Shown one piece after another: positions 1 through 64,000 of a stretch of 64,000 bases of DNA. Made by a program: the position numbers and the translations under genes. The stretch is from Strigamia acuminata (Eukaryota). The stretch lies in the NCBI GenBank assembly GCA_949358305.1, contig OX442314.1, forward strand, positions 33,418,001 to 33,482,000, given 5' to 3'. The notes beneath the pieces were generated by a model. The model had not been told where the DNA came from and did not search any database. It saw nothing but the letters and a program-made list of their open reading frames with translations. Within the stretch, counting starts at the first letter, position 1; each line of letters starts with the position of its first letter.

Positions 1-475
1 TCGCCGGGAACCACCAAGCGTCCGCCGCTGTGTGATCGCCGGACACCTACAAAAAACCCTAAACCTAGACAACAGACCAGAAGTAAGACCTTTCAGGCAT
101 TCACTCGCGCCCGACCAGCGTGAGCCCGAAGGACCGAACGAGAAACGTGAGACGAGGACGCCATTCATTGCCACGCCGGCCCAAGACGACACCACGTTGC
201 CACGCGGACGCCATCTTGGATCCACAGCGACAAAGGACGACCTCGACCAGTTTCCCGCCAACTTCACACCCCTTTCCTTTTACCTTTTTATTCCCTTACA
301 TATTTTATTCCCTTTTAACTGTATATTCCCGTATAATAAATACATTTATTATATTTACCTTTTACATTGTCTTGCCGTGTTACATTATTTGGGTAACCGC
401 TTGAGTAAAGCGGTATTGCGAGATCAGAGAGTGACTCATACCACGTATCAGCGACAGACCGAGTTGAGCGCGACA
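1..475 (+). mobile_element. 3' part of a probable LTR, present only in this copy of the duplicated block
   Basis: Ends ...GTTGAGCGCGACA and contains AATAAA near 335. It is followed by AGGTG, exactly where identity with 33812 onward begins; the other copy has unrelated sequence (..GCACAAC) before AGGTG. Confidence 0.55.
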
Positions 476-1190
476 AGGTGTCACTTAATTTTGAGTGCAT
501 TCTAAGAAGATGCAACTCAGCAATAATGGAAGTGTAGAACTAATTATCCATAATGCCATCAATTGATCAGCAAATTTTTTCAATTTTTTCACTTAATTTT
601 CAATTTTATCACTTAAATTTTAATCTTTTCATTTGAATGTCGAGCTTTATTGCTGATTTTTAAAAATTTATAGAATTTTAATTTTTTTCATTATAACAAT
701 TATAAAAAAAAATAATTACTTTATTTAAATATAATAAATAATGTATAATATTGCGGATCCCTGTCCATTTGCTCATCTTTTGTTTCATTAGTCACTTCTC
801 ACAGGATTTATCATTCATATTGGGTTTTATGACCCCCAAAGCACACTTGGCATACTCACAGGTGTTTATAAACATCCAGATGACTTTCTTAATTTAAAAC
901 ATACCTGAGTTTGCATCGCACAAACGTTTTAAAAACTCCACTAATTCCCTCCATTGTGGAACAACCCTCCAATAATTTGTTCAATCAACATTTAACGTAA
1001 ATTAAAATATCAAAAACAAATTCTTTATTGCAAATTCAGAATTTTTAATCTCCACAAGCCACCATCTTCTGATCGGGTTTTGATTTTATATTTTTTACCA
1101 ATCCCTTATCCCGTTCATTATTTCCCTTTAATATCAAACATTTTTTTCTCCCACACACATACATAGATTTGAAAGTAAAAAAATCGCCTT

Positions 1191-2181
1191 TTATTCGTAC
1201 CAAGGAAACCAAAAAAACGTAAGAATCGCGATCACACTGAACACCAGGATTGTTTTCAATATTTTCGCTTTCCGTTCGCCCGCTCTGTTCATCAGCAACT
1301 CCTCCCCCGTCTGCGTCGCCGGCCACGGAGTCGCCGGCCGCTGATTGCCGAGTCTCACCGCCGGCGCGGACGTCGATCTCTTCCCTCTAGCTTCGTACTC
1401 CCTCGAACGGCTGTAACAACCTAAAATCCCAAAAATCAGCGATAAAAAACCGTCGAAACACACCAAAAACCATACTTTTCATTTCCCCATTTTTTCTCTC
1501 CTGCGATCCGCCAAACAAGACGTCCACCTCGCTGTCCGAATCGTCGTAACACGACGAAAACTTATCCTCGTTTTCCGCATCGCCGCCGCTGCAACTCAGG
1601 CTGGAAAACCCATCGAGCGGAAGTATATCGAGCCCCTTTTCGTCGCTCGATCGATACAGAAACAAATCGTCGTCCCAACCAGCCAACAGCGGGTCCTCCA
1701 ACTCGTCAATGATATCCGTGTTGTCCAGACTGTCGAAGGCGACGCTCAACGACTGCGGCGAACCGTTAACGAGCGCCGTGCTGTTCGGATCGGTCAAACA
1801 AGGACTCACGCTACGGAACTCTTTTTTGTGAGCGTCGCAATCTTTATCTTCTTGCTCGCTCGCCTCGTCGCCGCACGGCTTGTCCTCGATGGGAGCGTGA
1901 AGGGAGTAACATTTGGCGACCGCGTCGAGCAGCGTATCGGATCGCGTCACGCCGGAGCGCAGTTTGTTTTGGATTTTCTGCAGTTTCGTGTCGCTGCTCG
2001 ACTCGGCCAGGAAACACGCGTCGCGCTCGCAGTCGGCGTAGGTTTTCTTCGTCTCGGCGACGTCTTCTCTGCGCGGGATGAGGGAATAGCTGTAGTCGCG
2101 TCTGGCCTCTTTGTCCTTTGGTTTCGAGTGTTTCTTTTTGTCGGTTATGTCCTGTAAACTGGCTTTTTTTGTCAGCGGCAT
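1191..2181 (-). CDS. Spliced ~311-aa acidic, largely disordered protein with a C-terminal transmembrane anchor (exons 2181-1476, 1420-1191); function unknown
   Basis: A 55-nt GTATGG...TTTTAG intron (1475-1421) joins the 264-aa ORF in frame to ...KAKILKTILVFSVIAILTFFWFPWYE*. The three SNPs between copies in exon 2 are synonymous in this frame. AATAAA on the minus strand near 1025. Confidence 0.65.
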
Positions 2182-3084
2182 TTTTTTTCTGTATATTTTG
2201 TGGTTAGAAATTGGTGGGAGTTTATTGGAGGAATGAATGAGTGTGCGGGTGTTGCCGTCGTCGCATCGAATCGAACTTACCGGCGCTGTGCGTCTTTGAG
2301 CAATGGTTATTGGAATCGGCTGGTTTGGAACTCAATTTTGGTCTTATCAAAACACCTTTAAGGGAATAAACAATGAAGAGTTGGCAAGGTTACGAAAGGA
2401 AACAATGTGCACCACGCAGCGACACCATGTTACAATATAGGTGGAGTCAGAGTTTCGGTTTCTGTGGAAAACCAACAAAAGAATCAAATTTTTGTTGAAA
2501 TAATTTCTTGATTTGGTGAAAATCGAAGACTTTTTAATCCACATTTAGTTATAACAGTCAAAAACTGAACCATAGACAGAATTATGTAAAATACAGGGTG
2601 TGAAACAAATGTATACACGTTTAAATTAAATATATATTAAGCATTAGTTGCGGGCAGTGTTGTTTAATTAATGTTTCTTTCGTTTGGTGTTTAGTTTTTG
2701 AGGATCCGAGCTTTTGTTGGTTGTTGCAATTAATAATACAGCAGACCTTTGCTGTAAATTTATCGTTGGTTTCACCACATTGCACTATGCAGTAATTTTT
2801 TCCTTGTGTTTTCTTGCATTTTATAAGACAGCATAAAAATCTGCATGTTAATTATAATTACAAACAATAGAAATAACTGAGTTACCTTAACAGCTGAGAG
2901 AATCCAAGCCGATGTGGAGAATTGTTTTCGATGTTTTATACAGAATATTTTAGATGAATTGTATGCTGTGTCATTGCAGGTAGTACTAAATCAATTTTAT
3001 TCCACCCAGTGTCTTGGTGACCAAATCAAACCGATAATAAGTGGAGTGTCCACTCCATCTGTCTCGTGTGCTATTTCCAACATG

Positions 3085-4300
3085 TGTGGTGATGCTCCCC
3101 TGTTTGCGTCACAAATAGTCCCAATAAAATCTTGGTCTTAATTCCCCAACTTTCCAGCTTAGTGCACCGTTATTTTTGGACTCTACAAAACGCAATCTTT
3201 GTTATAATATACAACAAACTGGCGTCGAGGATGCTGATGCTACAACCTACAAATCGTAAATACTAACATTCTGCGTTTCATTTGGTGTGTTTTTGGTGTG
3301 TTTTTGGGCTGTTTTTGACCACTTTTTGGGCGATTGACCTTGAGTGCCTCACGTTAAACCCGAAATTTTATCAACTCCTCAATTTTTATCACGAGTCATG
3401 GCTGCGACCCCAGGGCTGTTCCAGGAATTCAACCCGGCCCACAACTGGGCACGATACGTCGACAGGCTGCAAAGCTTCTTCACGTGCTCGAAAATTGTGG
3501 ATGATGAACAAAAAGTGGCAACTTTAATTTCAAGCATCGGTGGCGACACGTACGAGCGCCTCGCGGATCTGTGTCTGCCCAAGAAAACAAACCAAAAAAA
3601 CGTTTGAAGAACGTTTGTTAAGTACATATACTAACCCTAAACCACTTCTTTTGAGCGAGCAGGCGACATTCCAGCGACGCAATCAATTGCCAAACGAGTC
3701 TGTGGCTGAGTTTGCACTGGCCCTGTCCAAACTCTCACAAAATTGTAATTACGGGGAGGAACTTCTAGTTCACTTGTGCGACCGTTTCATCATTGGTTTG
3801 CAGTCAGAGCAAATTCAACGCGCGCTCATCACGAAGGACGAGTCTGACCACGCCAAAGTGGTATAAGCAGCGATCGCCATGGAGCTGACCATGAAGGGGG
3901 TCGCTGGGCTCCACTTCGGGTCCACAAATTTGCAGATGCACAAGGTATTCGATAAGCCAAGGTCAGACCACTCCAAACGCCCCTCGCGAGGAGGCAAGAG
4001 TTCGAGCGACCGCGGCAGACAGAAAAAACACCAACACACGTCAGCGGGACCCAAGAAGTGCATGTTGTGCGGCTCCACCGGGCATCGCCGCGACGATTGC
4101 CGCCATAGAAACGTGAAATGCCACGGATGCGGCAAAGACGGCCATATCAAGCCGGTGTGCTTGTCCTCTTCTACTGCCCCGAGAGCAGCTCTCCACCATG
4201 CTGTGGAACCAAAGCAGGATTTGACGTACTACACGATTCATACGACGCCAATCGCTTCGGTTAACGCACTCAACATCGAACGAGTGAAGCCACTCATCGT
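3085..4300 (+). pseudogene. gag: Degenerate Mag-like Gypsy 5' end: probable short LTR, PBS and disrupted gag
   Basis: ...ACAACA then PBS TGGCGTCGAGGAT at 3220. Gag fragments (FNPAHNWARYVDRLQSFF; FQRRNQLPNESVAEF; LCDRFIIGL) with a frameshift and a stop. Two CCHC knuckles, CMLCGSTGHRRDDC and CHGCGKDGHIKPVC. The LTR start is approximate. Confidence 0.85.
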
Positions 4301-4301
4301 A

Positions 4302-4974
4302 TACTCTGGTTTGACTCAAGAGGGTGCCCTTCTCCCATTGGCCGAGCCGCATTACTCCTACCTCAAATTTGTATTACTACCACTAGGAGAAGTAGTTTTT
4401 ATTTTTATTATCATTTGTGATTGCTATAACCATTTAGGTTAATATAATTTCGATTATTTGTATACATAAATATTACTTCTTTTAAAGAAATAAAGTTATA
4501 TGAACATATAAATCAAAAACTCATTTTTGTTTTGTTTATCGGTTTTTTGGTCTGGACCGAACACAATTTTTGAAGTATTTATTAGATGCTTTTTCTGGAA
4601 TAACAAACAAAATGTCAACAAGTAATTATAGCAGTTTCTGTTCATCACCCGATCTTATTAACCTTTTGGAATTTCCTGTTGTTGGATTACGTAAGCAAGG
4701 AACTAGACGTGGTGGCCATGCTCCTTCAATTCCAGTTGCCGAATTTCAAAAATTCAAGAGTGGTCGACCTATAAATAGGCAGGCGAAACAAATCGTGTTG
4801 AATATTTACAACAAAGTTATAAATAATCGATCGCAAATTGGATATAAAAAACTGGAAAAAATTGTGTCGTGTCTCACTGGAATAGGATTAAATTCCGTAC
4901 GCAAAATTAGAAAGGAGTTGCTTGATCAGGGTGAGTAAAAAGATTTAATAATTAATATTTAATAAAAATAAAGC
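4302..4974 (+). mobile_element. 5' part of IS630/Tc1-like DNA transposon (duplicate of 37638-38310)
   Basis: HTH-like exon (VSCLTGIGLNSVRKIRKE) followed by GTGAGT donor; identical to the copy that continues at 58886. Confidence 0.7.
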
Positions 4975-6039
4975 TGTCACGATTAATTCTGTTGGTATAA
5001 TTAATTCCTAACAATATTGCGCAAAAACTAATTCGCGCAATAGTAATGGGCAACGTTCGTAGATTTCCCTAAACCTTGTTTCCTTCAAATGAGGACATCC
5101 AGAAACTCAGGAAACCTAATACTCGCGTTTGACTAACATAATTTATATTGGACAGTTTTTTGCTTACGGCGGGTGTTGTAGTCGTAAAAGAATGGAAGCA
5201 CGATGATATTAACCTAAAGTGGAAAGGGGATATCATCGGGCAGTGATAATATAAAAGATGGCGGCTTAGAAAATAGCGCAATAGGGTTAGATGTAAGAGC
5301 GCTTGTTGAAGGCGCAAATCATAGCAGACTAAATCTAAATGTTACTAAGGGAAATTGGTGTTATCCGTTAGAGAGCATAAGAAGAAGTGATTAAACTTAG
5401 GATGATTGGAAAGAGGAAAACTCAGTCATGTGACTGGTCAGATCAATTAGAGAAGGGGGTGGAAAGGTGAAAATAGGAGTTCAATTGTTAAGAATAATGA
5501 TATGCGCATCATCCAGATTGCGCATTCATTAAATGAAGATGAGTAAGCGAGATGAATCATTACGAGTGTCAGAAACAAGAAAATATTATAAGAAATAAGA
5601 TTGGGTTATTCTAAAATAAAAATAGGCGGGTAGACGTGCCCGTGACATCCCCCTCCCCTTAAACCTTTATTATAGTTGTTGAAATAAAGGCAAAGAGAGA
5701 GAGACTCACTCAGATCAATACAACAATAATACTCTGGGATAAATACAATCAAATCTTGGTTAACATACGAAATAAATGTCTAGATTAACATACTCTTGAT
5801 TAAATATGATGATTATGACTATTCGGGATCGTCACCAGATAATAATAATAACAAAAATCAAAAATTAACTCATCAGGAAGCTTGAGAATAAATCTACCGA
5901 CCGACTTGTAAATGAAAATTATAAATCAGTAAGGTTAGGAATAATAAACAAACATTTTCAAATAAACTGTATAAAAATCATCGAATAAAGCCTAAACAAT
6001 TTTTATGGACGAAGACAAGACTAACTAAACACGCGACGC

Positions 6040-6205
6040 CAGGGCCGTTTCGACCTATGAGGCAAAGAGGCGGCCGCCTCAGGCGGCACACTGACAGGGG
6101 CGGCATAGAAATAGGTTTTTTTTTTTTTTTTTTTTTTTTTTTGGGGGGGGGGGGCGGCATTTTTAATGCTCGCCTCACCACAGATATTTACTAGGAACGG
6201 CCCTG
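6040..6205. mobile_element. hAT-type MITE (166 bp)
   Basis: TIR CAGGGCCGTT...AACGGCCCTG; 8-bp TSD CGCGACGC at 6032-6039 and 6206-6213. Confidence 0.9.
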
Positions 6206-7159
6206 CGCGACGCTCACAGGAGGACATGGACTAAATCTTTTAGGATTGGACGGACTTGAGGCTATACACTTTAGTTCAATTTCAGCACAATAAAAATATT
6301 TTACCCATTTGCTTGTAAAACGAAGCAATAAATTTCTACGCGGATAAATTTTAAACACGAAAAATATACAACTAAAGAACGTCACAAGAGAATTTATCTT
6401 ACGAACAGGGGGTTTTATTCGGATTGGATACCTTTAAGGAATATGGCGCAAATAAATGCGCAAAACAAAACAAGGTAAGGGATACGATACATGAATGTAC
6501 ACTTAACATCAGGTAGGTATATAAGGAATGATGGGAGAAATAAACGTAAAACATGAAAATTGCGCAATATTGGCGCGATAAACAAAAATATAAACATGAC
6601 ACTATTTGGAATCATCAAAGGAAAACAATAAAAATGGGGATAAAGGCATCCTCATGCACAACCGGACCGGTTGCCACGGGAAAATTATCACGGTTAGAAA
6701 CATTAGGCATTATGAAAATTGAATAAATACTAAATTTGAAAAATCACAATAATATATCACAGTTATGAGTATCACAAATAATTATCACTATCATGACCTA
6801 TTCCAGTAATTCAAATGATACAAACTAAAATTAAACGTAATCATCTCAATTTGAGGAATTTTAAAAATTAGAATAATTTCTGGAATAAATCAGGATTTAA
6901 ATTCAAAATTATCACAATATAATGAAATTATAATAATGGGAAATAATAAGAATAAAGGCACTTTAGACACTAAAAGTCACTAATTGTTCGGCTAACAGTC
7001 TGGTCTAAAACGTCAAAAATAAAATATAACTAAATGAAAACACTTCACTTTTTGGAGCACTTATCCAGCGGTGATGAAGATCAGATAAATTTGCGCAATA
7101 AATGTTTCCAGCAGTCTGTGGAATATTACACTTGTTGAAAAACACTTAGCACAAAATGA

Positions 7160-7540
7160 TGATGAAAAACACAAACACAACGGCCAGAACACAAAATCAG
7201 TTCCTCAACTCCGTAGAGAAATTTTAGGAGGGCGCTATAAGAAATTGATGCTCTGGGACGTGTGAGATGAATTTGTATGATGAAATATTTCACTCGCATC
7301 CATAATGGTGGCGAGAAACAAAACCAGTTCCGCAACTCCGTAGAGAAATTTTAGGCGGGCGCTATAAGGAGTTGTTCTCGGGGCACTAAACGAATAGCTG
7401 AGATGAAATACACTTTACTTCTAACTCATATGTGGGGATGAGAATAAGACCAGTTCCGTAACTCAGATGAGAAATTTTACACGGGCGCTATAAGGAAATA
7501 TTCTCACATCGTTGAACGAGTAGAAGTGATGAAATACACT
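7160..7540 (-). repeat. Three tandem ~126-bp structured repeats (duplicate of 40497-40877)
   Basis: Invariant core CTTATAGCGCCC-3-TAAAATTTCTC-4-GAGTT-2-GGAACTG on the minus strand, with covarying stems. Confidence 0.85.
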
Positions 7541-7667
7541 TTTCGGTGTTGATTTTGTAGTTGAATTGCGCAAAGAGAATGGTGGCGCAAAATGGGTAGT
7601 CCTACGGTCTTCCGAGTGACGATGTTGTTGTCCCGTAGAATATCTAATTTAATGAAATCGTTATTGT

Positions 7668-10600
7668 TTATTGAGAGTTACCCGACAAGGTTCGGTAAGG
7701 TGTTGGCATTCGAAATGATTTTATCATGTTTAACGCCACGTTGACCACAACTCTCATCGCGTCTCGGTAGTTGGTGGCACCTTGCCGGTTAATCTCATTT
7801 CTACAATGGTCCAAGAAGAGTTCTCCGTATCGGCGATACAGCGAATTGAGGAGTGGTCTGGCCTCTTCCGGGCTCATGCGTAGGTCTGCAGATGCGAGGG
7901 ATTGGAAAAGTTGGCGAACTGACGAAGCAGACATTCCAAATTGGAGGCACGGTCCGTTGGCATTCGCAAAATTGCATTCGACCGCAGCTGGTGGCAGAAG
8001 GCTGGGGAGCAGCTCCAGGGTGATGCGGGGTGGCGTGTCATCCCAAATTTGCGATCCTTGAGCCGGTGGAATAGATGGTGCTGTCATCGGGTAAAAACCT
8101 GAATCCGTCATCAGATTGCGCAATTCTTGAAGGCGCAATTCATCCGACCGTCTCTTTTCTTCCTCTTTTTCTGCTTGCTCACGAGCTTTGCGTTCGGCTG
8201 CTTTGCGGTGGGCTTCTGCAACTCGGGTTTTTTCCAACTCGTGCTCCGCCTCTCGTTCTTGGCGTCTTTTCTCCTCCATCATATTATTATAGTCTCTGTT
8301 GTCCTGGACTTTGTAAAGGTGGACGGAGATCTCACGATGAAGGGTCCATATCAAGATCTCAATTGCGGTTTCGGAGTCGTACGTGCTACACTCGGACATT
8401 CGTTTTTCAACTTGTCGCGCAATGTAGGGCCGTTTGTCCATCATTTCTTTTTGGGTCGTGCGAAAATCTCCTTGGTAGACGCTAAAATCTTCTATCATCA
8501 TGAAGGTGATGAGTGTGTTCCAGGCCTTCCAGGGGATTTGGAAACGAGTTTGGGAAACTCCGGGTCCCTTGATGGAGATCTGGACCTCGAATTTGCGCAA
8601 GAATTCTTCTACGACTTCCAACGAGTTAACTGGTTTTTGGGTCACTCCATACTTGTCATACGCCAATTCGCAACGGAAAGCGACTTTTTTAAATGAAAGT
8701 CCAGGTCCGATATTTGGAATTGCGCAGTCGAGTCGGGATCGGTAAGGTGATGAGTCCGAAACGAGAGTCGACGTCACTGGAATCTTTGCGGTGGCAGCCG
8801 TTGTGGTGGACATGTTAAAGTTGGCGCCCGACGACGTTGTTGAGGTTACATTGCGCGGGATTTCATACTAAGGTCGAAATAACTAAGGTCGAAATTATTC
8901 CTTTTCATAAAATATTTTCTTAGTCGTATGTAACTAAGGGCGAAATGATTAAAGTCGAAATTACACATACCGAAATGACTAAAGTCGAAATGAATAAGGT
9001 CGAAATCCTGTTCCTATCTTATTCATGAATAAGGTCGAAATCCTGTTCCTATCTTATTCATGAATAAGGTCGAAATGACTAAGGTCGAAATCCTGTTTCG
9101 ACCTTATTCATGAATAAGGTCGAAACACAACATTTTTATATGAATAAGGTCGAAACACAAAAACTCAAAAACACGAGAATTTCACACGATAATCTTGTGT
9201 CTTCTCTCGTTCTGTAATAACATAAAAAATGTTTTTAATCACATGTTTTTAGTATTTTCAGGAAACCAGAGCAGCTTCTAGAACTAACCTTTTCTCATTT
9301 ATTAAAACTAAAAACACACGTAAAAAATAGTACGAAACTCTATTAAAACTGGAAAAACACGTAAAAGATCATAACCATGAAAAACCAATTAAAACATAAA
9401 AAAAAACCTGAAAAATCACCAAAAAACCGAAAAAAAACTGGGAAAAAAACATTAAAAACCGTAAAAAAGGGTTTAAAAATGAAAAAAACCCTAATAAATC
9501 GTAAAAAAATGATAAAAACGAGTTAAAACCAGTTGAAAACCATGAAAAACAATGAAAAACCAAAAAAAAATATGGCGTCAATGTGCTGCAGTGAAGCACC
9601 GGGTAAATGCGCTAAGCAGCCTGCCGGCACGCATTTTGTAATAGATACGGTGTTTTGGGCAGTGTTTTTTCCATTGTTTAATCAGGCCAGTGTGTTACCA
9701 GTAGTAACCCACTTTATAGTGCCAATTAACTTTCCAAAAAGAAATGAAATCAAAGTCAAAAGGAAAACAAATTTATTTAGGCTAAAATGAATTTTTTTTT
9801 TATTACTTATTTACATAATAAATGAGAAAAATGAGAAAAGGTTAGTTCTAGAAGCTGCTCTGGTTTCCTGAAAATACTAAAAACATGTGATAAAAAACAT
9901 TTTTTATGTTATTACAGAACGAGAGAAGACACGAGATTTTGTTTCGACCTTATTCATATAAAAATTTTGTGTTTCGACCTTATTCATGAATAAGATCGAA
10001 ATTACATATAAAAAAATTGACTACAGTCGAATTGACTAAGGTCGAAATCCTGCTTCTTCCTTATTCATGAATAAGGTCGAAATAACTAAGGTCGAAATCC
10101 TTTTTTTTTACCTTATTCATGAATAAGGTCGAAATTACATATACAGTAATGACTGGGGTCGAAATAACTAAGGTCGAAATCCAGTTTCGACCTTATTCAT
10201 TTCGACCCAAGTATCCCATCCCCATTGCGCCCAGGAAATTGCGCATAAGTAATCGGCGTCACTGGTAAAGTTGGAATGTTTGAAAGTTTTACCTGTTGGC
10301 ACGATGAAACTTCGATTGCTGGTGCAATTGGCGAAATCGTGTAGGTTTGTGAAAACACATCGGCCGAAGCAACAGGGGCAGTCGACGCTGGTAACGGCGA
10401 CGGTGAAGCTGGAAAAAGATCGGCAGATAAATTTTCATTAATATTTGAATTGTCAGTCTCAGGATCAGGAATTGGTGAATTCGGTGTTGATGCTGATAAT
10501 TGCGCTTTCACTGCTGGTGTCAGTCTAGCGCTCAGTGGCGGTCCGCGTGGCTTGTTGACGACAGCGCGGGGATCACGTAATCGGGAAGAACCAGGCTTAA

Positions 10601-11888
10601 CAGATGGAATGTCGATATCCCGGATGTCAATCATCTTTCGTTCAAGTCTGCGGACGTCACTGATTTTAGCGGTGGGAACACTACCGCGAATTTCGTTCGT
10701 GATGTCCAGAATCGACGGGGTCACACTCATCGTGGATTGTGCATCGAATTCTACAGGTCCAGCGGCAGCAAGTGAACGTCGAGAATCGTCCATGCTTTCA
10801 TTGCGCAATTTTTCTTGCGCGGAATCGTCCGCTAGCACTGATGGTTCTGGAATGAATTGCAGTTGTGGCACTGGTCGAAGCGCCGTCTCTGTTGGTGGAG
10901 TTGAAAATTCAACATTAGACACAGTGGAATTGGAGTACAAACTTTCGGTTTCCTCTTTGTCGGTTACGGTGAGCGTAGCCATTTTCTCGGCCGCTTTGGC
11001 AATTGTCTCCGCCGAGGGTCTGGGCACGAATTGTTCCGTCTCCGTGTCTCGAGTAGGATCATGTGGAAGCGCAGACGATGAGGATGCCAAAGTGTTGCGC
11101 ACCTTGATGGCTAGTTGCTGCTCTCGATTTGGATTTTGATTCATCGAGCATGGTGGTTTACGCTGGTAGAAATATGGCAGCGCGGTGTCGGAGTTGTCGT
11201 CGATCGTGTTGAGGTCTCCTAGCGACTCCAATGCAATGCTGATCTGTTCTTGAAGACTCGCATCGGTCCCTGGGAAGCTGTGAAAGAACTGGGGCAACGT
11301 TGGTTGCGCTTCATCCACCTCCCGCTGTTCTTGGTCCATCAGGTCCAAACCGGCGATTTCGTCGGCGAGCAAATTCGGCACTTGCGCAAAGGTGACGCGC
11401 ATCAACTCGGCTGTCGGGTAAATCCAATTTCTGGGCACGATTCTCGCCTGTCTCGCCTCTCGCTGGAGTCGATGCCAATATTTAAAATGACTGGCGCGGA
11501 ATCTTTGTACCATTGCTGGGGTCCCGTTCGGTGGCCGGAATTGTGGAAACTCCACTCCGATTAAATATACCTTGTCCTGGACACGACGAAACAGGCACCA
11601 GCCATAAATCTGGCGCATCCACACACGATAAAATCCGCGTCGCAGGTCGCCCCGTCCGTCACACGCTCGGCACGTCTTAGCCACACCCGAGACAGCAAGT
11701 TCATAACCATATCCGGAACAAACCGGACATATTTCGAAGTTGGGAAAGCTCTGTTCACGTGGATCGTTCGGATGCCAGCATGGAAATTTAGGCGGTCCGA
11801 CTGCGTGAAGCGGTGGTTCGGCATAATTTTTCGGATAGGGTTCGCCTGGGAAATCCTCCTTGCACCGACATACATGTTTGTCAGCCAT
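7668..11888 (-). pseudogene. ORF3 of the large Gypsy element, split by a MITE (duplicate of 41005-45225)
   Basis: The 563-aa and 381-aa ORFs fuse in frame after removing 8857-10222 plus one TSD copy. Confidence 0.85.
8857..10222. mobile_element. Foldback-type non-autonomous DNA transposon (1366 bp)
   Basis: Termini GGGAT...ATCCC, inverted arms rich in AAGGTCGAAA motifs, 8-bp TSD CATTGCGC (8849-8856 and 10223-10230). Confidence 0.9.
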
Positions 11889-12810
11889 GTTGTCTTAACT
11901 GATTGAGGTTGTGCCTAATTGATTTCAATTATCTGGTTTATATAAACGAATTCAAACAATAGATATATGACAAACGTTACTTACAATTAGAATTGCGCAA
12001 ATAATGAACGCGCACAAAACATAACACACGAAGTTTCAACACATGATGTTAATCCATAGAAGAAGAGTGCACGAGTATCAAACGCTTCGAGAACTTTCTC
12101 ACACAGGTGTCATAAAAGCACATGGGTATAAAGTGTGGGTGTTTGAGGTTAGTCGTAACTGTTTCAATAGAACGACGAACTCTAGTGTGGGGAATTGGAA
12201 GTTAACGAAAGATTGTAAATGAATGTTCTAGAAGAAGTAATCAAATTTAACGTTTGTCTTCAATGAAAAAGTTTAGCATATGCAAATCTAGATACGCATA
12301 GACACATAAAACTAAATTGAAATAATAAATTGGAAAAAATAAACAATCTAAACACGTGGTGTTTTGAAAATTCAATTATAAGTGTCACACTCTAGTGGAC
12401 AATCTTGTCCCTACTAGAAATGGACTTAGTCAATTTTGAAACGAATAAATATGAAACGTAGAACGAATAACATAAAACATAAAATATTTAAGAATAAAGA
12501 AACATAAAAACATAAATGAAATTTTTTCTTCAAAGTTACGATGAAATTACACCGGATTACATTGGATTTTTTTTTTTGTTTTCTTTTTTTTTTTTTTTTT
12601 TTTGAAAAAATAATCGGAAAAAATTATTTGAAAGAAAGAAAATAAGCAGTGAAAATATCTAGTGTGTTAGCAGTATAGTTTTCGACATGCTTGTCGATAA
12701 TTTCGACATCTTTTAAGGTTAGGAAATTAATTTGCGCAAAATGCCAATGGCGAAGTTCAACAACGTTGTATGGTTGTGTTTTTCTGCCATTTTGGTCCAT
12801 TAAGATGACA

Positions 12811-13010
12811 NNNNNNNNNNNNNNNNNNNNNNNNNNNNNNNNNNNNNNNNNNNNNNNNNNNNNNNNNNNNNNNNNNNNNNNNNNNNNNNNNNNNNNNNNN
12901 NNNNNNNNNNNNNNNNNNNNNNNNNNNNNNNNNNNNNNNNNNNNNNNNNNNNNNNNNNNNNNNNNNNNNNNNNNNNNNNNNNNNNNNNNNNNNNNNNNNN
13001 NNNNNNNNNN
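12811..13010. other. Assembly gap (200 N)
   Basis: Run of n characters. Confidence 1.
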
Positions 13011-13081
13011 GCAAATTCTAAAATAAATTATTTAATTTGAAAAGTTTGTTATTATTTAAAATCACAACTTTTCTTAGGAAA

Positions 13082-13322
13082 CGAAAAAAAACGTAGTAAA
13101 ATGTGTGCAAAAACGTGTTAAAATGTGGCAAAACTTTGGCAAAACGTGTGCCAAAACGTGGCAAAATGTGTGCAAAAGCGTGGTAAAATGTGTGCAAAAA
13201 CGTGGTAAAATGTGTGCAAAACCTTGGCAAAATGTGTGCAAAAACGTGGTAAAATGTGTGCAAAAACTTGGCAAAATGTGCGCAAAAACGTGACAAAATG
13301 TGTGCAAAAACGTGGTAAAATG
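13082..13322. repeat. Minisatellite, ~22-bp unit AAAATGTGTGCAAAAACGTGGT (11-bp subunits)
   Basis: About 10 degenerate tandem copies. Confidence 0.9.
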
Positions 13323-13911
13323 ACCCGACTAAATTTGCTTTTAAGTTCACTAAAAATCTAAGTGTTAGTTGCATTTAAACTTGCAGTTGCCCCCAGGAAA
13401 AGTAGACTGCTCTGGCTGCTGGTGGCGGAAAATTGAACTGCTCATTTAGAGCTGGAGCAGCAGAGAGCAAGTGAAGATTTTTTTGGCCATAGGTGTACAT
13501 AAAATACACAACAGCTTTTATTATGGATTATTTGATTATTAAAATAAATACCTACCTGATATTGCTAAATAATATTTTGTACCTTTCCAATGTTTTTCAG
13601 AAAAATCAGTCGACCGAACTGCTTACTTTATAATTTTTTTTCAAATGCTGTTTCCTTCAGAAGTATGTGACCAGCATCTAAAGGTAATACAACCTGGGCG
13701 GATTGAGGATTTATGTCGGTTCAAGAATTTTTTGAAAAATAATTGCCCCATTTGCCCCAGCGAGCACTTCAGGGGATCAAATCAGATTTTGTGCTCCCTT
13801 GATGGGCCTCCTCTTATTTGGGGCCCTTCGCCAAGTGGTCATGCTAGCTCCTACTCACAGGGTATGTTTATATCTAATACATCTAATTTTGCATTGTCAT
13901 TATATTCATAG

Positions 13912-15257
13912 TTTTTCCTAAATGATCTGGAAGAAGAAGTTAACATTCTGGCACCTTTGGACTTAAGCTATGGTTGGGTAAACACTGTAACACTTCAGGC
14001 AGTTCAGGTAAGGTAATAGCTTAAATTTGTGACAATTCTATCTTTTGTTATAGATTAAAAGATTAAACTATATATTGTAAGTGCAATGTGTTTTAAAATG
14101 TATTTTAGAATGTACTATCCAATGTATTTTGAAATATATTGTAATTACAATGTCTTTTAAAATGTATTTTGAAATGTATTTCATTTAGAATATAATTTAA
14201 AATGTATTTAAAATATATTCAGAAATATATTTCAAAATGTACGACGATGGTAAATACATTTCAAAATATATTGGCACACATTTCTGTACTTTTCGAAATA
14301 TATTGCAATAAATTTTGCAACCATATGGGTAATCACGTGACTTAGTTTGGCACACGCCAAACCAAAATGAAATAAAAATACACAATTTCTTTAGTGGTGA
14401 CAAATTTATTTCCCAAATAAATAAAAAACACTTCAGGGTCACCACACGTATATGCTTTTATTCAAACTCAGTTTTATTTAATGAAATAGACTGTACGAAG
14501 AAATACAAAGCATAATCCATGCGAAGAGAACAAAAGTGCTTATTTTATGTGTAAAACCGCTTGCATCCAAAGCAATTTACTCCAAAATGTTAACTGCAGG
14601 TATGCTATTTCAAATATTTCAGTTTTTACACATCTCAGTTTAACACATACAGTCAAATGCCGAATATCTGAACAGAGGTGATGGATCTTTCATCTACAGT
14701 ATACATTACGTACATCAACCCAATGTCAGATCATGCGAATAAATTGATTTTATAAACATCTATGTTTCCCAACTAGTTCCGATAATCGGCATTCTACTGT
14801 ACCTGTTGTTTAAAAATTATCTTTTCAGTTACATACCACAGTTTTTATTTTGCAAATGTCACCATTGTTTTGTATTAGATTACCTTACCTAAGGAAGCCG
14901 AATTTGCCACCTTGTAACACAACGAATGAATTTATGATCGCTCATTTAATGTACCTAAAAAATTTTGACTGGAATCAAAGACAATGCAAATGTAAACTGC
15001 CTTGCGAATATAGTTTTAACAAAATTATTTTGTATCAAAATAAATTATTAGTTAATTTTTTCACGGTAATGTTTCTGCGATTCTCTGATACTTTCGTCGA
15101 GAGTATAGAAGAGCAACAGTCATATCCGATATCTCAATTGCTAAGCGATGTCGGTAGCATTGTGGGATTAGGTTCTGGAATGTCATTGCTGTCTTTCTAC
15201 ATTTGCATTTTAAATGCTTATAATTGGTATCAGGATAGGATCCAAAAGAGGCGATAA
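13912..15257 (+). CDS. 3' exons of a DEG/ENaC (pickpocket/ASIC-like) channel: 13912-14007, 14490-14599, 14879-15257; possible further exon 13601-13662
   Basis: Phase-compatible AG/GT exons give Cys-rich segments (CKTAC..C..LPY..PPC; QCKCKLPC) and a TM2 region SYPISQLLSDVGSIVGLGSGMSLLS with a GxS filter. The 5' part is not identified. Confidence 0.85.
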
Positions 15258-15596
15258 AATATGACTGGACAAAAGCTAGCAATGTACAAAAATATTTTAA
15301 ATCTTTCTGTCGTAATTGTAACAAATTTGCAATTTGGTCTTTAGATTTTCTACTGTATTTAGGTTAGGCCTATTAGGTTTGATAAATTGTTTGTTGTTTA
15401 GAGTGCCATTAATGTCATTAAAATCTGTTTACTTGTATGTATTAATGTTACATTTTTAACTGAAATACATCACGTTATGAAATAATGTTATTTCAATGTC
15501 ATGATTATTTAAGACGTTTACAGTTAAACTTATTTTAGAAATTAATGTTATTCAAATTACTTAATTTTATAATGCTATCAAATGTCAAAAATTAAT

Positions 15597-16739
15597 GGGA
15601 ATATATTATTAATCCACTAAAATTCCTTGGATTTACACTAAAAAAAAACTAATTCTTCCACTTATTGAAATTTCCACTAACGCTCCTTTTTGGTTCCACT
15701 AAATTTATACACTAAAAAAAAACTAAATTTCCCACTACTGACTTTCCCCACTATAAAAAACTAAGTACATCCACTATTTCTACTAATTTTTTTTATTACA
15801 AAAGGAAGGCCTTCCTGGGGTTCGATGGTCTACCTCGCTTTCTTTTCTCGCCCAAAGGCACGTTCTACTTAGGTACTGCTCAATAATAGGACAAGAACAA
15901 GTTCCCTCATCCCAACCAGACCTCGGGGCCTCTCGCCGGCCACAACATCGCCTTCGGCATGCACATCGGGTCCATCTTCATTGGCCACGCGGATGTCCAC
16001 GACGACACACCACCCTCGTTCGTCGACTCCCGCCGCGCCCCGATAATCCACGGCGTGGTCGCTAGACTCCCCAATTGCTGCAGCGCCTTGCGGAGCTTCA
16101 AACAATTGGGGAGTCCGCCGGCTCATCGAGGAGCGGCAGGAGTCAACAAACGAGGGTGGTGTGTTGTCGTAGACATTCGCGTGGCCATAGTCGTCCATAA
16201 AGATGTTGGGGCCGGCGAGGGGCCCCGAGGTCTTGTTGGGACTGGGTCCCGACACGTAACTAGGACCGACGGGAGTCAATGAACGGGGAGACACGCAACA
16301 AATGCGCCCCGGACGAACCAGCCTTCGCCCGGCGAGAGATGGGCGACTATGGCCACGGCGAGGGGCCCCGAGGTCTAGTTGGGACTAGGTCCCGACACGT
16401 GACTAGAACTGGAGACTAGGACTCGGGCCTTGGCGGGGACTCGGTTGCGGGCGACTGTTGGGGCGCTCGTAGACCATGCGGGGGAAGGGTAGGTCGTCCT
16501 CGACGTTAGCCAAACGTTCGCACAGCTACAGCACAATAAACAAAAAAAAGTGGAAGTAGTAGTGGTAATATTAGTTATTTTCCCCATAATTTCATTTAAG
16601 TGGAAAATTTAGTTTTTTTTTTAGTGTATAAATTTAGTGGAACAAAAAAGGAGCGTTAGTGGAAATTTCAGTAAGTGGGAGAATTAGTTTTTTTTCAGTG
16701 TAAATCCAAGGAATTTTAGTGGACCAATAAATGGGACCC
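15597..16739 (-). mobile_element. Mutator (MULE) non-autonomous derivative, 1143 bp
   Basis: ~135-bp TIRs ending GGG/CCC; 9-bp TSD AAAATTAAT. Minus-strand remnant VPLGEKRKRGRPSNPRKAFLL** resembles C-termini of SWIM-type MULE transposases. Confidence 0.85.
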
Positions 16740-17169
16740 AAAATTAATTATATTTCCGCACACTATTCCATCTGTTATTACACACAAGTTGATATTAATG
16801 TAATTTTGAATTAATAATGCAATAAAAAGGTCACATGTACCAGGCAAATGTACGCAGATTTTCACATGCTAGATTGTTAAAGATCTTTATGTCACAGTTC
16901 CAACACGTTTGAAATTTGCATTTTTAAAAAAAAAAACAAAAAAATCAGTTTGTTGGTTATGAATGCGGCACAACATACATGCGTACTTAAAACATTAAAG
17001 TGTTTTTTTTTTAGATTCCAGTGTTTGTTTCTTTTGGACAGTGCAGTTTCTTTTCCAAATATTTAGAGTGATTTTGGTGATGTGAAATAAAGTTGACCGT
17101 TCATGTGGTTGGTATTTAAAACAATGCGATTTATTCATGTCCAAGTGGCGCTTAAACACTTCAGAGGCC

Positions 17170-18270
17170 CGTAGTTGCATTGTGGTCGGCCTTTCTAAGG
17201 TGTAAGTTCGAGTGCTGCTGCATCATCATCCTCGTCTTCAGATTCGATTATTACATCTATGGCATTTGCGTCTACAATCGGTGCATCAGGGACAGTAATC
17301 CCAATAATGTCCTCAGCATCCACGATATCAGTATTTGTTGTCACCAAAATATTGCCATAAGTCCGAATCGTTTCCATAAATGTAAAGAGAAGATTAGTAA
17401 TTTGGTCAGGAGTAATACCGGATATTTCGCTTTTGTTTTCGTCAAACACAACGTATCGCGATATTGTAATCATCCTGGATGTGGTGTTAGCCTTTCCTTG
17501 TGTGACTTTTAGTTCTTCATTCTCGACGCTTTTTCTTTGGTATATAAGAATGTGCACTGCATCCAAAAGTCCGTAGTCCACTCCACGCCTCCTCGGGAGT
17601 TGGCAAACAATTCTTTAAATATGTTGCCATCATGATGGCTTCTCCCCAGTACCAGGGCCACCTTTACCATTGGGCTAACTGGGCTGCAGCCCAGGGGCGC
17701 CGGGCAGAGAGGGGCGCTGGGCAGAGAGGAATGCCGGTCGGAGAGAAGGGCACCGAGCAGAGAATGGCGCTGGGCAGAGAGGAACGCTAGGCGGAGAGGG
17801 GTGCCGGGCAGAGAAGTATGCCAGGCGCCTCCTACAAAGAGTCTTCATGAGTGTTCAAATATAAGCTGAACTTGTAGGCCCGTTGTTGATAGTGTGTATA
17901 ACACACAGGCGCCACAGGTCAGGGGGCGCCACCCCTAAAGATGCATTTTTATGTTTGAAATGCATTTGTAGGTCCAAAAATGCATTTTTCAATTCAAATT
18001 AATTTTACACAAAAATGCTTACCGTACCTGTACTTCTTTTGGAGGGGGATGGGAGTGTGGCACCAGCATGCCCAAAAAAGAGAGTGCACTACAAGTATAC
18101 CCTAAGAACAGGCTTGTAAAATTGTAAGTGTAAAAATCATTTTTTTTAAATTACGACAAGGGAGAAGGGGCGCCTGATTTTTTTAAGCCCAGGGCGCTGA
18201 AATGTGTTAAGACAGCCCTGCCCAGTACTGGTTGCCAAGCAATGTGCAGTGTGCGCAATGATGTACGATC
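17170..18270 (-). pseudogene. Ty1/Copia integrase remnant interrupted by a hAT MITE
   Basis: After removing the MITE it reads YWGEAIMMATYLKNCLPT-PEEAWSG-LRTFGCSAHSYIPKKKRR, then ITISRYVVFDE; these are Copia integrase C-terminal motifs with deletions. Confidence 0.8.
17653..18220. mobile_element. hAT-type MITE (568 bp) with internal ~17-bp tandem repeat
   Basis: CAGGGC...GCCCTG termini; 8-bp TSD CCCAGTAC; GGGCAGAGAG-type repeats at 17697-17825. Confidence 0.9.
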
Positions 18271-18777
18271 GCAAGGGATTAGGGGATCCAATCAGCGATT
18301 AGTTCCTGTGTTCCTGTATTTCCCAATACAAAAAGTACAGAGAATTAACCAAAACTAGTTGACTAATTCAATTTAAATATGTCTCGGCGTTCAAATGGTG
18401 GAACCAGTTGAATGCCGTTACAGGTATTCTATCTAAATTTGGCCAGTAAATTTAATGTTATAACGAGGGTCGACTGTATTTAAATGACTGAAATTTTGAA
18501 ATTTTCTCCAAATAGCCGGGTCTATTCTGACTATTATTAATTTAAAAATACATTTAATATCACATGTGTACGTGTAGTAACAAATCGTGTAGTGTAGAGA
18601 AATACAATTATGTGTTTTTAAAAACTTTGTGCGGTTTGGTATTTTTAATAACATTAATTTCTAACGAGAATTTAATTATGAATTATGATCAATTGAAATA
18701 ATCACAACATTGAAATAACATTAGGTGCATTCAAAGTCAAATGAATTATTTGACTGAAATGACTGATTTGACTGATT

Positions 18778-19880
18778 GGGGTGCCGTTCCAACGGCGAAT
18801 CGTCCAAGGGCGAATCTGGCCATTCGGACGAATGGCGAATTTCGACTTTATTCTGTCCAAAACAGTCCCAACGGCAAATTTCTCCCAATTCAGCATTGGG
18901 ACTGCTTTTGGACCTTTCTAATGGCGAATTGGTAAACGATTTGCCATTGGAAACGCAAAAACGTGACCAATGGCGAATATGTGTGTGCTGAATTTCGCCA
19001 TTGGAAACGCAAAAACGTGACCAATGGCGAATATGTGTGTGCTGAATTTCGCCATTGGAAACGCAAAAACGTGACCAATGGCGAATATGTGTGTGCTGAA
19101 TTTCGCTATTGGAAAGGGTTTTGCGTTTCCAATAGCGAATATGTGTGTGCTGAATTTCGCCATTGGAAACGCAAAAACGTGACCAATGGCGAATATGTGT
19201 GTGCTGAATTTCGCCATTGGAAACGCAAAATCGTGACCAATGGCGAATATGTGTGTGCTGAATTTCGCCATTGGAAACGCAAAAACGTGACCAATGGCGA
19301 ATATGTGTGTGCTGAATTTCGCTATTGGAAAGGGTTTTGCGTTTCCAATGGCGAATTGAAATTGAACGAGCCGAGTGTGTATTTAAAGTGCTTGTGAGTC
19401 ACGAGCGAACGATTTGGTTTGTTTAAACTGGTCGACTGATTTATTTAGAAAGTTCTGCTGTTTAAATAAGACGAATTAAACAGAACGTTGAGTGGACGTG
19501 ATTCCCTAAAGCAAACGAACTGTGGACGTGATGCCAGGCGAGAGGTGACCGGATGTCACAGTGCTAAAGCCAATATTGGCCTAATATTGGTAGGCTACAA
19601 GAACGTATTGCTAGCTGATCGATTTTTACACATGCCGCATTTGCGCGATCGAATACAGCTAAACACCCGCCGTATTTGGGCGATCGAATACAGCCAAACA
19701 CCCGCCGCATTTGCGCGATCGAATACAGCTAAACACCCGCCGTATTTGGGCGATCGAATACAGCCAAACACCGGCCGTATTTGGGCGATCGAATGCGGCG
19801 GATGTTTGGCTGCATTCGATCGCGCAAATGCGGGCAGTGTTTGGTCGGTTCTCAGGTCTTAAAAAAATAAATAATAATTG
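18778..19880 (+). repeat. Left arm of a ~1.1-kb inverted repeat (54-bp and 35-bp tandem arrays)
   Basis: 54-bp unit AATGGCGAATATGTGTGTGCTGAATTTCGCCATTGGAAACGCAAAAACGTGACC (~8 copies), then a 35-bp GCGATCGAATACAG unit; mirrored at 30075-31218. Confidence 0.92.
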
Positions 19881-22800
19881 AAATTGAACGAGCCGAGTGT
19901 GTATTTAAAGTATTTAAAGCAAACGAACTATGGACGTGATGCCAGACGGATGTCACAGCGCTAAAGCCAATATTGGCTATAATTGGTAGGTTACAAAAAC
20001 GTATTGCTAGCTGACTCCGACTGGTCCGCAACACACGCAACACACGCTGCTGGTTTTAATTCAAAGTTATCTTTATTTGTAATTCTAACTGGTTATGTAG
20101 TGCAATCGTCAGCTCCTATTGGCTGTTTAAAATAAAACGTTATTGAGACGTTCTCGTCTCCTTCCCATTCTCGTGTTCGTCTCGTCTCGTGTTCCTCAGG
20201 AACCCGAAAATTCTACAATTCATTAGTTCGAGACCAGCAGGACATGAACAGTGTTACACAACAATTTAGAACCCAAACGGACTCAGCATCGAACGGAATC
20301 ACATGTGCGAGGTCAAGTTAAACTTTCCATTCGATATCGATGCGAGTAACCTTGTATGTATATAAATATAACGCCTCACGCAGCACGTAAAACGTATTTA
20401 CACGACATTTTTACTGAAATAAAAGTTTGAAATTAAACAAAAAGCAATTTGAGGCACAAAACTGTGCATTTAAGTGCAAAAATTCATACTTTTGGCTTAA
20501 ATTTTGAAACTTGTATAAACAATGCCGTGTGGGTCCAAAAAACGCTTAAATAAATGAAAAATGAATTTTAAAATGAATTTTTGTTACAGGCATCGAGTAA
20601 CAGCACCGGACATTACGTTTACTTCACCAAACATAAAACGAAGATAGTACGACGGACAACGCACCCGAAATTTATGGAAGATACATATTTTTAATATTGT
20701 GTAAATTATTATGTCTATACATTAATGCTTCTTTTTGGAAAGGAGATCGAAAAAACCGTTAATAAAACTTCTGTTATTCTATATTATGGAATGGATTTTT
20801 TTGTGTTAATAAAATAAATTTTAGAAATTTTTCTAATATTTGAATTAATAATCATTTGGATTGAAATGAGCACGGTGCTTTTGTAGAAGCGCGCAAAGCA
20901 TTGCGGAGTACCTGCTCTGCACGCAGGAGCAGCAAGCGGTACAGCCAATCTAGCTGCCTGATTTAACATTGTTGTCCCAAGAGCAGCAATCGGAAATGTA
21001 GAAAGCGGCGCCTAATCGCTTCAAACAACACGTTTTTGAAAAGTTTAATTCTTTTCATCACATATTGTCTATGTTATTATTCATTAAGCAGAGCCGGCTT
21101 GTGGGTCTTGCAAAAAATGTTTTTATTTTGGCAAAGTATTTTTTATCCCAAAAAGTTCATTTGTAAAGTAGATTGTCTCTAAAAAGAGTCTATTGCAGCA
21201 CATGATAATGCATTTATTTGCCTAAAAATGTCTAAAAATGCATTTATTTTCGCCAGGTCGCTTACTACGACAAGACTGAAACGTTGCAAATGAGATTGCA
21301 CAAATTTTGACAATTTTGCATTAAAATGACCCAAAAAAAATGCATTTTTACACGCAGATTGCAATTTGTCTGTCGAAAGAAACGTTTTCTAGTGGTTTCT
21401 GCAGATGATGATGTTAATCTGAGCCAGCCATTTGATCTCTCTCGTTTACAATGCTACATGAAATACGGATTGCCGAAACGGGACTCAATTTTAAGATACA
21501 ATCGGACTCTCCAACCCAGCTGGGTTTTGGAACACTAAAAAAACAAAAGCCGCATTGAACTTTACAAGTGTAGGGCCATCCACGTATTTGAAATGTTTCG
21601 CAACACCAAAATATAGTAGGCACTTGATTCAAAATTTGATCGTGAAGATGGTGATGAGGAAACTGAAGTGTTTCATTATTGAACATTGCAATTATTGCAC
21701 TAGAATGCAGAGAATTCTCCGCATTCATCGAGGTTTGATAACCGATCGAATGATTTGATTTTTTGACGTTTTTGATGGATTTAAATGTGAAAAAAAGTTA
21801 TTTTTGGTTGGAAAATATCGATTTGAGCTCGAATTTTGATGAATTTGTTATGAAAATGTGAATTTTTGATGGTTTTTAACACTTTTAACCGATTTACATT
21901 CTGATTAATGTGGATACGTTTAGGAATTGTTCCATTTATGGTTTGTTTTGGCCAATCATGCGCTGTTTAGTTTCGTACTGACAATTTTGCATTAAAATAG
22001 CACGAAAAAATGCATTTTTACACGCAGATTTCAATTTGTAAGTTTGCTTACTGTTAAAACTATTTATAGGAAAAGGCAAACTGTGTAAGATTTGTATTAC
22101 TTTTCATTTTAATTTTTTTTTCTCAAATATACTTGTAGAAAGTACGATTGGGAGGACAGCAGTGCCTGCATATGGACATGATCAAGATCTATTTTGAAAA
22201 CGAATAATTATACAAAAAATATTTAATATTTTTGAAAAATTGTACTTCCTTATTTTAAATTTGATGTATTTTTCTTTCAATTGAATAAAAACATATATTT
22301 TAATTTTTTCATCGATTTTTTCATTCCAACATGATTGACGGCCGGAAAATGAAGGCAAAATTGTCTATTTTAATAAAAATAAAAACATGATCAAATGTTG
22401 AAGAAAGAACTAGCTGCTAAGCTGATTGAAAAAAAAAGAATTTGAAACAAACGTCGAAGAAGTAGACACGATAAGAGCATCGTCCGATTTCGTGGGAAAT
22501 GAGACGCGGCATCGAAAAGTGATATCCTCGTAAGTTGCGAGGCAGGAAAGCCACGCGTAATGAACCTCGATTCAAGAAACGACCTTAAAGCCGAGACAGC
22601 AAATTACGTGAATTAATTATAACCGTTGACTAAATGCAATTAAAAGTTTTATTCAACATATTGGAACGTATTGGAACACGTATTGCAACCAGTATTAGAC
22701 ACTCTGGATAACTTTTTTAATGTTTTTGAGATGGCGGAAATGTAAAACCAAGATGAAACGATCATCGCTGTTCAAATATTCGTTCTAATGAACACGAACC

Positions 22801-25800
22801 AGATGTCGGAGACGGACATGCATTTGGTCATCATTGACACAATTAGAGAGTCTCGTTTTAAAGGTGAAACGCAATAAATTGGCGGAATTTGTCATACTTA
22901 TACTGAATTGGGAAATAAGACACGTGGACGACGAGAAAACAACACGACTTGGGACCATAGCTTTTGGATGAGAACAAAAAACCATTCGACTATTTTCCGA
23001 CAGTTTCGAGCACAGGACACATGTTTTATTGCAGTTTATCCAGTAGGAGGAGGTTTACCGCTCCCGTGGGCGACACAGACTTGCACATGCAGTTCTATAA
23101 AAATGAAGAAACGACGATAATTTTTGATAACATCACAGAATAAAAATTCGTGTTTTTATTTCGAATTGAAAATGTAGCGGTCGGTTTATTTTGACGATCA
23201 AATTGAAGGCAGCAATTGCAGGCTTTTGCCAATCGGTGACAAGTATTTCTTCGACTTGGAAATCCACATGAAAATCTTGGAGAGTTGTATAAATGAGAGA
23301 GAAATTGCCGGGTAGTTGGCAAAATTAAAAATGTAAAAGTCAGTGCAGAAATTCGACGGAGAAATTAATATTTTCCCGAGAGTTGATAATTCCACTGATT
23401 TATGAATACATCAGCACATTTTTGAATTCGTGGAAGATAAATTAGAGATAAACAAAATATATCGATCTCGTTCAGTTTGTGACGATTCTACTTTTGGTTG
23501 AATTATAAGCCATTAAACGAGATAAATCGGTCGGAACAAGACATTGCTAAACCTAACAATAACCTAACCGAGATAAGCTACGAAATATGTGCAACGTGAA
23601 TAAATAACCAGAATAGCAAATAACTTACGGTTTTCCATGTTTATTATCAATACAACTGGTTCTGGGTTCTGGGCATGTGTAAACATAACCGATCGTTTTT
23701 GACGTTGCAATCGAATTCTTTCGAAGGTCGCCATGTCGTTTTTTCACTGTTCGATTGAATCTACGTTGGAACGACGTATCGTGGGCGGACATGAGTGTAT
23801 CATGGTTTTGATTATACAATACGAATGTAAATATAATCAGGTATGTGTTTATTTTGTAAATAAACTTTTAACACGAATAAACTTAAAAATGCATTGATTT
23901 GCCTAAAAAAGGTCTAACTTGCCTAAAAAAAGGTCTTTAATGCATGAAAATGTTTATAACTGCTTAAAAAAAATTTGTCGTTATTAAACCTGTTACTTTC
24001 TCTCCTAATTTTATGTTAAATGGGCCACACATAGTCTTTGCACTCGTTCCCGAAGCCTTCCAAGCCGGCCTCGCCATCAAACCGTATCAAACATTTTTTG
24101 CAAAGCAAAAGGTAGTTGTCACAAAGTCATTCATTACTTTAAAAAGAATTTCTTGCCTTTTAGTCCTAACTCAAAAAATGTAGCACCTATGTGCCAAGTC
24201 TAATCCCTATTGTTTCAAAGTTTCCTGTCCTTTATGCAAACTTTCCCTTTGCCGACCCAATGTCGCCAGACAGGCAATTATTTCAATTAACATAATTTAG
24301 ATCTACGAAAATACCCCTTTCCTTTGTGTAACTCAAAGGTTATAAAGACCCAAATTTTCCGATTCTCCTCACTTTTCGAAGTATCTTCTGCGTGCGTACC
24401 AACGTGCACCCAAAGATCCACTCCTTCGCAAACTGAACGCAAATTTAGGACGACCACTGAAAAACTCGATTCGAACTCTCCATTGACGGTAAGAAATTTA
24501 TTGTATTGTTTCTTACCCTGTTGAATAGCTTCGAGTTGTTACATTAGTGAGACGTCTGATAATATTAACTCAGAATCGTGTATTTTCTTGAATTCTCTTC
24601 GAATTTAGGAATCTCAACCCCTTATTGGAGGCTTTGTAAACGCGCATCACAGTACTTCGTGATTCTTGTTATATATATATACATATATATATATTGGATA
24701 TGGTTTTATTAGATTATTAATTAGTTCTTAATAAATATGTTTATCTCTTAAATGTCACACACTTGTGTTGGCTCAACATGTTATTTTGATCACATTCACC
24801 TATCAAATCACATTGTCGATTGTTACGAAGTCGGATATTAATCCTTATTCACTTGTTTATTTCTTCTCTACACCTAAACTAATTTGTGGTCACATGTGCA
24901 GTGACCTCCCCTATCCCCCCTACCTCTGGAGTGACTCACGGCCGCATTCGATTGCAAACGATTTTCACTGATTTCATATTGACACTGCAAAGATTAATTT
25001 TACTGATTTCATTTAATTATTCCTTTTTTTCTCTGATTTCATTTGAGATATTTTCGATTTATAGTGATTTCATTGATATATTAATAATTTTCATTGATTT
25101 CATTGAAATATTCTTGATTTTCACTACTGATTTCATTGAAATACAGTATTCCTGATTTTCAGGGAATTTATACAGATCTTCAGTGGATTTATACTGATTT
25201 TCAGTGGATTTTTATTGATTTCCGTGGATTTAATGCAAAGCGATGTCGCCGAGATATTATTCGACAAACTCGCCACACAAAACATCAAATTAATCGAGTA
25301 AAAATTTAAAAAAATCAATAAATCGATTAATTTGATCAATTTCCAGATTAATTTTTCATCAGCAAATTTTCTAATCACCCACACAGGGGCGGATCTAGCT
25401 TTTCGGGGGCCCGGGGCTTGAGGTTTTTTCGGGGCACCTTTCACCCACATTTTTTAATCAATTTTCACGTGATTTTTTTTTTATTTATTTATTTTTTTAT
25501 AATATTTTTTTTTTTTTTTTTTTTTTTAAGGAATTTAAGTGAAGTCACATTATTCAGCAATAGTCATTCTGTCCAAAAGACTATTTATTTCTGTACTAAG
25601 CCGTGGAATAGTAGGAAGTTTTCATTAGAAGCAACTCGCGCATTTCAATTCTTTTTAAGGTAATGACTTTGTGACCACAATCTTTTGCTATGCATAAAAT
25701 GTTTGATACGGTTTGATTGCGAGGCCGGCTTGGAACAAAAAAATATATTTTTAGACTTTAAAATATAACTTAGCTAAAATATTAGACGCTTTTTAAAAAA

Positions 25801-26854
25801 AAACTTAGTCTATATTTTGAAAACTTATATTTTAAAGTTGTTAGCAATGAGAGAGCGGCTGACAAGAGAATTGACAACTGTTCTGGTTGGAAAATGTGCA
25901 CAAACTGATTTATTCGAGCTCTTTACAATTAAAAAGTAAACAAAACAATTCTCGAACTTAAAATGTTACGACTTCTTCAATTGGTTGGCTTGACGCGACG
26001 TCATCAAACGACACCGACAGGTGCGCTACGTGGCAGGTGTTCGCCCCAGGCGCAAGGTCATCGCACAGACGTGAGGTCATCCTATGGCCTCACAAAAGTC
26101 TAAAAATATATTTTTTTGTTTCATTTCTTCTGGTAGAACTTACTGCTGCTATTCTCTTGGTTATTTTCTACTTTAGTATAAAGAAATTCTTACAATTCAT
26201 CCAGAATTGTATGTTAACTAAATTTCACGTCATTATGACGTAATTGTAAACTCTGCCAACGGAATTTTTTCTTTAAAGATCATAGGAAAAGAAATAAAAA
26301 ATTTCTCTCATAGCTTTGAAATAACCATGTTAAATCAAAATAAATTAGGCGCATTCAATTCTAAATTACCAAATTCCGATTTCAAAAACTTGATTACAGA
26401 ATCGGTTTTTAACTTTTAACGAGTTAAACAACTAAACATCTGTAATGCAGGGAAGCATTACATATTAGACTTCTAAATCCTGTCCCTCTGTCCCTAAATA
26501 AAACACCGAAATAAAAGAAGATACAGTAATTAAATAAAAAATAAAATTTTTGGCCAAAATAGAGCAACAACAAACCAAATCCCGCCAAAATTCGATCAAA
26601 AATGATCAAATTCGCGTAAGATAGCTCAACAACAAAAATATAAAAATAAATAATACTGTAATTTGTATTAACGACAATCAAAAATCTAATAGTTTTGCAT
26701 TTTCCGCTACAAAGCCGTCGCCGGTTGCTAGGAGACAGCGAGACGGCTGCACTGTAATGCGCGTTGATTCGTTCGTAAATTGGTTGTTTTTTTTTGTTTG
26801 ATACATTTAATCGGAAAACTTTTTGATTTGATTTGATTTATTGAAAAGAGGAGC

Positions 26855-26962
26855 CAGGGCCGTTTCTACCTATGAGGCGAAGAGGCGGCCGCCAGGTGGC
26901 CATGCCGTGGTAAGTAACTTTACCAAGGCCGCCTCTTTGCCTCATAGGTAGAAACGGCCCTG
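26855..26962. mobile_element. Palindromic hAT-type MITE (108 bp)
   Basis: ~36-bp inverted ends starting CAGGGCCGTTTCTACCTATGAGGC; 8-bp TSD AGAGGAGC; same family as 6040-6205. Confidence 0.9.
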
Positions 26963-27403
26963 AGAGGAGCGAAAAGTGTATCTTAATTATGCGTTTTTAA
27001 GATTTTTCATTCGAAATTCGAAAGTTAGATTACATTGCATCTGCCATGCGGCTAAAAGTTATTCATTTAAAATGGGTACATAACCTTTTTTAAGGTTATT
27101 TCAAAGCTATGAGAGAAATTTTTTATTGCTCTTCCTATGACCTTAAAGGATTTTGAAGAGATTTGAATTTTTTTCCATCGTTTTTTGAATAAAACTCATT
27201 TTTTTGCGGTTTTTTTTAAAAATAAAATTGAATTTTTCATCAATTTTGAATTAAATTGAGTTTTTAAAAAAATGTTTTTGAATCAAATTGAATTCTCAAA
27301 AGATTTACATGAGGCTTTGTGATGTTATTTTGTAAATTTTTAATTTATTAATTCTTTATTAATTCTTTTAATTTTACAGCGGATATCAATATCAAATACA
27401 GAC

Positions 27404-28691
27404 ATGCAAGCCACTATCATCGAAGGATTCCGAAAGAATTCTAAGCTGTATTTAATAGATGGACTACTCTATAGGCGCGATTCCTCAAAGGACAATAAAG
27501 CATACCTGTCGTGCAATGACAGAGCTTGTAGTGGAAGGGCGATTTTGCAAACAATCACAAATGAATCACTAATTTCAAAAGAACATAATTTAGCACATCT
27601 GGATGCACACGTAGATGTAGCAAACAGGCAGTTTGCAGTTGTCGTTAAAACACGTGCTGAAGAAGAACCTTCAGTTAGCTTACGCACCATTTACCATGCC
27701 GCTGGTTTAGAGATCCCTGAAGCAACGACATCATTCAGGTCTGCGGAGTCGGGAATGGCAAAGAGGCGGCGTCTGAATTTCCCAGTATTGCCTGACACTT
27801 CAGAGGAGTTAGCCCAGCTGTTACCCGAAATAATGCATGGCCAAACGATTGGAGAAGAGATTTTTTTTCGAGAGCGACTGGTTGCGGGTGATGTAGAGAT
27901 GTTAGTTTTCGCAGGGCCTCGAATGGTCACTGCCGCGACGAATGCTACGCTTTACCAGATGGATGGGACATTTACAGTTGTTCCGTTACCTTATTACCAA
28001 CTGTTCACCATATTCGCCATTACGAACGGATTTGCACTGCCTGTTCTGTTTGTGCTTATGACAGGCAAGACCCAGGCTGCGTACGAGACTTTGCTACGGT
28101 ATGCAAAGAGCCTTAACTTAATGCGAGCTCAGGACCTAACCATTATCACCGACTTCGAGACAGGCTTGCTGCCAGCCATTCACCAACAGCTGCCTAATGC
28201 CCGGCACCACGGCTGCTACTTCCACTATTGCCAGGCTCTCTGGAGGAAAGTTCAAAGTCTGCGAATGATAAGAGAATACCGAACTGTGGTTGAGATCAAA
28301 AGCATCGATTGTTGTACCCGCACCGATTGTTGTACCCGCACCGATTGTTGTACCCGCACCAATGCCTGTTGCTCGGCCACGCCCAAACACGCGCGCCCGT
28401 GTGCGAGATGCAAATGTAGTACCACCTGTAGTTGCGCCACGAGATGCAAATGTAGTACCACCTGTAGTTGCTCCACGAGATGCAGACGACATGAACTGCA
28501 TAATATGTCTAACTGCCAGAAAGAATGCCATTTTTCTGCCATGTGCACATGGCCACTGCTGCTTGCCTTGCAGTGAGCGGGTGATGCGTGGAGAATATAC
28601 GGATGCCGCGGGAGTTCAGCGTGTGGGTAGAAGACCTCATTGCCCCTTCTGCCGTGGTCGCGTGGTTAGCGTGCTCAGAATTTTTCTCTAA
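27404..28691 (+). pseudogene. MULE/Mutator transposase (FLYWCH-like N-terminus, MULE domain), internally deleted, followed in another frame by a RING finger
   Basis: Motifs QMDGTF.VVP...QLFTI, IITDFETGL and GCYFHYCQALWRKVQ. Homology breaks near 28300. The other frame gives VVPAP repeats and CIIC...FLPCAH..CC..C...CPFCR...VLRIFL* (IAP/MDM2-type C-terminal RING). Confidence 0.88.
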
Positions 28692-30074
28692 GATGTCATT
28701 TTCTTTTTTTACATAATAAACATTATATTCCAATATTTTAAAACCGCAATAAACAATTTAAAACTGCTAGAATTCATTCGAAATTGGAATAAAAACATGA
28801 AATTAGTGCATTATTTGCCTCTTTAACTTCCTTGACCGCAACACTCCGAAGTGCTTCAAATTTCCCACTCACTTTGTAAGCGTTTTAAATACACACTAGG
28901 CTCGTTTGAGAAAATGATTTGTCCGTGTCCTCGTTCACTTTTCGATCTGCGCGACGGTCGACAGTCGATGGCTGACGGCCGTCGGACGTCGTACGTCGAC
29001 TGTCGACCGTCAACTGTCGAATGTCGTGGCCGTCAGCTGAAGACTGTCGCGTCCGTCGGATGACAACAGCTGACGGTCAATCATGCTTTATTAGTTCGTT
29101 AGTTCATTTTTAACTTTGCTAAATGTTTTTTCATTCTTGTACAGTCACATCTTATTATTTCATTCGGTTTTGTTCCAATCAATAAATAAATAAATACTCT
29201 TAATTTAAGAAAAAAAATTCAATATTATATTTATTCGCATTAAATTACAATTTGTATGCAAATTAAACAATTTTGCTAGATGAGCAAAAAGACACTCAGA
29301 TGTGCGATCACATACTATTTGCTATGGCGTATTGGCGAAGGAAATGCTTTTAACGACGATGGATTTAATTAAGCGTTGTTCAACAGCAAAAACAATTTTA
29401 CAATGCTGGCATATGTGGATCTGTGTGGATGTTAAAGCAAATATCGTGTGTTATGTGAAAAATAGAAAATTACAGCAAATAATCCAAAATACCAGCATCC
29501 AAAAATTTTAAAAAATTAAAAAAAAAATAGCCGAAAATTATCAAAATAACCTGAAGTAACACCAAATAACAACAAAAAAATTACCGAAAATAACAGAAAA
29601 TAACAGAGAATCATCAAAAATTACCAAAAAAATAGAAAAAAAATTGACGGTTTTAGGATTTAGTGTATTATTTTGGTGGTGATAAGTTGGCAGTAAAAAC
29701 CTTAGCGGTTTGGAATGGGTGGTGGTGTTGTGCTATGCTATGCAGCTAAAACAGCTTTACATGACACTTTACAATAATTAAATGCACATATTTAAAATAT
29801 TTAAAAAAAATTATAAGTACCGGTATACATTATAAATACACCATAATTTGTGATAAAAGATGTTGTAGATGTGTATGTTTTGTGATGTTAAACGACTTTT
29901 GAATGCAGCTATTGTGTACTTTTTAAAAATCTTCATAATAACCATGTTAAATCAAAATAAATTAGGCGCATTCAATTCTAAATTACAAAAATCCGATTTC
30001 AAAAACTTGATTACAGAATTGGTTTTTAACTTTGAACGAGTTAAAAACCGATAATCAAGTTTTTGATTATCTAT

Positions 30075-31218
30075 TTAAATTATTATTTATTTTTTAAAGA
30101 CCTGAGAACCGACCAAACACTGCCCGCATTTGCGCGATCGAATGCAGCCAAACATCCGCCGCATTCGATCGCCCAAATACGGCCGGTGTTTGGCTGTATT
30201 CGATCGCCCAAATACGGCGGGTGTTTAGCTGTATTCGATCGCGCAAATGCGGCGGGTGTTTGGCTGTATTCGATCGCCCAAATACGGCGGGTGTTTAGCT
30301 GTATTCGATCGCGCAAATGCGGCATGTGTAAAAATCGATCAGCTAGCAATACGTTCTTGTAGCCTACCAATATTAGGCCAATATTGGCTTTAGCACTGTG
30401 ACATCCGGTCACTTCTCGCCTGGCATCACGTCCACAGTTCGTTTGCTTTAGGGAATCACGTCCACTCAACGTTCTGTTTAATTCGTCTTATTTAAACAGC
30501 AGAACTTCCTAAATAAATCAGTCGACCAGTTTAAACAAACCAAGCAAACCAAGCACTTTAAATACACACTCGGCTCGTTCAATTTCAATTCGCCATTGGA
30601 AACGCAAAACCCTTTTCAATGGCGAAATTCAGCACACACATATTCGCCATTGGTCACGTTTTTGCGTTTCCAACGGCGAAATTCAGCACACACATATTCG
30701 CCATTGGTCACGTTTTTGCGTTTCCAACGGCGAAATTCAGCACACACATATTTGCCATTGGTCACGTTTTTGCGTTTCCAATGGCGAAATTCAGCACACA
30801 CATATTCGCCATTGGTCACGTTTTTGCGTTTCCAATGGCGAAATTCAGCACACACATATTCGCCATTGGTCACGTTTTTGCGTTTCCAATGGCGAAATTC
30901 AGCACACACATATTCGCCATTGGTCACGTTTTTGCGTTTCCAATGGCGAATTTCAACATGCACATATTCGCCATTGGAAGCGTAAAAACGTTCCCAATGG
31001 CGAATTTTACATTAAAAACAAATCTCCCACATTCGCCCTTGGAAACAGAAAATATCTTTCCAATGGCGAATGTGGGAAATAAAACATTCCTGCACTCAAA
31101 AAACGTTTCCAATGGCGAATTTAATAAAATTTGCCATTGGAAACGTCAAAATAGGTTTCTAAAGGCGAATTTCCAAAATTCGCCCTTAGACGATTCGCCG
31201 TAGTTAATAAATTTACTC
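30075..31218 (-). repeat. Right arm of the ~1.1-kb inverted repeat
   Basis: Reverse complement of 18778-19880, including both tandem arrays and the outer ACGGCGAATCGTC(C/T)AAGGGCGAAT motif. Confidence 0.92.
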
Positions 31219-31451
31219 AGTTATTTAAGAAATATGGATAGAAATGGTATGACGTATAATAAGTCTTATCAGTCTTGGTCATATGTTGAAGGATGTGCTT
31301 GTGTTCAATTTTCAAAGTTTCATCTTTATCTGCATTTTGAAATAAATAATCTATTTCACTAGTATTTAAAGCTGATGATAAATGTTTGTCCTTCCTAAAA
31401 ACAGATGAAGCCATTTTGTTTGTTTCAAAGCAAACCCTCTTTAGGGTTGTA

Positions 31452-33014
31452 AGGTGCGCGCCATAAGTATGGAATAATCAGTTTTATTGTAATACTTTTT
31501 TTTACGCTTCATCTAGAATCAAACCAATTTTTTAATCCATGTATTTTGTCCTTTGAATTCGTTTAAAATTAACAAGTTTATAATTTTTCTAGAAAAATAA
31601 ATTTGGCAGTGATTTTACACGAAAATGGGGGTGACATAAGTATGGAATATTTCACGTTTGATGCAAAAAAATGAATAAAATGAATATCACATAACATGCC
31701 TTTGTCTGATTAGTTAATCAGTGAATATGTCATCAATTTTCTGCCATTTTTGAATTGTATTACTTGCTATTTTTTTATTTTGAAGCAATCCCTTGTACAA
31801 AACTTCCGACCACTGAGGAAATCGCAGAAATATGGCAATTAAAGGCACTGGGGCTCGCCAAACAACAAATTGATAGAAGATTAGGAAGAAATTTAAAGAA
31901 ATTAGTCAATTGCATCAAAAATTCTAATCAAAACATGAAATCCAAATGTGAAAGCAGACAGGGAAGACCAAAAGTGACCATGCAGTGAGCATTGTCCTGC
32001 TGAAACACCCATTTATTGCCACAATTTTCCATCCAAATGGCAATAAATGCATGTTCAACATTTCCTTATACTTCTGTGAATCTTTCCAATCTTTCATTAT
32101 TATGATGTTTGCCTGTAATTTTCGCCCGAATGTCACCCAAACCATCACTTGATTCTGCCCACTGAGAAAACTTCTCTGCTCTCCTTAAATCTTGCCACTT
32201 ATTACACTAACCATTCAGACCATCTAAGTTGAACTGTATTTTGTCTGTAAAAAGCACTCACAAGTCAGTTTCATGATTTGGTCCAGGGCAGCTTGGTATT
32301 AGTCTAATCAGAACACTTCAATTTGTGGGCTTAACCACAGTTGTACAGCTATTTTTTGATAAAGATGATCACAATTGTTTAGTCTGCTTTGAATTGTTTG
32401 CTAAAGACACAATTACATCTACATGTGTGCAAATTTCATTTGCAGACAACAGCAGAGTCAGTGCCAGGCACAAAATATTCCTGTGAACTTGCTGCATGGT
32501 CACTTTTGGTCCCCCCTTCTTGCTTCCATATTTGATTTTCATCTTTGGGTTAGGACTTTTGATATAATTGATTAATTTCTTCCTGATCTTCTATGGATTT
32601 GCTGTTTGGAGAGCCCCAGTGCCTTTAATTGCCATATTTCTGCGATTTCCACAGTGGTCGGAAGTTTTGTACAAGGGATTGCTTCAAAATAAAAAATAGC
32701 AAGTAATACAATTCAAAAATGGCAGAAAATTGATGACATATTCACTGATTAACTAATCAGACAAAGGCATGTTATGTGATGTTCATTTTATTCATTTTTT
32801 TTCATCGAACCTGAAATATTCCATACTTATGTCACCACCATTTTTGTGTAAAATCACTGCCAAATTTATTTTTCTAAAAAAATTATAAACTTGTTAATTT
32901 TAAATGAATTTAAAGAACAAAATACATGGATTAAAAAATTGGTTTGATTCTAGATGAAGCGTAAAAAAAAATATTACAAAAAAACTGATTATTCCATACT
33001 TATGGCGCGCACCT
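31452..33014. mobile_element. Tc1/Tc3-like degenerate element with ~530-bp inverted arms
   Basis: TA-flanked termini AGGTGCGCGCCATAAGTATGGAATA. Minus-strand transposase remnants FNLDGLNG, VMVWVTFG, YKEMLNMHLLPF and a frameshifted QDNA. Confidence 0.88.
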
Positions 33015-33264
33015 TATTCATAAGTATGGAGTTGAAATAAAACCGACTTTGCTTGATGAATTTAATGAGTCGACTGACTGTTTATTGTATAACGAAAGAA
33101 GGAGGTTGCCAGGTTTTCCCCTGGCAACTTACAATAGAAAAAGGTGAATATATTATTGAAACAATTCGTGAGTATCGAAATATTGTAAGAAAGTCAAATA
33201 TGTATTCATGGCGGACGTAGCAGTAAGCCTTGCAGTGGCCAAGTAGTTCTCTCCTAGTAGTAGT

Positions 33265-33649
33265 TTTTAGTCAGCAAGGCGAACGGTCGCTTCCGTGATC
33301 GCTCCCCAACACTAACTATGATAGCGACCCAATTGATCGGCGTGGCGACGCTGTTGCCCACCGGGACCTGAGCGTCCAAGTACGCCGCGTTTGTCCAACG
33401 TTGCGGCGACGCGGCCGAACATGCAATTCTGATTACTCGATCGTGTCATGCGGTCTAGTTAGGGATGGCTGTTCGCAGTCATCGCATTGGGAAATGCACC
33501 ATGAGACACGACATCATACCCCTAGACAACAATAAAGCTTACATTAAACTAAACCTGTGTCTCCTGTGTATTTTGTAGTTAATCTTATCGTGTTTCTTGT
33601 GTCCAACGTCCCGTGGCTCTCCACTGACCATGTGGCGTCTGTCCGAACA
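33265..33649 (+). repeat. Dispersed repeat, probable old solo LTR; diverged inverted homologue at 62129-62485
   Basis: Shared blocks (TTAGGGATGGCTGTT; CATACCCCTAGACAACAATAAAGCT); both copies end ...AACA. Start and TSD not found. Confidence 0.55.
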
Positions 33650-34526
33650 CTCACAGGTGCCACGACTCAACTTATTCCTAACATTGCTTTGTTTCAGCCA
33701 AAGCTGTAGTATACAATTTCGTAGATTATCAGATAATTGCTTCAATTTTGTCATTTTTTATTTGGAAACAACTATTTTCCAAATGTATTCACTCTTTATT
33801 TTAAGCACAACAGGTGTCACTTAATTTTGAGTGCATTCTAAGAAGATGCAACTCAGCAATAATGGAAGTGTAGAACTAATTATCCATAATGCCATCAATT
33901 GATCAGCAAATGTTTTCAATTTTTTCACTTAATTTTCAATTTTATCACTTAAATTTTAATCTTTTCATTTGAATGTCGAGCTTTATTGCTGATTTTTAAA
34001 AATTTATAGAATTTTAATTTTTTTCATTATAACAATTATAAAAAAAAATAATTACTTTATTTAAATATAATAAATAATGTATAATATTGCGGATCCCTGT
34101 CCATTTGCTCATCTTTTGTTTCATTAGTCACTTCTCACAGGATTTATCATTCATATTGGGTTTTATGACCCCCAAAGCACACTTGGCATACTCACAGGTG
34201 TTTATAAACATCCAGATGACTTTCTTAATTTAAAACATACCTGAGTTTGCATCCCACAAACGTTTTAAAAACTCCACTAATTCCCTCCATTGTGGAACAA
34301 CCCTCCAATAATTTGTTCAATCAACATTTAACGTAAATTAAAATATCAAAAACAAATTCTTTATTGCAAATTCAGAATTTTTAATCTCCACAAGCCACCA
34401 TCTTCTGATCGGGTTTTGATTTTATATTTTTTACCAATCCCTTATCCCGTTCATTATTTCCCTTTAATATCAAACATTTTTTTCTCCCACACACATACAT
34501 AGATTTGAAAGTAAAAAAATCGCCTT

Positions 34527-35517
34527 TTATTCGTACCAAGGAAACCAAAAAAACGTAAGAATCGCGATCACACTGAACACCAGGATTGTTTTCAATATCT
34601 TCGCCTTCCGTTCGCCCGCTCTGTTCATCAGCAACTCCTCCCCCGTCTGCGTCGCCGGCCACGGAGTCGCCGGCCGCTGATTACCGAGTCTCACCGCCGG
34701 CGCGGACGTCGATCTCTTCCCTCTAGCTTCGTACTCCCTCGAACGGCTGTAACAACCTAAAATCCCAAAAATCAGCGATAAAAAACCGTCGAAACACACC
34801 AAAAACCATACTTTTCATTTCCCCATTTTTTCTCTCCTGCGATCCGCCAAACAAGACGTCCACCTCGCTGTCCGAATCGTCGTAACACGACGAAAACTTA
34901 TCCTCGTTTTCCCCATCGCCGCCGCTGCAACTCAGGCTGGAAAACCCATCGAGCGGAAGTATATCGAGCCCTTTCTCGTCGCTCGATCGATACAGAAACA
35001 AATCGTCGTCCCAACCAGCCAACAGCGGGTCCTCCAACTCGTCAATGATATCCGTGTTGTCCAGACTGTCGAAGGCGACGCTCAACGACTGCGGCGAACC
35101 GTTAACGAGCGCCGTGCTGTTCGGATCGGTCAAACAAGGACTCACGCTACGGAACTCTTTTTTGTGAGCGTCGCAATCTTTATCTTCTTGCTCGCTCGCC
35201 TCGTCGCCGCACGGCTTGTCCTCGATGGGAGCGTGAAGGGAGTAACATTTGGCGACCGCGTCGAGCAGCGTATCGGATCGCGTCACGCCGGAGCGCAGTT
35301 TGTTTTGGATTTTCTGCAGTTTCGTGTCGCTGCTCGACTCGGCCAGGAAACACGCGTCGCGCTCGCAGTCGGCGTAGGTTTTCTTCGTCTCGGCGACGTC
35401 TTCTCTGCGCGGGATGAGGGAATAGCTGTAGTCGCGTCTGGCCTCTTTGTCCTTTGGTTTCGAGTGTTTCTTTTTGTCGGTTATGTCCTGTAAACTGGCT
35501 TTTTTTGTCAGCGGCAT
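34527..35517 (-). CDS. Second copy of the ~311-aa tail-anchored protein gene (exons 35517-34812, 34756-34527)
   Basis: Same intron and frame as 1191-2181; one amino-acid difference (A/G). Confidence 0.65.
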
Positions 35518-36420
35518 TTTTTTTCTGTATATTTTGTGGTTAGAAATTGGTGGGAGTTTATTGGAGGAATGAATGAGTGTGCGGGTGTTGCCGTCGTCGC
35601 ATCGAATCGAACTTACCGGCGCTGTGCGTCTTTGAGCAATGGTTATTGGAATCGGCTGGTTTGGAACTCAATTTTGGTCTTATCAAAACACCTTTAAGGG
35701 AATAAACAATGAAGAGTTGGCAAGGTTACGAAAGGAAACAATGTGCACCACGCAGCGACACCATGTTACAATATAGGTGGAGTCAGAGTTTCGGTTTCTG
35801 TGGAAAACCAACAAAAGAATCAAATTTTTGTTGAAATAATTTCTTGATTTGGTGAAAATCGAAGACTTTTTAATCCACATTTAGTTATAACAGTCAAAAA
35901 CTGAACCATAGACAGAATTATGTAAAATACAGGGTGTGAAACAAATGTATACACGTTTAAATTAAATATATATTAAGCATTAGTTGCGGGCAGTGTTGTT
36001 TAATTAATGTTTCTTTCGTTTGGTGTTTAGTTTTTGAGGATCCGAGCTTTTGTTGGTTGTTGCAATTAATAATACAGCAGACCTTTGCTGTAAATTTATC
36101 GTTGGTTTCACCACATTGCACTATGCAGTAATTTTTTCCTTGTGTTTTCTTGCATTTTATAAGACAGCATAAAAATCTGCATGTTAATTATAATTACAAA
36201 CAATAGAAATAACTGAGTTACCTTAACAGCTGAGAGAATCCAAGCCGATGTGGAGAATTGTTTTCGATGTTTTATACAGAATATTTTAGATGAATTGTAT
36301 GCTGTGTCATTGCAGGTAGTACTAAATCAATTTTATTCCACCCAGTGTCTTGGTGACCAAATCAAACCGATAATAAGTGGAGTGTCCACTCCATCTGTCT
36401 CGTGTGCTATTTCCAACATG

Positions 36421-37636
36421 TGTGGTGATGCTCCCCTGTTTGCGTCACAAATAGTCCCAATAAAATCTTGGTCTTAATTCCCCAACTTTCCAGCTTAGTG
36501 CACCGTTATTTTTGGACTCTACAAAACGCAATCTTTGTTATAATATACAACAAACTGGCGTCGAGGATGCTGATGCTACAACCTACAAATCGTAAATACT
36601 AACATTCTGCGTTTCATTTGGTGTGTTTTTGGTGTGTTTTTGGGCTGTTTTTGACCACTTTTTGGGCGATTGACCTTGAGTGCCTCACGTTAAACCCGAA
36701 ATTTTATCAACTCCTCAATTTTTATCACGAGTCATGGCTGCGACCCCAGGGCTGTTCCAGGAATTCAACCCGGCCCACAACTGGGCACGATACGTCGACA
36801 GGCTGCAAAGCTTCTTCACGTGCTCGAAAATTGTGGATGATGAACAAAAAGTGGCAACTTTAATTTCAAGCATCGGTGGCGACACGTACGAGCGCCTCGC
36901 GGATCTGTGTCTGCCCAAGAAAACAAACCAAAAAAACGTTTGAAGAACGTTTGTTAAGTACATATACTAACCCTAAACCACTTCTTTTGAGCGAGCAGGC
37001 GACATTCCAGCGACGCAATCAATTGCCAAACGAGTCTGTGGCTGAGTTTGCACTGGCCCTGTCCAAACTCTCACAAAATTGTAATTACGGGGAGGAACTT
37101 CTAGTTCACTTGTGCGACCGTTTCATCATTGGTTTGCAGTCAGAGCAAATTCAACGCGCGCTCATCACGAAGGACGAGTCTGACCACGCCAAAGTGGTAT
37201 AAGCAGCGATCGCCATGGAGCTGACCATGAAGGGGGTCGCTGGGCTCCACTTCGGGTCCACAAATTTGCAGATGCACAAGGTATTCGATAAGCCAAGGTC
37301 AGACCACTCCAAACGCCCCTCGCGAGGAGGCAAGAGTTCGAGCGACCGCGGCAGACAGAAAAAACACCAACACACGTCAGCGGGACCCAAGAAGTGCATG
37401 TTGTGCGGCTCCACCGGGCATCGCCGCGACGATTGCCGCCATAGAAACGTGAAATGCCACGGATGCGGCAAAGACGGCCATATCAAGCCGGTGTGCTTGT
37501 CCTCTTCTACTGCCCCGAGAGCAGCTCTCCACCATGCTGTGGAACCAAAGCAGGATTTGACGTACTACACGATTCATACGACGCCAATCGCTTCGGTTAA
37601 CGCACTCAACATCGAACGAGTGAAGCCACTCATCGT
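36421..37636 (+). pseudogene. gag: Degenerate Mag-like Gypsy LTR/PBS/gag remnant (second copy)
   Basis: Same sequence as 3085-4300. Confidence 0.85.
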
Positions 37637-38310
37637 ATACTCTGGTTTGACTCAAGAGGGTGCCCTTCTCCCATTGGCCGAGCCGCATTACTCCTACCTC
37701 AAATTTGTATTACTACCACTAGGAGAAGTAGTTTTTATTTTTATTATCATTTGTGATTGCTATAACCATTTAGGTTAATATAATTTCGATTATTTGTATA
37801 CATAAATATTACTTCTTTTAAAGAAATAAAGTTATATGAACATATAAATCAAAAACTCATTTTTGTTTTGTTTATCGGTTTTTTGGTCTGGACCGAACAC
37901 AATTTTTGAAGTATTTATTAGATGCTTTTTCTGGAATAACAAACAAAATGTCAACAAGTAATTATAGCAGTTTCTGTTCATCACCCGATCTTATTAACCT
38001 TTTGGAATTTCCTGTTGTTGGATTACGTAAGCAAGGAACTAGACGTGGTGGCCATGCTCCTTCAATTCCAGTTGCCGAATTTCAAAAATTCAAGAGTGGT
38101 CGACCTATAAATAGGCAGGCGAAACAAATCGTGTTGAATATTTACAACAAAGTTATAAATAATCGATCGCAAATTGGATATAAAAAACTGGAAAAAATTG
38201 TGTCGTGTCTCACTGGAATAGGATTAAATTCCGTACGCAAAATTAGAAAGGAGTTGCTTGATCAGGGTGAGTAAAAAGATTTAATAATTAATATTTAATA
38301 AAAATAAAGC

Positions 38311-38983
38311 TGTCACGATTAATTCTGTTGGTATAATTAATTCCTAACAATATTGCGCAAAAACTAATTCGCGCAATAGTAATGGGCAACGTTCGTAGAT
38401 TTCCCTAAACCTTGTTTCCTTCAAATGAGGACATCCAGAAACTCAGGAAACCTAATACTCGCGTTTGACTAACATAATTTATATTGGACAGTTTTTTGCT
38501 TACGGCGGGTGTTGTAGTCGTAAAAGAATGGAAGCACGATGATATTAACCTAAAGTGGAAAGGGGATATCATCGGGCAGTGATAATATAAAAGATGGCGG
38601 CTTAGAAAATAGCGCAATAGGGTTAGATGTAAGAGCGCTTGTTGAAGGCGCAAATCATAGCAGACTAAATCTAAATGTTACTAAGGGAAATTGGTGTTAT
38701 CCGTTAGAGAGCATAAGAAGAAGTGATTAAACTTAGGATGATTGGAAAGAGGAAAACTCAGTCATGTGACTGGTCAGATCAATTAGAGAAGGGGGTGGAA
38801 AGGTGAAAATAGGAGTTCAATTGTTAAGAATAATGATATGCGCATCATCCAGATTGCGCATTCATTAAATGAAGATGAGTAAGCGAGATGAATCATTACG
38901 AGTGTCAGAAACAAGAAAATATTATAAGAAATAAGATTGGGTTATTCTAAAATAAAAATAGGCGGGTAGACGTGCCCGTGACA
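38311..38983 (-). repeat. 3' LTR of the large Gypsy element
   Basis: TGTCACG...CGTGACA inverted ends; about 6 substitutions versus 58209-58881. Confidence 0.97.
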
Positions 38984-38996
38984 TCCCCCTCCCCTT
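38984..38996 (-). promoter_or_regulatory. Polypurine tract
   Basis: AAGGGGAGGGGGA on the minus strand, abutting the 3' LTR. Confidence 0.92.
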
Positions 38997-39376
38997 AAAC
39001 CTTTATTATAGTTGTTGAAATAAAGGCAAAGAGAGAGAGACTCACTCAGATCAATACAACAATAATACTCTGGGATAAATACAATCAAATCTTGGTTAAC
39101 ATACGAAATAAATGTCTAGATTAACATACTCTTGATTAAATATGATGATTATGACTATTCGGGATCGTCACCAGATAATAATAATAAACAAAAATCAAAA
39201 ATTAACTCATCAGGAAGCTTGAGAATAAATCTACCGACCGACTTGTAAATGAAAATTATAAATCAGTAAGGTTAGGAATAATAAACAAACATTTTCAAAT
39301 AAACTGTATAAAAATCATCGAATAAAGCCTAAACAATTTTTATGGACGAAGACAAGACTAACTAAACACGCGACGC

Positions 39377-39449
39377 CAGGGCCGTTTCGACCTATGAGGC
39401 AAAGAGGCGGCCGCCTCAGGCGGCACACTGACAGGGGCGGCATAGAAAT

Positions 39450-39480
<31 letters not shown>

Positions 39481-39542
39481 GGGGGGGGGGGCGGCATTTT
39501 TAATGCTCGCCTCACCACAGATATTTACTAGGAACGGCCCTG
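39377..39542. mobile_element. hAT-type MITE in the Gypsy 3' UTR
   Basis: Same as 6040-6205; TSD CGCGACGC. Confidence 0.9.
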
Positions 39543-40496
39543 CGCGACGCTCACAGGAGGACATGGACTAAATCTTTTAGGATTGGACGGACTTGAGGCT
39601 ATACACTTTAGTTCAATTTCAGCACAATAAAAATATTTTACCCATTTGCTTGTAAAACGAAGCAATAAATTTCTACGCGGATAAATTTTAAACACGAAAA
39701 ATATACAACTAAAGAACGTCACAAGAGAATTTATCTTACGAACAGGGGGTTTTATTCGGATTGGATACCTTTAAGGAATATGGCGCAAATAAATGCGCAA
39801 AACAAAACAAGGTAAGGGATACGATACATGAATGTACACTTAACATCAGGTAGGTATATAAGGAATGATGGGAGAAATAAACGTAAAACATGAAAATTGC
39901 GCAATATTGGCGCGATAAACAAAAATATAAACATGACACTATTTGGAATCATCAAAGGAAAACAATAAAAATGGGGATAAAGGCATCCTCATGCACAACC
40001 GGACCGGTTGCCACGGGAAAATTATCACGGTTAGAAACATTAGGCATTATGAAAATTGAATAAATACTAAATTTGAAAAATCACAATAATATATCACAGT
40101 TATGAGTATCACAAATAATTATCACTATCATGACCTATTCCAGTAATTCAAATGATACAAACTAAAATTAAACGTAATCATCTCAATTTGAGGAATTTTA
40201 AAAATTAGAATAATTTCTGGAATAAATCAGGATTTAAATTCAAAATTATCACAATATAATGAAATTATAATAATGGGAAATAATAAGAATAAAGGCACTT
40301 TAGACACTAAAAGTCACTAATTGTTCGGCTAACAGTCTGGTCTAAAACGTCAAAAATAAAATATAACTAAATGAAAACACTTCACTTTTTGGAGCACTTA
40401 TCCAGCGGTGATGAAGATCAGATAAATTTGCGCAATAAATGTTTCCAGCAGTCTGTGGAATATTACACTTGTTGAAAAACACTTAGCACAAAATGA

Positions 40497-40877
40497 TGAT
40501 GAAAAACACAAACACAACGGCCAGAACACAAAATCAGTTCCTCAACTCCGTAGAGAAATTTTAGGAGGGCGCTATAAGAAATTGATGCTCTGGGACGTGT
40601 GAGATGAATTTGTATGATGAAATATTTCACTCGCATCCATAATGGTGGCGAGAAACAAAACCAGTTCCGCAACTCCGTAGAGAAATTTTAGGCGGGCGCT
40701 ATAAGGAGTTGTTCTCGGGGCACTAAACGAATAGCTGAGATGAAATACACTTTACTTCTAACTCATATGTGGGGATGAGAATAAGACCAGTTCCGTAACT
40801 CAGATGAGAAATTTTACACGGGCGCTATAAGGAAATATTCTCACATCGTTGAACGAGTAGAAGTGATGAAATACACT
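40497..40877 (-). ncRNA. Putative cis-acting structured RNA array: three tandem long hairpins in the Gypsy 3' UTR
   Basis: Compensatory stems CCUC/GAGG, CCGC/GCGG, CCGU/ACGG and CCAGAGCA/UGUUCUGG, CGAGAACA/UG(U)UUCUCG, UGAGAAUA/UAUUCUCA. cUACGg loop in two units. G-U pairs fit the minus strand only. Confidence 0.7.
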
Positions 40878-41004
40878 TTTCGGTGTTGATTTTGTAGTTG
40901 AATTGCGCAAAGAGAATGGTGGCGCAAAATGGGTAGTCCTACGGTCTTCCGAGTGACGATGTTGTTGTCCCGTAGAATATCTAATTTAATGAAATCGTTA
41001 TTGT

Positions 41005-44000
41005 TTATTGAGAGTTACCCGACAAGGTTCGGTAAGGTGTTGGCATTCGAAATGATTTTATCATGTTTAACGCCACGTTGACCACAACTCTCATCGCGTC
41101 TCGGTAGTTGGTGGCACCTTGCCGGTTAATCTCATTTCTACAATGGTCCAAGAAGAGTTCTCCGTATCGGCGATACAGCGAATTGAGGAGTGGTCTGGCC
41201 TCTTCCGGGCTCATGCGTAGGTCTGCAGATGCGAGGGATTGGAAAAGTTGGCGAACTGACGAAGCAGACATTCCAAATTGGAGGCACGGTCCGTTGGCAT
41301 TCGCAAAATTGCATTCGACCGCAGCTGGTGGCAGAAGGCTGGGGAGCAGCTCCAGGGTGATGCGGGGTGGCGTGTCATCCCAAATTTGCGATCCTTGAGC
41401 CGGTGGAATAGATGGTGCTGTCATCGGGTAAAAACCTGAATCCGTCATCAGATTGCGCAATTCTTGAAGGCGCAATTCATCCGACCGTCTCTTTTCTTCC
41501 TCTTTTTCTGCTTGCTCACGAGCTTTGCGTTCGGCTGCTTTGCGGTGGGCTTCTGCAACTCGGGTTTTTTCCAACTCGTGCTCCGCCTCTCGTTCTTGGC
41601 GTCTTTTCTCCTCCATCATATTATTATAGTCTCTGTTGTCCTGGACTTTGTAAAGGTGGACGGAGATCTCACGATGAAGGGTCCATATCAAGATCTCAAT
41701 TGCGGTTTCGGAGTCGTACGTGCTACACTCGGACATTCGTTTTTCAACTTGTCGCGCAATGTAGGGCCGTTTGTCCATCATTTCTTTTTGGGTCGTGCGA
41801 AAATCTCCTTGGTAGACGCTAAAATCTTCTATCATCATGAAGGTGATGAGTGTGTTCCAGGCCTTCCAGGGGATTTGGAAACGAGTTTGGGAAACTCCGG
41901 GTCCCTTGATGGAGATCTGGACCTCGAATTTGCGCAAGAATTCTTCTACGACTTCCAACGAGTTAACTGGTTTTTGGGTCACTCCATACTTGTCATACGC
42001 CAATTCGCAACGGAAAGCGACTTTTTTAAATGAAAGTCCAGGTCCGATATTTGGAATTGCGCAGTCGAGTCGGGATCGGTAAGGTGATGAGTCCGAAACG
42101 AGAGTCGACGTCACTGGAATCTTTGCGGTGGCAGCCGTTGTGGTGGACATGTTAAAGTTGGCGCCCGACGACGTTGTTGAGGTTACATTGCGCGGGATTT
42201 CATACTAAGGTCGAAATAACTAAGGTCGAAATTATTCCTTTTCATAAAATATTTTCTTAGTCGTATGTAACTAAGGGCGAAATGATTAAAGTCGAAATTA
42301 CACATACCGAAATGACTAAAGTCGAAATGAATAAGGTCGAAATCCTGTTCCTATCTTATTCATGAATAAGGTCGAAATCCTGTTCCTATCTTATTCATGA
42401 ATAAGGTCGAAATGACTAAGGTCGAAATCCTGTTTCGACCTTATTCATGAATAAGGTCGAAACACAACATTTTTATATGAATAAGGTCGAAACACAAAAA
42501 CTCAAAAACACGAGAATTTCACACGATAATCTTGTGTCTTCTCTCGTTCTGTAATAACATAAAAAATGTTTTTAATCACATGTTTTTAGTATTTTCAGGA
42601 AACCAGAGCAGCTTCTAGAACTAACCTTTTCTCATTTATTAAAACTAAAAACACACGTAAAAAATAGTACGAAACTCTATTAAAACTGGAAAAACACGTA
42701 AAAGATCATAACCATGAAAAACCAATTAAAACATAAAAAAAAACCTGAAAAATCACCAAAAAACCGAAAAAAAACTGGGAAAAAAACATTAAAAACCGTA
42801 AAAAAGGGTTTAAAAATGAAAAAAACCCTAATAAATCGTAAAAAAATGATAAAAACGAGTTAAAACCAGTTGAAAACCATGAAAAACAATGAAAAACCAA
42901 AAAAAAATATGGCGTCAATGTGCTGCAGTGAAGCACCGGGTAAATGCGCTAAGCAGCCTGCCGGCACGCATTTTGTAATAGATACGGTGTTTTGGGCAGT
43001 GTTTTTTCCATTGTTTAATCAGGCCAGTGTGTTACCAGTAGTAACCCACTTTATAGTGCCAATTAACTTTCCAAAAAGAAATGAAATCAAAGTCAAAAGG
43101 AAAACAAATTTATTTAGGCTAAAATGAATTTTTTTTTTATTACTTATTTACATAATAAATGAGAAAAATGAGAAAAGGTTAGTTCTAGAAGCTGCTCTGG
43201 TTTCCTGAAAATACTAAAAACATGTGATAAAAAACATTTTTTATGTTATTACAGAACGAGAGAAGACACGAGATTTTGTTTCGACCTTATTCATATAAAA
43301 ATTTTGTGTTTCGACCTTATTCATGAATAAGATCGAAATTACATATAAAAAAATTGACTACAGTCGAATTGACTAAGGTCGAAATCCTGCTTCTTCCTTA
43401 TTCATGAATAAGGTCGAAATAACTAAGGTCGAAATCCTTTTTTTTTACCTTATTCATGAATAAGGTCGAAATTACATATACAGTAATGACTGGGGTCGAA
43501 ATAACTAAGGTCGAAATCCAGTTTCGACCTTATTCATTTCGACCCAAGTATCCCATCCCCATTGCGCCCAGGAAATTGCGCATAAGTAATCGGCGTCACT
43601 GGTAAAGTTGGAATGTTTGAAAGTTTTACCTGTTGGCACGATGAAACTTCGATTGCTGGTGCAATTGGCGAAATCGTGTAGGTTTGTGAAAACACATCGG
43701 CCGAAGCAACAGGGGCAGTCGACGCTGGTAACGGCGACGGTGAAGCTGGAAAAAGATCGGCAGATAAATTTTCATTAATATTTGAATTGTCAGTCTCAGG
43801 ATCAGGAATTGGTGAATTCGGTGTTGATGCTGATAATTGCGCTTTCACTGCTGGTGTCAGTCTAGCGCTCAGTGGCGGTCCGCGTGGCTTGTTGACGACA
43901 GCGCGGGGATCACGTAATCGGGAAGAACCAGGCTTAACAGATGGAATGTCGATATCCCGGATGTCAATCATCTTTCGTTCAAGTCTGCGGACGTCACTGA

Positions 44001-45225
44001 TTTTAGCGGTGGGAACACTACCGCGAATTTCGTTCGTGATGTCCAGAATCGACGGGGTCACACTCATCGTGGATTGTGCATCGAATTCTACAGGTCCAGC
44101 GGCAGCAAGTGAACGTCGAGAATCGTCCATGCTTTCATTGCGCAATTTTTCTTGCGCGGAATCGTCCGCTAGCACTGATGGTTCTGGAATGAATTGCAGT
44201 TGTGGCACTGGTCGAAGCGCCGTCTCTGTTGGTGGAGTTGAAAATTCAACATTAGACACAGTGGAATTGGAGTACAAACTTTCGGTTTCCTCTTTGTCGG
44301 TTACGGTGAGCGTAGCCATTTTCTCGGCCGCTTTGGCAATTGTCTCCGCCGAGGGTCTGGGCACGAATTGTTCCGTCTCCGTGTCTCGAGTAGGATCATG
44401 TGGAAGCGCAGACGATGAGGATGCCAAAGTGTTGCGCACCTTGATGGCTAGTTGCTGCTCTCGATTTGGATTTTGATTCATCGAGCATGGTGGTTTACGC
44501 TGGTAGAAATATGGCAGCGCGGTGTCGGAGTTGTCGTCGATCGTGTTGAGGTCTCCTAGCGACTCCAATGCAATGCTGATCTGTTCTTGAAGACTCGCAT
44601 CGGTCCCTGGGAAGCTGTGAAAGAACTGGGGCAACGTTGGTTGCGCTTCATCCACCTCCCGCTGTTCTTGGTCCATCAGGTCCAAACCGGCGATTTCGTC
44701 GGCGAGCAAATTCGGCACTTGCGCAAAGGTGACGCGCATCAACTCGGCTGTCGGGTAAATCCAATTTCTGGGCACGATTCTCGCCTGTCTCGCCTCTCGC
44801 TGGAGTCGATGCCAATATTTAAAATGACTGGCGCGGAATCTTTGTACCATTGCTGGGGTCCCGTTCGGTGGCCGGAATTGTGGAAACTCCACTCCGATTA
44901 AATATACCTTGTCCTGGACACGACGAAACAGGCACCAGCCATAAATCTGGCGCATCCACACACGATAAAATCCGCGTCGCAGGTCGCCCCGTCCGTCACA
45001 CGCTCGGCACGTCTTAGCCACACCCGAGACAGCAAGTTCATAACCATATCCGGAACAAACCGGACATATTTCGAAGTTGGGAAAGCTCTGTTCACGTGGA
45101 TCGTTCGGATGCCAGCATGGAAATTTAGGCGGTCCGACTGCGTGAAGCGGTGGTTCGGCATAATTTTTCGGATAGGGTTCGCCTGGGAAATCCTCCTTGC
45201 ACCGACATACATGTTTGTCAGCCAT
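41005..45225 (-). pseudogene. Gypsy ORF3: 948-aa protein of unknown function once the MITE is removed (45225-43568 joined to 42193-41005)
   Basis: Junction reads ...YAQFPGRN-VTSTTSSGANFN-MSTTT... with no stop (2847 nt). N-terminal CPVCSGYG...CRACDGRG, Ser/Pro/Thr-rich middle, charged helical segment. Start context ACAACATGG. Confidence 0.88.
42194..43559. mobile_element. Foldback-type MITE disrupting ORF3
   Basis: 8-bp TSD CATTGCGC; inverted arms with AAGGTCGAAA repeats. Confidence 0.9.
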
Positions 45226-45960
45226 GTTGTCTTAACTGATTGAGGTTGTGCCTAATTGATTTCAATTATCTGGTTTATATAAACGAATTCAAACAATAGA
45301 TATATGACAAACGTTACTTACAATTAGAATTGCGCAAATAATGAACGCGCACAAAACATAACACACGAAGTTTCAACACATGATGTTAATCCATAGAAGA
45401 AGAGTGCACGAGTATCAAACGCTTCGAGAACTTTCTCACACAGGTGTCATAAAAGCACATGGGTATAAAGTGTGGGTGTTTGAGGTTAGTCGTAACTGTT
45501 TCAATAGAACGACGAACTCTAGTGTGGGGAATTGGAAGTTAACGAAAGATTGTAAATGAATGTTCTAGAAGAAGTAATCAAATTTAACGTTTGTCTTCAA
45601 TGAAAAAGTTTAGCATATGCAAATCTAGATACGCATAGACACATAAAACTAAATTGAAATAATAAATTGGAAAAAATAAACAATCTAAACACGTGGTGTT
45701 TTGAAAATTCAATTATAAGTGTCACACTCTAGTGGACAATCTTGTCCCTACTAGAAATGGACTTAGTCAATTTTGAAACGAATAAATATGAAACGTAGAA
45801 CGAATAACATAAAACATAAAATATTTAAGAATAAAGAAACATAAAAACATAAATGAAATTTTTTCTTCAAAGTTACGATGAAATTACACCGGATTACATT
45901 GGATTTTTTTTTTTGTTTTCTTTTTTTTTTTTTTTTTTTTGAAAAAATAATCGGAAAAAA

Positions 45961-46988
45961 TTATTTGAAAGAAAGAAAATAAGCAGTGAAAATATCTAGT
46001 GTGTTAGCAGTATAGTTTTCGACATGCTTGTCGATAATTTCGACATCTTTTAAGGTTAGGAAATTAATTTGCGCAAAATGCCAATGGCGAAGTTCAACAA
46101 CGTTGTATGGTTGTGTTTTTCTGCCATTTTGGTCCATTAAGATGACAGTGTTGGGGCCCACCAATTTGTGAATGATATAGACTCCCTCAGTTCGCTGGCG
46201 TAAGCCTGCTGCAAACTGTCTGTCGGCGGAAGAGGGTTGCCGATTGCGCAACCTTACCCAATCGCCAGGACGAAAATCGTGTGCGCGACGATTCAAATCG
46301 AACCATTTTTTGTGGCGGATCTGGGATTCGCGCAAATTGTTCATCGCCCTTTCTCGCATGGTGGTAAAGGTTCCCCATCATCTGTGTCACTATCAATGTC
46401 ACCAGGGAATCTGGCTTCTTGGCCTGTAACTAACTTAAATGGAGAGTACTTTAACGAAATTTGATACGCCAAATTGATTGCCAAAACAAAATAACCGATA
46501 TTTACATCCCACCTGTCGTGGTCGTCTATGTAGGCCAAAATGCAGTTCTTTAAGGATTGGTTCAGGCGTTCGGCAATATTGCCTTGGGGGTGGTATGCTG
46601 CAGTGTAGCGGTTTACTGCGCCTAATTGCTGGATTTGGCTGCGAAACTCAGGTGATCGAAAAGCAGGGGCATTGTCGCTGATTATAATTTTGGGGAAACC
46701 CCAACGTTTCGTAAATTTCTGAATTTGCGCAATTGAAGTTGCGATGGTCGAATCTTCCGTTAGTCTTACGTCTAACCAACGACTCGCTGAGTCGACCATT
46801 ACGAAGGCATAGCAATGGCCGCCCACTGAACGTGGTTTTTTGCCATAGTAATCAATGTATATTGCGGAAAACAAGTGGCGCGCTCTCGACATTATCATTT
46901 TGCCATAAGGCAAGCGATTTAATGGTTTCGCGCGTTGGCAAGCCTCGCAAACCTGGATCCATGTTTGGACATCTTCTCTCATTTTGGG
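45961..46988 (-). pseudogene. pol: Integrase core and C-terminus of the large Gypsy pol
   Basis: CEACQ, IDYYG, SDNA and AERLN (D,D35E) motifs. Preceded by TGA at 46989-46991 where the conserved Trp is expected; frameshift near 46350. Confidence 0.92.
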
Positions 46989-49210
46989 TCAATAAACACG
47001 CGTCTTTAAACGATGGAGGGTTTTTTCTCTTCCCATGTGTCCCACTACTGGAGGGTAATGCATTGCGCGGAAATATCGTTCGCGCAATTCCAAGGGGAGA
47101 TAAATTTGACGCCTTTTGCGTATTTCATTAATGTGGACTGGTGGAAATCGACACAACATATCTTTATGCATACCAAAATTTTGCGCGCCTTTTTGAACTT
47201 GCGCAGCTTCGACTGGATCGACCGGCAGCATTTGAGCAGTTAAGTAGAATATCAACTCACGCGACCATGGATCTTGTCTCTGAGCAGCTATTATTTCAGC
47301 GGCATCTGGTAACATTTCAAATGGTGGATGTTCAATGGGTGGATCGTGTTCCAATTCAGCCTGTTGTTCCGCTTCAGTGAGCCTTCTGTCCGATTCTGTA
47401 AATGTTCGTTCAGATCTCGGGCGTAGCCTTGTCGGAGTTTGAGGCATTCCACCTCTTGGCACTGGATATTCCACCGGCGAAGGAAAGTCTCGGATCGGAC
47501 TAAAACTGTCAGTGTCTGATGACGAAGTGTCAGAGTCCGGCTCGGAAGTGTATCCATCGGGGCGTTGTTGTCCAGAGGGTCCTGGTCCGGGGTCGAACAC
47601 TGGGGGCACAGTCGGTGCTGTATCAGTTGTTGTTGACGGCGAAGACACAGGAGAGGTTGGAGGAATAGGAGATGGTGATATTGGAATGGGTTGAGTAGGA
47701 GAAGGTGTGGGAAAATTTGGAATTTGGATAGATGTTGATTTTGGTGTAGGTTTTGGCCTTGGTGGCAAAATATGAGAAGGAATTCCAGCTGACTTTCGGG
47801 GTCGTCCTTTAGGTCTAGGAATTGGTGGAGTTGGTATTTTGGAAACAGGAGTTGGTGTGGAAATAATTTTTTTACGAGGAGGTAGAATATGGGAAGGAAT
47901 TCCAGATGACTTTCTGGGTATTCCTTTTGGTTGTAAAGTAGGGAGAGTTGGAGCTGGAGGAATGGAAATTTCTGATTTGCTTGGAGAACTGGGTTGGTTA
48001 GGGAGCGTAGGAGCAGGAATAAGAACAGGAACAGGACTGGGAGGTGCTGTGGGAATGGGGGAAACCACTAAACGAGGTGTTTTTGGCGTCCTTTTACCTT
48101 TTCCAACTTTCTGTGCTTTTAGCAATTTTGGATGTTTCCATTTCTTAATATTAGCTCCATATCTCGGTAATTTTGGAGATATTTTCGGAACCAAAGTGGG
48201 GTCTCTTAATCGAGCTCGAGTTCTTGTCGCAATAGCACGTTTGGCACGAGGGGAGAGCACTGGAATTATCATAATCTTACGTGGTCGTCCTCTTTTCTTC
48301 GTCAATATTGGAATTAATGAATGTTGTCTGCGCGTACGAAGTGGCACTGAAACACGAACTGATGGAGAATTAGGTGAAATTACTGGTGATGTTACTGGAG
48401 TTGTTTGTTGAGTTGGTTGCGCAACTGGAGTTGGCGCAGTTGATGGTGTCGTGCTCACAGTAGTTCGACGAGGAATGAGGGATTTCCTTTTTCCTTTCGT
48501 TTGTTTAGTCGGTGAAATGGCTGAAATTAAAGTTGATTTAATAAATTTATCTTTAAACATTTTCTTAAACTGTCTATTAATGTCTTTTGGCAACTCGGAG
48601 ATGATTGACAATGCTGGCCATTGATTTCCGTCGTCGAAGTACGCCATATAACACGCTTCATCGACGAGTGGACTGTCATCTTCCTCGTCATATTCGGGTG
48701 GGTCGACCGGTGCTCGACTTAATGCGTCGGCCACTCGATTCTTGCACCCTGAGCAGTGTAGGAACGTGAATTTGTATTCGCTTAGTGAGAGTACCCAACG
48801 AGCAAGTCGGCCCGTTGGCTCTCTTTGCTGAAATAACCACTTCAAAGAACGATGATCACTCTCTAAATAAAATGGCATCATTTCTAAATAAGCGCGGAAA
48901 CGTTTCACTGCCCACACGGCTGCTAGGCACTCAATTTCAGTCACATTATAGTTTTTCTCAGCACTGTTAAGCGCACGAGAAGCGAAAGCTATTGGTATCC
49001 TTTCTCCTGCGTCATTTAATTGCATTAAAGCCGTCCCCAAACCGGAGTAGCTTGCATCTGTTTGAAGGATGAATGGCTTTTTCCAGCTGGGAAAACGTCT
49101 CTTTAGCGTTGGAGTCGCTATTTGATCTTTAAGATAATCAAAAGCTTCTTGTTGCGCTTCGTTCCAATGCCAAACGGCATCTTTTTTAAGTAATGGTCGG
49201 AATACCTCAC
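46989..49210 (-). pseudogene. pol: RT connection, RNase H, long low-complexity insert and integrase zinc-finger start of the large Gypsy pol
   Basis: LQTDASYSGLG, ECLAAVWAVKRF, SDHRSL and ADALSR motifs, then about 450 aa rich in P/T/S/K/R, then H.PPVVGHMG.EKT. Confidence 0.92.
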
Positions 49211-52200
49211 TGTAGTGTTGCGTACAACTGTCAATAGCTGGCGCTGTCAGCATGATCACCTGGCGGCGCATGGCATTTGATCACATGCTGAATAAAGCTG
49301 AGTAATCAGTTCATCACCTGAATGCATCGCGTCCACTTCCTTTGCGTAGCTAGAACCTCACATTGGCGACGAGGATAAACAGAATGCTAAATCCAGTGCC
49401 ATCAAGTATTTTGGAATAAAATTTGGACAGTTGCAGAGACTATTACGATGGCAACCGGGTTAAATTTGCCGACAGTGGCAAATTTCGTGTTAAGTGACGG
49501 TAATTTGGACCAAAAATGGAAAAAATGGTCAAGTGCATTTGAATTCTATTTGTTGGCGGCAAATATCGTCGAGGACACTCAAAAAAAGGCTTTGTTGTTA
49601 CATCTCGCCGGTCAGGACGTGCAGGACATATATGGGACGTTTGGGATGAAAGATAAGAAGAATTATGATGCGACCGTGACAGCACTGGCGACATATTTCA
49701 ATCCGCGCAAAAATTTGCGTTATGAACGCCATATTTTTCGCCAGCAAGCGCAGGATGGCGCCGAATCGATGGACACATACGTGACGAGGCTTAAAACACT
49801 AGTGAAAACATGTGAGTACGGCACTTTAGAAGATGATTTGTTAGTTGATCAAATTATAGAAAAAGGCCGAGATAAGGCATTAAGACGCAGGTTACTACGT
49901 GAAGAGACAGTCACATTGGATTCGGTGTTAAAAATGGCGCGAGCTGCCGAAGCGAGCGAAAAACATGCCGTTTTGATGGAGCGAGATGGAGGAGCGAAAA
50001 TTAAAGAAGAAGACGTGAGTCAAATACGAGAGGAGAAGAAATCGTTTAGAGGAAGAGGAACGAAGCGAGCCGGAAGTCAATTCCGAAAATCTGGAGCAAA
50101 ACCACAAAATATCGGCGATCGGCAGGGAAGCAAACCGCGAGAAGGTGCGGAGTGTTTCCGTTGTGGCCGTGCAGGTCATCTGGCCAACGAGTGTACCATT
50201 GCGAAGGACAAAGAATGTGGATTCTGCCACAAGCTTGGGCACTTTGCGAAGGTTTGCCGAATGAAAAATGCAACGCCGGGACGAGGTCGAGGTGCGAAAG
50301 ACCGCGTACAATACGTCGGCGTGAGTGGAAGTCCAGATGGATATGACAGTGATTGCTCGTTTCGAATAGCGACGTCGATGAAGGAGGACTGTGTAAGAGT
50401 GACAATCGCGCAACAGGAGGTAAAAATGCTTATCGATTCGGGTTCGTCAGCGAACTTGATAAACTTAGAAACATGGAACTTATTGAAGAAGCGAGGAGTG
50501 ATTGCACAGCCATCCACGACGACGTTGTATGCGTACGGTATAAAAACTCCTTTAAAAATAAGTGGACAATTTTTTGCAGAAATTAAGAAAGGAGATCGAA
50601 CAGTTAATGCGAAATTTGTGATCGTTCCGTCGGGAGATGTGTCGTTGCTGAGCAGGCGGACTTCAAAGGAACTAGGGGTGTTGAAAATAGAAGAAGAAAT
50701 AATCCGTTCCGTGGAGGAGAACGCTGCACTGGACGAGACATTGCTTGGAGTACGGGGCGAGTTAGCCGATAAAGTGAGAAAACATCGAAATTTATTTGTA
50801 GGAATCGGAAAATTAAAGGACTATGAGCTGGAACTTTACATTGACGAAACAGTGAAACCAGTTGCACAGAGTGTACGACGTATACCGTTTCACATTCGCA
50901 AACAGGTGGATCTGGAAATCGATAGACTGCTCGCCGAGGATATCATCGAACCGGTGACCGGACCGACAGACTGGGTGTCACCTATGGTCCCAGTGAAGAA
51001 AGCGGACGGGACAATCCGAATCTGCTTGGATATGCGAGCCGTCAACCAAGCGGTAAAGCGCCGGCGCCATCCACTTCCAACAATGGAAGAAGTTTTGGAA
51101 GAAATTGATGGGGCCGAGGTGATTTCCAAACTCGACTGCAGATGGGGGTATCTGCAGATACCGCTGCGAGAAGATTCACGTAAATATACGGTTTTTGTAA
51201 CCCACCGTGGGTTATTTCGTTATAAAAGACTTTTCTTCGGGATTGCTTCGGCACCCGAAGAGTATCAGCAGATTGTCCAGACTATTCTCGAGGAATGCGA
51301 GGGGACGAAAAATAGTCTGGACGACATTGTCGTTCACGGCAAGACAGTCGCGGAGCACGACGCGAGGCTGGTGAAAGTGTTAGAAGTCCTAGAGAAGAAT
51401 GGACTAACTTTGAATGCTAAAAAGTGCTGTTTCGGACTAACTAAGTTGAATTTTTTAGGTCATGTCATTTCTAAACACGGGATTTCAGTGGCCGACCAGA
51501 AAATCAAAGCGGTGAAGGATGCGAGTTCACCGAAGACGGAGACGGAAGTGCGTAGTTTCTTGGGTTTGGTGAATTATTGCGGAAGGTACATCAAGGACTT
51601 TGCCACCCTAGCGGAACCGCTGCGAGTAGTCACGAGGAAAAGCGGAGGTTTTAAGTGGGGCAAGGAACAAGAGAAGGCGTTCGTGTTGTTGAAGGAGGCG
51701 CTTTGCAGGGCCGAGACGTTGGCATTTTTCCGAAAAAATGCGCAGACGAGGTTGATCGTCGACGCGTCTCCAGTCGGGCTCGGGGCGGTCCTCGTGCAGC
51801 GACAGACGGACGGACACAACCAACCAATTGCGTACGCGAGTCGTACGTTATCCCAAGTTGAGCGCAGATACAGCCAAACGGAGAAGGAGGCGCTCGCAGT
51901 CGTTTGGGGCTGCGAGCGTTTTCGAATTTACCTCATCGGATTAGCGTTCGAATTAATTACCGACCATAAAGCGTTGGAGGTAATTTATTCAGTAAAGAGT
52001 AGGCCATCGGCGCGCATCGAAAGATGGGTATTGAGGCTTCAACCTTTCGAGTTTTCGATACGGCACAAGCCGGGATCGACGAACATCGCAGATGCCCTTT
52101 CGCGACTACTTCCAGAAGGGGAAGGAAAAACCATAGTTGGAGAGACAGAGAAGCATGTTCATTTTATTATGGCGAATGCAGTACCGAAAGCGATGACTCT

Positions 52201-53871
52201 GGAAGAAGTGAAATTGGCGTCACGGAACGATACCGAAATATGTGCTATTTTGGATTGCGTGAAACGAGAGAAGAAGTTTAGCAAGGAATTACAACGTTTT
52301 GAAATAATGAGACATGAATTATCGGCGAAGTCGGGAGTTTTGTTGCGAGGAACACGCATTGTAATGCCGAGAAGCTTGAGGAAGAAAGTCATTAACATTG
52401 CACACGAAGGTCACCAAGGAATTGTTCGCACCAAACAGCGATTACGACAGAAAGTATGGTGGCCGGGAATGGACGAAGAGGTGAAAGCAGTAGTTCAACA
52501 ATGCCGGGCATGTCAGTTTGGAGGCGCAACGGAGAAGGCAGAGCCGATCCGAAGTACTGTTTTGCCTAAAGGACCTTGGCGGAATTTAGCCATCGATATT
52601 TGCGGACCGTTCGACGATGGACGTTCAATCGTGGTACTCGTGGATTATTATTCGCGCTGGCCGGAAGCGGCAGTGTTAAAATCTACGAGAGCGGAGAAGT
52701 TAATCGAGTGGTTGGAGCAGGTATTCGAGAATTGGGGTTTACCAGAGAGTATAACGTCGGACAACGGGCCCCAATTTGTTTCGGGTGAATTTCGGACATT
52801 TATGAAGGACCTGGGGATACAGCATCGAAGGGTAACACCGTATTGGCCTCAGGCCAATGGCCAAGTTGAACGCCTGAATAAATGCTTCGTGAAAGCGTTT
52901 CGTGCAGCACGCGTAGAAAACCAGGGTTGGAAAAAGAGTCTGGGAAAATTCTTACAGAGCTACCGTAGCACGCCGCACCGAACGACAGGCGCGACGCCTT
53001 TTGAACTGATGACGGGACGGAAAATGCGTGATAAAATCCCGCAAGTATTACAAGAACAGAAGGGCAAGTTGCATCGAGAGGTGAAGATGAAAGATGCAAT
53101 TGAAAAGAAGAAGACGAAAGATTACGCGGATGCGAGAAGGAAAAGCGAGGAAAACACCATTTCCATTGGAGACAGTGTGTTAGTTTCCAAGCCAAGGAAG
53201 CATAAGCTTGACACGGCATTTGAAGAAGGAGTAGCGATAGTCCAGCGGAGATCCGGAAATGCGGTGCTCTTAAGAATGCCAGATGGGAGATGTGTAAAGC
53301 GAAATATCTCGCACGTGAAGCGTTTCATACCGATTGAAGACGATGAGTTGCTGCTGCCAATACCAAACAACAGAGCAGATGCGTTAGAGGAGATTCCAGA
53401 AGCAGAGATGGATGCACCACAGCCTGTGGCACCCCCAGTGCGAGACGAACCACCATTGCGGAGGTCTGCCAGAGAGCGACGTCCACCAGACTTCTTAGGA
53501 ATCGCGAAGTGATGACAAGGAAGTGTTGTTTAATGAATTTACGATGAATAATATTGCTAAAAGAATTCTTTATTAATTGTTCAGGCCTGAACCAAAATTG
53601 TTAGAGTTACGAATTAATGAGATATGTAGAATCGATTAATTTTATTGTCGTTATATAATTTAATTTATATGTTTTATTATTTCCTCCTATGGAGGTTAAT
53701 TGTTAAAGAAAAAGAGTGATGTAGTGTTGCGTACAACTGTCAATAGCTGGCGCTGTCAGCATGATCACCTGGCGGCGCATGGCATTTGATCACATGCTGA
53801 ATAAAGCTGAGTAATCAGTTCATCACCTGAATGCATCGCGTCCACTTCCTTTGCGTAGCTAGAACCTCACA
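49211..53871 (+). mobile_element. Intact Mag-like Ty3/Gypsy LTR retrotransposon (4661 bp) nested antisense in the host pol
   Basis: 152-bp LTRs (49211-49362, 53720-53871) with no differences seen; 5-bp TSD CTCAC; PBS TGGCGACGAGGAT (tRNA-Ser(GCT)-type); PPT AAAGAAAAAGAGTGA. Confidence 0.97.
49448..53512 (+). CDS. gag-pol: Single-frame Gag-Pol polyprotein (1354 aa)
   Basis: Two CCHC knuckles, protease LIDSGS, RT (RLFFG, SLDD), RNase H (VDAS, EKEALAV, TDHK, ADALSR) and integrase HHCC + D,D35E; no stops. Confidence 0.97.
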   Translation: MATGLNLPTVANFVLSDGNLDQKWKKWSSAFEFYLLAANIVEDTQKKALLLHLAGQDVQDIYGTFGMKDKKNYDATVTALATYFNPRKNLRYERHIFRQQAQDGAESMDTYVTRLKTLVKTCEYGTLEDDLLVDQIIEKGRDKALRRRLLREETVTLDSVLKMARAAEASEKHAVLMERDGGAKIKEEDVSQIREEKKSFRGRGTKRAGSQFRKSGAKPQNIGDRQGSKPREGAECFRCGRAGHLANECTIAKDKECGFCHKLGHFAKVCRMKNATPGRGRGAKDRVQYVGVSGSPDGYDSDCSFRIATSMKEDCVRVTIAQQEVKMLIDSGSSANLINLETWNLLKKRGVIAQPSTTTLYAYGIKTPLKISGQFFAEIKKGDRTVNAKFVIVPSGDVSLLSRRTSKELGVLKIEEEIIRSVEENAALDETLLGVRGELADKVRKHRNLFVGIGKLKDYELELYIDETVKPVAQSVRRIPFHIRKQVDLEIDRLLAEDIIEPVTGPTDWVSPMVPVKKADGTIRICLDMRAVNQAVKRRRHPLPTMEEVLEEIDGAEVISKLDCRWGYLQIPLREDSRKYTVFVTHRGLFRYKRLFFGIASAPEEYQQIVQTILEECEGTKNSLDDIVVHGKTVAEHDARLVKVLEVLEKNGLTLNAKKCCFGLTKLNFLGHVISKHGISVADQKIKAVKDASSPKTETEVRSFLGLVNYCGRYIKDFATLAEPLRVVTRKSGGFKWGKEQEKAFVLLKEALCRAETLAFFRKNAQTRLIVDASPVGLGAVLVQRQTDGHNQPIAYASRTLSQVERRYSQTEKEALAVVWGCERFRIYLIGLAFELITDHKALEVIYSVKSRPSARIERWVLRLQPFEFSIRHKPGSTNIADALSRLLPEGEGKTIVGETEKHVHFIMANAVPKAMTLEEVKLASRNDTEICAILDCVKREKKFSKELQRFEIMRHELSAKSGVLLRGTRIVMPRSLRKKVINIAHEGHQGIVRTKQRLRQKVWWPGMDEEVKAVVQQCRACQFGGATEKAEPIRSTVLPKGPWRNLAIDICGPFDDGRSIVVLVDYYSRWPEAAVLKSTRAEKLIEWLEQVFENWGLPESITSDNGPQFVSGEFRTFMKDLGIQHRRVTPYWPQANGQVERLNKCFVKAFRAARVENQGWKKSLGKFLQSYRSTPHRTTGATPFELMTGRKMRDKIPQVLQEQKGKLHREVKMKDAIEKKKTKDYADARRKSEENTISIGDSVLVSKPRKHKLDTAFEEGVAIVQRRSGNAVLLRMPDGRCVKRNISHVKRFIPIEDDELLLPIPNNRADALEEIPEAEMDAPQPVAPPVRDEPPLRRSARERRPPDFLGIAK

Positions 53872-55354
53872 CTCACTTGTCTTGGAAAAGTTCGCAATAA
53901 AAGATTGATAATAACCCACCATACCTTTGAAACGTTGTAACTCGCGCAAATTTGTTGGCGCAGGATAATTTTGGATAGCTGACACTTTTTTTGGATTTGG
54001 AGAAATTTGACCAGATTCCACGATGTGGCCCAGAACTTCGAGGCGCTGTTGACAGAGCTCGGTTTTGTTGGCGTTCATGGTGAAACCGGCGTCAAACAGT
54101 TCTTCCAAGACGAGGCGCAAATGTTGAACATGCTCCTCAAATGTTTTGCTAAAAATAATAACATCATCAATGTATACAAATACAAATTTGTACAAATATT
54201 TGGCCAAGGTTTTGTTCATCGCTCTTTGGAGTGTTGCAGGGCCGTTGATGGGGCCAAAGGGCATACGAACGTATTCAAACAGTCCTCTATGTGTGATGAA
54301 GGCCAAGAATCGCTCATCTCCCTTGCGCACTCCGATCTGGTGAAAGGCCTCGCGCCCGTCGATTATCGAGAACCAATGTGCACCTCCTAAATACGCAAAT
54401 ATATTGTCTATATCCGGAAGTGGATACACATCCGGAATTGTTTGCGCATTTATGGGTCGGAAGTCCATCGCTGTTCTCCATTCTCCGGTCTTTTTGGGCA
54501 CGACCACTGGAGCGACGGCGCAATCACTTTGTGAACGGCGAATTATACCTTGTTGTAGTTTCTTATCGATGTATCTGTCAATAATTGCCTTTTTCGCAGG
54601 GTTTACAGGTCGTACTGGCACATGAATCGGACGAAAATCCGGTTTCAAATTAACCTCATATTCCGTATTATTACATAAACCGATTTCCTCACGGAAAATC
54701 TGCGAAATTGGCTGGAAAGTTTCTATTAGTAGTTTAATTTGCGTAATAGTCAAATGGTTCCATAACTGGTGGTAAATCCAATCGAGATCGGTCGGATTCT
54801 CACTGGGCTGGTACTGTAAAAAGTTGATGTTGTTAACAATTGGATTTGAGTCATTCTCACCATTATCAGGTTGCGGAGAGGCGTTGGTGTTGTTGATTAA
54901 CTTCTTTTTGTCGTTAATATCCTTTGGCTCGTTGCGCAATCAATAGTTTGGCGATGGGACAAATAACATTCAATTTGTGACGAAGGCGGCGCAGTCGGCG
55001 AAATTGACTTAATGTTAACTTACGAGAAATGATTTTCTTTACTTTACTCGAAGCTCTCGCAGTTTCCTTCCGCTTTGGTGACCAAACATTTGACCACGTC
55101 GTTCGACTGCGGTGCCTAATTGTCTTTATTTGACGTTGTGAGTCGTCGTTCGGATACTCAAAAACCTCATTTTTCAATGGTTGATGTAATAGCAACACAC
55201 AGTTAATGTCATTGGGTGGGGGTGGTCTCTTGAGTATTTTATTTGGAACAATCTCACTTATTTTAGCTGATGGAGTTGCTGATTTATCCAGTTCCTCCGG
55301 TGCCATTGGTAATACGAGAATTGACTCGGATTTTTTGGCGTCTTCATAGGTCAC
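53872..55354 (-). pseudogene. pol: Reverse transcriptase of the large Gypsy pol, with upstream linker
   Basis: WRTAMDFRPIN, YPLPDID, RMPFG and YIDDVIIFS motifs; frameshift near 54930. Rejoins 49210 as NFSKTSE|VFRPLLKK when the nested element is removed. Confidence 0.95.
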
Positions 55355-55357
55355 GAA

Positions 55358-56287
55358 TTAACGAATTTCGTCTGAGCCAGCCAAGCTCCACTGGCTCCGT
55401 CCATGATCGATGGTTGCTCCGACTGCTTGATTAAAGTCTCGTCCGAGGATCAAGTCATTTTTGGCATCAGGCAACACTAAACACACGAATTTTACTACTC
55501 CTAATGGCGCTCGCAACGCAAGCGTCACTGATTTTGAGGCAGTAACTACATGTCCAGAAGCGACCTGTACTTTTTCATGTAAATTAATAAATTCGAGTCC
55601 CATTTTTTCGTGAAGTTGTTGAAATAATTCCTCGCTCATGATACAAGTTTGAGCACCTGAATCTAGAAGCGCGGTAAATGATACGTTTGCCCAAGATATT
55701 TTTACGCATGGAGCTTCTCTGCGCAATCTATCTGCGCGTGTTATCTCAATAATTGGTTCTTGAGATTCTCTAAGCTCTTCCGATGTCAACATGACAAAAG
55801 ATACCTTCATTGGAGCGATCACTTCCTTGGGCGCTTCCGCTGAATTGACACTGGAAGTAGTCTTAATAATGGGTAATTTAAGGTTTTTACTCACATTCTT
55901 GGTGATTTGTTTCTGTGCAGTCGCAATTTGCAAAGCTGTCGACTTCGAAACAGGTCCAGATGCTAGTTGGAAAGCCACAGGTTGCAAAACTGAGGTTTTC
56001 CTTTGATTCGTCACTGTCGGTGATGAAGATGAAGATGTGGACGATACAACACTAATTCCGGGTTTAGACTCACGAGGAGTGACAGAAAGAGTAGTTGTTA
56101 CTGGAATAATCCTATCGGAAATGTTCTCGTCAAGGGTGATGTCGGGTGGAGCACGTCTTGTTGATTCCACACGTTTTACGCTTGTGGAGACCGGTTGGTT
56201 TACTTGCGGCCTGGTTCCGCCGGTCGAGGAAACTTCAGGCCGTCGGAGTTTTCCTGCCTCTCGAAAACTTTGTAGCACACAGGACAA
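55358..56287 (-). pseudogene. pol: Aspartic protease region of the large Gypsy pol (-1 frame relative to gag)
   Basis: LLDSGAQ and LILGRDF motifs; an in-frame TAA at 55358-55360 interrupts pol. Confidence 0.9.
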
Positions 56288-58107
56288 ATAGGGCGCCAGG
56301 TTGAGTTTTCAATCATAAACCACCAATCCTTTTTTGTTTTGCGCCAAGCTGCACCTTTTTCGGGAAACTTGACACTTGTTGGAGGTTTTGGTGATGACGG
56401 AAATGTAACAACGGAGGTAGAACAGACATGGTCCTTTGGGAGATCTGCAGGGGGCGCAATTGTGGTTGAATTTACTGAAATGTTCACCTTTTGCGCAGCT
56501 CCGGCGACAGAACTCTTTTTGGTGTCCACTTCCGGTTCCGACTCGCTGCTGCTACTTGAATTTGGTTCCTGTGGCGGCGAAGGTCGCTCAGGTCGGGCTT
56601 CCAGCGCAGCTAGTTCTAACATAAGTTGTTGTTTACGATAGCGCGTAAAACGTCTGGCGTCGTTGGACGTGGAAGGTTTAGGTTCGGCTTCACCTCTGGA
56701 CTTGTCCACGGATTTCAACACGGTGGGGGATGAGGGGTTTGCTTCTGAAAAAGGTGCAAACTGATCAACGAGACCCAAGTTTTTATACTCAGTTTTGCGG
56801 TGAGAGTCGAGTAGTAGTCGATTGTCCACGTCGTTTCCCATTTGAATTGCTTCGTCAATTGTTTTGACGTGCATTGTTCTCAAAAGTTGGACAACGTCGG
56901 ACAACAGCATGTTCTGTGCTTTCTCCCATTGTAATCCAGGGTCTGTGTAGCCTGCAATTTCTAAATAGTATATTATTTCGCTGAGGAAAGTCATGGTGGA
57001 TTCTCCACTGCGTTGCTTGCGATTTGCTATTTTCACGTTGGCAGCCGCTGAATTCATGGAGAATGCCTTACGAAACAATGCCTCGAAATCATTCCACGTT
57101 TTGGGTTTTGGTTTAAGTGCCAACCACCAACGTTGCGCCTTATTACGGGTTGCTTGAATTATATTTACTTTCAAATACTCCTCCTCGGGCATGCGTGTGG
57201 AATACATATGCGCATATAATTGCGCAAGAAACAAATTAACAGAGTCAAGTGTAGCCTTCTCAGGGTCAAAGTATGGGAGTTTTTCCTTATAATTGTTATA
57301 TCCTCGGGAAGAGTCCTCTCGTCTTACTCGAATTGATGGTAGAGACAATTGGGCCCTTACTTCGGATGGGTGCCCTGTGTTGTTAATTTTGGCACATAAT
57401 AAAGAATTCATCACCTGCTGATTGGCTTTTGTTGAATCCACAATTTGTGATGCCACGGACGGACATTGAGTAAAAGTAGTGGCCTGCGTCATTACCGGTG
57501 GCGTTGTTGTTGTAGACGTCGGTTGCGCAGTGATGGTTGTGGGCGCAATTTGTTGTTGGTGGCTCGCTCCTCCACACTGAGGAACTTCCGTGGAAAGTTC
57601 ATTTCCTAATGGTGCCGAATTGCCTATTACCCTTATGGATCCATGAGAGGACCCACCATCCTCTGACGGGGGTGTCGTCGGACGTGGAGGGCTAGTGCCT
57701 TGTTGGTAAATGCTACGCATTTCTTTGAGTAATCCCTGTGCTTGAACGAAAAACTGATTACGAATATCACACATCAATAAAGCTTCGGAATGTAAAATTG
57801 CCGGATTCATTGATATTCCTGACACGCCAGGAGTGAAGAAAGCTGGAGGCACGAGCTGATACGCTGGTGTTGACGTGGCAACTGTCGTTGGCGCAGAAAT
57901 GTTTACGCCAGGTATTGGAGCCGACATGTTGTCGCGAAAAGTTTGCGGCATTGAATTCGCAATGGTTATCAATAACTCACTTTGTTCCGCTCGTGCTCGC
58001 CTTAAACGCTCATAACGATGCCAGTCGAGAGACGAAGCCAGCTCGTCCAAATCAAAGGGGTCTCTTACAGTGGGGTTTTCCTCACCGTTTCCCAACTCAT
58101 TCGACAT
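56200..58107 (-). CDS. gag: Gag of the large Gypsy element (635 aa)
   Basis: First ORF after the PBS; capsid-like motifs KAQRWW...TWNDFEALFRKAF...RKQRSGES. No intact CCHC knuckle. Confidence 0.88.
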   Translation of the reverse strand: MSNELGNGEENPTVRDPFDLDELASSLDWHRYERLRRARAEQSELLITIANSMPQTFRDNMSAPIPGVNISAPTTVATSTPAYQLVPPAFFTPGVSGISMNPAILHSEALLMCDIRNQFFVQAQGLLKEMRSIYQQGTSPPRPTTPPSEDGGSSHGSIRVIGNSAPLGNELSTEVPQCGGASHQQQIAPTTITAQPTSTTTTPPVMTQATTFTQCPSVASQIVDSTKANQQVMNSLLCAKINNTGHPSEVRAQLSLPSIRVRREDSSRGYNNYKEKLPYFDPEKATLDSVNLFLAQLYAHMYSTRMPEEEYLKVNIIQATRNKAQRWWLALKPKPKTWNDFEALFRKAFSMNSAAANVKIANRKQRSGESTMTFLSEIIYYLEIAGYTDPGLQWEKAQNMLLSDVVQLLRTMHVKTIDEAIQMGNDVDNRLLLDSHRKTEYKNLGLVDQFAPFSEANPSSPTVLKSVDKSRGEAEPKPSTSNDARRFTRYRKQQLMLELAALEARPERPSPPQEPNSSSSSESEPEVDTKKSSVAGAAQKVNISVNSTTIAPPADLPKDHVCSTSVVTFPSSPKPPTSVKFPEKGAAWRKTKKDWWFMIENSTWRPICPVCYKVFERQENSDGLKFPRPAEPGRK

Positions 58108-58188
58108 GATGAAAAAATAATGAAAATGATTAATAATTTAAACGAAAACTTAACTTTCTTGCGCGTTTTCAGCCTAAATAAGCGAGGA

Positions 58189-58205
58189 TCCTGTCAGGCT
58201 CGCCA
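58189..58205 (-). promoter_or_regulatory. Primer-binding site, tRNA-Arg(ACG)-like
   Basis: TGGCGAGCCTGACAGGA, 3 nt inside the 5' LTR. It resembles the complement of the 3' end of animal tRNA-Arg(ACG); the tRNA identity is from memory. Confidence 0.75.
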
Positions 58206-58208
58206 TGT

Positions 58209-58881
58209 TGTCACGATTAATTCTGTTGGTATAATTAATTCCTAACAATATCGTGCAAAAACTAATTCGCGCAATAGTAATGGGCAAAGTTCGTAGATTT
58301 CCCTAAACCTTGTTTCCTTCAAATGAGGACATCCAGAAACTCAGGAAACCTAATACTCGCGTTTGACTAACATAATTTATATTGGACAGTTCCTTGCTTA
58401 CGGCGGGTGTTGTAGTCGTAAAAGAATGGAAGCACGATGATATTAACCTAAAGTGGAAAGGGGATATCATCGGGCAGTGATAATATAAAAGATGGCGGCT
58501 TAGAAAATAGCGCAATAGGGTTAGATGTAAGAGCGCTTGTTGAAGGCGCAAATCATAGCAGACTAAATCTAAATGTTATTAAGGGAAATTGGTGTTATCC
58601 GTTAGAGAGCATAAGAAGAAGTGATTAAACTTAGGATGATTGGAAAGAGGAAAACTCAGTCATGTGACTGGTCAGATCAATTAGAGAAGGGGGTGGAAAG
58701 GTGAAAATAGGAGTTCAATTGTTAAGAATAATGATATGCGCATCATCCAGATTGCGCATTCATTAAATGAAGATGAGTAAGCGAGATGAATCATTACGAG
58801 TGTCAGAAACAAGAAAATATTATAAGAAATAAGATTGGGTTATTCTAAAATAAAAATAGGCGGGTAGACGTGCCCGTGACA
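58209..58881 (-). repeat. 5' LTR of the large Gypsy element
   Basis: 673 bp, about 99% identical to 38311-38983; followed by TSD AAGC. Confidence 0.97.
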
Positions 58882-59659
58882 AAGCTTAAATATTAATTCC
58901 GAATTTTTTTTTGTTTAGGAAATCTGAAGACACCTGGCAAGAGGAGGTGCAATGACCACAAGAAGCGTCTACATAAATATGATTCGTTTGCGCAAACTGC
59001 CATTCGTTCCAAAGTGCATGAATTTTATCGAAGACGGGAGGTTCCAACAATACGAAAGGTTGCTACTGTTATTCGAAGTGACGACACACTGCCGAATTTA
59101 AGTGTACTTGTATCTGCATTACGGCTTTTGTTGCATGATATTGGCTTTAAGTTCATGAAGCGGAAACGAAATGCTGCTCTTTATTGTTGCTTGGCGGAGG
59201 AAGTATCTGCGGGAGATTAGAGCCCATCGTCTGGCAGATAGACAAATTTATTACACAGACGAAACATGGGTAAATGCAGGTAATTAATTTAATTATAAAA
59301 ATTTAAACTCAATACTAATTAATAATTATTATTACAGATGAATACGTAACCAAGAAATGGGCAGACAGTACCATCAAATCACACAGAGATGCTTTTTTGA
59401 ATGGATTAACAACAGCACTGAAACATCCTACATCTAAAGGCGGGAGGTTGATTGTCAGTCATATTGGATGTGAGACCGGATTCGTCAAGAATGGTTTGCT
59501 GGTTTTCAAGTACTTCGTAATTTAATTTGACTCTGTTAAACCAATAGGAGTGCTTGCTTGTAAATATATTAAAAAGACCCTCCAGTGATATAAAGCAGTA
59601 GTAAAACTTTCGACTGTGTGTGTGTGCTTCTTTCTTTTGCAAAAAAAATTTTAGCCGGC

Positions 59660-59918
59660 GCAGTAGTAGAGACCCGCGCGCTATTAGAGGCCCGCGGACT
59701 ATTTACGTAATGGCAACGAAAAACACTTAAAAGTGTGACAATTGAGACGTTTTCCATACGTTTCGGTAATTTTCTGCCGAAACGTATGCAAAACGTGTCA
59801 TTTGTCATCTTTTTTTGGCACATTTCGGGCGTTATTGGCAAAAATAAAATTTGCCCTGCGCGCAATTCGAGGTCCGCGGGCTATTAGAGGCCCGCGTAGT
59901 AATCGATAATGTACGGTA
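59660..59918. mobile_element. Probable MITE fragment
   Basis: Repeated CTATTAGAGGCCCGCG subterminal motifs and a TACGGTA end; the opposite terminus was not found. Confidence 0.4.
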
Positions 59919-61026
59919 ATGTTGACATATTTCTGATTTTACCTTAAGCAGTGTTGGACAAAACCAATTTTTAGCTTAATTCTTAAAACAACTGAATCAG
60001 CACAAAAATAAGAAATTAAACATTAAGACTTACCCAATACATCATCTTCCCCGGTTTTCTTTTCTGGACACTGCATGGACATCATCTAATTGGAGAGAAA
60101 TAAAATACGGTCTAGATTTATATAAAAATTCAAAAGTGTATAATTAAGCATTTACGATATTCTTTTGATTGAATAAATACCATAGATATGAACTTTACTA
60201 TACACCACAAAAAGCTGGTTTTTTGTTTTTTTTTTAATTAAAAGAGTCCGAATGAATTATTATTTTCGAATTTGGGTCAGAAATTTGAGAATTCTTGATC
60301 TTCTAAAGATCATTATTAAAATTTGGATAAATTTATAGAAATTTAGGCCAATTTACTACATTTTGGGTATCTAAAAATTCTTTTTATGCCTGTTTTGGTT
60401 CATTGAAAAAATTGATACCCACTTAAAACGACCTGCCAGTAAAAGCGAGGTTTACTAGCATGCTGGTAAAACTCGAACTATACCGGCATGTAGTTTAAAG
60501 CGAGGTAATACGTTAGCATTTAGACGTGATTGAAATGTCGGGTCTTCAAGAAAGCCATTTCATGATCAGGTTATATTTATTTTTTTATTTCTCAGATGTG
60601 ATTTGCTGACTGCACTAATTTTGTTACTCAACGTCTGTTTGTCTTCATCTGAAACAACACCTCAAATTTAGTTTCTCTGTACTAGTAAATTGATACTTAT
60701 AAGCCAACGTATCGCTTTTTCTGTATGATATATCGCAATAATACAGTTTCTTGAATCGACATCGACATCGTCACACTCTTCAAACCACGTCTAGCAAAAA
60801 TGAAACAAAAAGTTAAAATCCAATTAATAAACAATTGAGCAATTAAATTATCCACTTCAGGTCTAAAATCTAAAATGATCTTACCTATTAATTGTAGAAA
60901 ACATCGGCATAAATCAGATTCTTTTTACAATACAAAAAAAATTTATAGTATACCAGAAAAGGTTTTTTTAATACACATTAAACAAATCATAAAAAAAACT
61001 TGTTACACCAAATCGAATAAAAATTT

Positions 61027-61658
61027 CTATTTAGTCCCAGCAGTAATAATTTTAAAAAAATCTAGTTTGATAAAAAGTGTATCGTCTGTTAAATATAACG
61101 GCTTAAGCTTATCTAACGGCATATACTTTGCTTTTCCCCAGCCTGCATTTACTGCACTGATTGGTTTGTCAAAACCTTGACCTTTCTTCAAATCTGATGG
61201 CACTGGCACACTATGATGATTCTTATGTATCGACTGATCCAACACACTAATTTGCGCAGAATACTCAATGGGCCACGTGAGAATTTCATCGTTCGGGCCT
61301 TTCATCACTTGAATATAAATCGATAAATGAGTTCCCTGTCCGGGACCGTCACCGTTTGGATTGAGTTGTAGTCGCAGTTTATATCCGTACTGCTGATTGT
61401 AAAATGGATCACTATACAGATAAGGATCCTCGTGAAATCTTAATTGATCTTGAAGTTTTGTAAAGTGGTCCACTTTCCAGATGTATGGCGATACGGAAAG
61501 ATCCGATGACAGTTCGTTCCTCAGTTTATCTGGACGAATAAATAAGATAAAATAACAAATAAAATGCACTTTTTTGGTGTTTTTTATTCTTGATTACCGC
61601 AATTCTGGTTCAATTCTTCTATCGTCTTGTTGAGTTTCAATTCGAGATCATTCGTCAT
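61027..61658 (-). CDS. TRAF-type MATH domain protein, 187 aa (exons 61658-61598, 61529-61027)
   Basis: MTNDLELKLNKTIEELNQNC-DKLRNEL helix, then YIWKV..YSDPFY..GYKLRLQLNPNGDG.G.GTHLSIY..MKGPND.IL.WP; phase-1 GT-AG intron. Confidence 0.9.
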
Positions 61659-62128
61659 GTTCAGTTATCAGTTTTCGTCGAATTAGCTGCATGAGAAGGT
61701 GAGAAATGGAGTTACATGTGTGAAATGGGCAATGAACGTCCAGTTGTAAGATTAGTTTAGTTTGCTTCGCCAGAAAATCGACGGAATAATACGGTTTGAT
61801 GCCTGTTGTGTGTGGTCACATGACTTGACAAGTGGCGACCTCTTTACATTTGCAAACGACAACAAATTAGTAATTTATTAATTAATAATCATTAATTATA
61901 CGTATTAATTGCATTAATTATCAATCAGGCTATAATTATTCATCCGGGCACTTTTAATTTAGAAAAAAACAACCAGCTTTTCACTTATACCAACATGGCG
62001 GTATAAGCTTTGTATCTGAGAATCCAGCCAAAAAATTTGTTGCCTGCAGTGGCATGCGGCTTAAAGGAGGGTAATACAGCAAACATTTGGAAAAAAAATA
62101 ATACCAGTTAATTACATATTGGTGTGAC

Positions 62129-62485
62129 TGTTTGGACGGACGCCACGTGGTCAGGGGAGGGCCACGAGATGCTGGACACAACACACACGATGATTTACCA
62201 ACGAAATACAACAGAAACACAGTTTAGTTATTATTATAGCTTTATTGTTGTCTAGGGGTATGATTGGTGTCTCATATGTATTTCCCAATGTGATTGCTGC
62301 GAAACAGCCATCCCTAACAAGACCGCCGTAACGTTCGATGAACGACGGATGGACGCGGCTTACTTGAACGCTCAGGTCGCGGTGGGGGACAGAGTCGCCA
62401 CGCCGATCATTTGGTTCGTGATCATAGTCAGTTCAATGAAGCGGTCGTAGAAGCGACTGTTTGCCTTGCTGGCTAGAAGAGAACT
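62129..62485 (-). repeat. Diverged copy of the 33265-33649 repeat (probable solo LTR)
   Basis: Shared sequence blocks in inverted orientation. Confidence 0.55.
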
Positions 62486-63117
62486 TATTTCGGCCTCTGC
62501 GGGGCCTACCACTTCCGGAAAAGCACTTCCGGGTCTAGATTGGTGGAACCAACGGCCCGCAGCTCCACCTGGTTGCGGGGGACCGCAACAGGTCTCGCAC
62601 GAGAAACACGAGGTGCGCGAGAGCTGCACTAAGTGCCTTGTATTGCAGGTAAATGATCAGCCTTTGGGGGCAGCTGGTCACATTTGGGCAAAAAGTACCA
62701 GTTCGTTACTTACGAATGATTTTTGTACCAGAGAGGTGTTTGCAAGTCGAATTGTTCGCAAGTCCTGCAAATGTGTAAAAGGTGAAAAAATTGTTCATCG
62801 TACTTAAAGAAAACACTTTTTTTTATTAAAAATTTATAAAGGATGAAGTCTTTAAGTGAAGTCTTAAATTTATAAAGGGGTACATATTAAACAAAAATTA
62901 TAATCTTAGTATTTTATAATCACAAGTACTATACACACAAATTTTTAAGTTTAAAATTCGAAATTTCTACCTCTAAAACTTCGTTAAGGTTCGACAAAAT
63001 TCAGAACGAAGTACGATAGAAATAAAACAAATTTTACTATTAAAAAAGAAAAAAAAAATGACGTAAAATTACGTTACAATATTTCACATATTGTAACAAA
63101 GACTTCAACATTACCAA

Positions 63118-63745
63118 TTACATTTTGCTCGTAATCAATAAATCGAGTTTGAAAAAAATTTGGTCTTCGACTAAATACATCGGCTTCAGCTTAGCTAACG
63201 GCAGGAAATATATAAATCCCCAACTAACATTTTCTGCCTCCAATGGTTTGCTAAAACTATTTTTAGCTAGAATGAAATCCGACATCAGCTGTACACAGTG
63301 ATGCTTCTTATGCATTGACTGATCCAACACACTAATTTGAGCAGAATACTCGATGGGCCACTTAAGAATTGCGTCATTCAGACCTCTGAGAACTTGAAGA
63401 TAAATCGACATATGACTTCCTGCTCCATAACCATCACCGTATGGATTGAGTTGTAGTCGCAGTTTGTAGCCGTACTTGTAACTATAAAAAGGTTCACTGC
63501 ACGCATACGACAGTGTTCCCGATTTTGCCTGAGCTTGAAGCTCTGCAAAGTTGTCCACTTTCCAGATGTAGGGGCATTTGGAAAGATTCTTTGCCAGTTC
63601 GTTTCTCAGTTTGTCTAGATTAAAATCACAAATGTTTTCAATTCACCAAAATCATCATTTTTTAAAATAATTTACTACCGTATTTCATGTCCACTTCTTC
63701 CATCTTGTTCCGTAGTCTCTTTAGGATTTCGCGATCAGTCATCAT
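63118..63745 (-). CDS. TRAF-type MATH domain protein, tandem paralogue, 187 aa (exons 63745-63679, 63614-63118)
   Basis: MMTDREILKRLRNKMEEVDMKY-DKLRNEL, then a TRAF-type MATH domain; same intron position and phase as the 61-kb gene. Confidence 0.9.
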
Positions 63746-64000
63746 TGTTTGTTTTTTCAATATTTTCCGTCAAATTAGCTGCATGGAGATGGTGAGAAGT
63801 GAAGTTACAAATGCAAAATGGCCGATAGTTTTGTCTGTTGTCTTTGGTCACATGACCTGACAAGTGGCGACCTCTTCATACTTGATGGGAGAAACTGACT
63901 GATTATAATGTTGTTAGTTTTTAATGTTTCATAGCAATTAAAGCAATTAAACAACTTTTTTTCTGTATCCATGAGGACCTTAAACATTTGAACATTTTTT

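What the first reader, a model, noticed from the sequence alone, without database searches (positions are those of the whole stretch)
38353..57227. Palindrome TTGCGCAA strewn across the whole large Gypsy element
Seen: exact TTGCGCAA at 38353, 39897, 40428, 40903, 41453, 41930, 44138, 44719, 45330, 46069, 46244, 46725, 48417, 54932 and 57220. That is 15 in ~14.4 kb, whereas a given 8-mer is expected about once per 65 kb at equal base frequencies. Many one-off variants (TGCGCA, GCGCAA) also occur. They lie in LTR, UTRs, ORF3, pol and gag. By eye I saw none in the nested Mag element and one (near 58988) in the other non-duplicated sequence. Known: ATTGCGCAAT is the C/EBP bZIP consensus. Inference: either distributed host-factor or ORF3 binding sites, or self-complementary RNA dimerisation/packaging signals maintained even within coding sequence.
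Basis: partly seen in the sequence, partly recalled or inferred. Interest (0 to 1): 0.75.

Follow-up and report, generated by a model that had tools for sequence, protein, structure and literature searches.

The report
Retrotransposon strewn with paired GCGC motif
A jumping gene carries the DNA word GCGCAA about six times more often than chance along its whole length, including inside its protein-coding genes and often in close pairs, likely as docking sites for a protein that would help it escape host silencing.

Summary
Confirmed and sharpened. All 15 TTGCGCAA are real, but the unit is a fixed GCGC core with preferred TT/AA flanks. GCGCAA occurs 65 times against 10.4 expected in the 13.9-kb element, and at chance level in the nested Mag element and the rest of the window. 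The excess survives codon-preserving shuffles (TTGCGCAA 8 vs 0.7-1.1; GCGCAA 42 vs 11-17), uses all three frames, and Ala-Gln is the most over-represented dipeptide. New here: GCGC cores sit in pairs 11-18 bp apart (19 vs about 6), never 4-10 apart. C/EBP is not supported: its degenerate sites and preferred flanks are not enriched. RNA hairpins are predicted but are no better than the motif alone gives, and the palindromes are predicted occluded. CpG decay does not explain it. Best reading (0.4): strand-symmetric dsDNA binding sites kept across the whole element, likely read by a protein of the element's unassigned extra ORF or an unknown host factor, working like plant VANC anti-silencing. 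No binder or function is shown, and conservation could not be tested with power. It resembles cyanobacterial HIP1, confined to one animal retrotransposon family.

The parts
58209..58881 (-). 5' LTR of the host Gypsy element (673 bp; 4 GCGCAA-type sites)
   Evidence: 99.1% identical to the 3' LTR, 6 substitutions, TG..CA ends, 4-bp target duplication AAGC
58190..58207 (-). primer-binding site, tRNA-Arg-like (tRNA identity recalled, not tested)
   Evidence: sequence next to the 5' LTR
56200..58110 (-). gag ORF, no CCHC knuckle detected; 7 motif sites incl. TTGCGCAA at 57220
   Evidence: Retrotrans_gag E=0.0006-0.001, below cut-off; site counts
55358..56308 (-). aspartyl protease frame
   Evidence: PF13650 E=4e-8
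53872..54939 (-). reverse transcriptase piece; 6 motif sites incl. TTGCGCAA at 54932
   Evidence: RVT_1 E=2e-30; best listed relatives at most 44% identical
   Evidence: GCGCAA 3 vs 3.5 expected
46341..49210 (-). RNase H, a ~480-aa Pro/basic linker with two AT-hook-like GRP motifs, and integrase (broken frame near 46989); TTGCGCAA at 46725 and 48417
   Evidence: PF17917, PF17921, PF00665; GRP motifs
43560..45231 (-). extra ORF, first piece: two CxxCxGxG motifs, then a long low-complexity region; 8 motif sites
   Evidence: DnaJ_CXXCXGXG E=0.004, below cut-off; no homologue; model pLDDT 38
42186..43559 (.). 1,374-bp secondary insert with terminal inverted repeats; 8-bp target duplication CATTGCGC, i.e. 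it landed on a motif site; otherwise free of the motif
   Evidence: contigs of three runs join across it; ends; counts
41005..42185 (-). extra ORF, second piece: helical domain, ~90-residue charged helix, C-terminal helical domain; 6 motif sites
   Evidence: no hit among 1.84 billion representatives; model pLDDT 55; only generic long-helix matches
38984..41004 (-). 3' non-coding region with polypurine tract (38984-38995) and three ~127-bp repeats; TTGCGCAA at 39897, 40428, 40903
38311..38983 (-). 3' LTR; 7 GCGC cores, three close pairs
38353..58166 (.). dispersed motif array: 90 GCGC cores, 65 GCGCAA/TTGCGC hits, 15 full palindromes and 19 pairs 11-18 bp apart in 13.9 kb (nested element, insert and 5' LTR left out)

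Best explanation
This Gypsy family carries a GCGC-core motif (best form TTGCGCAA) spread evenly over both strands of its LTRs, non-coding regions and all genes, and the sites are likely kept by selection as double-stranded-DNA docking sites for one protein that would bind them singly or in pairs 11-18 bp apart. Shown: enrichment, specificity to this element within the window, independence from codon use and frame, fixed core with soft A/T flanks, pair spacing.
For: Strand symmetry (36 GCGCAA vs 34 TTGCGC on the sense strand) fits dsDNA. Logo like a protein site: one-off variants in the flanks 20 vs 1.2 expected, in the core 4 vs 3.6 (the flank expectation is too low because GCGC was masked in the background); A/T bias reaches 3-5 bp beyond the hexamer. 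Where the protein sequence allows TTGCGCAA it is used 8 of 10 times (0.7 expected), GCGCAA 25 of 68 (7.6), TTGCGC 17 of 39 (3.5); nested element 0 of 5, 3 of 26, 0 of 17. Ala-Gln is the top dipeptide (25 vs 11.6), 15 of 25 coded GCG CAA. Even spread: 1-6 sites per kb, mean 3.6, variance 1.9. Pairs: 19 vs 6.2 (P=0.0002), in coding (12 vs 3.4) and non-coding DNA (7 vs 1.2) alike, specific to GCGC among 4-mers, none at 4-10 bp as a footprint would give. Neighbouring elements lack it, so a host-wide process is unlikely. The host is probably a centipede (neighbouring MATH gene: best of 2 hits Strigamia maritima, 48%), where most transposons are methylated (PMC7343188) and another retrotransposon has captured a methyl-CpG reader (PMC6673714).
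Against: No binder is identified: the extra ORF has no homologue or fold match. VANC motifs sit in non-coding tandem repeats, not in exons (PMC5735166). Conservation is not shown: a related family about 80% alike differs at four letters of the 47082 site and diverges at the 47201 site, with no difference listed at the 47063 site. In pairs the palindrome is second on the sense strand 8 times to 1 (P=0.04; 0.07 without the copy-private LTR site), a polarity that free dsDNA binding does not predict. 15 of 18 pairs are predicted to form RNA hairpins. A spacing range of 11-18 bp has no helical phase. Host identity rests on one 48% hit. Three of 97 control loci hold some other dispersed hexamer at a significance near or above one half of this element.
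Confidence: 0.4

Rival explanations
1. RNA-level signal: the self-complementary cores form many short hairpins or long-range pairings in the genomic RNA that serve packaging, export or compaction, read by Gag (no zinc knuckle found) or by the extra-ORF protein as CERV does for Cer1.
For: 15 of 18 close pairs pair with each other in local folds (mean 0.81); the minimum spacing of 11 equals a 6-bp stem with a 3-nt loop; weak sense-strand polarity; strand symmetry is also expected for stems; precedent for an extra-ORF RNA export factor (PMC10309623, abstract).
Against: Flank complementarity is no higher than with permuted partners (54 vs 61); hairpins are not more stable than shuffles that keep the motif (mean z -0.29, combined -1.2; 4 of 18 below -1); no GCGC pairs with the short loops that are most stable (0 at 7-10 nt); 54 of 90 cores have no close partner; cores are predicted occluded (0.14 vs 0.31), whereas self-clustering palindromes should be accessible (PMC13079385).
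Confidence: 0.23
2. Neutral drive: an element-specific mutation, repair or template-switch bias during replication converts near-matches to GCGCAA, as proposed for cyanobacterial HIP1, with no function of the sites.
For: Core one-off hexamers are slightly scarce (ratios 0.59 and 0.64 at positions 2 and 3; GCACAA 1 vs 5.8 in coding); deviations cluster at the outer letters as in HIP1 (PMC4390886); sites turn over between related families; the LTR palindrome arose in this copy by a CpG-type transition.
Against: No methyltransferase or similar domain found in the element; nested and neighbouring elements are unaffected; a letter-by-letter bias does not predict the 11-18 bp pairs; the two sites of a pair share little flanking sequence (86 vs 76, P=0.047), so local duplication explains little; CpG is not depleted (o/e 1.13) and only the GCGC context stands out (2.64; others 0.66-1.13).
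Confidence: 0.18
3. Host C/EBP (bZIP) binding sites.
For: TTGCGCAA is the optimal C/EBP homodimer site (PMC6144830, PMC9620438 passages); GCGCAA is preceded by TT/TG in 51% of cases against 21% outside.
Against: In vivo C/EBP sites are VTKNNGCAAB with a free middle (PMC6144830); here the middle is fixed and other middles are not enriched (19 sites, 1.37 per kb vs 1.5-1.7); favourable flanks 7 of 15, at chance; 17 of 20 flank variants change letters that the TK consensus requires. The reference data are mammalian.
Confidence: 0.07
4. Host NRF1/Erect-wing sites, whose half-site is TGCGC.
For: TGCGC half-sites are abundant (104 hits); NRF1 is a dimer with a flexible linker that tolerates other spacers (PMC10810270).
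Against: The preferred GCGC-NN-GCGC spacing occurs 0 times; affinity falls 3-14-fold with 3-7 bp spacers and single half-sites do not activate (PMC10810270); pairs here have 7-14 bp between cores.
Confidence: 0.05
5. Chance, tandem repeats or amino-acid composition.
For: The motif was picked after seeing the data; other elements can show a dispersed hexamer excess.
Against: Rank 1 of 2,043 hexamers at P about 1e-33; flanks unrelated between sites; 0 of 2,000 codon shuffles reach the count under either scheme; found separately in four segments.
Confidence: 0.02

Closest known systems
HIP1 (GCGATCGC) of cyanobacteria (PMC5861425 abstract; PMC4390886 abstract and passages)
   Same: Hyper-abundant GC-core palindrome inside and between genes, all frames, deviations at the outer letters, function debated between selection and biased repair.
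   Different: Genome-wide in bacteria and tied to methyltransferases; here confined to one eukaryotic retrotransposon within the window, no methyltransferase found, and with 11-18 bp pairs.
VANC/VANDAL anti-silencing of Arabidopsis (PMC5735166 passages)
   Same: Family-specific short motif repeated many times in a transposon that encodes an extra protein; motifs differ between related families.
   Different: DNA transposon; motifs non-palindromic, in non-coding tandem repeats and absent from the tested exon probes; binding and demethylation shown there, not here; no VANC similarity detected.
C/EBP and NRF1 sites (PMC6144830, PMC10810270 passages)
   Same: Optimal 8-mer equals the C/EBP palindrome; half-site TGCGC equals NRF1's.
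   Different: Tolerance pattern (fixed core, soft flanks) and spacing match neither.
CERV of Cer1 (PMC10309623 abstract) and CopiaMBD of Strigamia (PMC6673714 passages)
   Same: LTR retrotransposons with an extra protein that acts on their own nucleic acid or on methylated DNA.
   Different: No dispersed motif of this kind seen in what I read; no MBD or CERV match found here.
Host factor sites in Gypsy LTRs (PMC13486581 passages)
   Same: Gypsy elements carry transcription-factor motifs.
   Different: Screened in LTR regions only; here 64 of 90 cores lie in coding sequence.

Membership tests
Ty3/Gypsy LTR retrotransposon | LTRs with TG..CA, target duplication, PBS and PPT | tested here: met
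Ty3/Gypsy LTR retrotransposon | domain order gag-PR-RT-RH-IN | tested here: met
Ty3/Gypsy LTR retrotransposon | placement in a named lineage by RT tree | not tested
   no labelled references; best listed relatives at most 44% identical
C/EBP binding sites | optimal palindrome TTGCGCAA present | tested here: met
   15 copies
C/EBP binding sites | halo of TKNNGCAA sites with free middle | tested here: not met
   1.37 per kb vs 1.5-1.7 in controls
C/EBP binding sites | avoidance of 5' T and 3' A flanks | tested here: not met
   7 of 15 favourable, 0.51 expected
C/EBP binding sites | binding by C/EBP | not testable with these tools
   needs EMSA or ChIP
NRF1 sites | GCGC-NN-GCGC spacing | tested here: not met
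   0 occurrences
VANC-type anti-silencing system | family-specific motif repeated in the element | tested here: met
VANC-type anti-silencing system | motifs in non-coding tandem repeats | tested here: not met
   dispersed, unrelated flanks, 64 of 90 cores coding
VANC-type anti-silencing system | element-encoded VANC-like protein | tested here: inconclusive
   extra ORF without homologue or confident model
VANC-type anti-silencing system | binding and loss of methylation | not testable with these tools
   no methylome or binding data
HIP1-type iterated palindrome | excess beyond codon and frame constraints | tested here: met
HIP1-type iterated palindrome | genome-wide abundance | tested here: not met
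   chance level in 35 kb of the same window; whole genome not held
HIP1-type iterated palindrome | sites conserved between lineages | tested here: inconclusive
   few variants visible; turnover at 2 of 4 sites against a related family
Retroviral kissing-loop dimer signal | palindrome exposed in a loop | tested here: not met
   predicted unpaired probability 0.14 for 14 palindromes in 124-nt local folds; prediction only

The most novel reading that the evidence does not exclude
An animal LTR retrotransposon that encodes its own sequence-specific DNA-binding protein and has written that protein's site through its entire genome, altering its own Gag, Pol and extra-ORF proteins to fit, as a self-recognition code against host methylation: a VANC-like system arisen independently in a retroelement.
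Probability: 0.2. Interest if true: 0.85.

Novelty: new variant of a known kind. Interest (0 to 1): 0.62.

Why it matters
Iterated short motifs that override codon choice are known from bacterial genomes (HIP1), and self-encoded anti-silencing from plant DNA transposons. I found neither described across the coding body of an animal retrotransposon in the searches made. If the sites are protein docks, they give a direct handle on how a transposon marks itself as self and escapes methylation in an arthropod lineage that methylates transposons; if they are RNA signals or a replication bias, they expose an unknown step of Gypsy replication. The nested motif-free element is a built-in control.

Tried and rejected
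No whole genome held, so genome-wide frequency rests on 35 kb of the window. No close relatives in viral or metagenome contigs (best 43-51% protein identity); these served only as controls. Extra ORF: no hits by word search, representatives, Atlas, Pfam above cut-off, PDB sequences (best E 0.5), Foldseek or VIA-align (best Z 6.5 long helices; best Z 5.0 on a pLDDT-38 model); these blanks do not show a new fold. A by-eye likeness of residues ~95-120 of the first piece to methyl-CpG-binding domains (recalled) found no support. The long helix lacks a leucine-zipper pattern by eye. No RNA holder listed, so expression is untested. Conservation test from laid contigs had little power: only 40 of 1,291 variant rows were shown (none in a core; cores are 2.3% of the stretch) and 37 rows. 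CpG-decay escape rejected: CpG o/e 1.13, and 9 of 31 listed transitions involve CpG. E2F-type sites 1-2 only. Earlier scan notes: four look-ups, nothing. Complex prediction not used: no protein pair is claimed.
Full report
Observation. Exact TTGCGCAA occurs 26 times in the window against 2.46 in dinucleotide shuffles. Fifteen are at the positions listed, ten are the same sites in a 99.9%-identical duplicate (476-12810) that stops at a 200-N gap and is probably an assembly overlap, and one lies 107 bp outside the 5' LTR. The flanks of the 15 are unrelated, so this is not a tandem repeat.

The element. It lies on the minus strand between LTRs at 58209-58881 and 38311-38983 (99.1% alike, 4-bp target duplication), with gag, protease, RT, RNase H and integrase in Gypsy order. 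It is unusual in a ~480-residue Pro/basic linker with two AT-hook-like motifs between RNase H and integrase and a long extra ORF after pol. This copy is broken: a second LTR element is nested in pol (49211-53871), a 1,374-bp inverted-repeat insert splits the extra ORF (contigs of three runs join across it), and pol has frame breaks. Thousands of contigs from three runs of one organism lay on it, so it is a multi-copy family. No listed RT relative exceeds 44% identity. The neighbouring MATH gene has Strigamia maritima as the better of two hits (48%), so the host is probably a centipede; this is weak.

What is enriched. GCGCAA ranks first of 2,043 hexamers (70 vs 10.6, both LTRs and the insert included); with one LTR and without the inserts it is 65 vs 10.4 in 13.9 kb, against 3 vs 3.5 in the nested element and 14 vs 14.5 in 30 kb of the rest. 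The 8-mer adds nothing beyond its 5-mers (15 vs 10.5) and its halves are independent. One-off variants fall in the flanks (20) and not in the core (4, with 3.6 expected). Sense and antisense hits are equal (36 and 34) and the spread is even (1-6 per kb). Among 97 control loci of at least 2.5 kb (of 102 fetched; 5 shorter ones dropped; 701 kb of distant RT-bearing contigs) TTGCGCAA occurs 8 times in all and GCGCAA at most 1.12 per kb, against 3.8-6.1 in segments of this element. Against my reading: three controls (L017, L012, L045) hold another dispersed hexamer at a significance near or above one half of this element, so some dispersed bias is not unique; I did not examine them.

Inside genes. 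In 9.5 kb of coding pieces, shuffles that keep the protein and codon usage give 0.67 palindromes (maximum 5 in 2,000) against 8 seen, and 11.2 GCGCAA against 42; keeping also the next base gives 1.08 and 16.9. The nested element shows no excess. Sites use all three frames (18, 13, 3). Where the protein allows the palindrome it is used 8 of 10 times (0.7 expected); Ala-Gln is the most over-represented dipeptide (25 vs 11.6) and 15 of 25 are GCG CAA. That the motif has reshaped the proteins is an inference from this excess.

Pairs. GCGC cores lie 11-18 bp apart 19 times (6.2 expected for 10-20 bp, P=0.0002) and never 4-10 apart; the distance window was chosen after seeing the data, but GCGC is the top 4-mer for inverted pairs at this distance (19 vs 4.2) while other all-GC 4-mers are not enriched (12 vs 9.3), and the excess holds in coding and non-coding DNA separately. 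Nine of 15 palindromes have such a partner, 8 upstream and 1 downstream on the sense strand (P=0.04; 0.07 without the LTR site).

Testing the explanations. C/EBP: the in vivo consensus is VTKNNGCAAB with a free middle and disfavoured T/A flanks (PMC6144830, passages read); here other middles are not enriched and flanks are at chance. NRF1: preferred spacing absent (PMC10810270, passages). RNA: 15 of 18 pairs fold into hairpins and cores are mostly paired, but stems do not extend beyond the motif and are not more stable than motif-preserving shuffles, two clear exceptions aside (38840, 48419); loop-exposed dimer signals are not predicted. CpG decay: CpG is not depleted and only the GCGC context stands out. 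Conservation: none of 40 shown variants (of 1,291 rows) hits a core, two show a GCGC in other copies that this copy lacks; in a 371-bp integrase stretch close copies do not vary at the eight cores, but the test has little power, and a related family about 80% alike differs at two of four hexamer sites. So the pattern looks family-specific and labile.

Mechanism. Symmetry, a fixed core with soft A/T flanks, exclusion below 11 bp and pairing at a loose distance fit a dsDNA-binding protein with a footprint near 10 bp that binds as a flexibly linked dimer. A role against methylation is inferred from VANC (PMC5735166, passages) and from transposon methylation in Strigamia (PMC7343188, PMC6673714, passages). 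I put this at 0.4, RNA signals at 0.23, neutral drive at 0.18, C/EBP at 0.07, NRF1 at 0.05.

Novelty. The closest known patterns are HIP1 (PMC5861425 abstract; PMC4390886 abstract and passages) and VANC target motifs; it is a member of neither. Searches for the motif with retrotransposons (12 listings), for extra-ORF Gypsy elements and for motifs over whole elements showed no description of this in titles and abstract starts; subscription papers are not in the library and I read no supplements. Also seen: PMC10309623 (abstract), PMC13079385, PMC9620438, PMC13486581 (passages). Verdict: real, strong and unexplained; a new variant of iterated-motif systems; interest 0.62.

Noticed in passing
window 42186-43567: The 1,374-bp insert has GGGAT..ATCCC ends, internal inverted and ~15-bp direct repeats, and its 8-bp target duplication CATTGCGC contains the motif; one event, may be chance.
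   Followed up: partly
window 47202-48650 (-): About 480 residues of Pro/Thr/Lys-rich sequence with two GRP(R) AT-hook-like motifs lie in frame between RNase H and integrase; no Pfam hit. Spacers of the motif pairs are 71% A/T against 59% locally.
   Followed up: partly
window 476-12810 and 33812-46147: 12.3-kb duplicate, 99.92% identical, ending exactly at a 200-N gap: likely assembly overlap.
   Followed up: yes
window 40519-40879: Three ~127-bp diverged tandem repeats in the 3' non-coding region, each with a GGCGCTATAAG core.
   Followed up: no
window 18932-19887 and 30070-31010: Long inverted arms about 10 kb apart built of 54-bp and 35-bp tandem units, flanking a MULE transposase frame at 27344-28576; some 35-bp units contain TTGCGC.
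   Followed up: no
window 61027-61593 and 63118-63642 (-): Tandem MATH/TRAF-domain genes; best hit Strigamia maritima, 48%.
   Followed up: partly
window 46855-47225: Several further families 80-90% alike to the integrase region exist in the same runs, one at depth similar to this family.
   Followed up: partly
L017, L012, L045: Control loci with other dispersed hexamers: CCCATC 27 vs 5.5, CTCAAG 17 vs 4.2, GCCCAA 24 vs 4.9.
   Followed up: no
window 13084-13347: 22-bp tandem array right after the assembly gap.
   Followed up: no

Follow-up and report, generated by a model that had tools for sequence, protein, structure and literature searches.

According to the available parts of the published accounts, the CTE of MPMV and the DR of ALV/RSV are hairpins near the 3' end, and the DR acts in both export and packaging (PMC9143442). 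Type D CTEs contain two nearly identical loops, each binding NXF1 (PMC4338338, PMC7551171, as excerpted), and an account of the gamma-CTE, also available in part, places AAGACA in a stem-loop (PMC7551171). In Cer1, a Gypsy element of C. elegans, genomic RNA export requires the element's own cysteine-loop protein CERV, and a keyword search found no stem-loop or RRE-like cis element for Cer1 in the sections at hand (PMC10309623). The ENE is described in an excerpted paper as a U-rich internal loop that is long enough for a U-A-U triple helix and is flanked by G-C pairs (PMC12501189). For the 3' tandem arrays of Gypsy elements, the function is stated as unknown, and the accessible sections gave no mention of RNA structure in these arrays by keyword (PMC11963269). 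The sections at hand of a survey of envelope-carrying Gypsy elements likewise gave no mention of RNA structure or UTRs by keyword (PMC13524379).

In this study, a window of 64,000 nucleotides from Strigamia acuminata, which is the whole stretch of DNA analysed, was found to carry an array of three hairpin units (40497..40880, minus strand) that are spaced at 126-127 nt and lie in the 3' UTR of a complete Ty3/Gypsy LTR retrotransposon whose sense strand is the minus strand. The element was recognised as Gypsy by its LTR pair, primer-binding site, polypurine tract, target-site duplication (4 bp, at the element ends) and the domain order PR-RT-RH-IN. The 5' LTR (58209..58881) and the 3' LTR (38311..38983), both on the minus strand, are 673 nt each and 99.1% alike, and the element is young. 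The primer-binding site after the 5' LTR (58188..58205, minus strand) is presumably of the tRNA-Arg type, and the polypurine tract (38996-38984, minus strand) lies beside the 3' LTR. Pfam detected gag (weak, E 0.0012), protease, reverse transcriptase, RNase H and integrase in Gypsy order. The gag, protease and reverse transcriptase frames occupy 53815..58137 and the 3' part of pol (RNase H, integrase) occupies 46341..49280, both on the minus strand, and the latter frame is interrupted by stop codons. In the pol frame at 46989-49280, RNase H is separated from the integrase zinc finger by a long insert of about 500 aa that is rich in proline and lysine. The closest of 26 relatives shares 44% identity with the reverse transcriptase, and two extra sense-strand ORFs (ORF3 and ORF4) are present downstream of pol.

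This copy of the element is broken by a nested Gypsy element in pol, by the pol stop codons and by a foldback repeat block (42206..43540, no strand assigned) between ORF3 and ORF4. The nested second Gypsy element (49211..53871, plus strand) was inserted into the host pol, has identical 152-nt terminal repeats and one open gag-pol frame of 1373 codons on the strand opposite to the host, and is very young. The foldback block has inverted ends with 110-nt arms and many short internal repeats, and is likely an inserted non-autonomous DNA transposon. Elsewhere in the window, inverted arms of about 950 nt (18886-19887 and 30070-31010), built of 54-nt and 35-nt tandem units, surround a MULE transposase frame (27344-28576), and the structure at 18886-31010 appears from its sequence to be a foldback Mutator-like element.

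The host element is also rich in the palindrome TTGCGCAA, with 15 copies in its 14.6 kb (38311-58881 without the nested insertions), about 27 times the Markov expectation. These copies are located in the 3' LTR, in the UTRs and within gag, pol, ORF3 and ORF4, while none was found in the nested Gypsy element and one in 26 kb of other window DNA. Two copies flank the array on both sides (40903 and 40428). Since the flanks of TTGCGCAA do not consistently extend its pairing when inspected by eye, the palindrome looks like a DNA-protein site, and we take it to resemble a C/EBP bZIP site.

The array lies between the last ORF stop (41005) and the 3' LTR (38983), in agreement with its earlier placement in the 3' UTR of a Gypsy element; it starts 130 nt past the ORF4 stop at 41005 and ends 1.5 kb ahead of the polypurine tract. 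The units are about 127 nt long on the sense strand. The first (5'-most) hairpin unit is at 40754..40864 (core 40831-40788) with the apical loop AUCU, the second at 40628..40733 (core 40705-40662) and the third (3'-most) at 40506..40615 (core 40578-40535), all on the minus strand, and the latter two have the cUACGg loop that had been reported for two units. A linker precedes the first unit (40865..40875, minus strand) and recurs at 40739-40749 and 40616-40626. The earlier note had counted four linker copies, bordering every hairpin; three repeats are there, but the fourth (40498-40508) is degenerate and differs at 40503 in all three sequencing runs described below.

The 22 specified bases of the core pattern have exact matches on the minus strand at 40553-40578, 40680-40705 and 40806-40831, so the bases described as invariant are shared by the three units, but the core varies across the family, in which the first-unit core sites 40822, 40827 and 40830 differ in other copies. 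There are exactly six exact matches to this pattern in the window, three of them inside a duplicated block (7216-7494). No further match was found in the window with up to 3 mismatches (0.01 expected by chance), and a covariance model scan of 38000-59000 found no fourth unit, the best other score being 11 bits. Between units, the 44-nt cores are identical at 38, 36 and 42 of 44 positions (36/44 the same in all three), and the flanks at 17-22 of 34-40 positions (50-61%). A duplicate array (7160..7543, minus strand) is identical at 421/421 bases and is located inside a 12.3-kb duplicated block. This block (476-12810) is a copy of 33812-46147 with 99.9% identity, and carries the 3' half of the element together with flanking DNA. 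The first copy of the block runs up to a gap of 200 N (12811-13010) and so may be a duplicate made in assembly. Being identical and within this duplicate, the array at 7160-7543 gives no independent support, and the independent units number only three.

The upper stems (CCUC/GAGG, CCGC/GCGG and CCGU/ACGG) and the middle stems were confirmed as previously described, and the G-U pairs fit the minus strand, in line with the pairing proposed for the sense strand. The folding z-scores of the units are modest, with -2.42, -2.42 and -2.04 on the minus strand versus -0.93, -1.33 and -1.79 on the plus strand. Two other 130-nt segments of the 3' region, 38950-39079 and 39730-39859, which are not repeated, have sense-strand z-scores of -3.8 and -3.0 (25 shuffles each). 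The stability of the units is unremarkable beside these segments, and the case for structure is made by covariation and not by stability. RNAalifold added a pair just below the core that was absent from the earlier note (C-G, C-G and U-A in the three units, predicted probability 0.85-0.97), which leaves a 4-nt UUAY bulge. Read from the base upward, the predicted core opens with a 2-bp helix, the 4-nt UUAY bulge and a second helix of 2 bp. A 3x2 internal loop separates these from a 4-bp helix in which two pairs covary, and above an A-rich internal loop of 9x2 the fold closes with a tetraloop hairpin of 3 bp. In the predicted unit, the variable middle stem carries this weakly paired core, which alone has model energies of -0.6 to -4.5 kcal/mol and a pair probability of 0.31-0.71 in the covarying helix. 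According to these models, the weak pairing would suit a fold stabilised by a protein or by tertiary contacts. A candidate 3-bp loop-loop complementarity, UUA/UAA, is common to all three units and shows no covariation. Pairing of the pre-core pyrimidines with GGAA was also considered and rejected, as its probability was at most 0.09.

Between the units, 4/15 pairs of the refined model differ on both sides, a count reached in 6/500 shuffles, while a control with the partners slid by 1-3 columns gave 0-1 double-changed pairs; the first model had 5/18 compensatory pairs. As these counts come from only three related sequences, with the structure derived from the same sequences, they are suggestive and do not amount to R-scape proof.

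Variation among family copies was assessed using contigs from three sequencing runs under one organism label, which were aligned to the array (127, 60 and 6 contigs over the array by run) with the variants left unphased. Three of the six runs listed contained part of the stretch, with no RNA run among them; runs X4 and X6 yielded no aligned contig, which does not demonstrate absence. Among the variants listed, 42 at 41 sites were tallied, 8 of them read from one loose end. Varying sites amounted to 3/132 in the core versus 38/249 in the flank (P=4e-5), and to 3/132 versus 30/249 (P=9e-4) when the 8 loose-end sites were left out. For unpaired positions only, 2/60 invariant core sites varied versus 23/143 flank sites (P=0.01), which indicates that the loop sequence itself is constrained. 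In the core and middle stems, 6/6 changes preserve the pair on the sense strand (null 0.54, P=0.025), a count that includes the pair at 40827, added after the variant had been seen and with a predicted probability of 0.02-0.07; without this pair 5/5 changes preserve pairing (P=0.047), and with the two loose-end changes also left out 3/3 (P=0.16). At 40827, in the first-unit core, the alternative letter predominates in each of the three runs; site 40830 in the UUA segment is altered in one contig with no listed partner change.

With the basal stems included, 10/16 changes in all stems preserve the pair (P=0.38), and in the basal stems by themselves 4/10 do so, assuming an unchanged partner. The view that the flanks diverge yet keep pairing is supported by the changes in the upper and middle stems, but less so by the basal stems. 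The proposed basal stem of the third unit did not hold up in the family: in run X3 the contig that spans it has changes at 40612 and 40613, and none is listed at the partner bases. In the first-unit basal stem, 40756 and 40862 are both changed in run X3 (unphased), and matching changes at 40760 and 40858 were seen in different runs. With the basal stems broken and the core and middle stem kept, the constrained object is the core plus middle stem of about 75 nt, and not the 126-nt unit. That the array appears to be a real, selected sense-strand RNA motif with conserved unpaired loops, of a kind known from retroelement 3' regions, is supported. This selected structure had been proposed earlier, and the compensatory changes between units and the independent variation among family copies both argue for it.

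The same alignments cover the last ORF4 codons (41005-41100), where, among the variants listed, the 7 varying sites are at third (4), first (3) and second (0) codon positions, a weak hint that this orphan ORF is kept as coding. ORF4 (41005..42204, minus strand) has 381 aa from the first Met and a long charged helix in the middle of the protein; it gave no homologue by sequence search and no Atlas match. Its predicted structure (pLDDT 51) had no clear fold match, the best Foldseek E being 0.09, and a structural comparison of the model reached a best Z of 7.2, on helical parts. A PC4-like reading of the ORF4 N-terminal part was unsupported by this low-confidence model. ORF3 (43534..45231, minus strand), also an orphan, has a low-complexity C-terminal part and an N-terminal cysteine finger with two CXXCXGXG-type motifs (Pfam E 0.025, below cut-off), and neither a homologue by sequence search nor an Atlas match was found for its N-terminal part. 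This finger is the sole cue for the binding by ORF3 that the earlier note had suggested. With no homologue or usable model for ORF3 and ORF4, a reader of the array could equally be a host factor or Gag.

Relatives of the motif were searched for in several collections. The earlier note did not recognise a known family, and the Rfam 15 covariance models agreed, since they matched the array only at E 6.8 and 8.9, far below gathering; in the Rfam scan, 0 of 18 matches lay inside the array. The core pattern, exact or relaxed, had no match in viral contigs, and the exact core had none in metagenomes. Relaxed patterns gave 3 matches in GTDB and 30 in metagenomes, which were all single copies (33/33), paired in the covarying helix in 3/33 cases and scored at most 19.1 bits versus 94-100 for the true units; we treated them as chance matches and not as relatives. 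Eukaryotic repeat DNA is scarce in such viral, metagenome and prokaryotic collections, so this blank is a weak one. No description of the motif was found among the open-access papers searched, by concept or by core letters. Judged by these comparisons, the sequence and fold of the array motif appear new to every library searched.

Among the described systems, the nearest models for the array are the type D CTE of MPMV/SRV and the DR of RSV/ALV. The type D CTE, in the excerpts available, is also an irregular hairpin near a retroelement 3' end with repeated, sequence-conserved internal loops (PMC4338338, PMC7551171). The array has this CTE-type feature, namely predicted hairpins with repeated and sequence-conserved internal loops near the 3' end. 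However, the type D CTE is one hairpin with two loops, whereas the array has three separate hairpins with no Rfam match, and the CTE motif AAGACA is absent from both strands of 40480-40900. The DR of RSV/ALV, as far as the consulted part of its description goes, is similarly a hairpin of about 115 nt that is repeated near the 3' end (PMC9143442), but the DRs flank src while the array units are head to tail in a Ty3/Gypsy element, the two being likened by description. CERV of Cer1 and ORF3 are both cysteine-motif proteins of Gypsy elements, a likeness drawn by motifs only from the available part of the paper (PMC10309623). The Ogre/Retand-type arrays, according to the accessible sections, share with the array that they are family-specific and lie beside extra ORFs in a long pol-to-3' LTR region, but they vary in copy number, whereas the array units have diverged from one another but keep a fixed core and stems that covary (PMC11963269).

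In LTR elements, an array at this position is included in every transcript that ends in the 3' LTR, among them the genomic RNA. To our knowledge, the export and selection of full-length RNA by Gypsy elements are largely unknown outside a few model species. By analogy with the systems above, we tentatively propose, with a probability of about 45%, that the array is a putative multivalent protein-docking site through which the full-length element RNA would be exported from the nucleus and later packaged. The constrained loops, together with a core that is weakly paired alone, fit a site read by a protein and present in three copies for avidity. The fixed loop bases may be read by the protein directly, or may form a tertiary fold which the protein reads, and the triplication would raise avidity, much as the two CTE loops do in type D retroviruses. 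Candidate readers are a host export factor, Gag or either orphan ORF. This proposal assumes a special export need of the host element, and the fact that retroviral packaging signals are mostly located at the 5' side counts against the packaging role. In a more specific form, the 44-nt core would be a new compact fold, closed by loop-loop contact of the UUAY bulge with the A-rich loop and recognised by the element's own orphan protein ORF3 or ORF4, which we regard as improbable.

The same evidence bears on other explanations. An array 130 nt past the ORF4 stop would be common to all transcripts, and the extra ORFs far downstream of gag-pol need a separate translation route, so the units may control the translation or localisation of the ORF3/ORF4 mRNAs or of the genomic RNA, as a 3' enhancer or a germ-line transport signal. 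I-shaped hairpins with conserved internal loops serve as 3' translation enhancers in plant viruses. In the transposon localisation signals known so far, helix shape is what mainly counts and not a fixed loop sequence, whereas in the array the loops are the constrained part, and we consider control of translation or localisation unlikely. The fixed core also brings to mind a new catalytic or ligand-sensing RNA, such as a self-cleaving ribozyme or a riboswitch-like element, as 36/44 core positions are the same in all units, a loop-loop pairing is possible, and small ribozymes have a similar size and a similar mix of fixed loops and short covarying helices. Such a core is nevertheless very unlikely, because no ribozyme family in Rfam matched the array at E up to 10, the hammerhead core CUGAnGA is absent from the array region, and, from LTR biology, constitutive cleavage upstream of the polypurine tract would be expected to sever the genomic RNA from its 3' end. 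A twister-like reading was dropped as it had no Rfam match.

Protection from decay was weighed in the same way. Each core may be a self-folding tertiary module that shields the RNA as a nuclease road-block or stability element and might yield a stable 3' fragment, the repetition being likened to the tandem nuclease-resistant RNAs of viral 3' UTRs. The tandem units directly after the last stop codon, the conserved unpaired bases and the 3-bp UUA/UAA loop-loop complementarity in all three units speak for such a module, as does the stabilisation of the Evade LTR element by a 3' UTR structure in the excerpted report (PMC12501189). Yet the predicted fold is an unbranched hairpin and not a three-way junction, it has no Rfam family match, the UUA segment is altered in one contig (40830) with no listed partner change, and the nearest AAUAAA is about 740 nt downstream (39756). 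The ENE of Evade, as described in the part available, has a long U-rich internal loop (PMC12501189), whereas the array is without one and its conserved loop is A-rich; where the middle stem meets the core, the U-rich loop measures no more than 2x2 to 3x3 and contains C substitutions, so the ENE candidate of the earlier note was not sustained. Overall, we hold protection from decay to be improbable. In plant Gypsy elements, the interval from pol to the 3' LTR commonly contains family-specific tandem arrays with no known function, judging from the accessible text (PMC11963269), and the units could be ordinary 3' UTR tandem repeats of the Ogre/Retand kind, a triplicated chance hairpin whose constraint reflects recent homogenisation. 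Only three units exist, with modest z-scores and basal stems that are not conserved, and the motif was not found outside the family in the collections scanned. Homogenisation, however, does not account for core-helix pairs that changed on both sides, nor for the fact that each core varies so little from one family copy to the next, and we give this possibility little credence. Equally little weight falls on the idea that the core works as DNA, with a promoter or a protein-binding site on the opposite strand, or as a source of small RNAs, and not as a docking site on a long RNA. Read on the plus strand, the core resembles a GC box with a TATA-like hexamer behind it, and the host element is rich in another DNA-type palindrome, TTGCGCAA, but the hexamer is altered in most first-unit copies (40827), the covarying positions indicate base pairing, and the G-U pairs suit the minus strand. 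The plus strand has Box C-like motifs, for which no matching D boxes were found. Processing into small RNAs, which had been suggested earlier, is a poor fit, since Pol III A and B boxes and tRNAs are absent from the array, T runs fall within two units, and the longest modelled helix is 11 bp while Drosha/Dicer substrates need longer ones.

In conclusion, a docking site for a protein that would promote export and packaging of the element RNA is our preferred, tentative reading of this array. To date, the motif has been seen in a single family of one organism. It is short, bounded and three-fold, with natural compensatory variants, and lies beside two orphan ORFs, and a pull-down or reporter test is therefore direct. 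If ORF3 or ORF4 does recognise the core, the two would form a protein-RNA pair of the Rev/RRE kind that evolved independently in a Gypsy retrotransposon, and both of its parts would be known.

Follow-up and report, generated by a model that had tools for sequence, protein, structure and literature searches.

Extra reading frames that follow pol and do not encode Env are already known from plants and rotifers, and the gene described here, ORF3, belongs to that class. Published systems are described below to the extent of the excerpts of the cited reports. In the Ty3/Gypsy elements Juno and Vesta of bdelloid rotifers, the non-env third reading frames encode a GDSL lipase, a DEDDy exonuclease, and membrane or coiled-coil proteins (PMC5408684). 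ORF3 is similar in being a separate, sense-oriented, non-Env frame after pol in an animal LTR element. However, compared to the recognisable ORF3s of Juno and Vesta, it is 948 aa long, carries no enzyme or membrane signature, and had no homologue in the searches made. An extra ORF after pol was also described in an ostracod (PMC7998251) and in a review (PMC6431247). In the MDG1 group of Drosophila, sORF1 and sORF2 encode products of ~60-110 aa, sORF2 being a membrane fusogen (PMC11952523). These are likewise Env-less Gypsy elements with accessory ORFs, sometimes located 3' of pol, but ORF3 differs from the MDG1-group frames in its length and in having no membrane segment.

Plant Retand/Ogre elements contain a long region between pol and the 3' LTR with an extra ORF and tandem repeats, and a DNA-binding regulatory role was proposed for them (PMC11963269, PMC7264820). 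The present element also combines an extra ORF with tandem repeats in such a region. However, the Retand/Ogre frames are mostly antisense TRP28 genes of plants, whereas ORF3 is in sense orientation in an animal, has no TRP28 match, and is accompanied by repeats that form predicted RNA hairpins. The soluble accessory genes Tas and Bet of foamy viruses are located near the 3' end and expressed from an internal promoter (PMC4929722, PMC13220597), and BTas binds both the LTR and the internal promoter (PMC4929722). ORF3 is likewise a predicted soluble accessory gene near the 3' end, with an internal promoter that is only a candidate; foamy viruses, in contrast, are retroviruses with Env and a small Tas protein, and no sequence match with ORF3 was found.

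VANC21 of the VANDAL transposons binds a short motif, and members of its own family are distinguished by the density of this motif; binding and demethylation by VANC were demonstrated, and the motifs lie in non-coding tandem repeats (PMC5735166). Here, too, a dense, family-specific short DNA motif, TTGCGCAA, occurs together with an element-encoded accessory protein. Unlike the VANC system, which belongs to DNA transposons, this is a retroelement with its motif dispersed through coding DNA and a putative reader, and no homology to VANC was found. For these plant DNA transposons it is established that a transposon protein can counter silencing in a sequence-specific manner, and no case of this kind for an animal LTR element appeared in the literature searched. 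The same search, through titles and abstract openings, returned no animal Gypsy ORF3 of such build, no TTGCGCAA arrays in retrotransposons, and no AT-hooks between RNase H and integrase.

The host element and its setting

A complete LTR element occupies 38310-58880 on the minus strand of the window (the whole 64-kb stretch of DNA that was analysed), and its domains follow the Gypsy order of gag, protease, reverse transcriptase, RNase H, and integrase. All its parts listed here are on the minus strand. The LTR pair (5' LTR 58208..58880, ~673 bp, TGTCACG...CGTGACA; 3' LTR 38310..38983) begins with TG, ends with CA, and is 99.1% identical over 673 bp. A primer-binding site beginning with TGG adjoins the 5' LTR (58190..58207), a polypurine tract can be read at 38984..38996, and the target duplication is 4 bp, in line with Ty3/Gypsy membership. 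The gag frame (56200..58137) gave a Retrotrans_gag match under the curated cut-off (E 0.0012) and no match to a CCHC knuckle. The protease frame (55358..56308; Asp_protease_2, E 4e-8) overlaps gag in a different frame and terminates at an in-frame stop in the present copy. The reverse transcriptase (53872..54939; RVT_1, E 2e-30) is interrupted by a nested, unrelated Gypsy element on the plus strand (49211..53871), which has identical 152-bp LTRs and a single gag-pol frame of 1373 aa. Identity of the reverse transcriptase to its closest homologues, nearly all of them unnamed, is 34-44% among the best 120 of 364 matches. By this measure the Gypsy lineage carrying ORF3 is divergent.

Profile matches place RNase H, a spacer rich in P/S/T/K/R, and the integrase zinc finger at 46989..49205. 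This spacer is very long, 573 aa compared to a median of 142 and a maximum of 320 in 77 of 120 homologues, and contains two AT-hook-like motifs. The integrase core and C-terminus (45961..46988; rve, E 1e-10) are broken in this copy by an in-frame stop at 46989 and an indel near 46360; searches of metagenome contigs and of viral contigs gave no relatives of the integrase. A 174-bp insertion with an 8-bp duplication is located in the 3' untranslated part (39369..39542), and contigs of two public runs, X1 and X2, contain a joint that skips these 174 nt. With a second Gypsy element in its reverse transcriptase, stops and frame changes in pol, and two DNA insertions in its 3' half, the present copy is dead.

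The segment 33812-46147 is duplicated at 476-12810 (12.3 kb, 99.9% identity). The second copy of ORF3 (7668-11894) has no difference across the ORF and, as part of this nearly identical duplicate, provides no independent evidence. The window also holds an exon of an amiloride-sensitive channel and two TRAF-type MATH frames, which point to an animal host.

ORF3: reading frame, selection, and protein features

Two minus-strand frames, 43534-45231 (563 aa, ATG at 45225) and 41005-42204 (381 aa from an internal ATG), are located in the env position in sense orientation to pol. The original prediction had read them as one gene that fuses in frame once a 1366-bp MITE and one copy of its target duplication are removed. 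The insertion (42194-43559) is flanked by the same 8-mer at 42186-42193 and 43560-43567; both flanks are in one phase, and the joined length is by arithmetic 948 codons. Contigs of the public runs X1, X2, and X3, from two studies, jump exactly 1374 nt at this place. Four runs were compared, of which X6 covers just 5 of 30 bins and the other three show the joint. Uninterrupted copies of ORF3 therefore exist in nature, and they keep the fused frame. The insertion and its 8-bp duplication thus stand, whereas the MITE label does not: from its 1366 bp, termini matching at 10 of 14 bases, and sub-terminal repeats inside, the insertion is classed as a non-autonomous DNA transposon and not a typical small MITE. 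The three runs provide 1648, 3156, and 824 contigs, respectively, that align at 85-100% likeness, which indicates a family with many diverged copies, contig depth not being equal to copy number.

ORF3 is under purifying selection. The 45 listed substitutions between copies comprise 28 synonymous and 17 non-synonymous changes and no stops, giving a pN/pS of ~0.26 rather than a value near 1; the synonymous share of 28/45 compares with an expectation of 0.30 under the observed mutation spectrum (p 6e-6). These changes were classed from the best 40 of 772 rows (14 changes) and the best 40 of 271 (37 changes), with 6 overlaps removed; the rows are the best supported ones and a non-random sample, and one codon has two changes counted separately. 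The signal is carried by aa 1-240 (16 of 21 listed changes synonymous, pN/pS 0.13). The linker (8/16, p 0.09) and the second half (4/8, p 0.18) show the same lean, which is not significant in either alone. Indels within ORF3 also keep the frame. Of the 12 indel rows listed, out of 13, six lie inside the ORF. Two of these, with lengths of 2 and 4, share a contig and have equal depth; the others measure 6, 3, 6, and a single base, the last in a low-depth contig whose alignment contains 2 gaps and pairs 289 letters with 289. All six listed indels outside ORF3 are single bases.

The first part of the protein (43568..45225, minus strand) has a Cys/His-rich start, a CxxCxGxG pair at aa 54-80, a predicted three-strand sheet with a helix at aa 85-147, an acidic segment, and a long S/T/P linker. 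The second part (41005..42185, minus strand) consists of the linker end, a predicted helical domain, a long helix rich in E/R/K, a short linker, and a helical C-terminus. The two cysteine motifs that had been reported are present (CPVCSGYG at aa 54, CRACDGRG at aa 73), and the single homology match of ORF3, to the DnaJ cysteine-rich domain 1exk over aa 45-89, has an E of 0.0056. The corresponding Pfam match scores 17.7 bits where the cut-off is 32.7, two of the four CxxCxGxG repeats of type I DnaJ/Hsp40 proteins are present, and no J domain was matched in either half. By the layout of DnaJ, two such repeats can presumably make one zinc site; this type of motif is not known to read DNA sequence-specifically.

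The absence of a signal peptide and of transmembrane helices, also part of the original prediction, was confirmed by crude hydropathy: the highest 19-residue values are 0.87 and 1.04 in the first and second halves, no window exceeds 1.6, and over 7 residues the first 30 aa reach -0.01 at best. Furin sites (R-x-K/R-R) are missing from both halves. With none of these three features, ORF3 is, as judged from its sequence, not an Env, and neither Pfam nor the fold searches, which started from poor models, returned a viral fusion protein. No match to a known Env or to a captured host gene was found. The second half had no homologue among longer proteins or 1.84 billion representatives, and its domain no match among PDB sequences; the first 260 aa had none among proteins of near length, a shallower search. 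Neither domain matched the ESM Atlas, no homologue of ORF3 was seen in phage genomes, viral contigs, or the 120 reverse transcriptase homologues, and a PHROGs search returned only weak rows to the cysteine motif. These searches support the view that ORF3 has no detectable host or viral parent in the databases covered.

AlphaFold2 models without alignments have a pLDDT of 37.1 for the first 240 aa, in which residues 85-113 form a three-strand sheet and residues 136-147 a helix, and of 54.9 for the second part, with short helices, one helix of 90 residues, and a helical end. The segment that had been called globular is predicted to be mostly helical, at low confidence. Fold searches returned only generic long helices or small sheets; they establish no known fold and no new one, the models being too poor to indicate function. 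Pur-alpha aligned to the pLDDT 37 model with Z 2.6 and rmsd 5.5 over 69 residues, tied with unrelated rows, and the PC4/PUR and MBD-like readings suggested by a look at the sequence are unsupported. Neither half showed a DNA-binding fold or a simple nuclear signal; the bZIP basic region (N-x7-R) and leucine heptads are absent from both, with no Pfam match. Of the claim that ORF3 is an accessory soluble protein, what holds is that it is selected, predicted soluble, not Env, and of no detectable parent. The evidence supports its description as an orphan accessory gene, kept under selection, in a divergent Gypsy element of an animal.

The palindrome and the hairpin array

The TTGCGCAA sites and the hairpin array reported earlier are both real. 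The palindrome occurs 15 times in 13,676 element bases, compared to 0.51 expected under a second-order model, and its half-site GCGCAA 64 times on both strands, compared to 10.1. The sites span 38353..57227 and begin at 38353, 39897, 40428, 40903, 41453, 41930, 44138, 44719, 45330, 46069, 46244, 46725, 48417, 54932, and 57220. Enrichment was compared within the 64-kb window: the 30,781 other bases contain one TTGCGCAA, and the 1366-bp insertion and the nested Gypsy element, which served as a control, contain none. Coding frames contain ten of the 15 sites, and these fall in two phases. Across the ORFs of the element, 41 half-sites compare with 11.0 after synonymous shuffling and 8 full palindromes with 0.68, and none of 1000 shuffles was as high in either case. 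The nested Gypsy element showed no excess (3 half-sites compared to 3.7). The motif is therefore maintained in the nucleotide sequence itself. ORF3 alone contains 16 half-sites where 3.9 are expected, and this share in the element's excess indicates that it has long co-evolved with the element.

Eleven consecutive sites are spaced ~545 bp apart (CV 0.32, P 0.001, a value that allows for the choice of the run and not for its length); the spacing of all 15 is not significantly regular (P 0.10). None of the 13 listed tandem arrays covers a TTGCGCAA site. A kissing-loop role was rejected, the sites being no more unpaired than controls (0.31 compared to 0.43). Among 70 listed variant places between copies, 1 falls in a half-site compared to 2.0 expected, a comparison with no power. 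CpG is undepleted (1.13 in the element, 1.17 around it), so that there is no methylation scar for the element to counter.

One TTGCGCAA, at 45330, is directly upstream of ORF3. It belongs to a candidate internal promoter or leader (45226..45340, minus strand) in which TTGCGCAA, TATATAAA, TCAGTT, and CAAC precede the ATG. We take these words to be promoter motifs; the spacing from TATA to initiator is non-canonical.

Three units of 127 nt at 40500..40885 (minus strand), located 120-500 nt 3' of the ORF3 stop, each form a long sense-strand hairpin with a common apical core. Folding z values are -2.45, -1.96, and -2.31 in sense and -1.57, -0.83, and -0.71 in antisense, and every unit folds even with outer stems that differ in sequence. 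In the 11-pair core all 33 cells are paired, and in 3 of 11 pairs both sides have changed; these compensatory changes were equalled in 26 of 500 shuffles, which makes covariation suggestive only. None of 18 weak Rfam matches is inside the array, and a search with the core pattern gave 3 metagenome loci with one identical, unrelated sequence that lacks the stem and retroelement genes. A reading of the units as antisense TATA promoters was rejected: a common variant at 40827 alters TATAA in unit 1, and the pairing favours the sense strand. The position of the hairpins would fit a signal for export, translation, or packaging.

Candidate functions of ORF3

The best explanation, still a tentative one, is that ORF3 is a soluble, self-expressed, nuclear regulator that acts on the element's own DNA via TTGCGCAA. 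ORF3 would be translated from its own subgenomic RNA into a zinc-binding N-terminal domain and a C-terminal helical domain with a flexible linker between them. These domains would bind TTGCGCAA directly or through a host protein of C/EBP type, and binding would either switch the element on or protect it against silencing, as with Tas of foamy viruses or VANC of plants, with the hairpins acting separately at the RNA level. As proposed originally, ORF3, the palindrome, and the hairpins could form one module, which is put forward as a hypothesis. The fullest version, in which a retroelement wrote a palindrome at intervals of about half a kilobase, coding DNA included, and itself encodes the reader as a new protein family, in the manner of VANC and with a separate RNA signal in the hairpins, seems rather unlikely. 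The element combines an orphan selected protein with a sharply defined candidate site. Against ORF3 as the reader, the AT-hook-like motifs make the Pol integrase another candidate DNA binder, and the site is a canonical C/EBP motif, selection for which could come from a host factor alone. The missing DNA-binding features of ORF3 and its DnaJ-like cysteine motif also count against it, as do the undepleted CpG, the irregular spacing over all 15 sites, the non-significant selection on the linker and second half, and the placement of the motifs outside non-coding tandem repeats, unlike in VANC.

That a host factor of C/EBP type is the sole reader, with ORF3 having an unrelated role, is doubtful, although several observations favour it. 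Canonical C/EBP sites have the sequence TTGCGCAA (PMC4333159), the flanks of the sites prefer A/T-TT-GCGC-AA-T, and no result connects ORF3 with DNA. However, compared to 15 perfect palindromes, the variant C/EBP-type 8-mers occur once (TTGCGTAA) or never (TTACGCAA, TTGCACAA, TTGTGCAA, TTACGTAA), which suggests a reader stricter than C/EBP factors, as these tolerate related sites, and the sites extend through all coding frames and do not cluster in the LTRs. A motif imposed on the coding DNA of an entire retroelement is unusual, and it would call for an explanation even with a host factor as its reader.

It is unlikely that ORF3 acts on RNA, as a Rev/Rex-like factor of export, translation, or packaging that binds the three hairpins behind its stop. 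The place of the hairpins, their better folding in sense, and their common core agree with such a factor, as does the basic and aromatic character of the sheet-helix segment at aa 85-147; but there are only three units, covariation is borderline, no RNA-binding fold was found in ORF3, and such RNA elements can do without a viral protein by recruiting host factors. Still less probable is a role in the cytoplasm, where ORF3 would serve Gag/Pol as a scaffold or chaperone-like partner, or a role in suppressing small-RNA silencing by binding host proteins. The DnaJ-type cysteine motif, long disordered linker, and long charged helix would suit it, and a chaperone role was proposed for extra ORFs of plants (PMC7264820); however, ORF3 has no J domain and only half of the cysteine repeats, and the motif and hairpins are left unaccounted for. 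That ORF3 is a decayed Env, or a host or viral gene captured recently and now decaying, is very improbable and largely refuted, for although ORF3 is in the env position in sense orientation and genes are commonly captured downstream of pol (PMC6431247, PMC5408684), it lacks signal peptide, membrane helix, and furin site, is under purifying selection, and bears the motif excess of its element.

Pol spacer and nested element

In the pol region of the ORF3-bearing Ty3/Gypsy element (38310-58880, minus strand), a very long spacer rich in P, S, T, K and R (47100-48750, minus strand) lies between RNase H and integrase. This spacer reaches 573 aa, compared to at most 320 aa in 77 of 120 RT homologues. 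Two AT-hook-like motifs are located within it, and the spacer could possibly act as a chromatin tether for integration. An unrelated Gypsy element (49211-53871, plus strand) is nested inside the RT. Its 152-bp LTRs are identical to each other and its gag-pol forms a single frame of 1373 aa; by these sequence features, it appears to be intact.

Duplicated 3' half and flanking sequences

The 3' half of the ORF3-bearing element, together with 4.5 kb of flank, is found twice, as 476-12810 and 33812-46147 form a 12.3-kb duplicate at 99.9% identity. This represents either a recent segmental duplication or an assembly artefact. The duplicated flank contains a 314-aa frame (34723-35667, minus strand) and shorter frames (37151-38274), for which no match was found in a Pfam search. 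Just past the end of the duplicated block lies a 22-bp tandem repeat array (13084-13347). Within the window, the only copy of the palindrome TTGCGCAA outside the element and its duplicate is a single one at 58988, about 100 bp beyond the 5' LTR.

Other transposons and coding sequences

An apparently truncated MULE transposase frame (27344-28576, plus strand) is enclosed by 950-bp inverted arms of 94% identity (18932-19887 and 30070-31010), which are separated by about 10 kb and contain 54-bp and 35-bp tandem repeats. The arms and enclosed frame possibly constitute a large foldback-type element. Additionally, a 174-bp insertion (39369-39542) has CAGGG ends and an 8-bp duplication, and an end related to its own was observed at 26853. 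Other coding sequences include a fragment of an amiloride-sensitive (DEG/ENaC) channel gene that resembles an exon (14814-15257, plus strand) and two tandem TRAF-type MATH domain frames (61027-61593 and 63118-63642, minus strand), whose DNA is about 70% alike.
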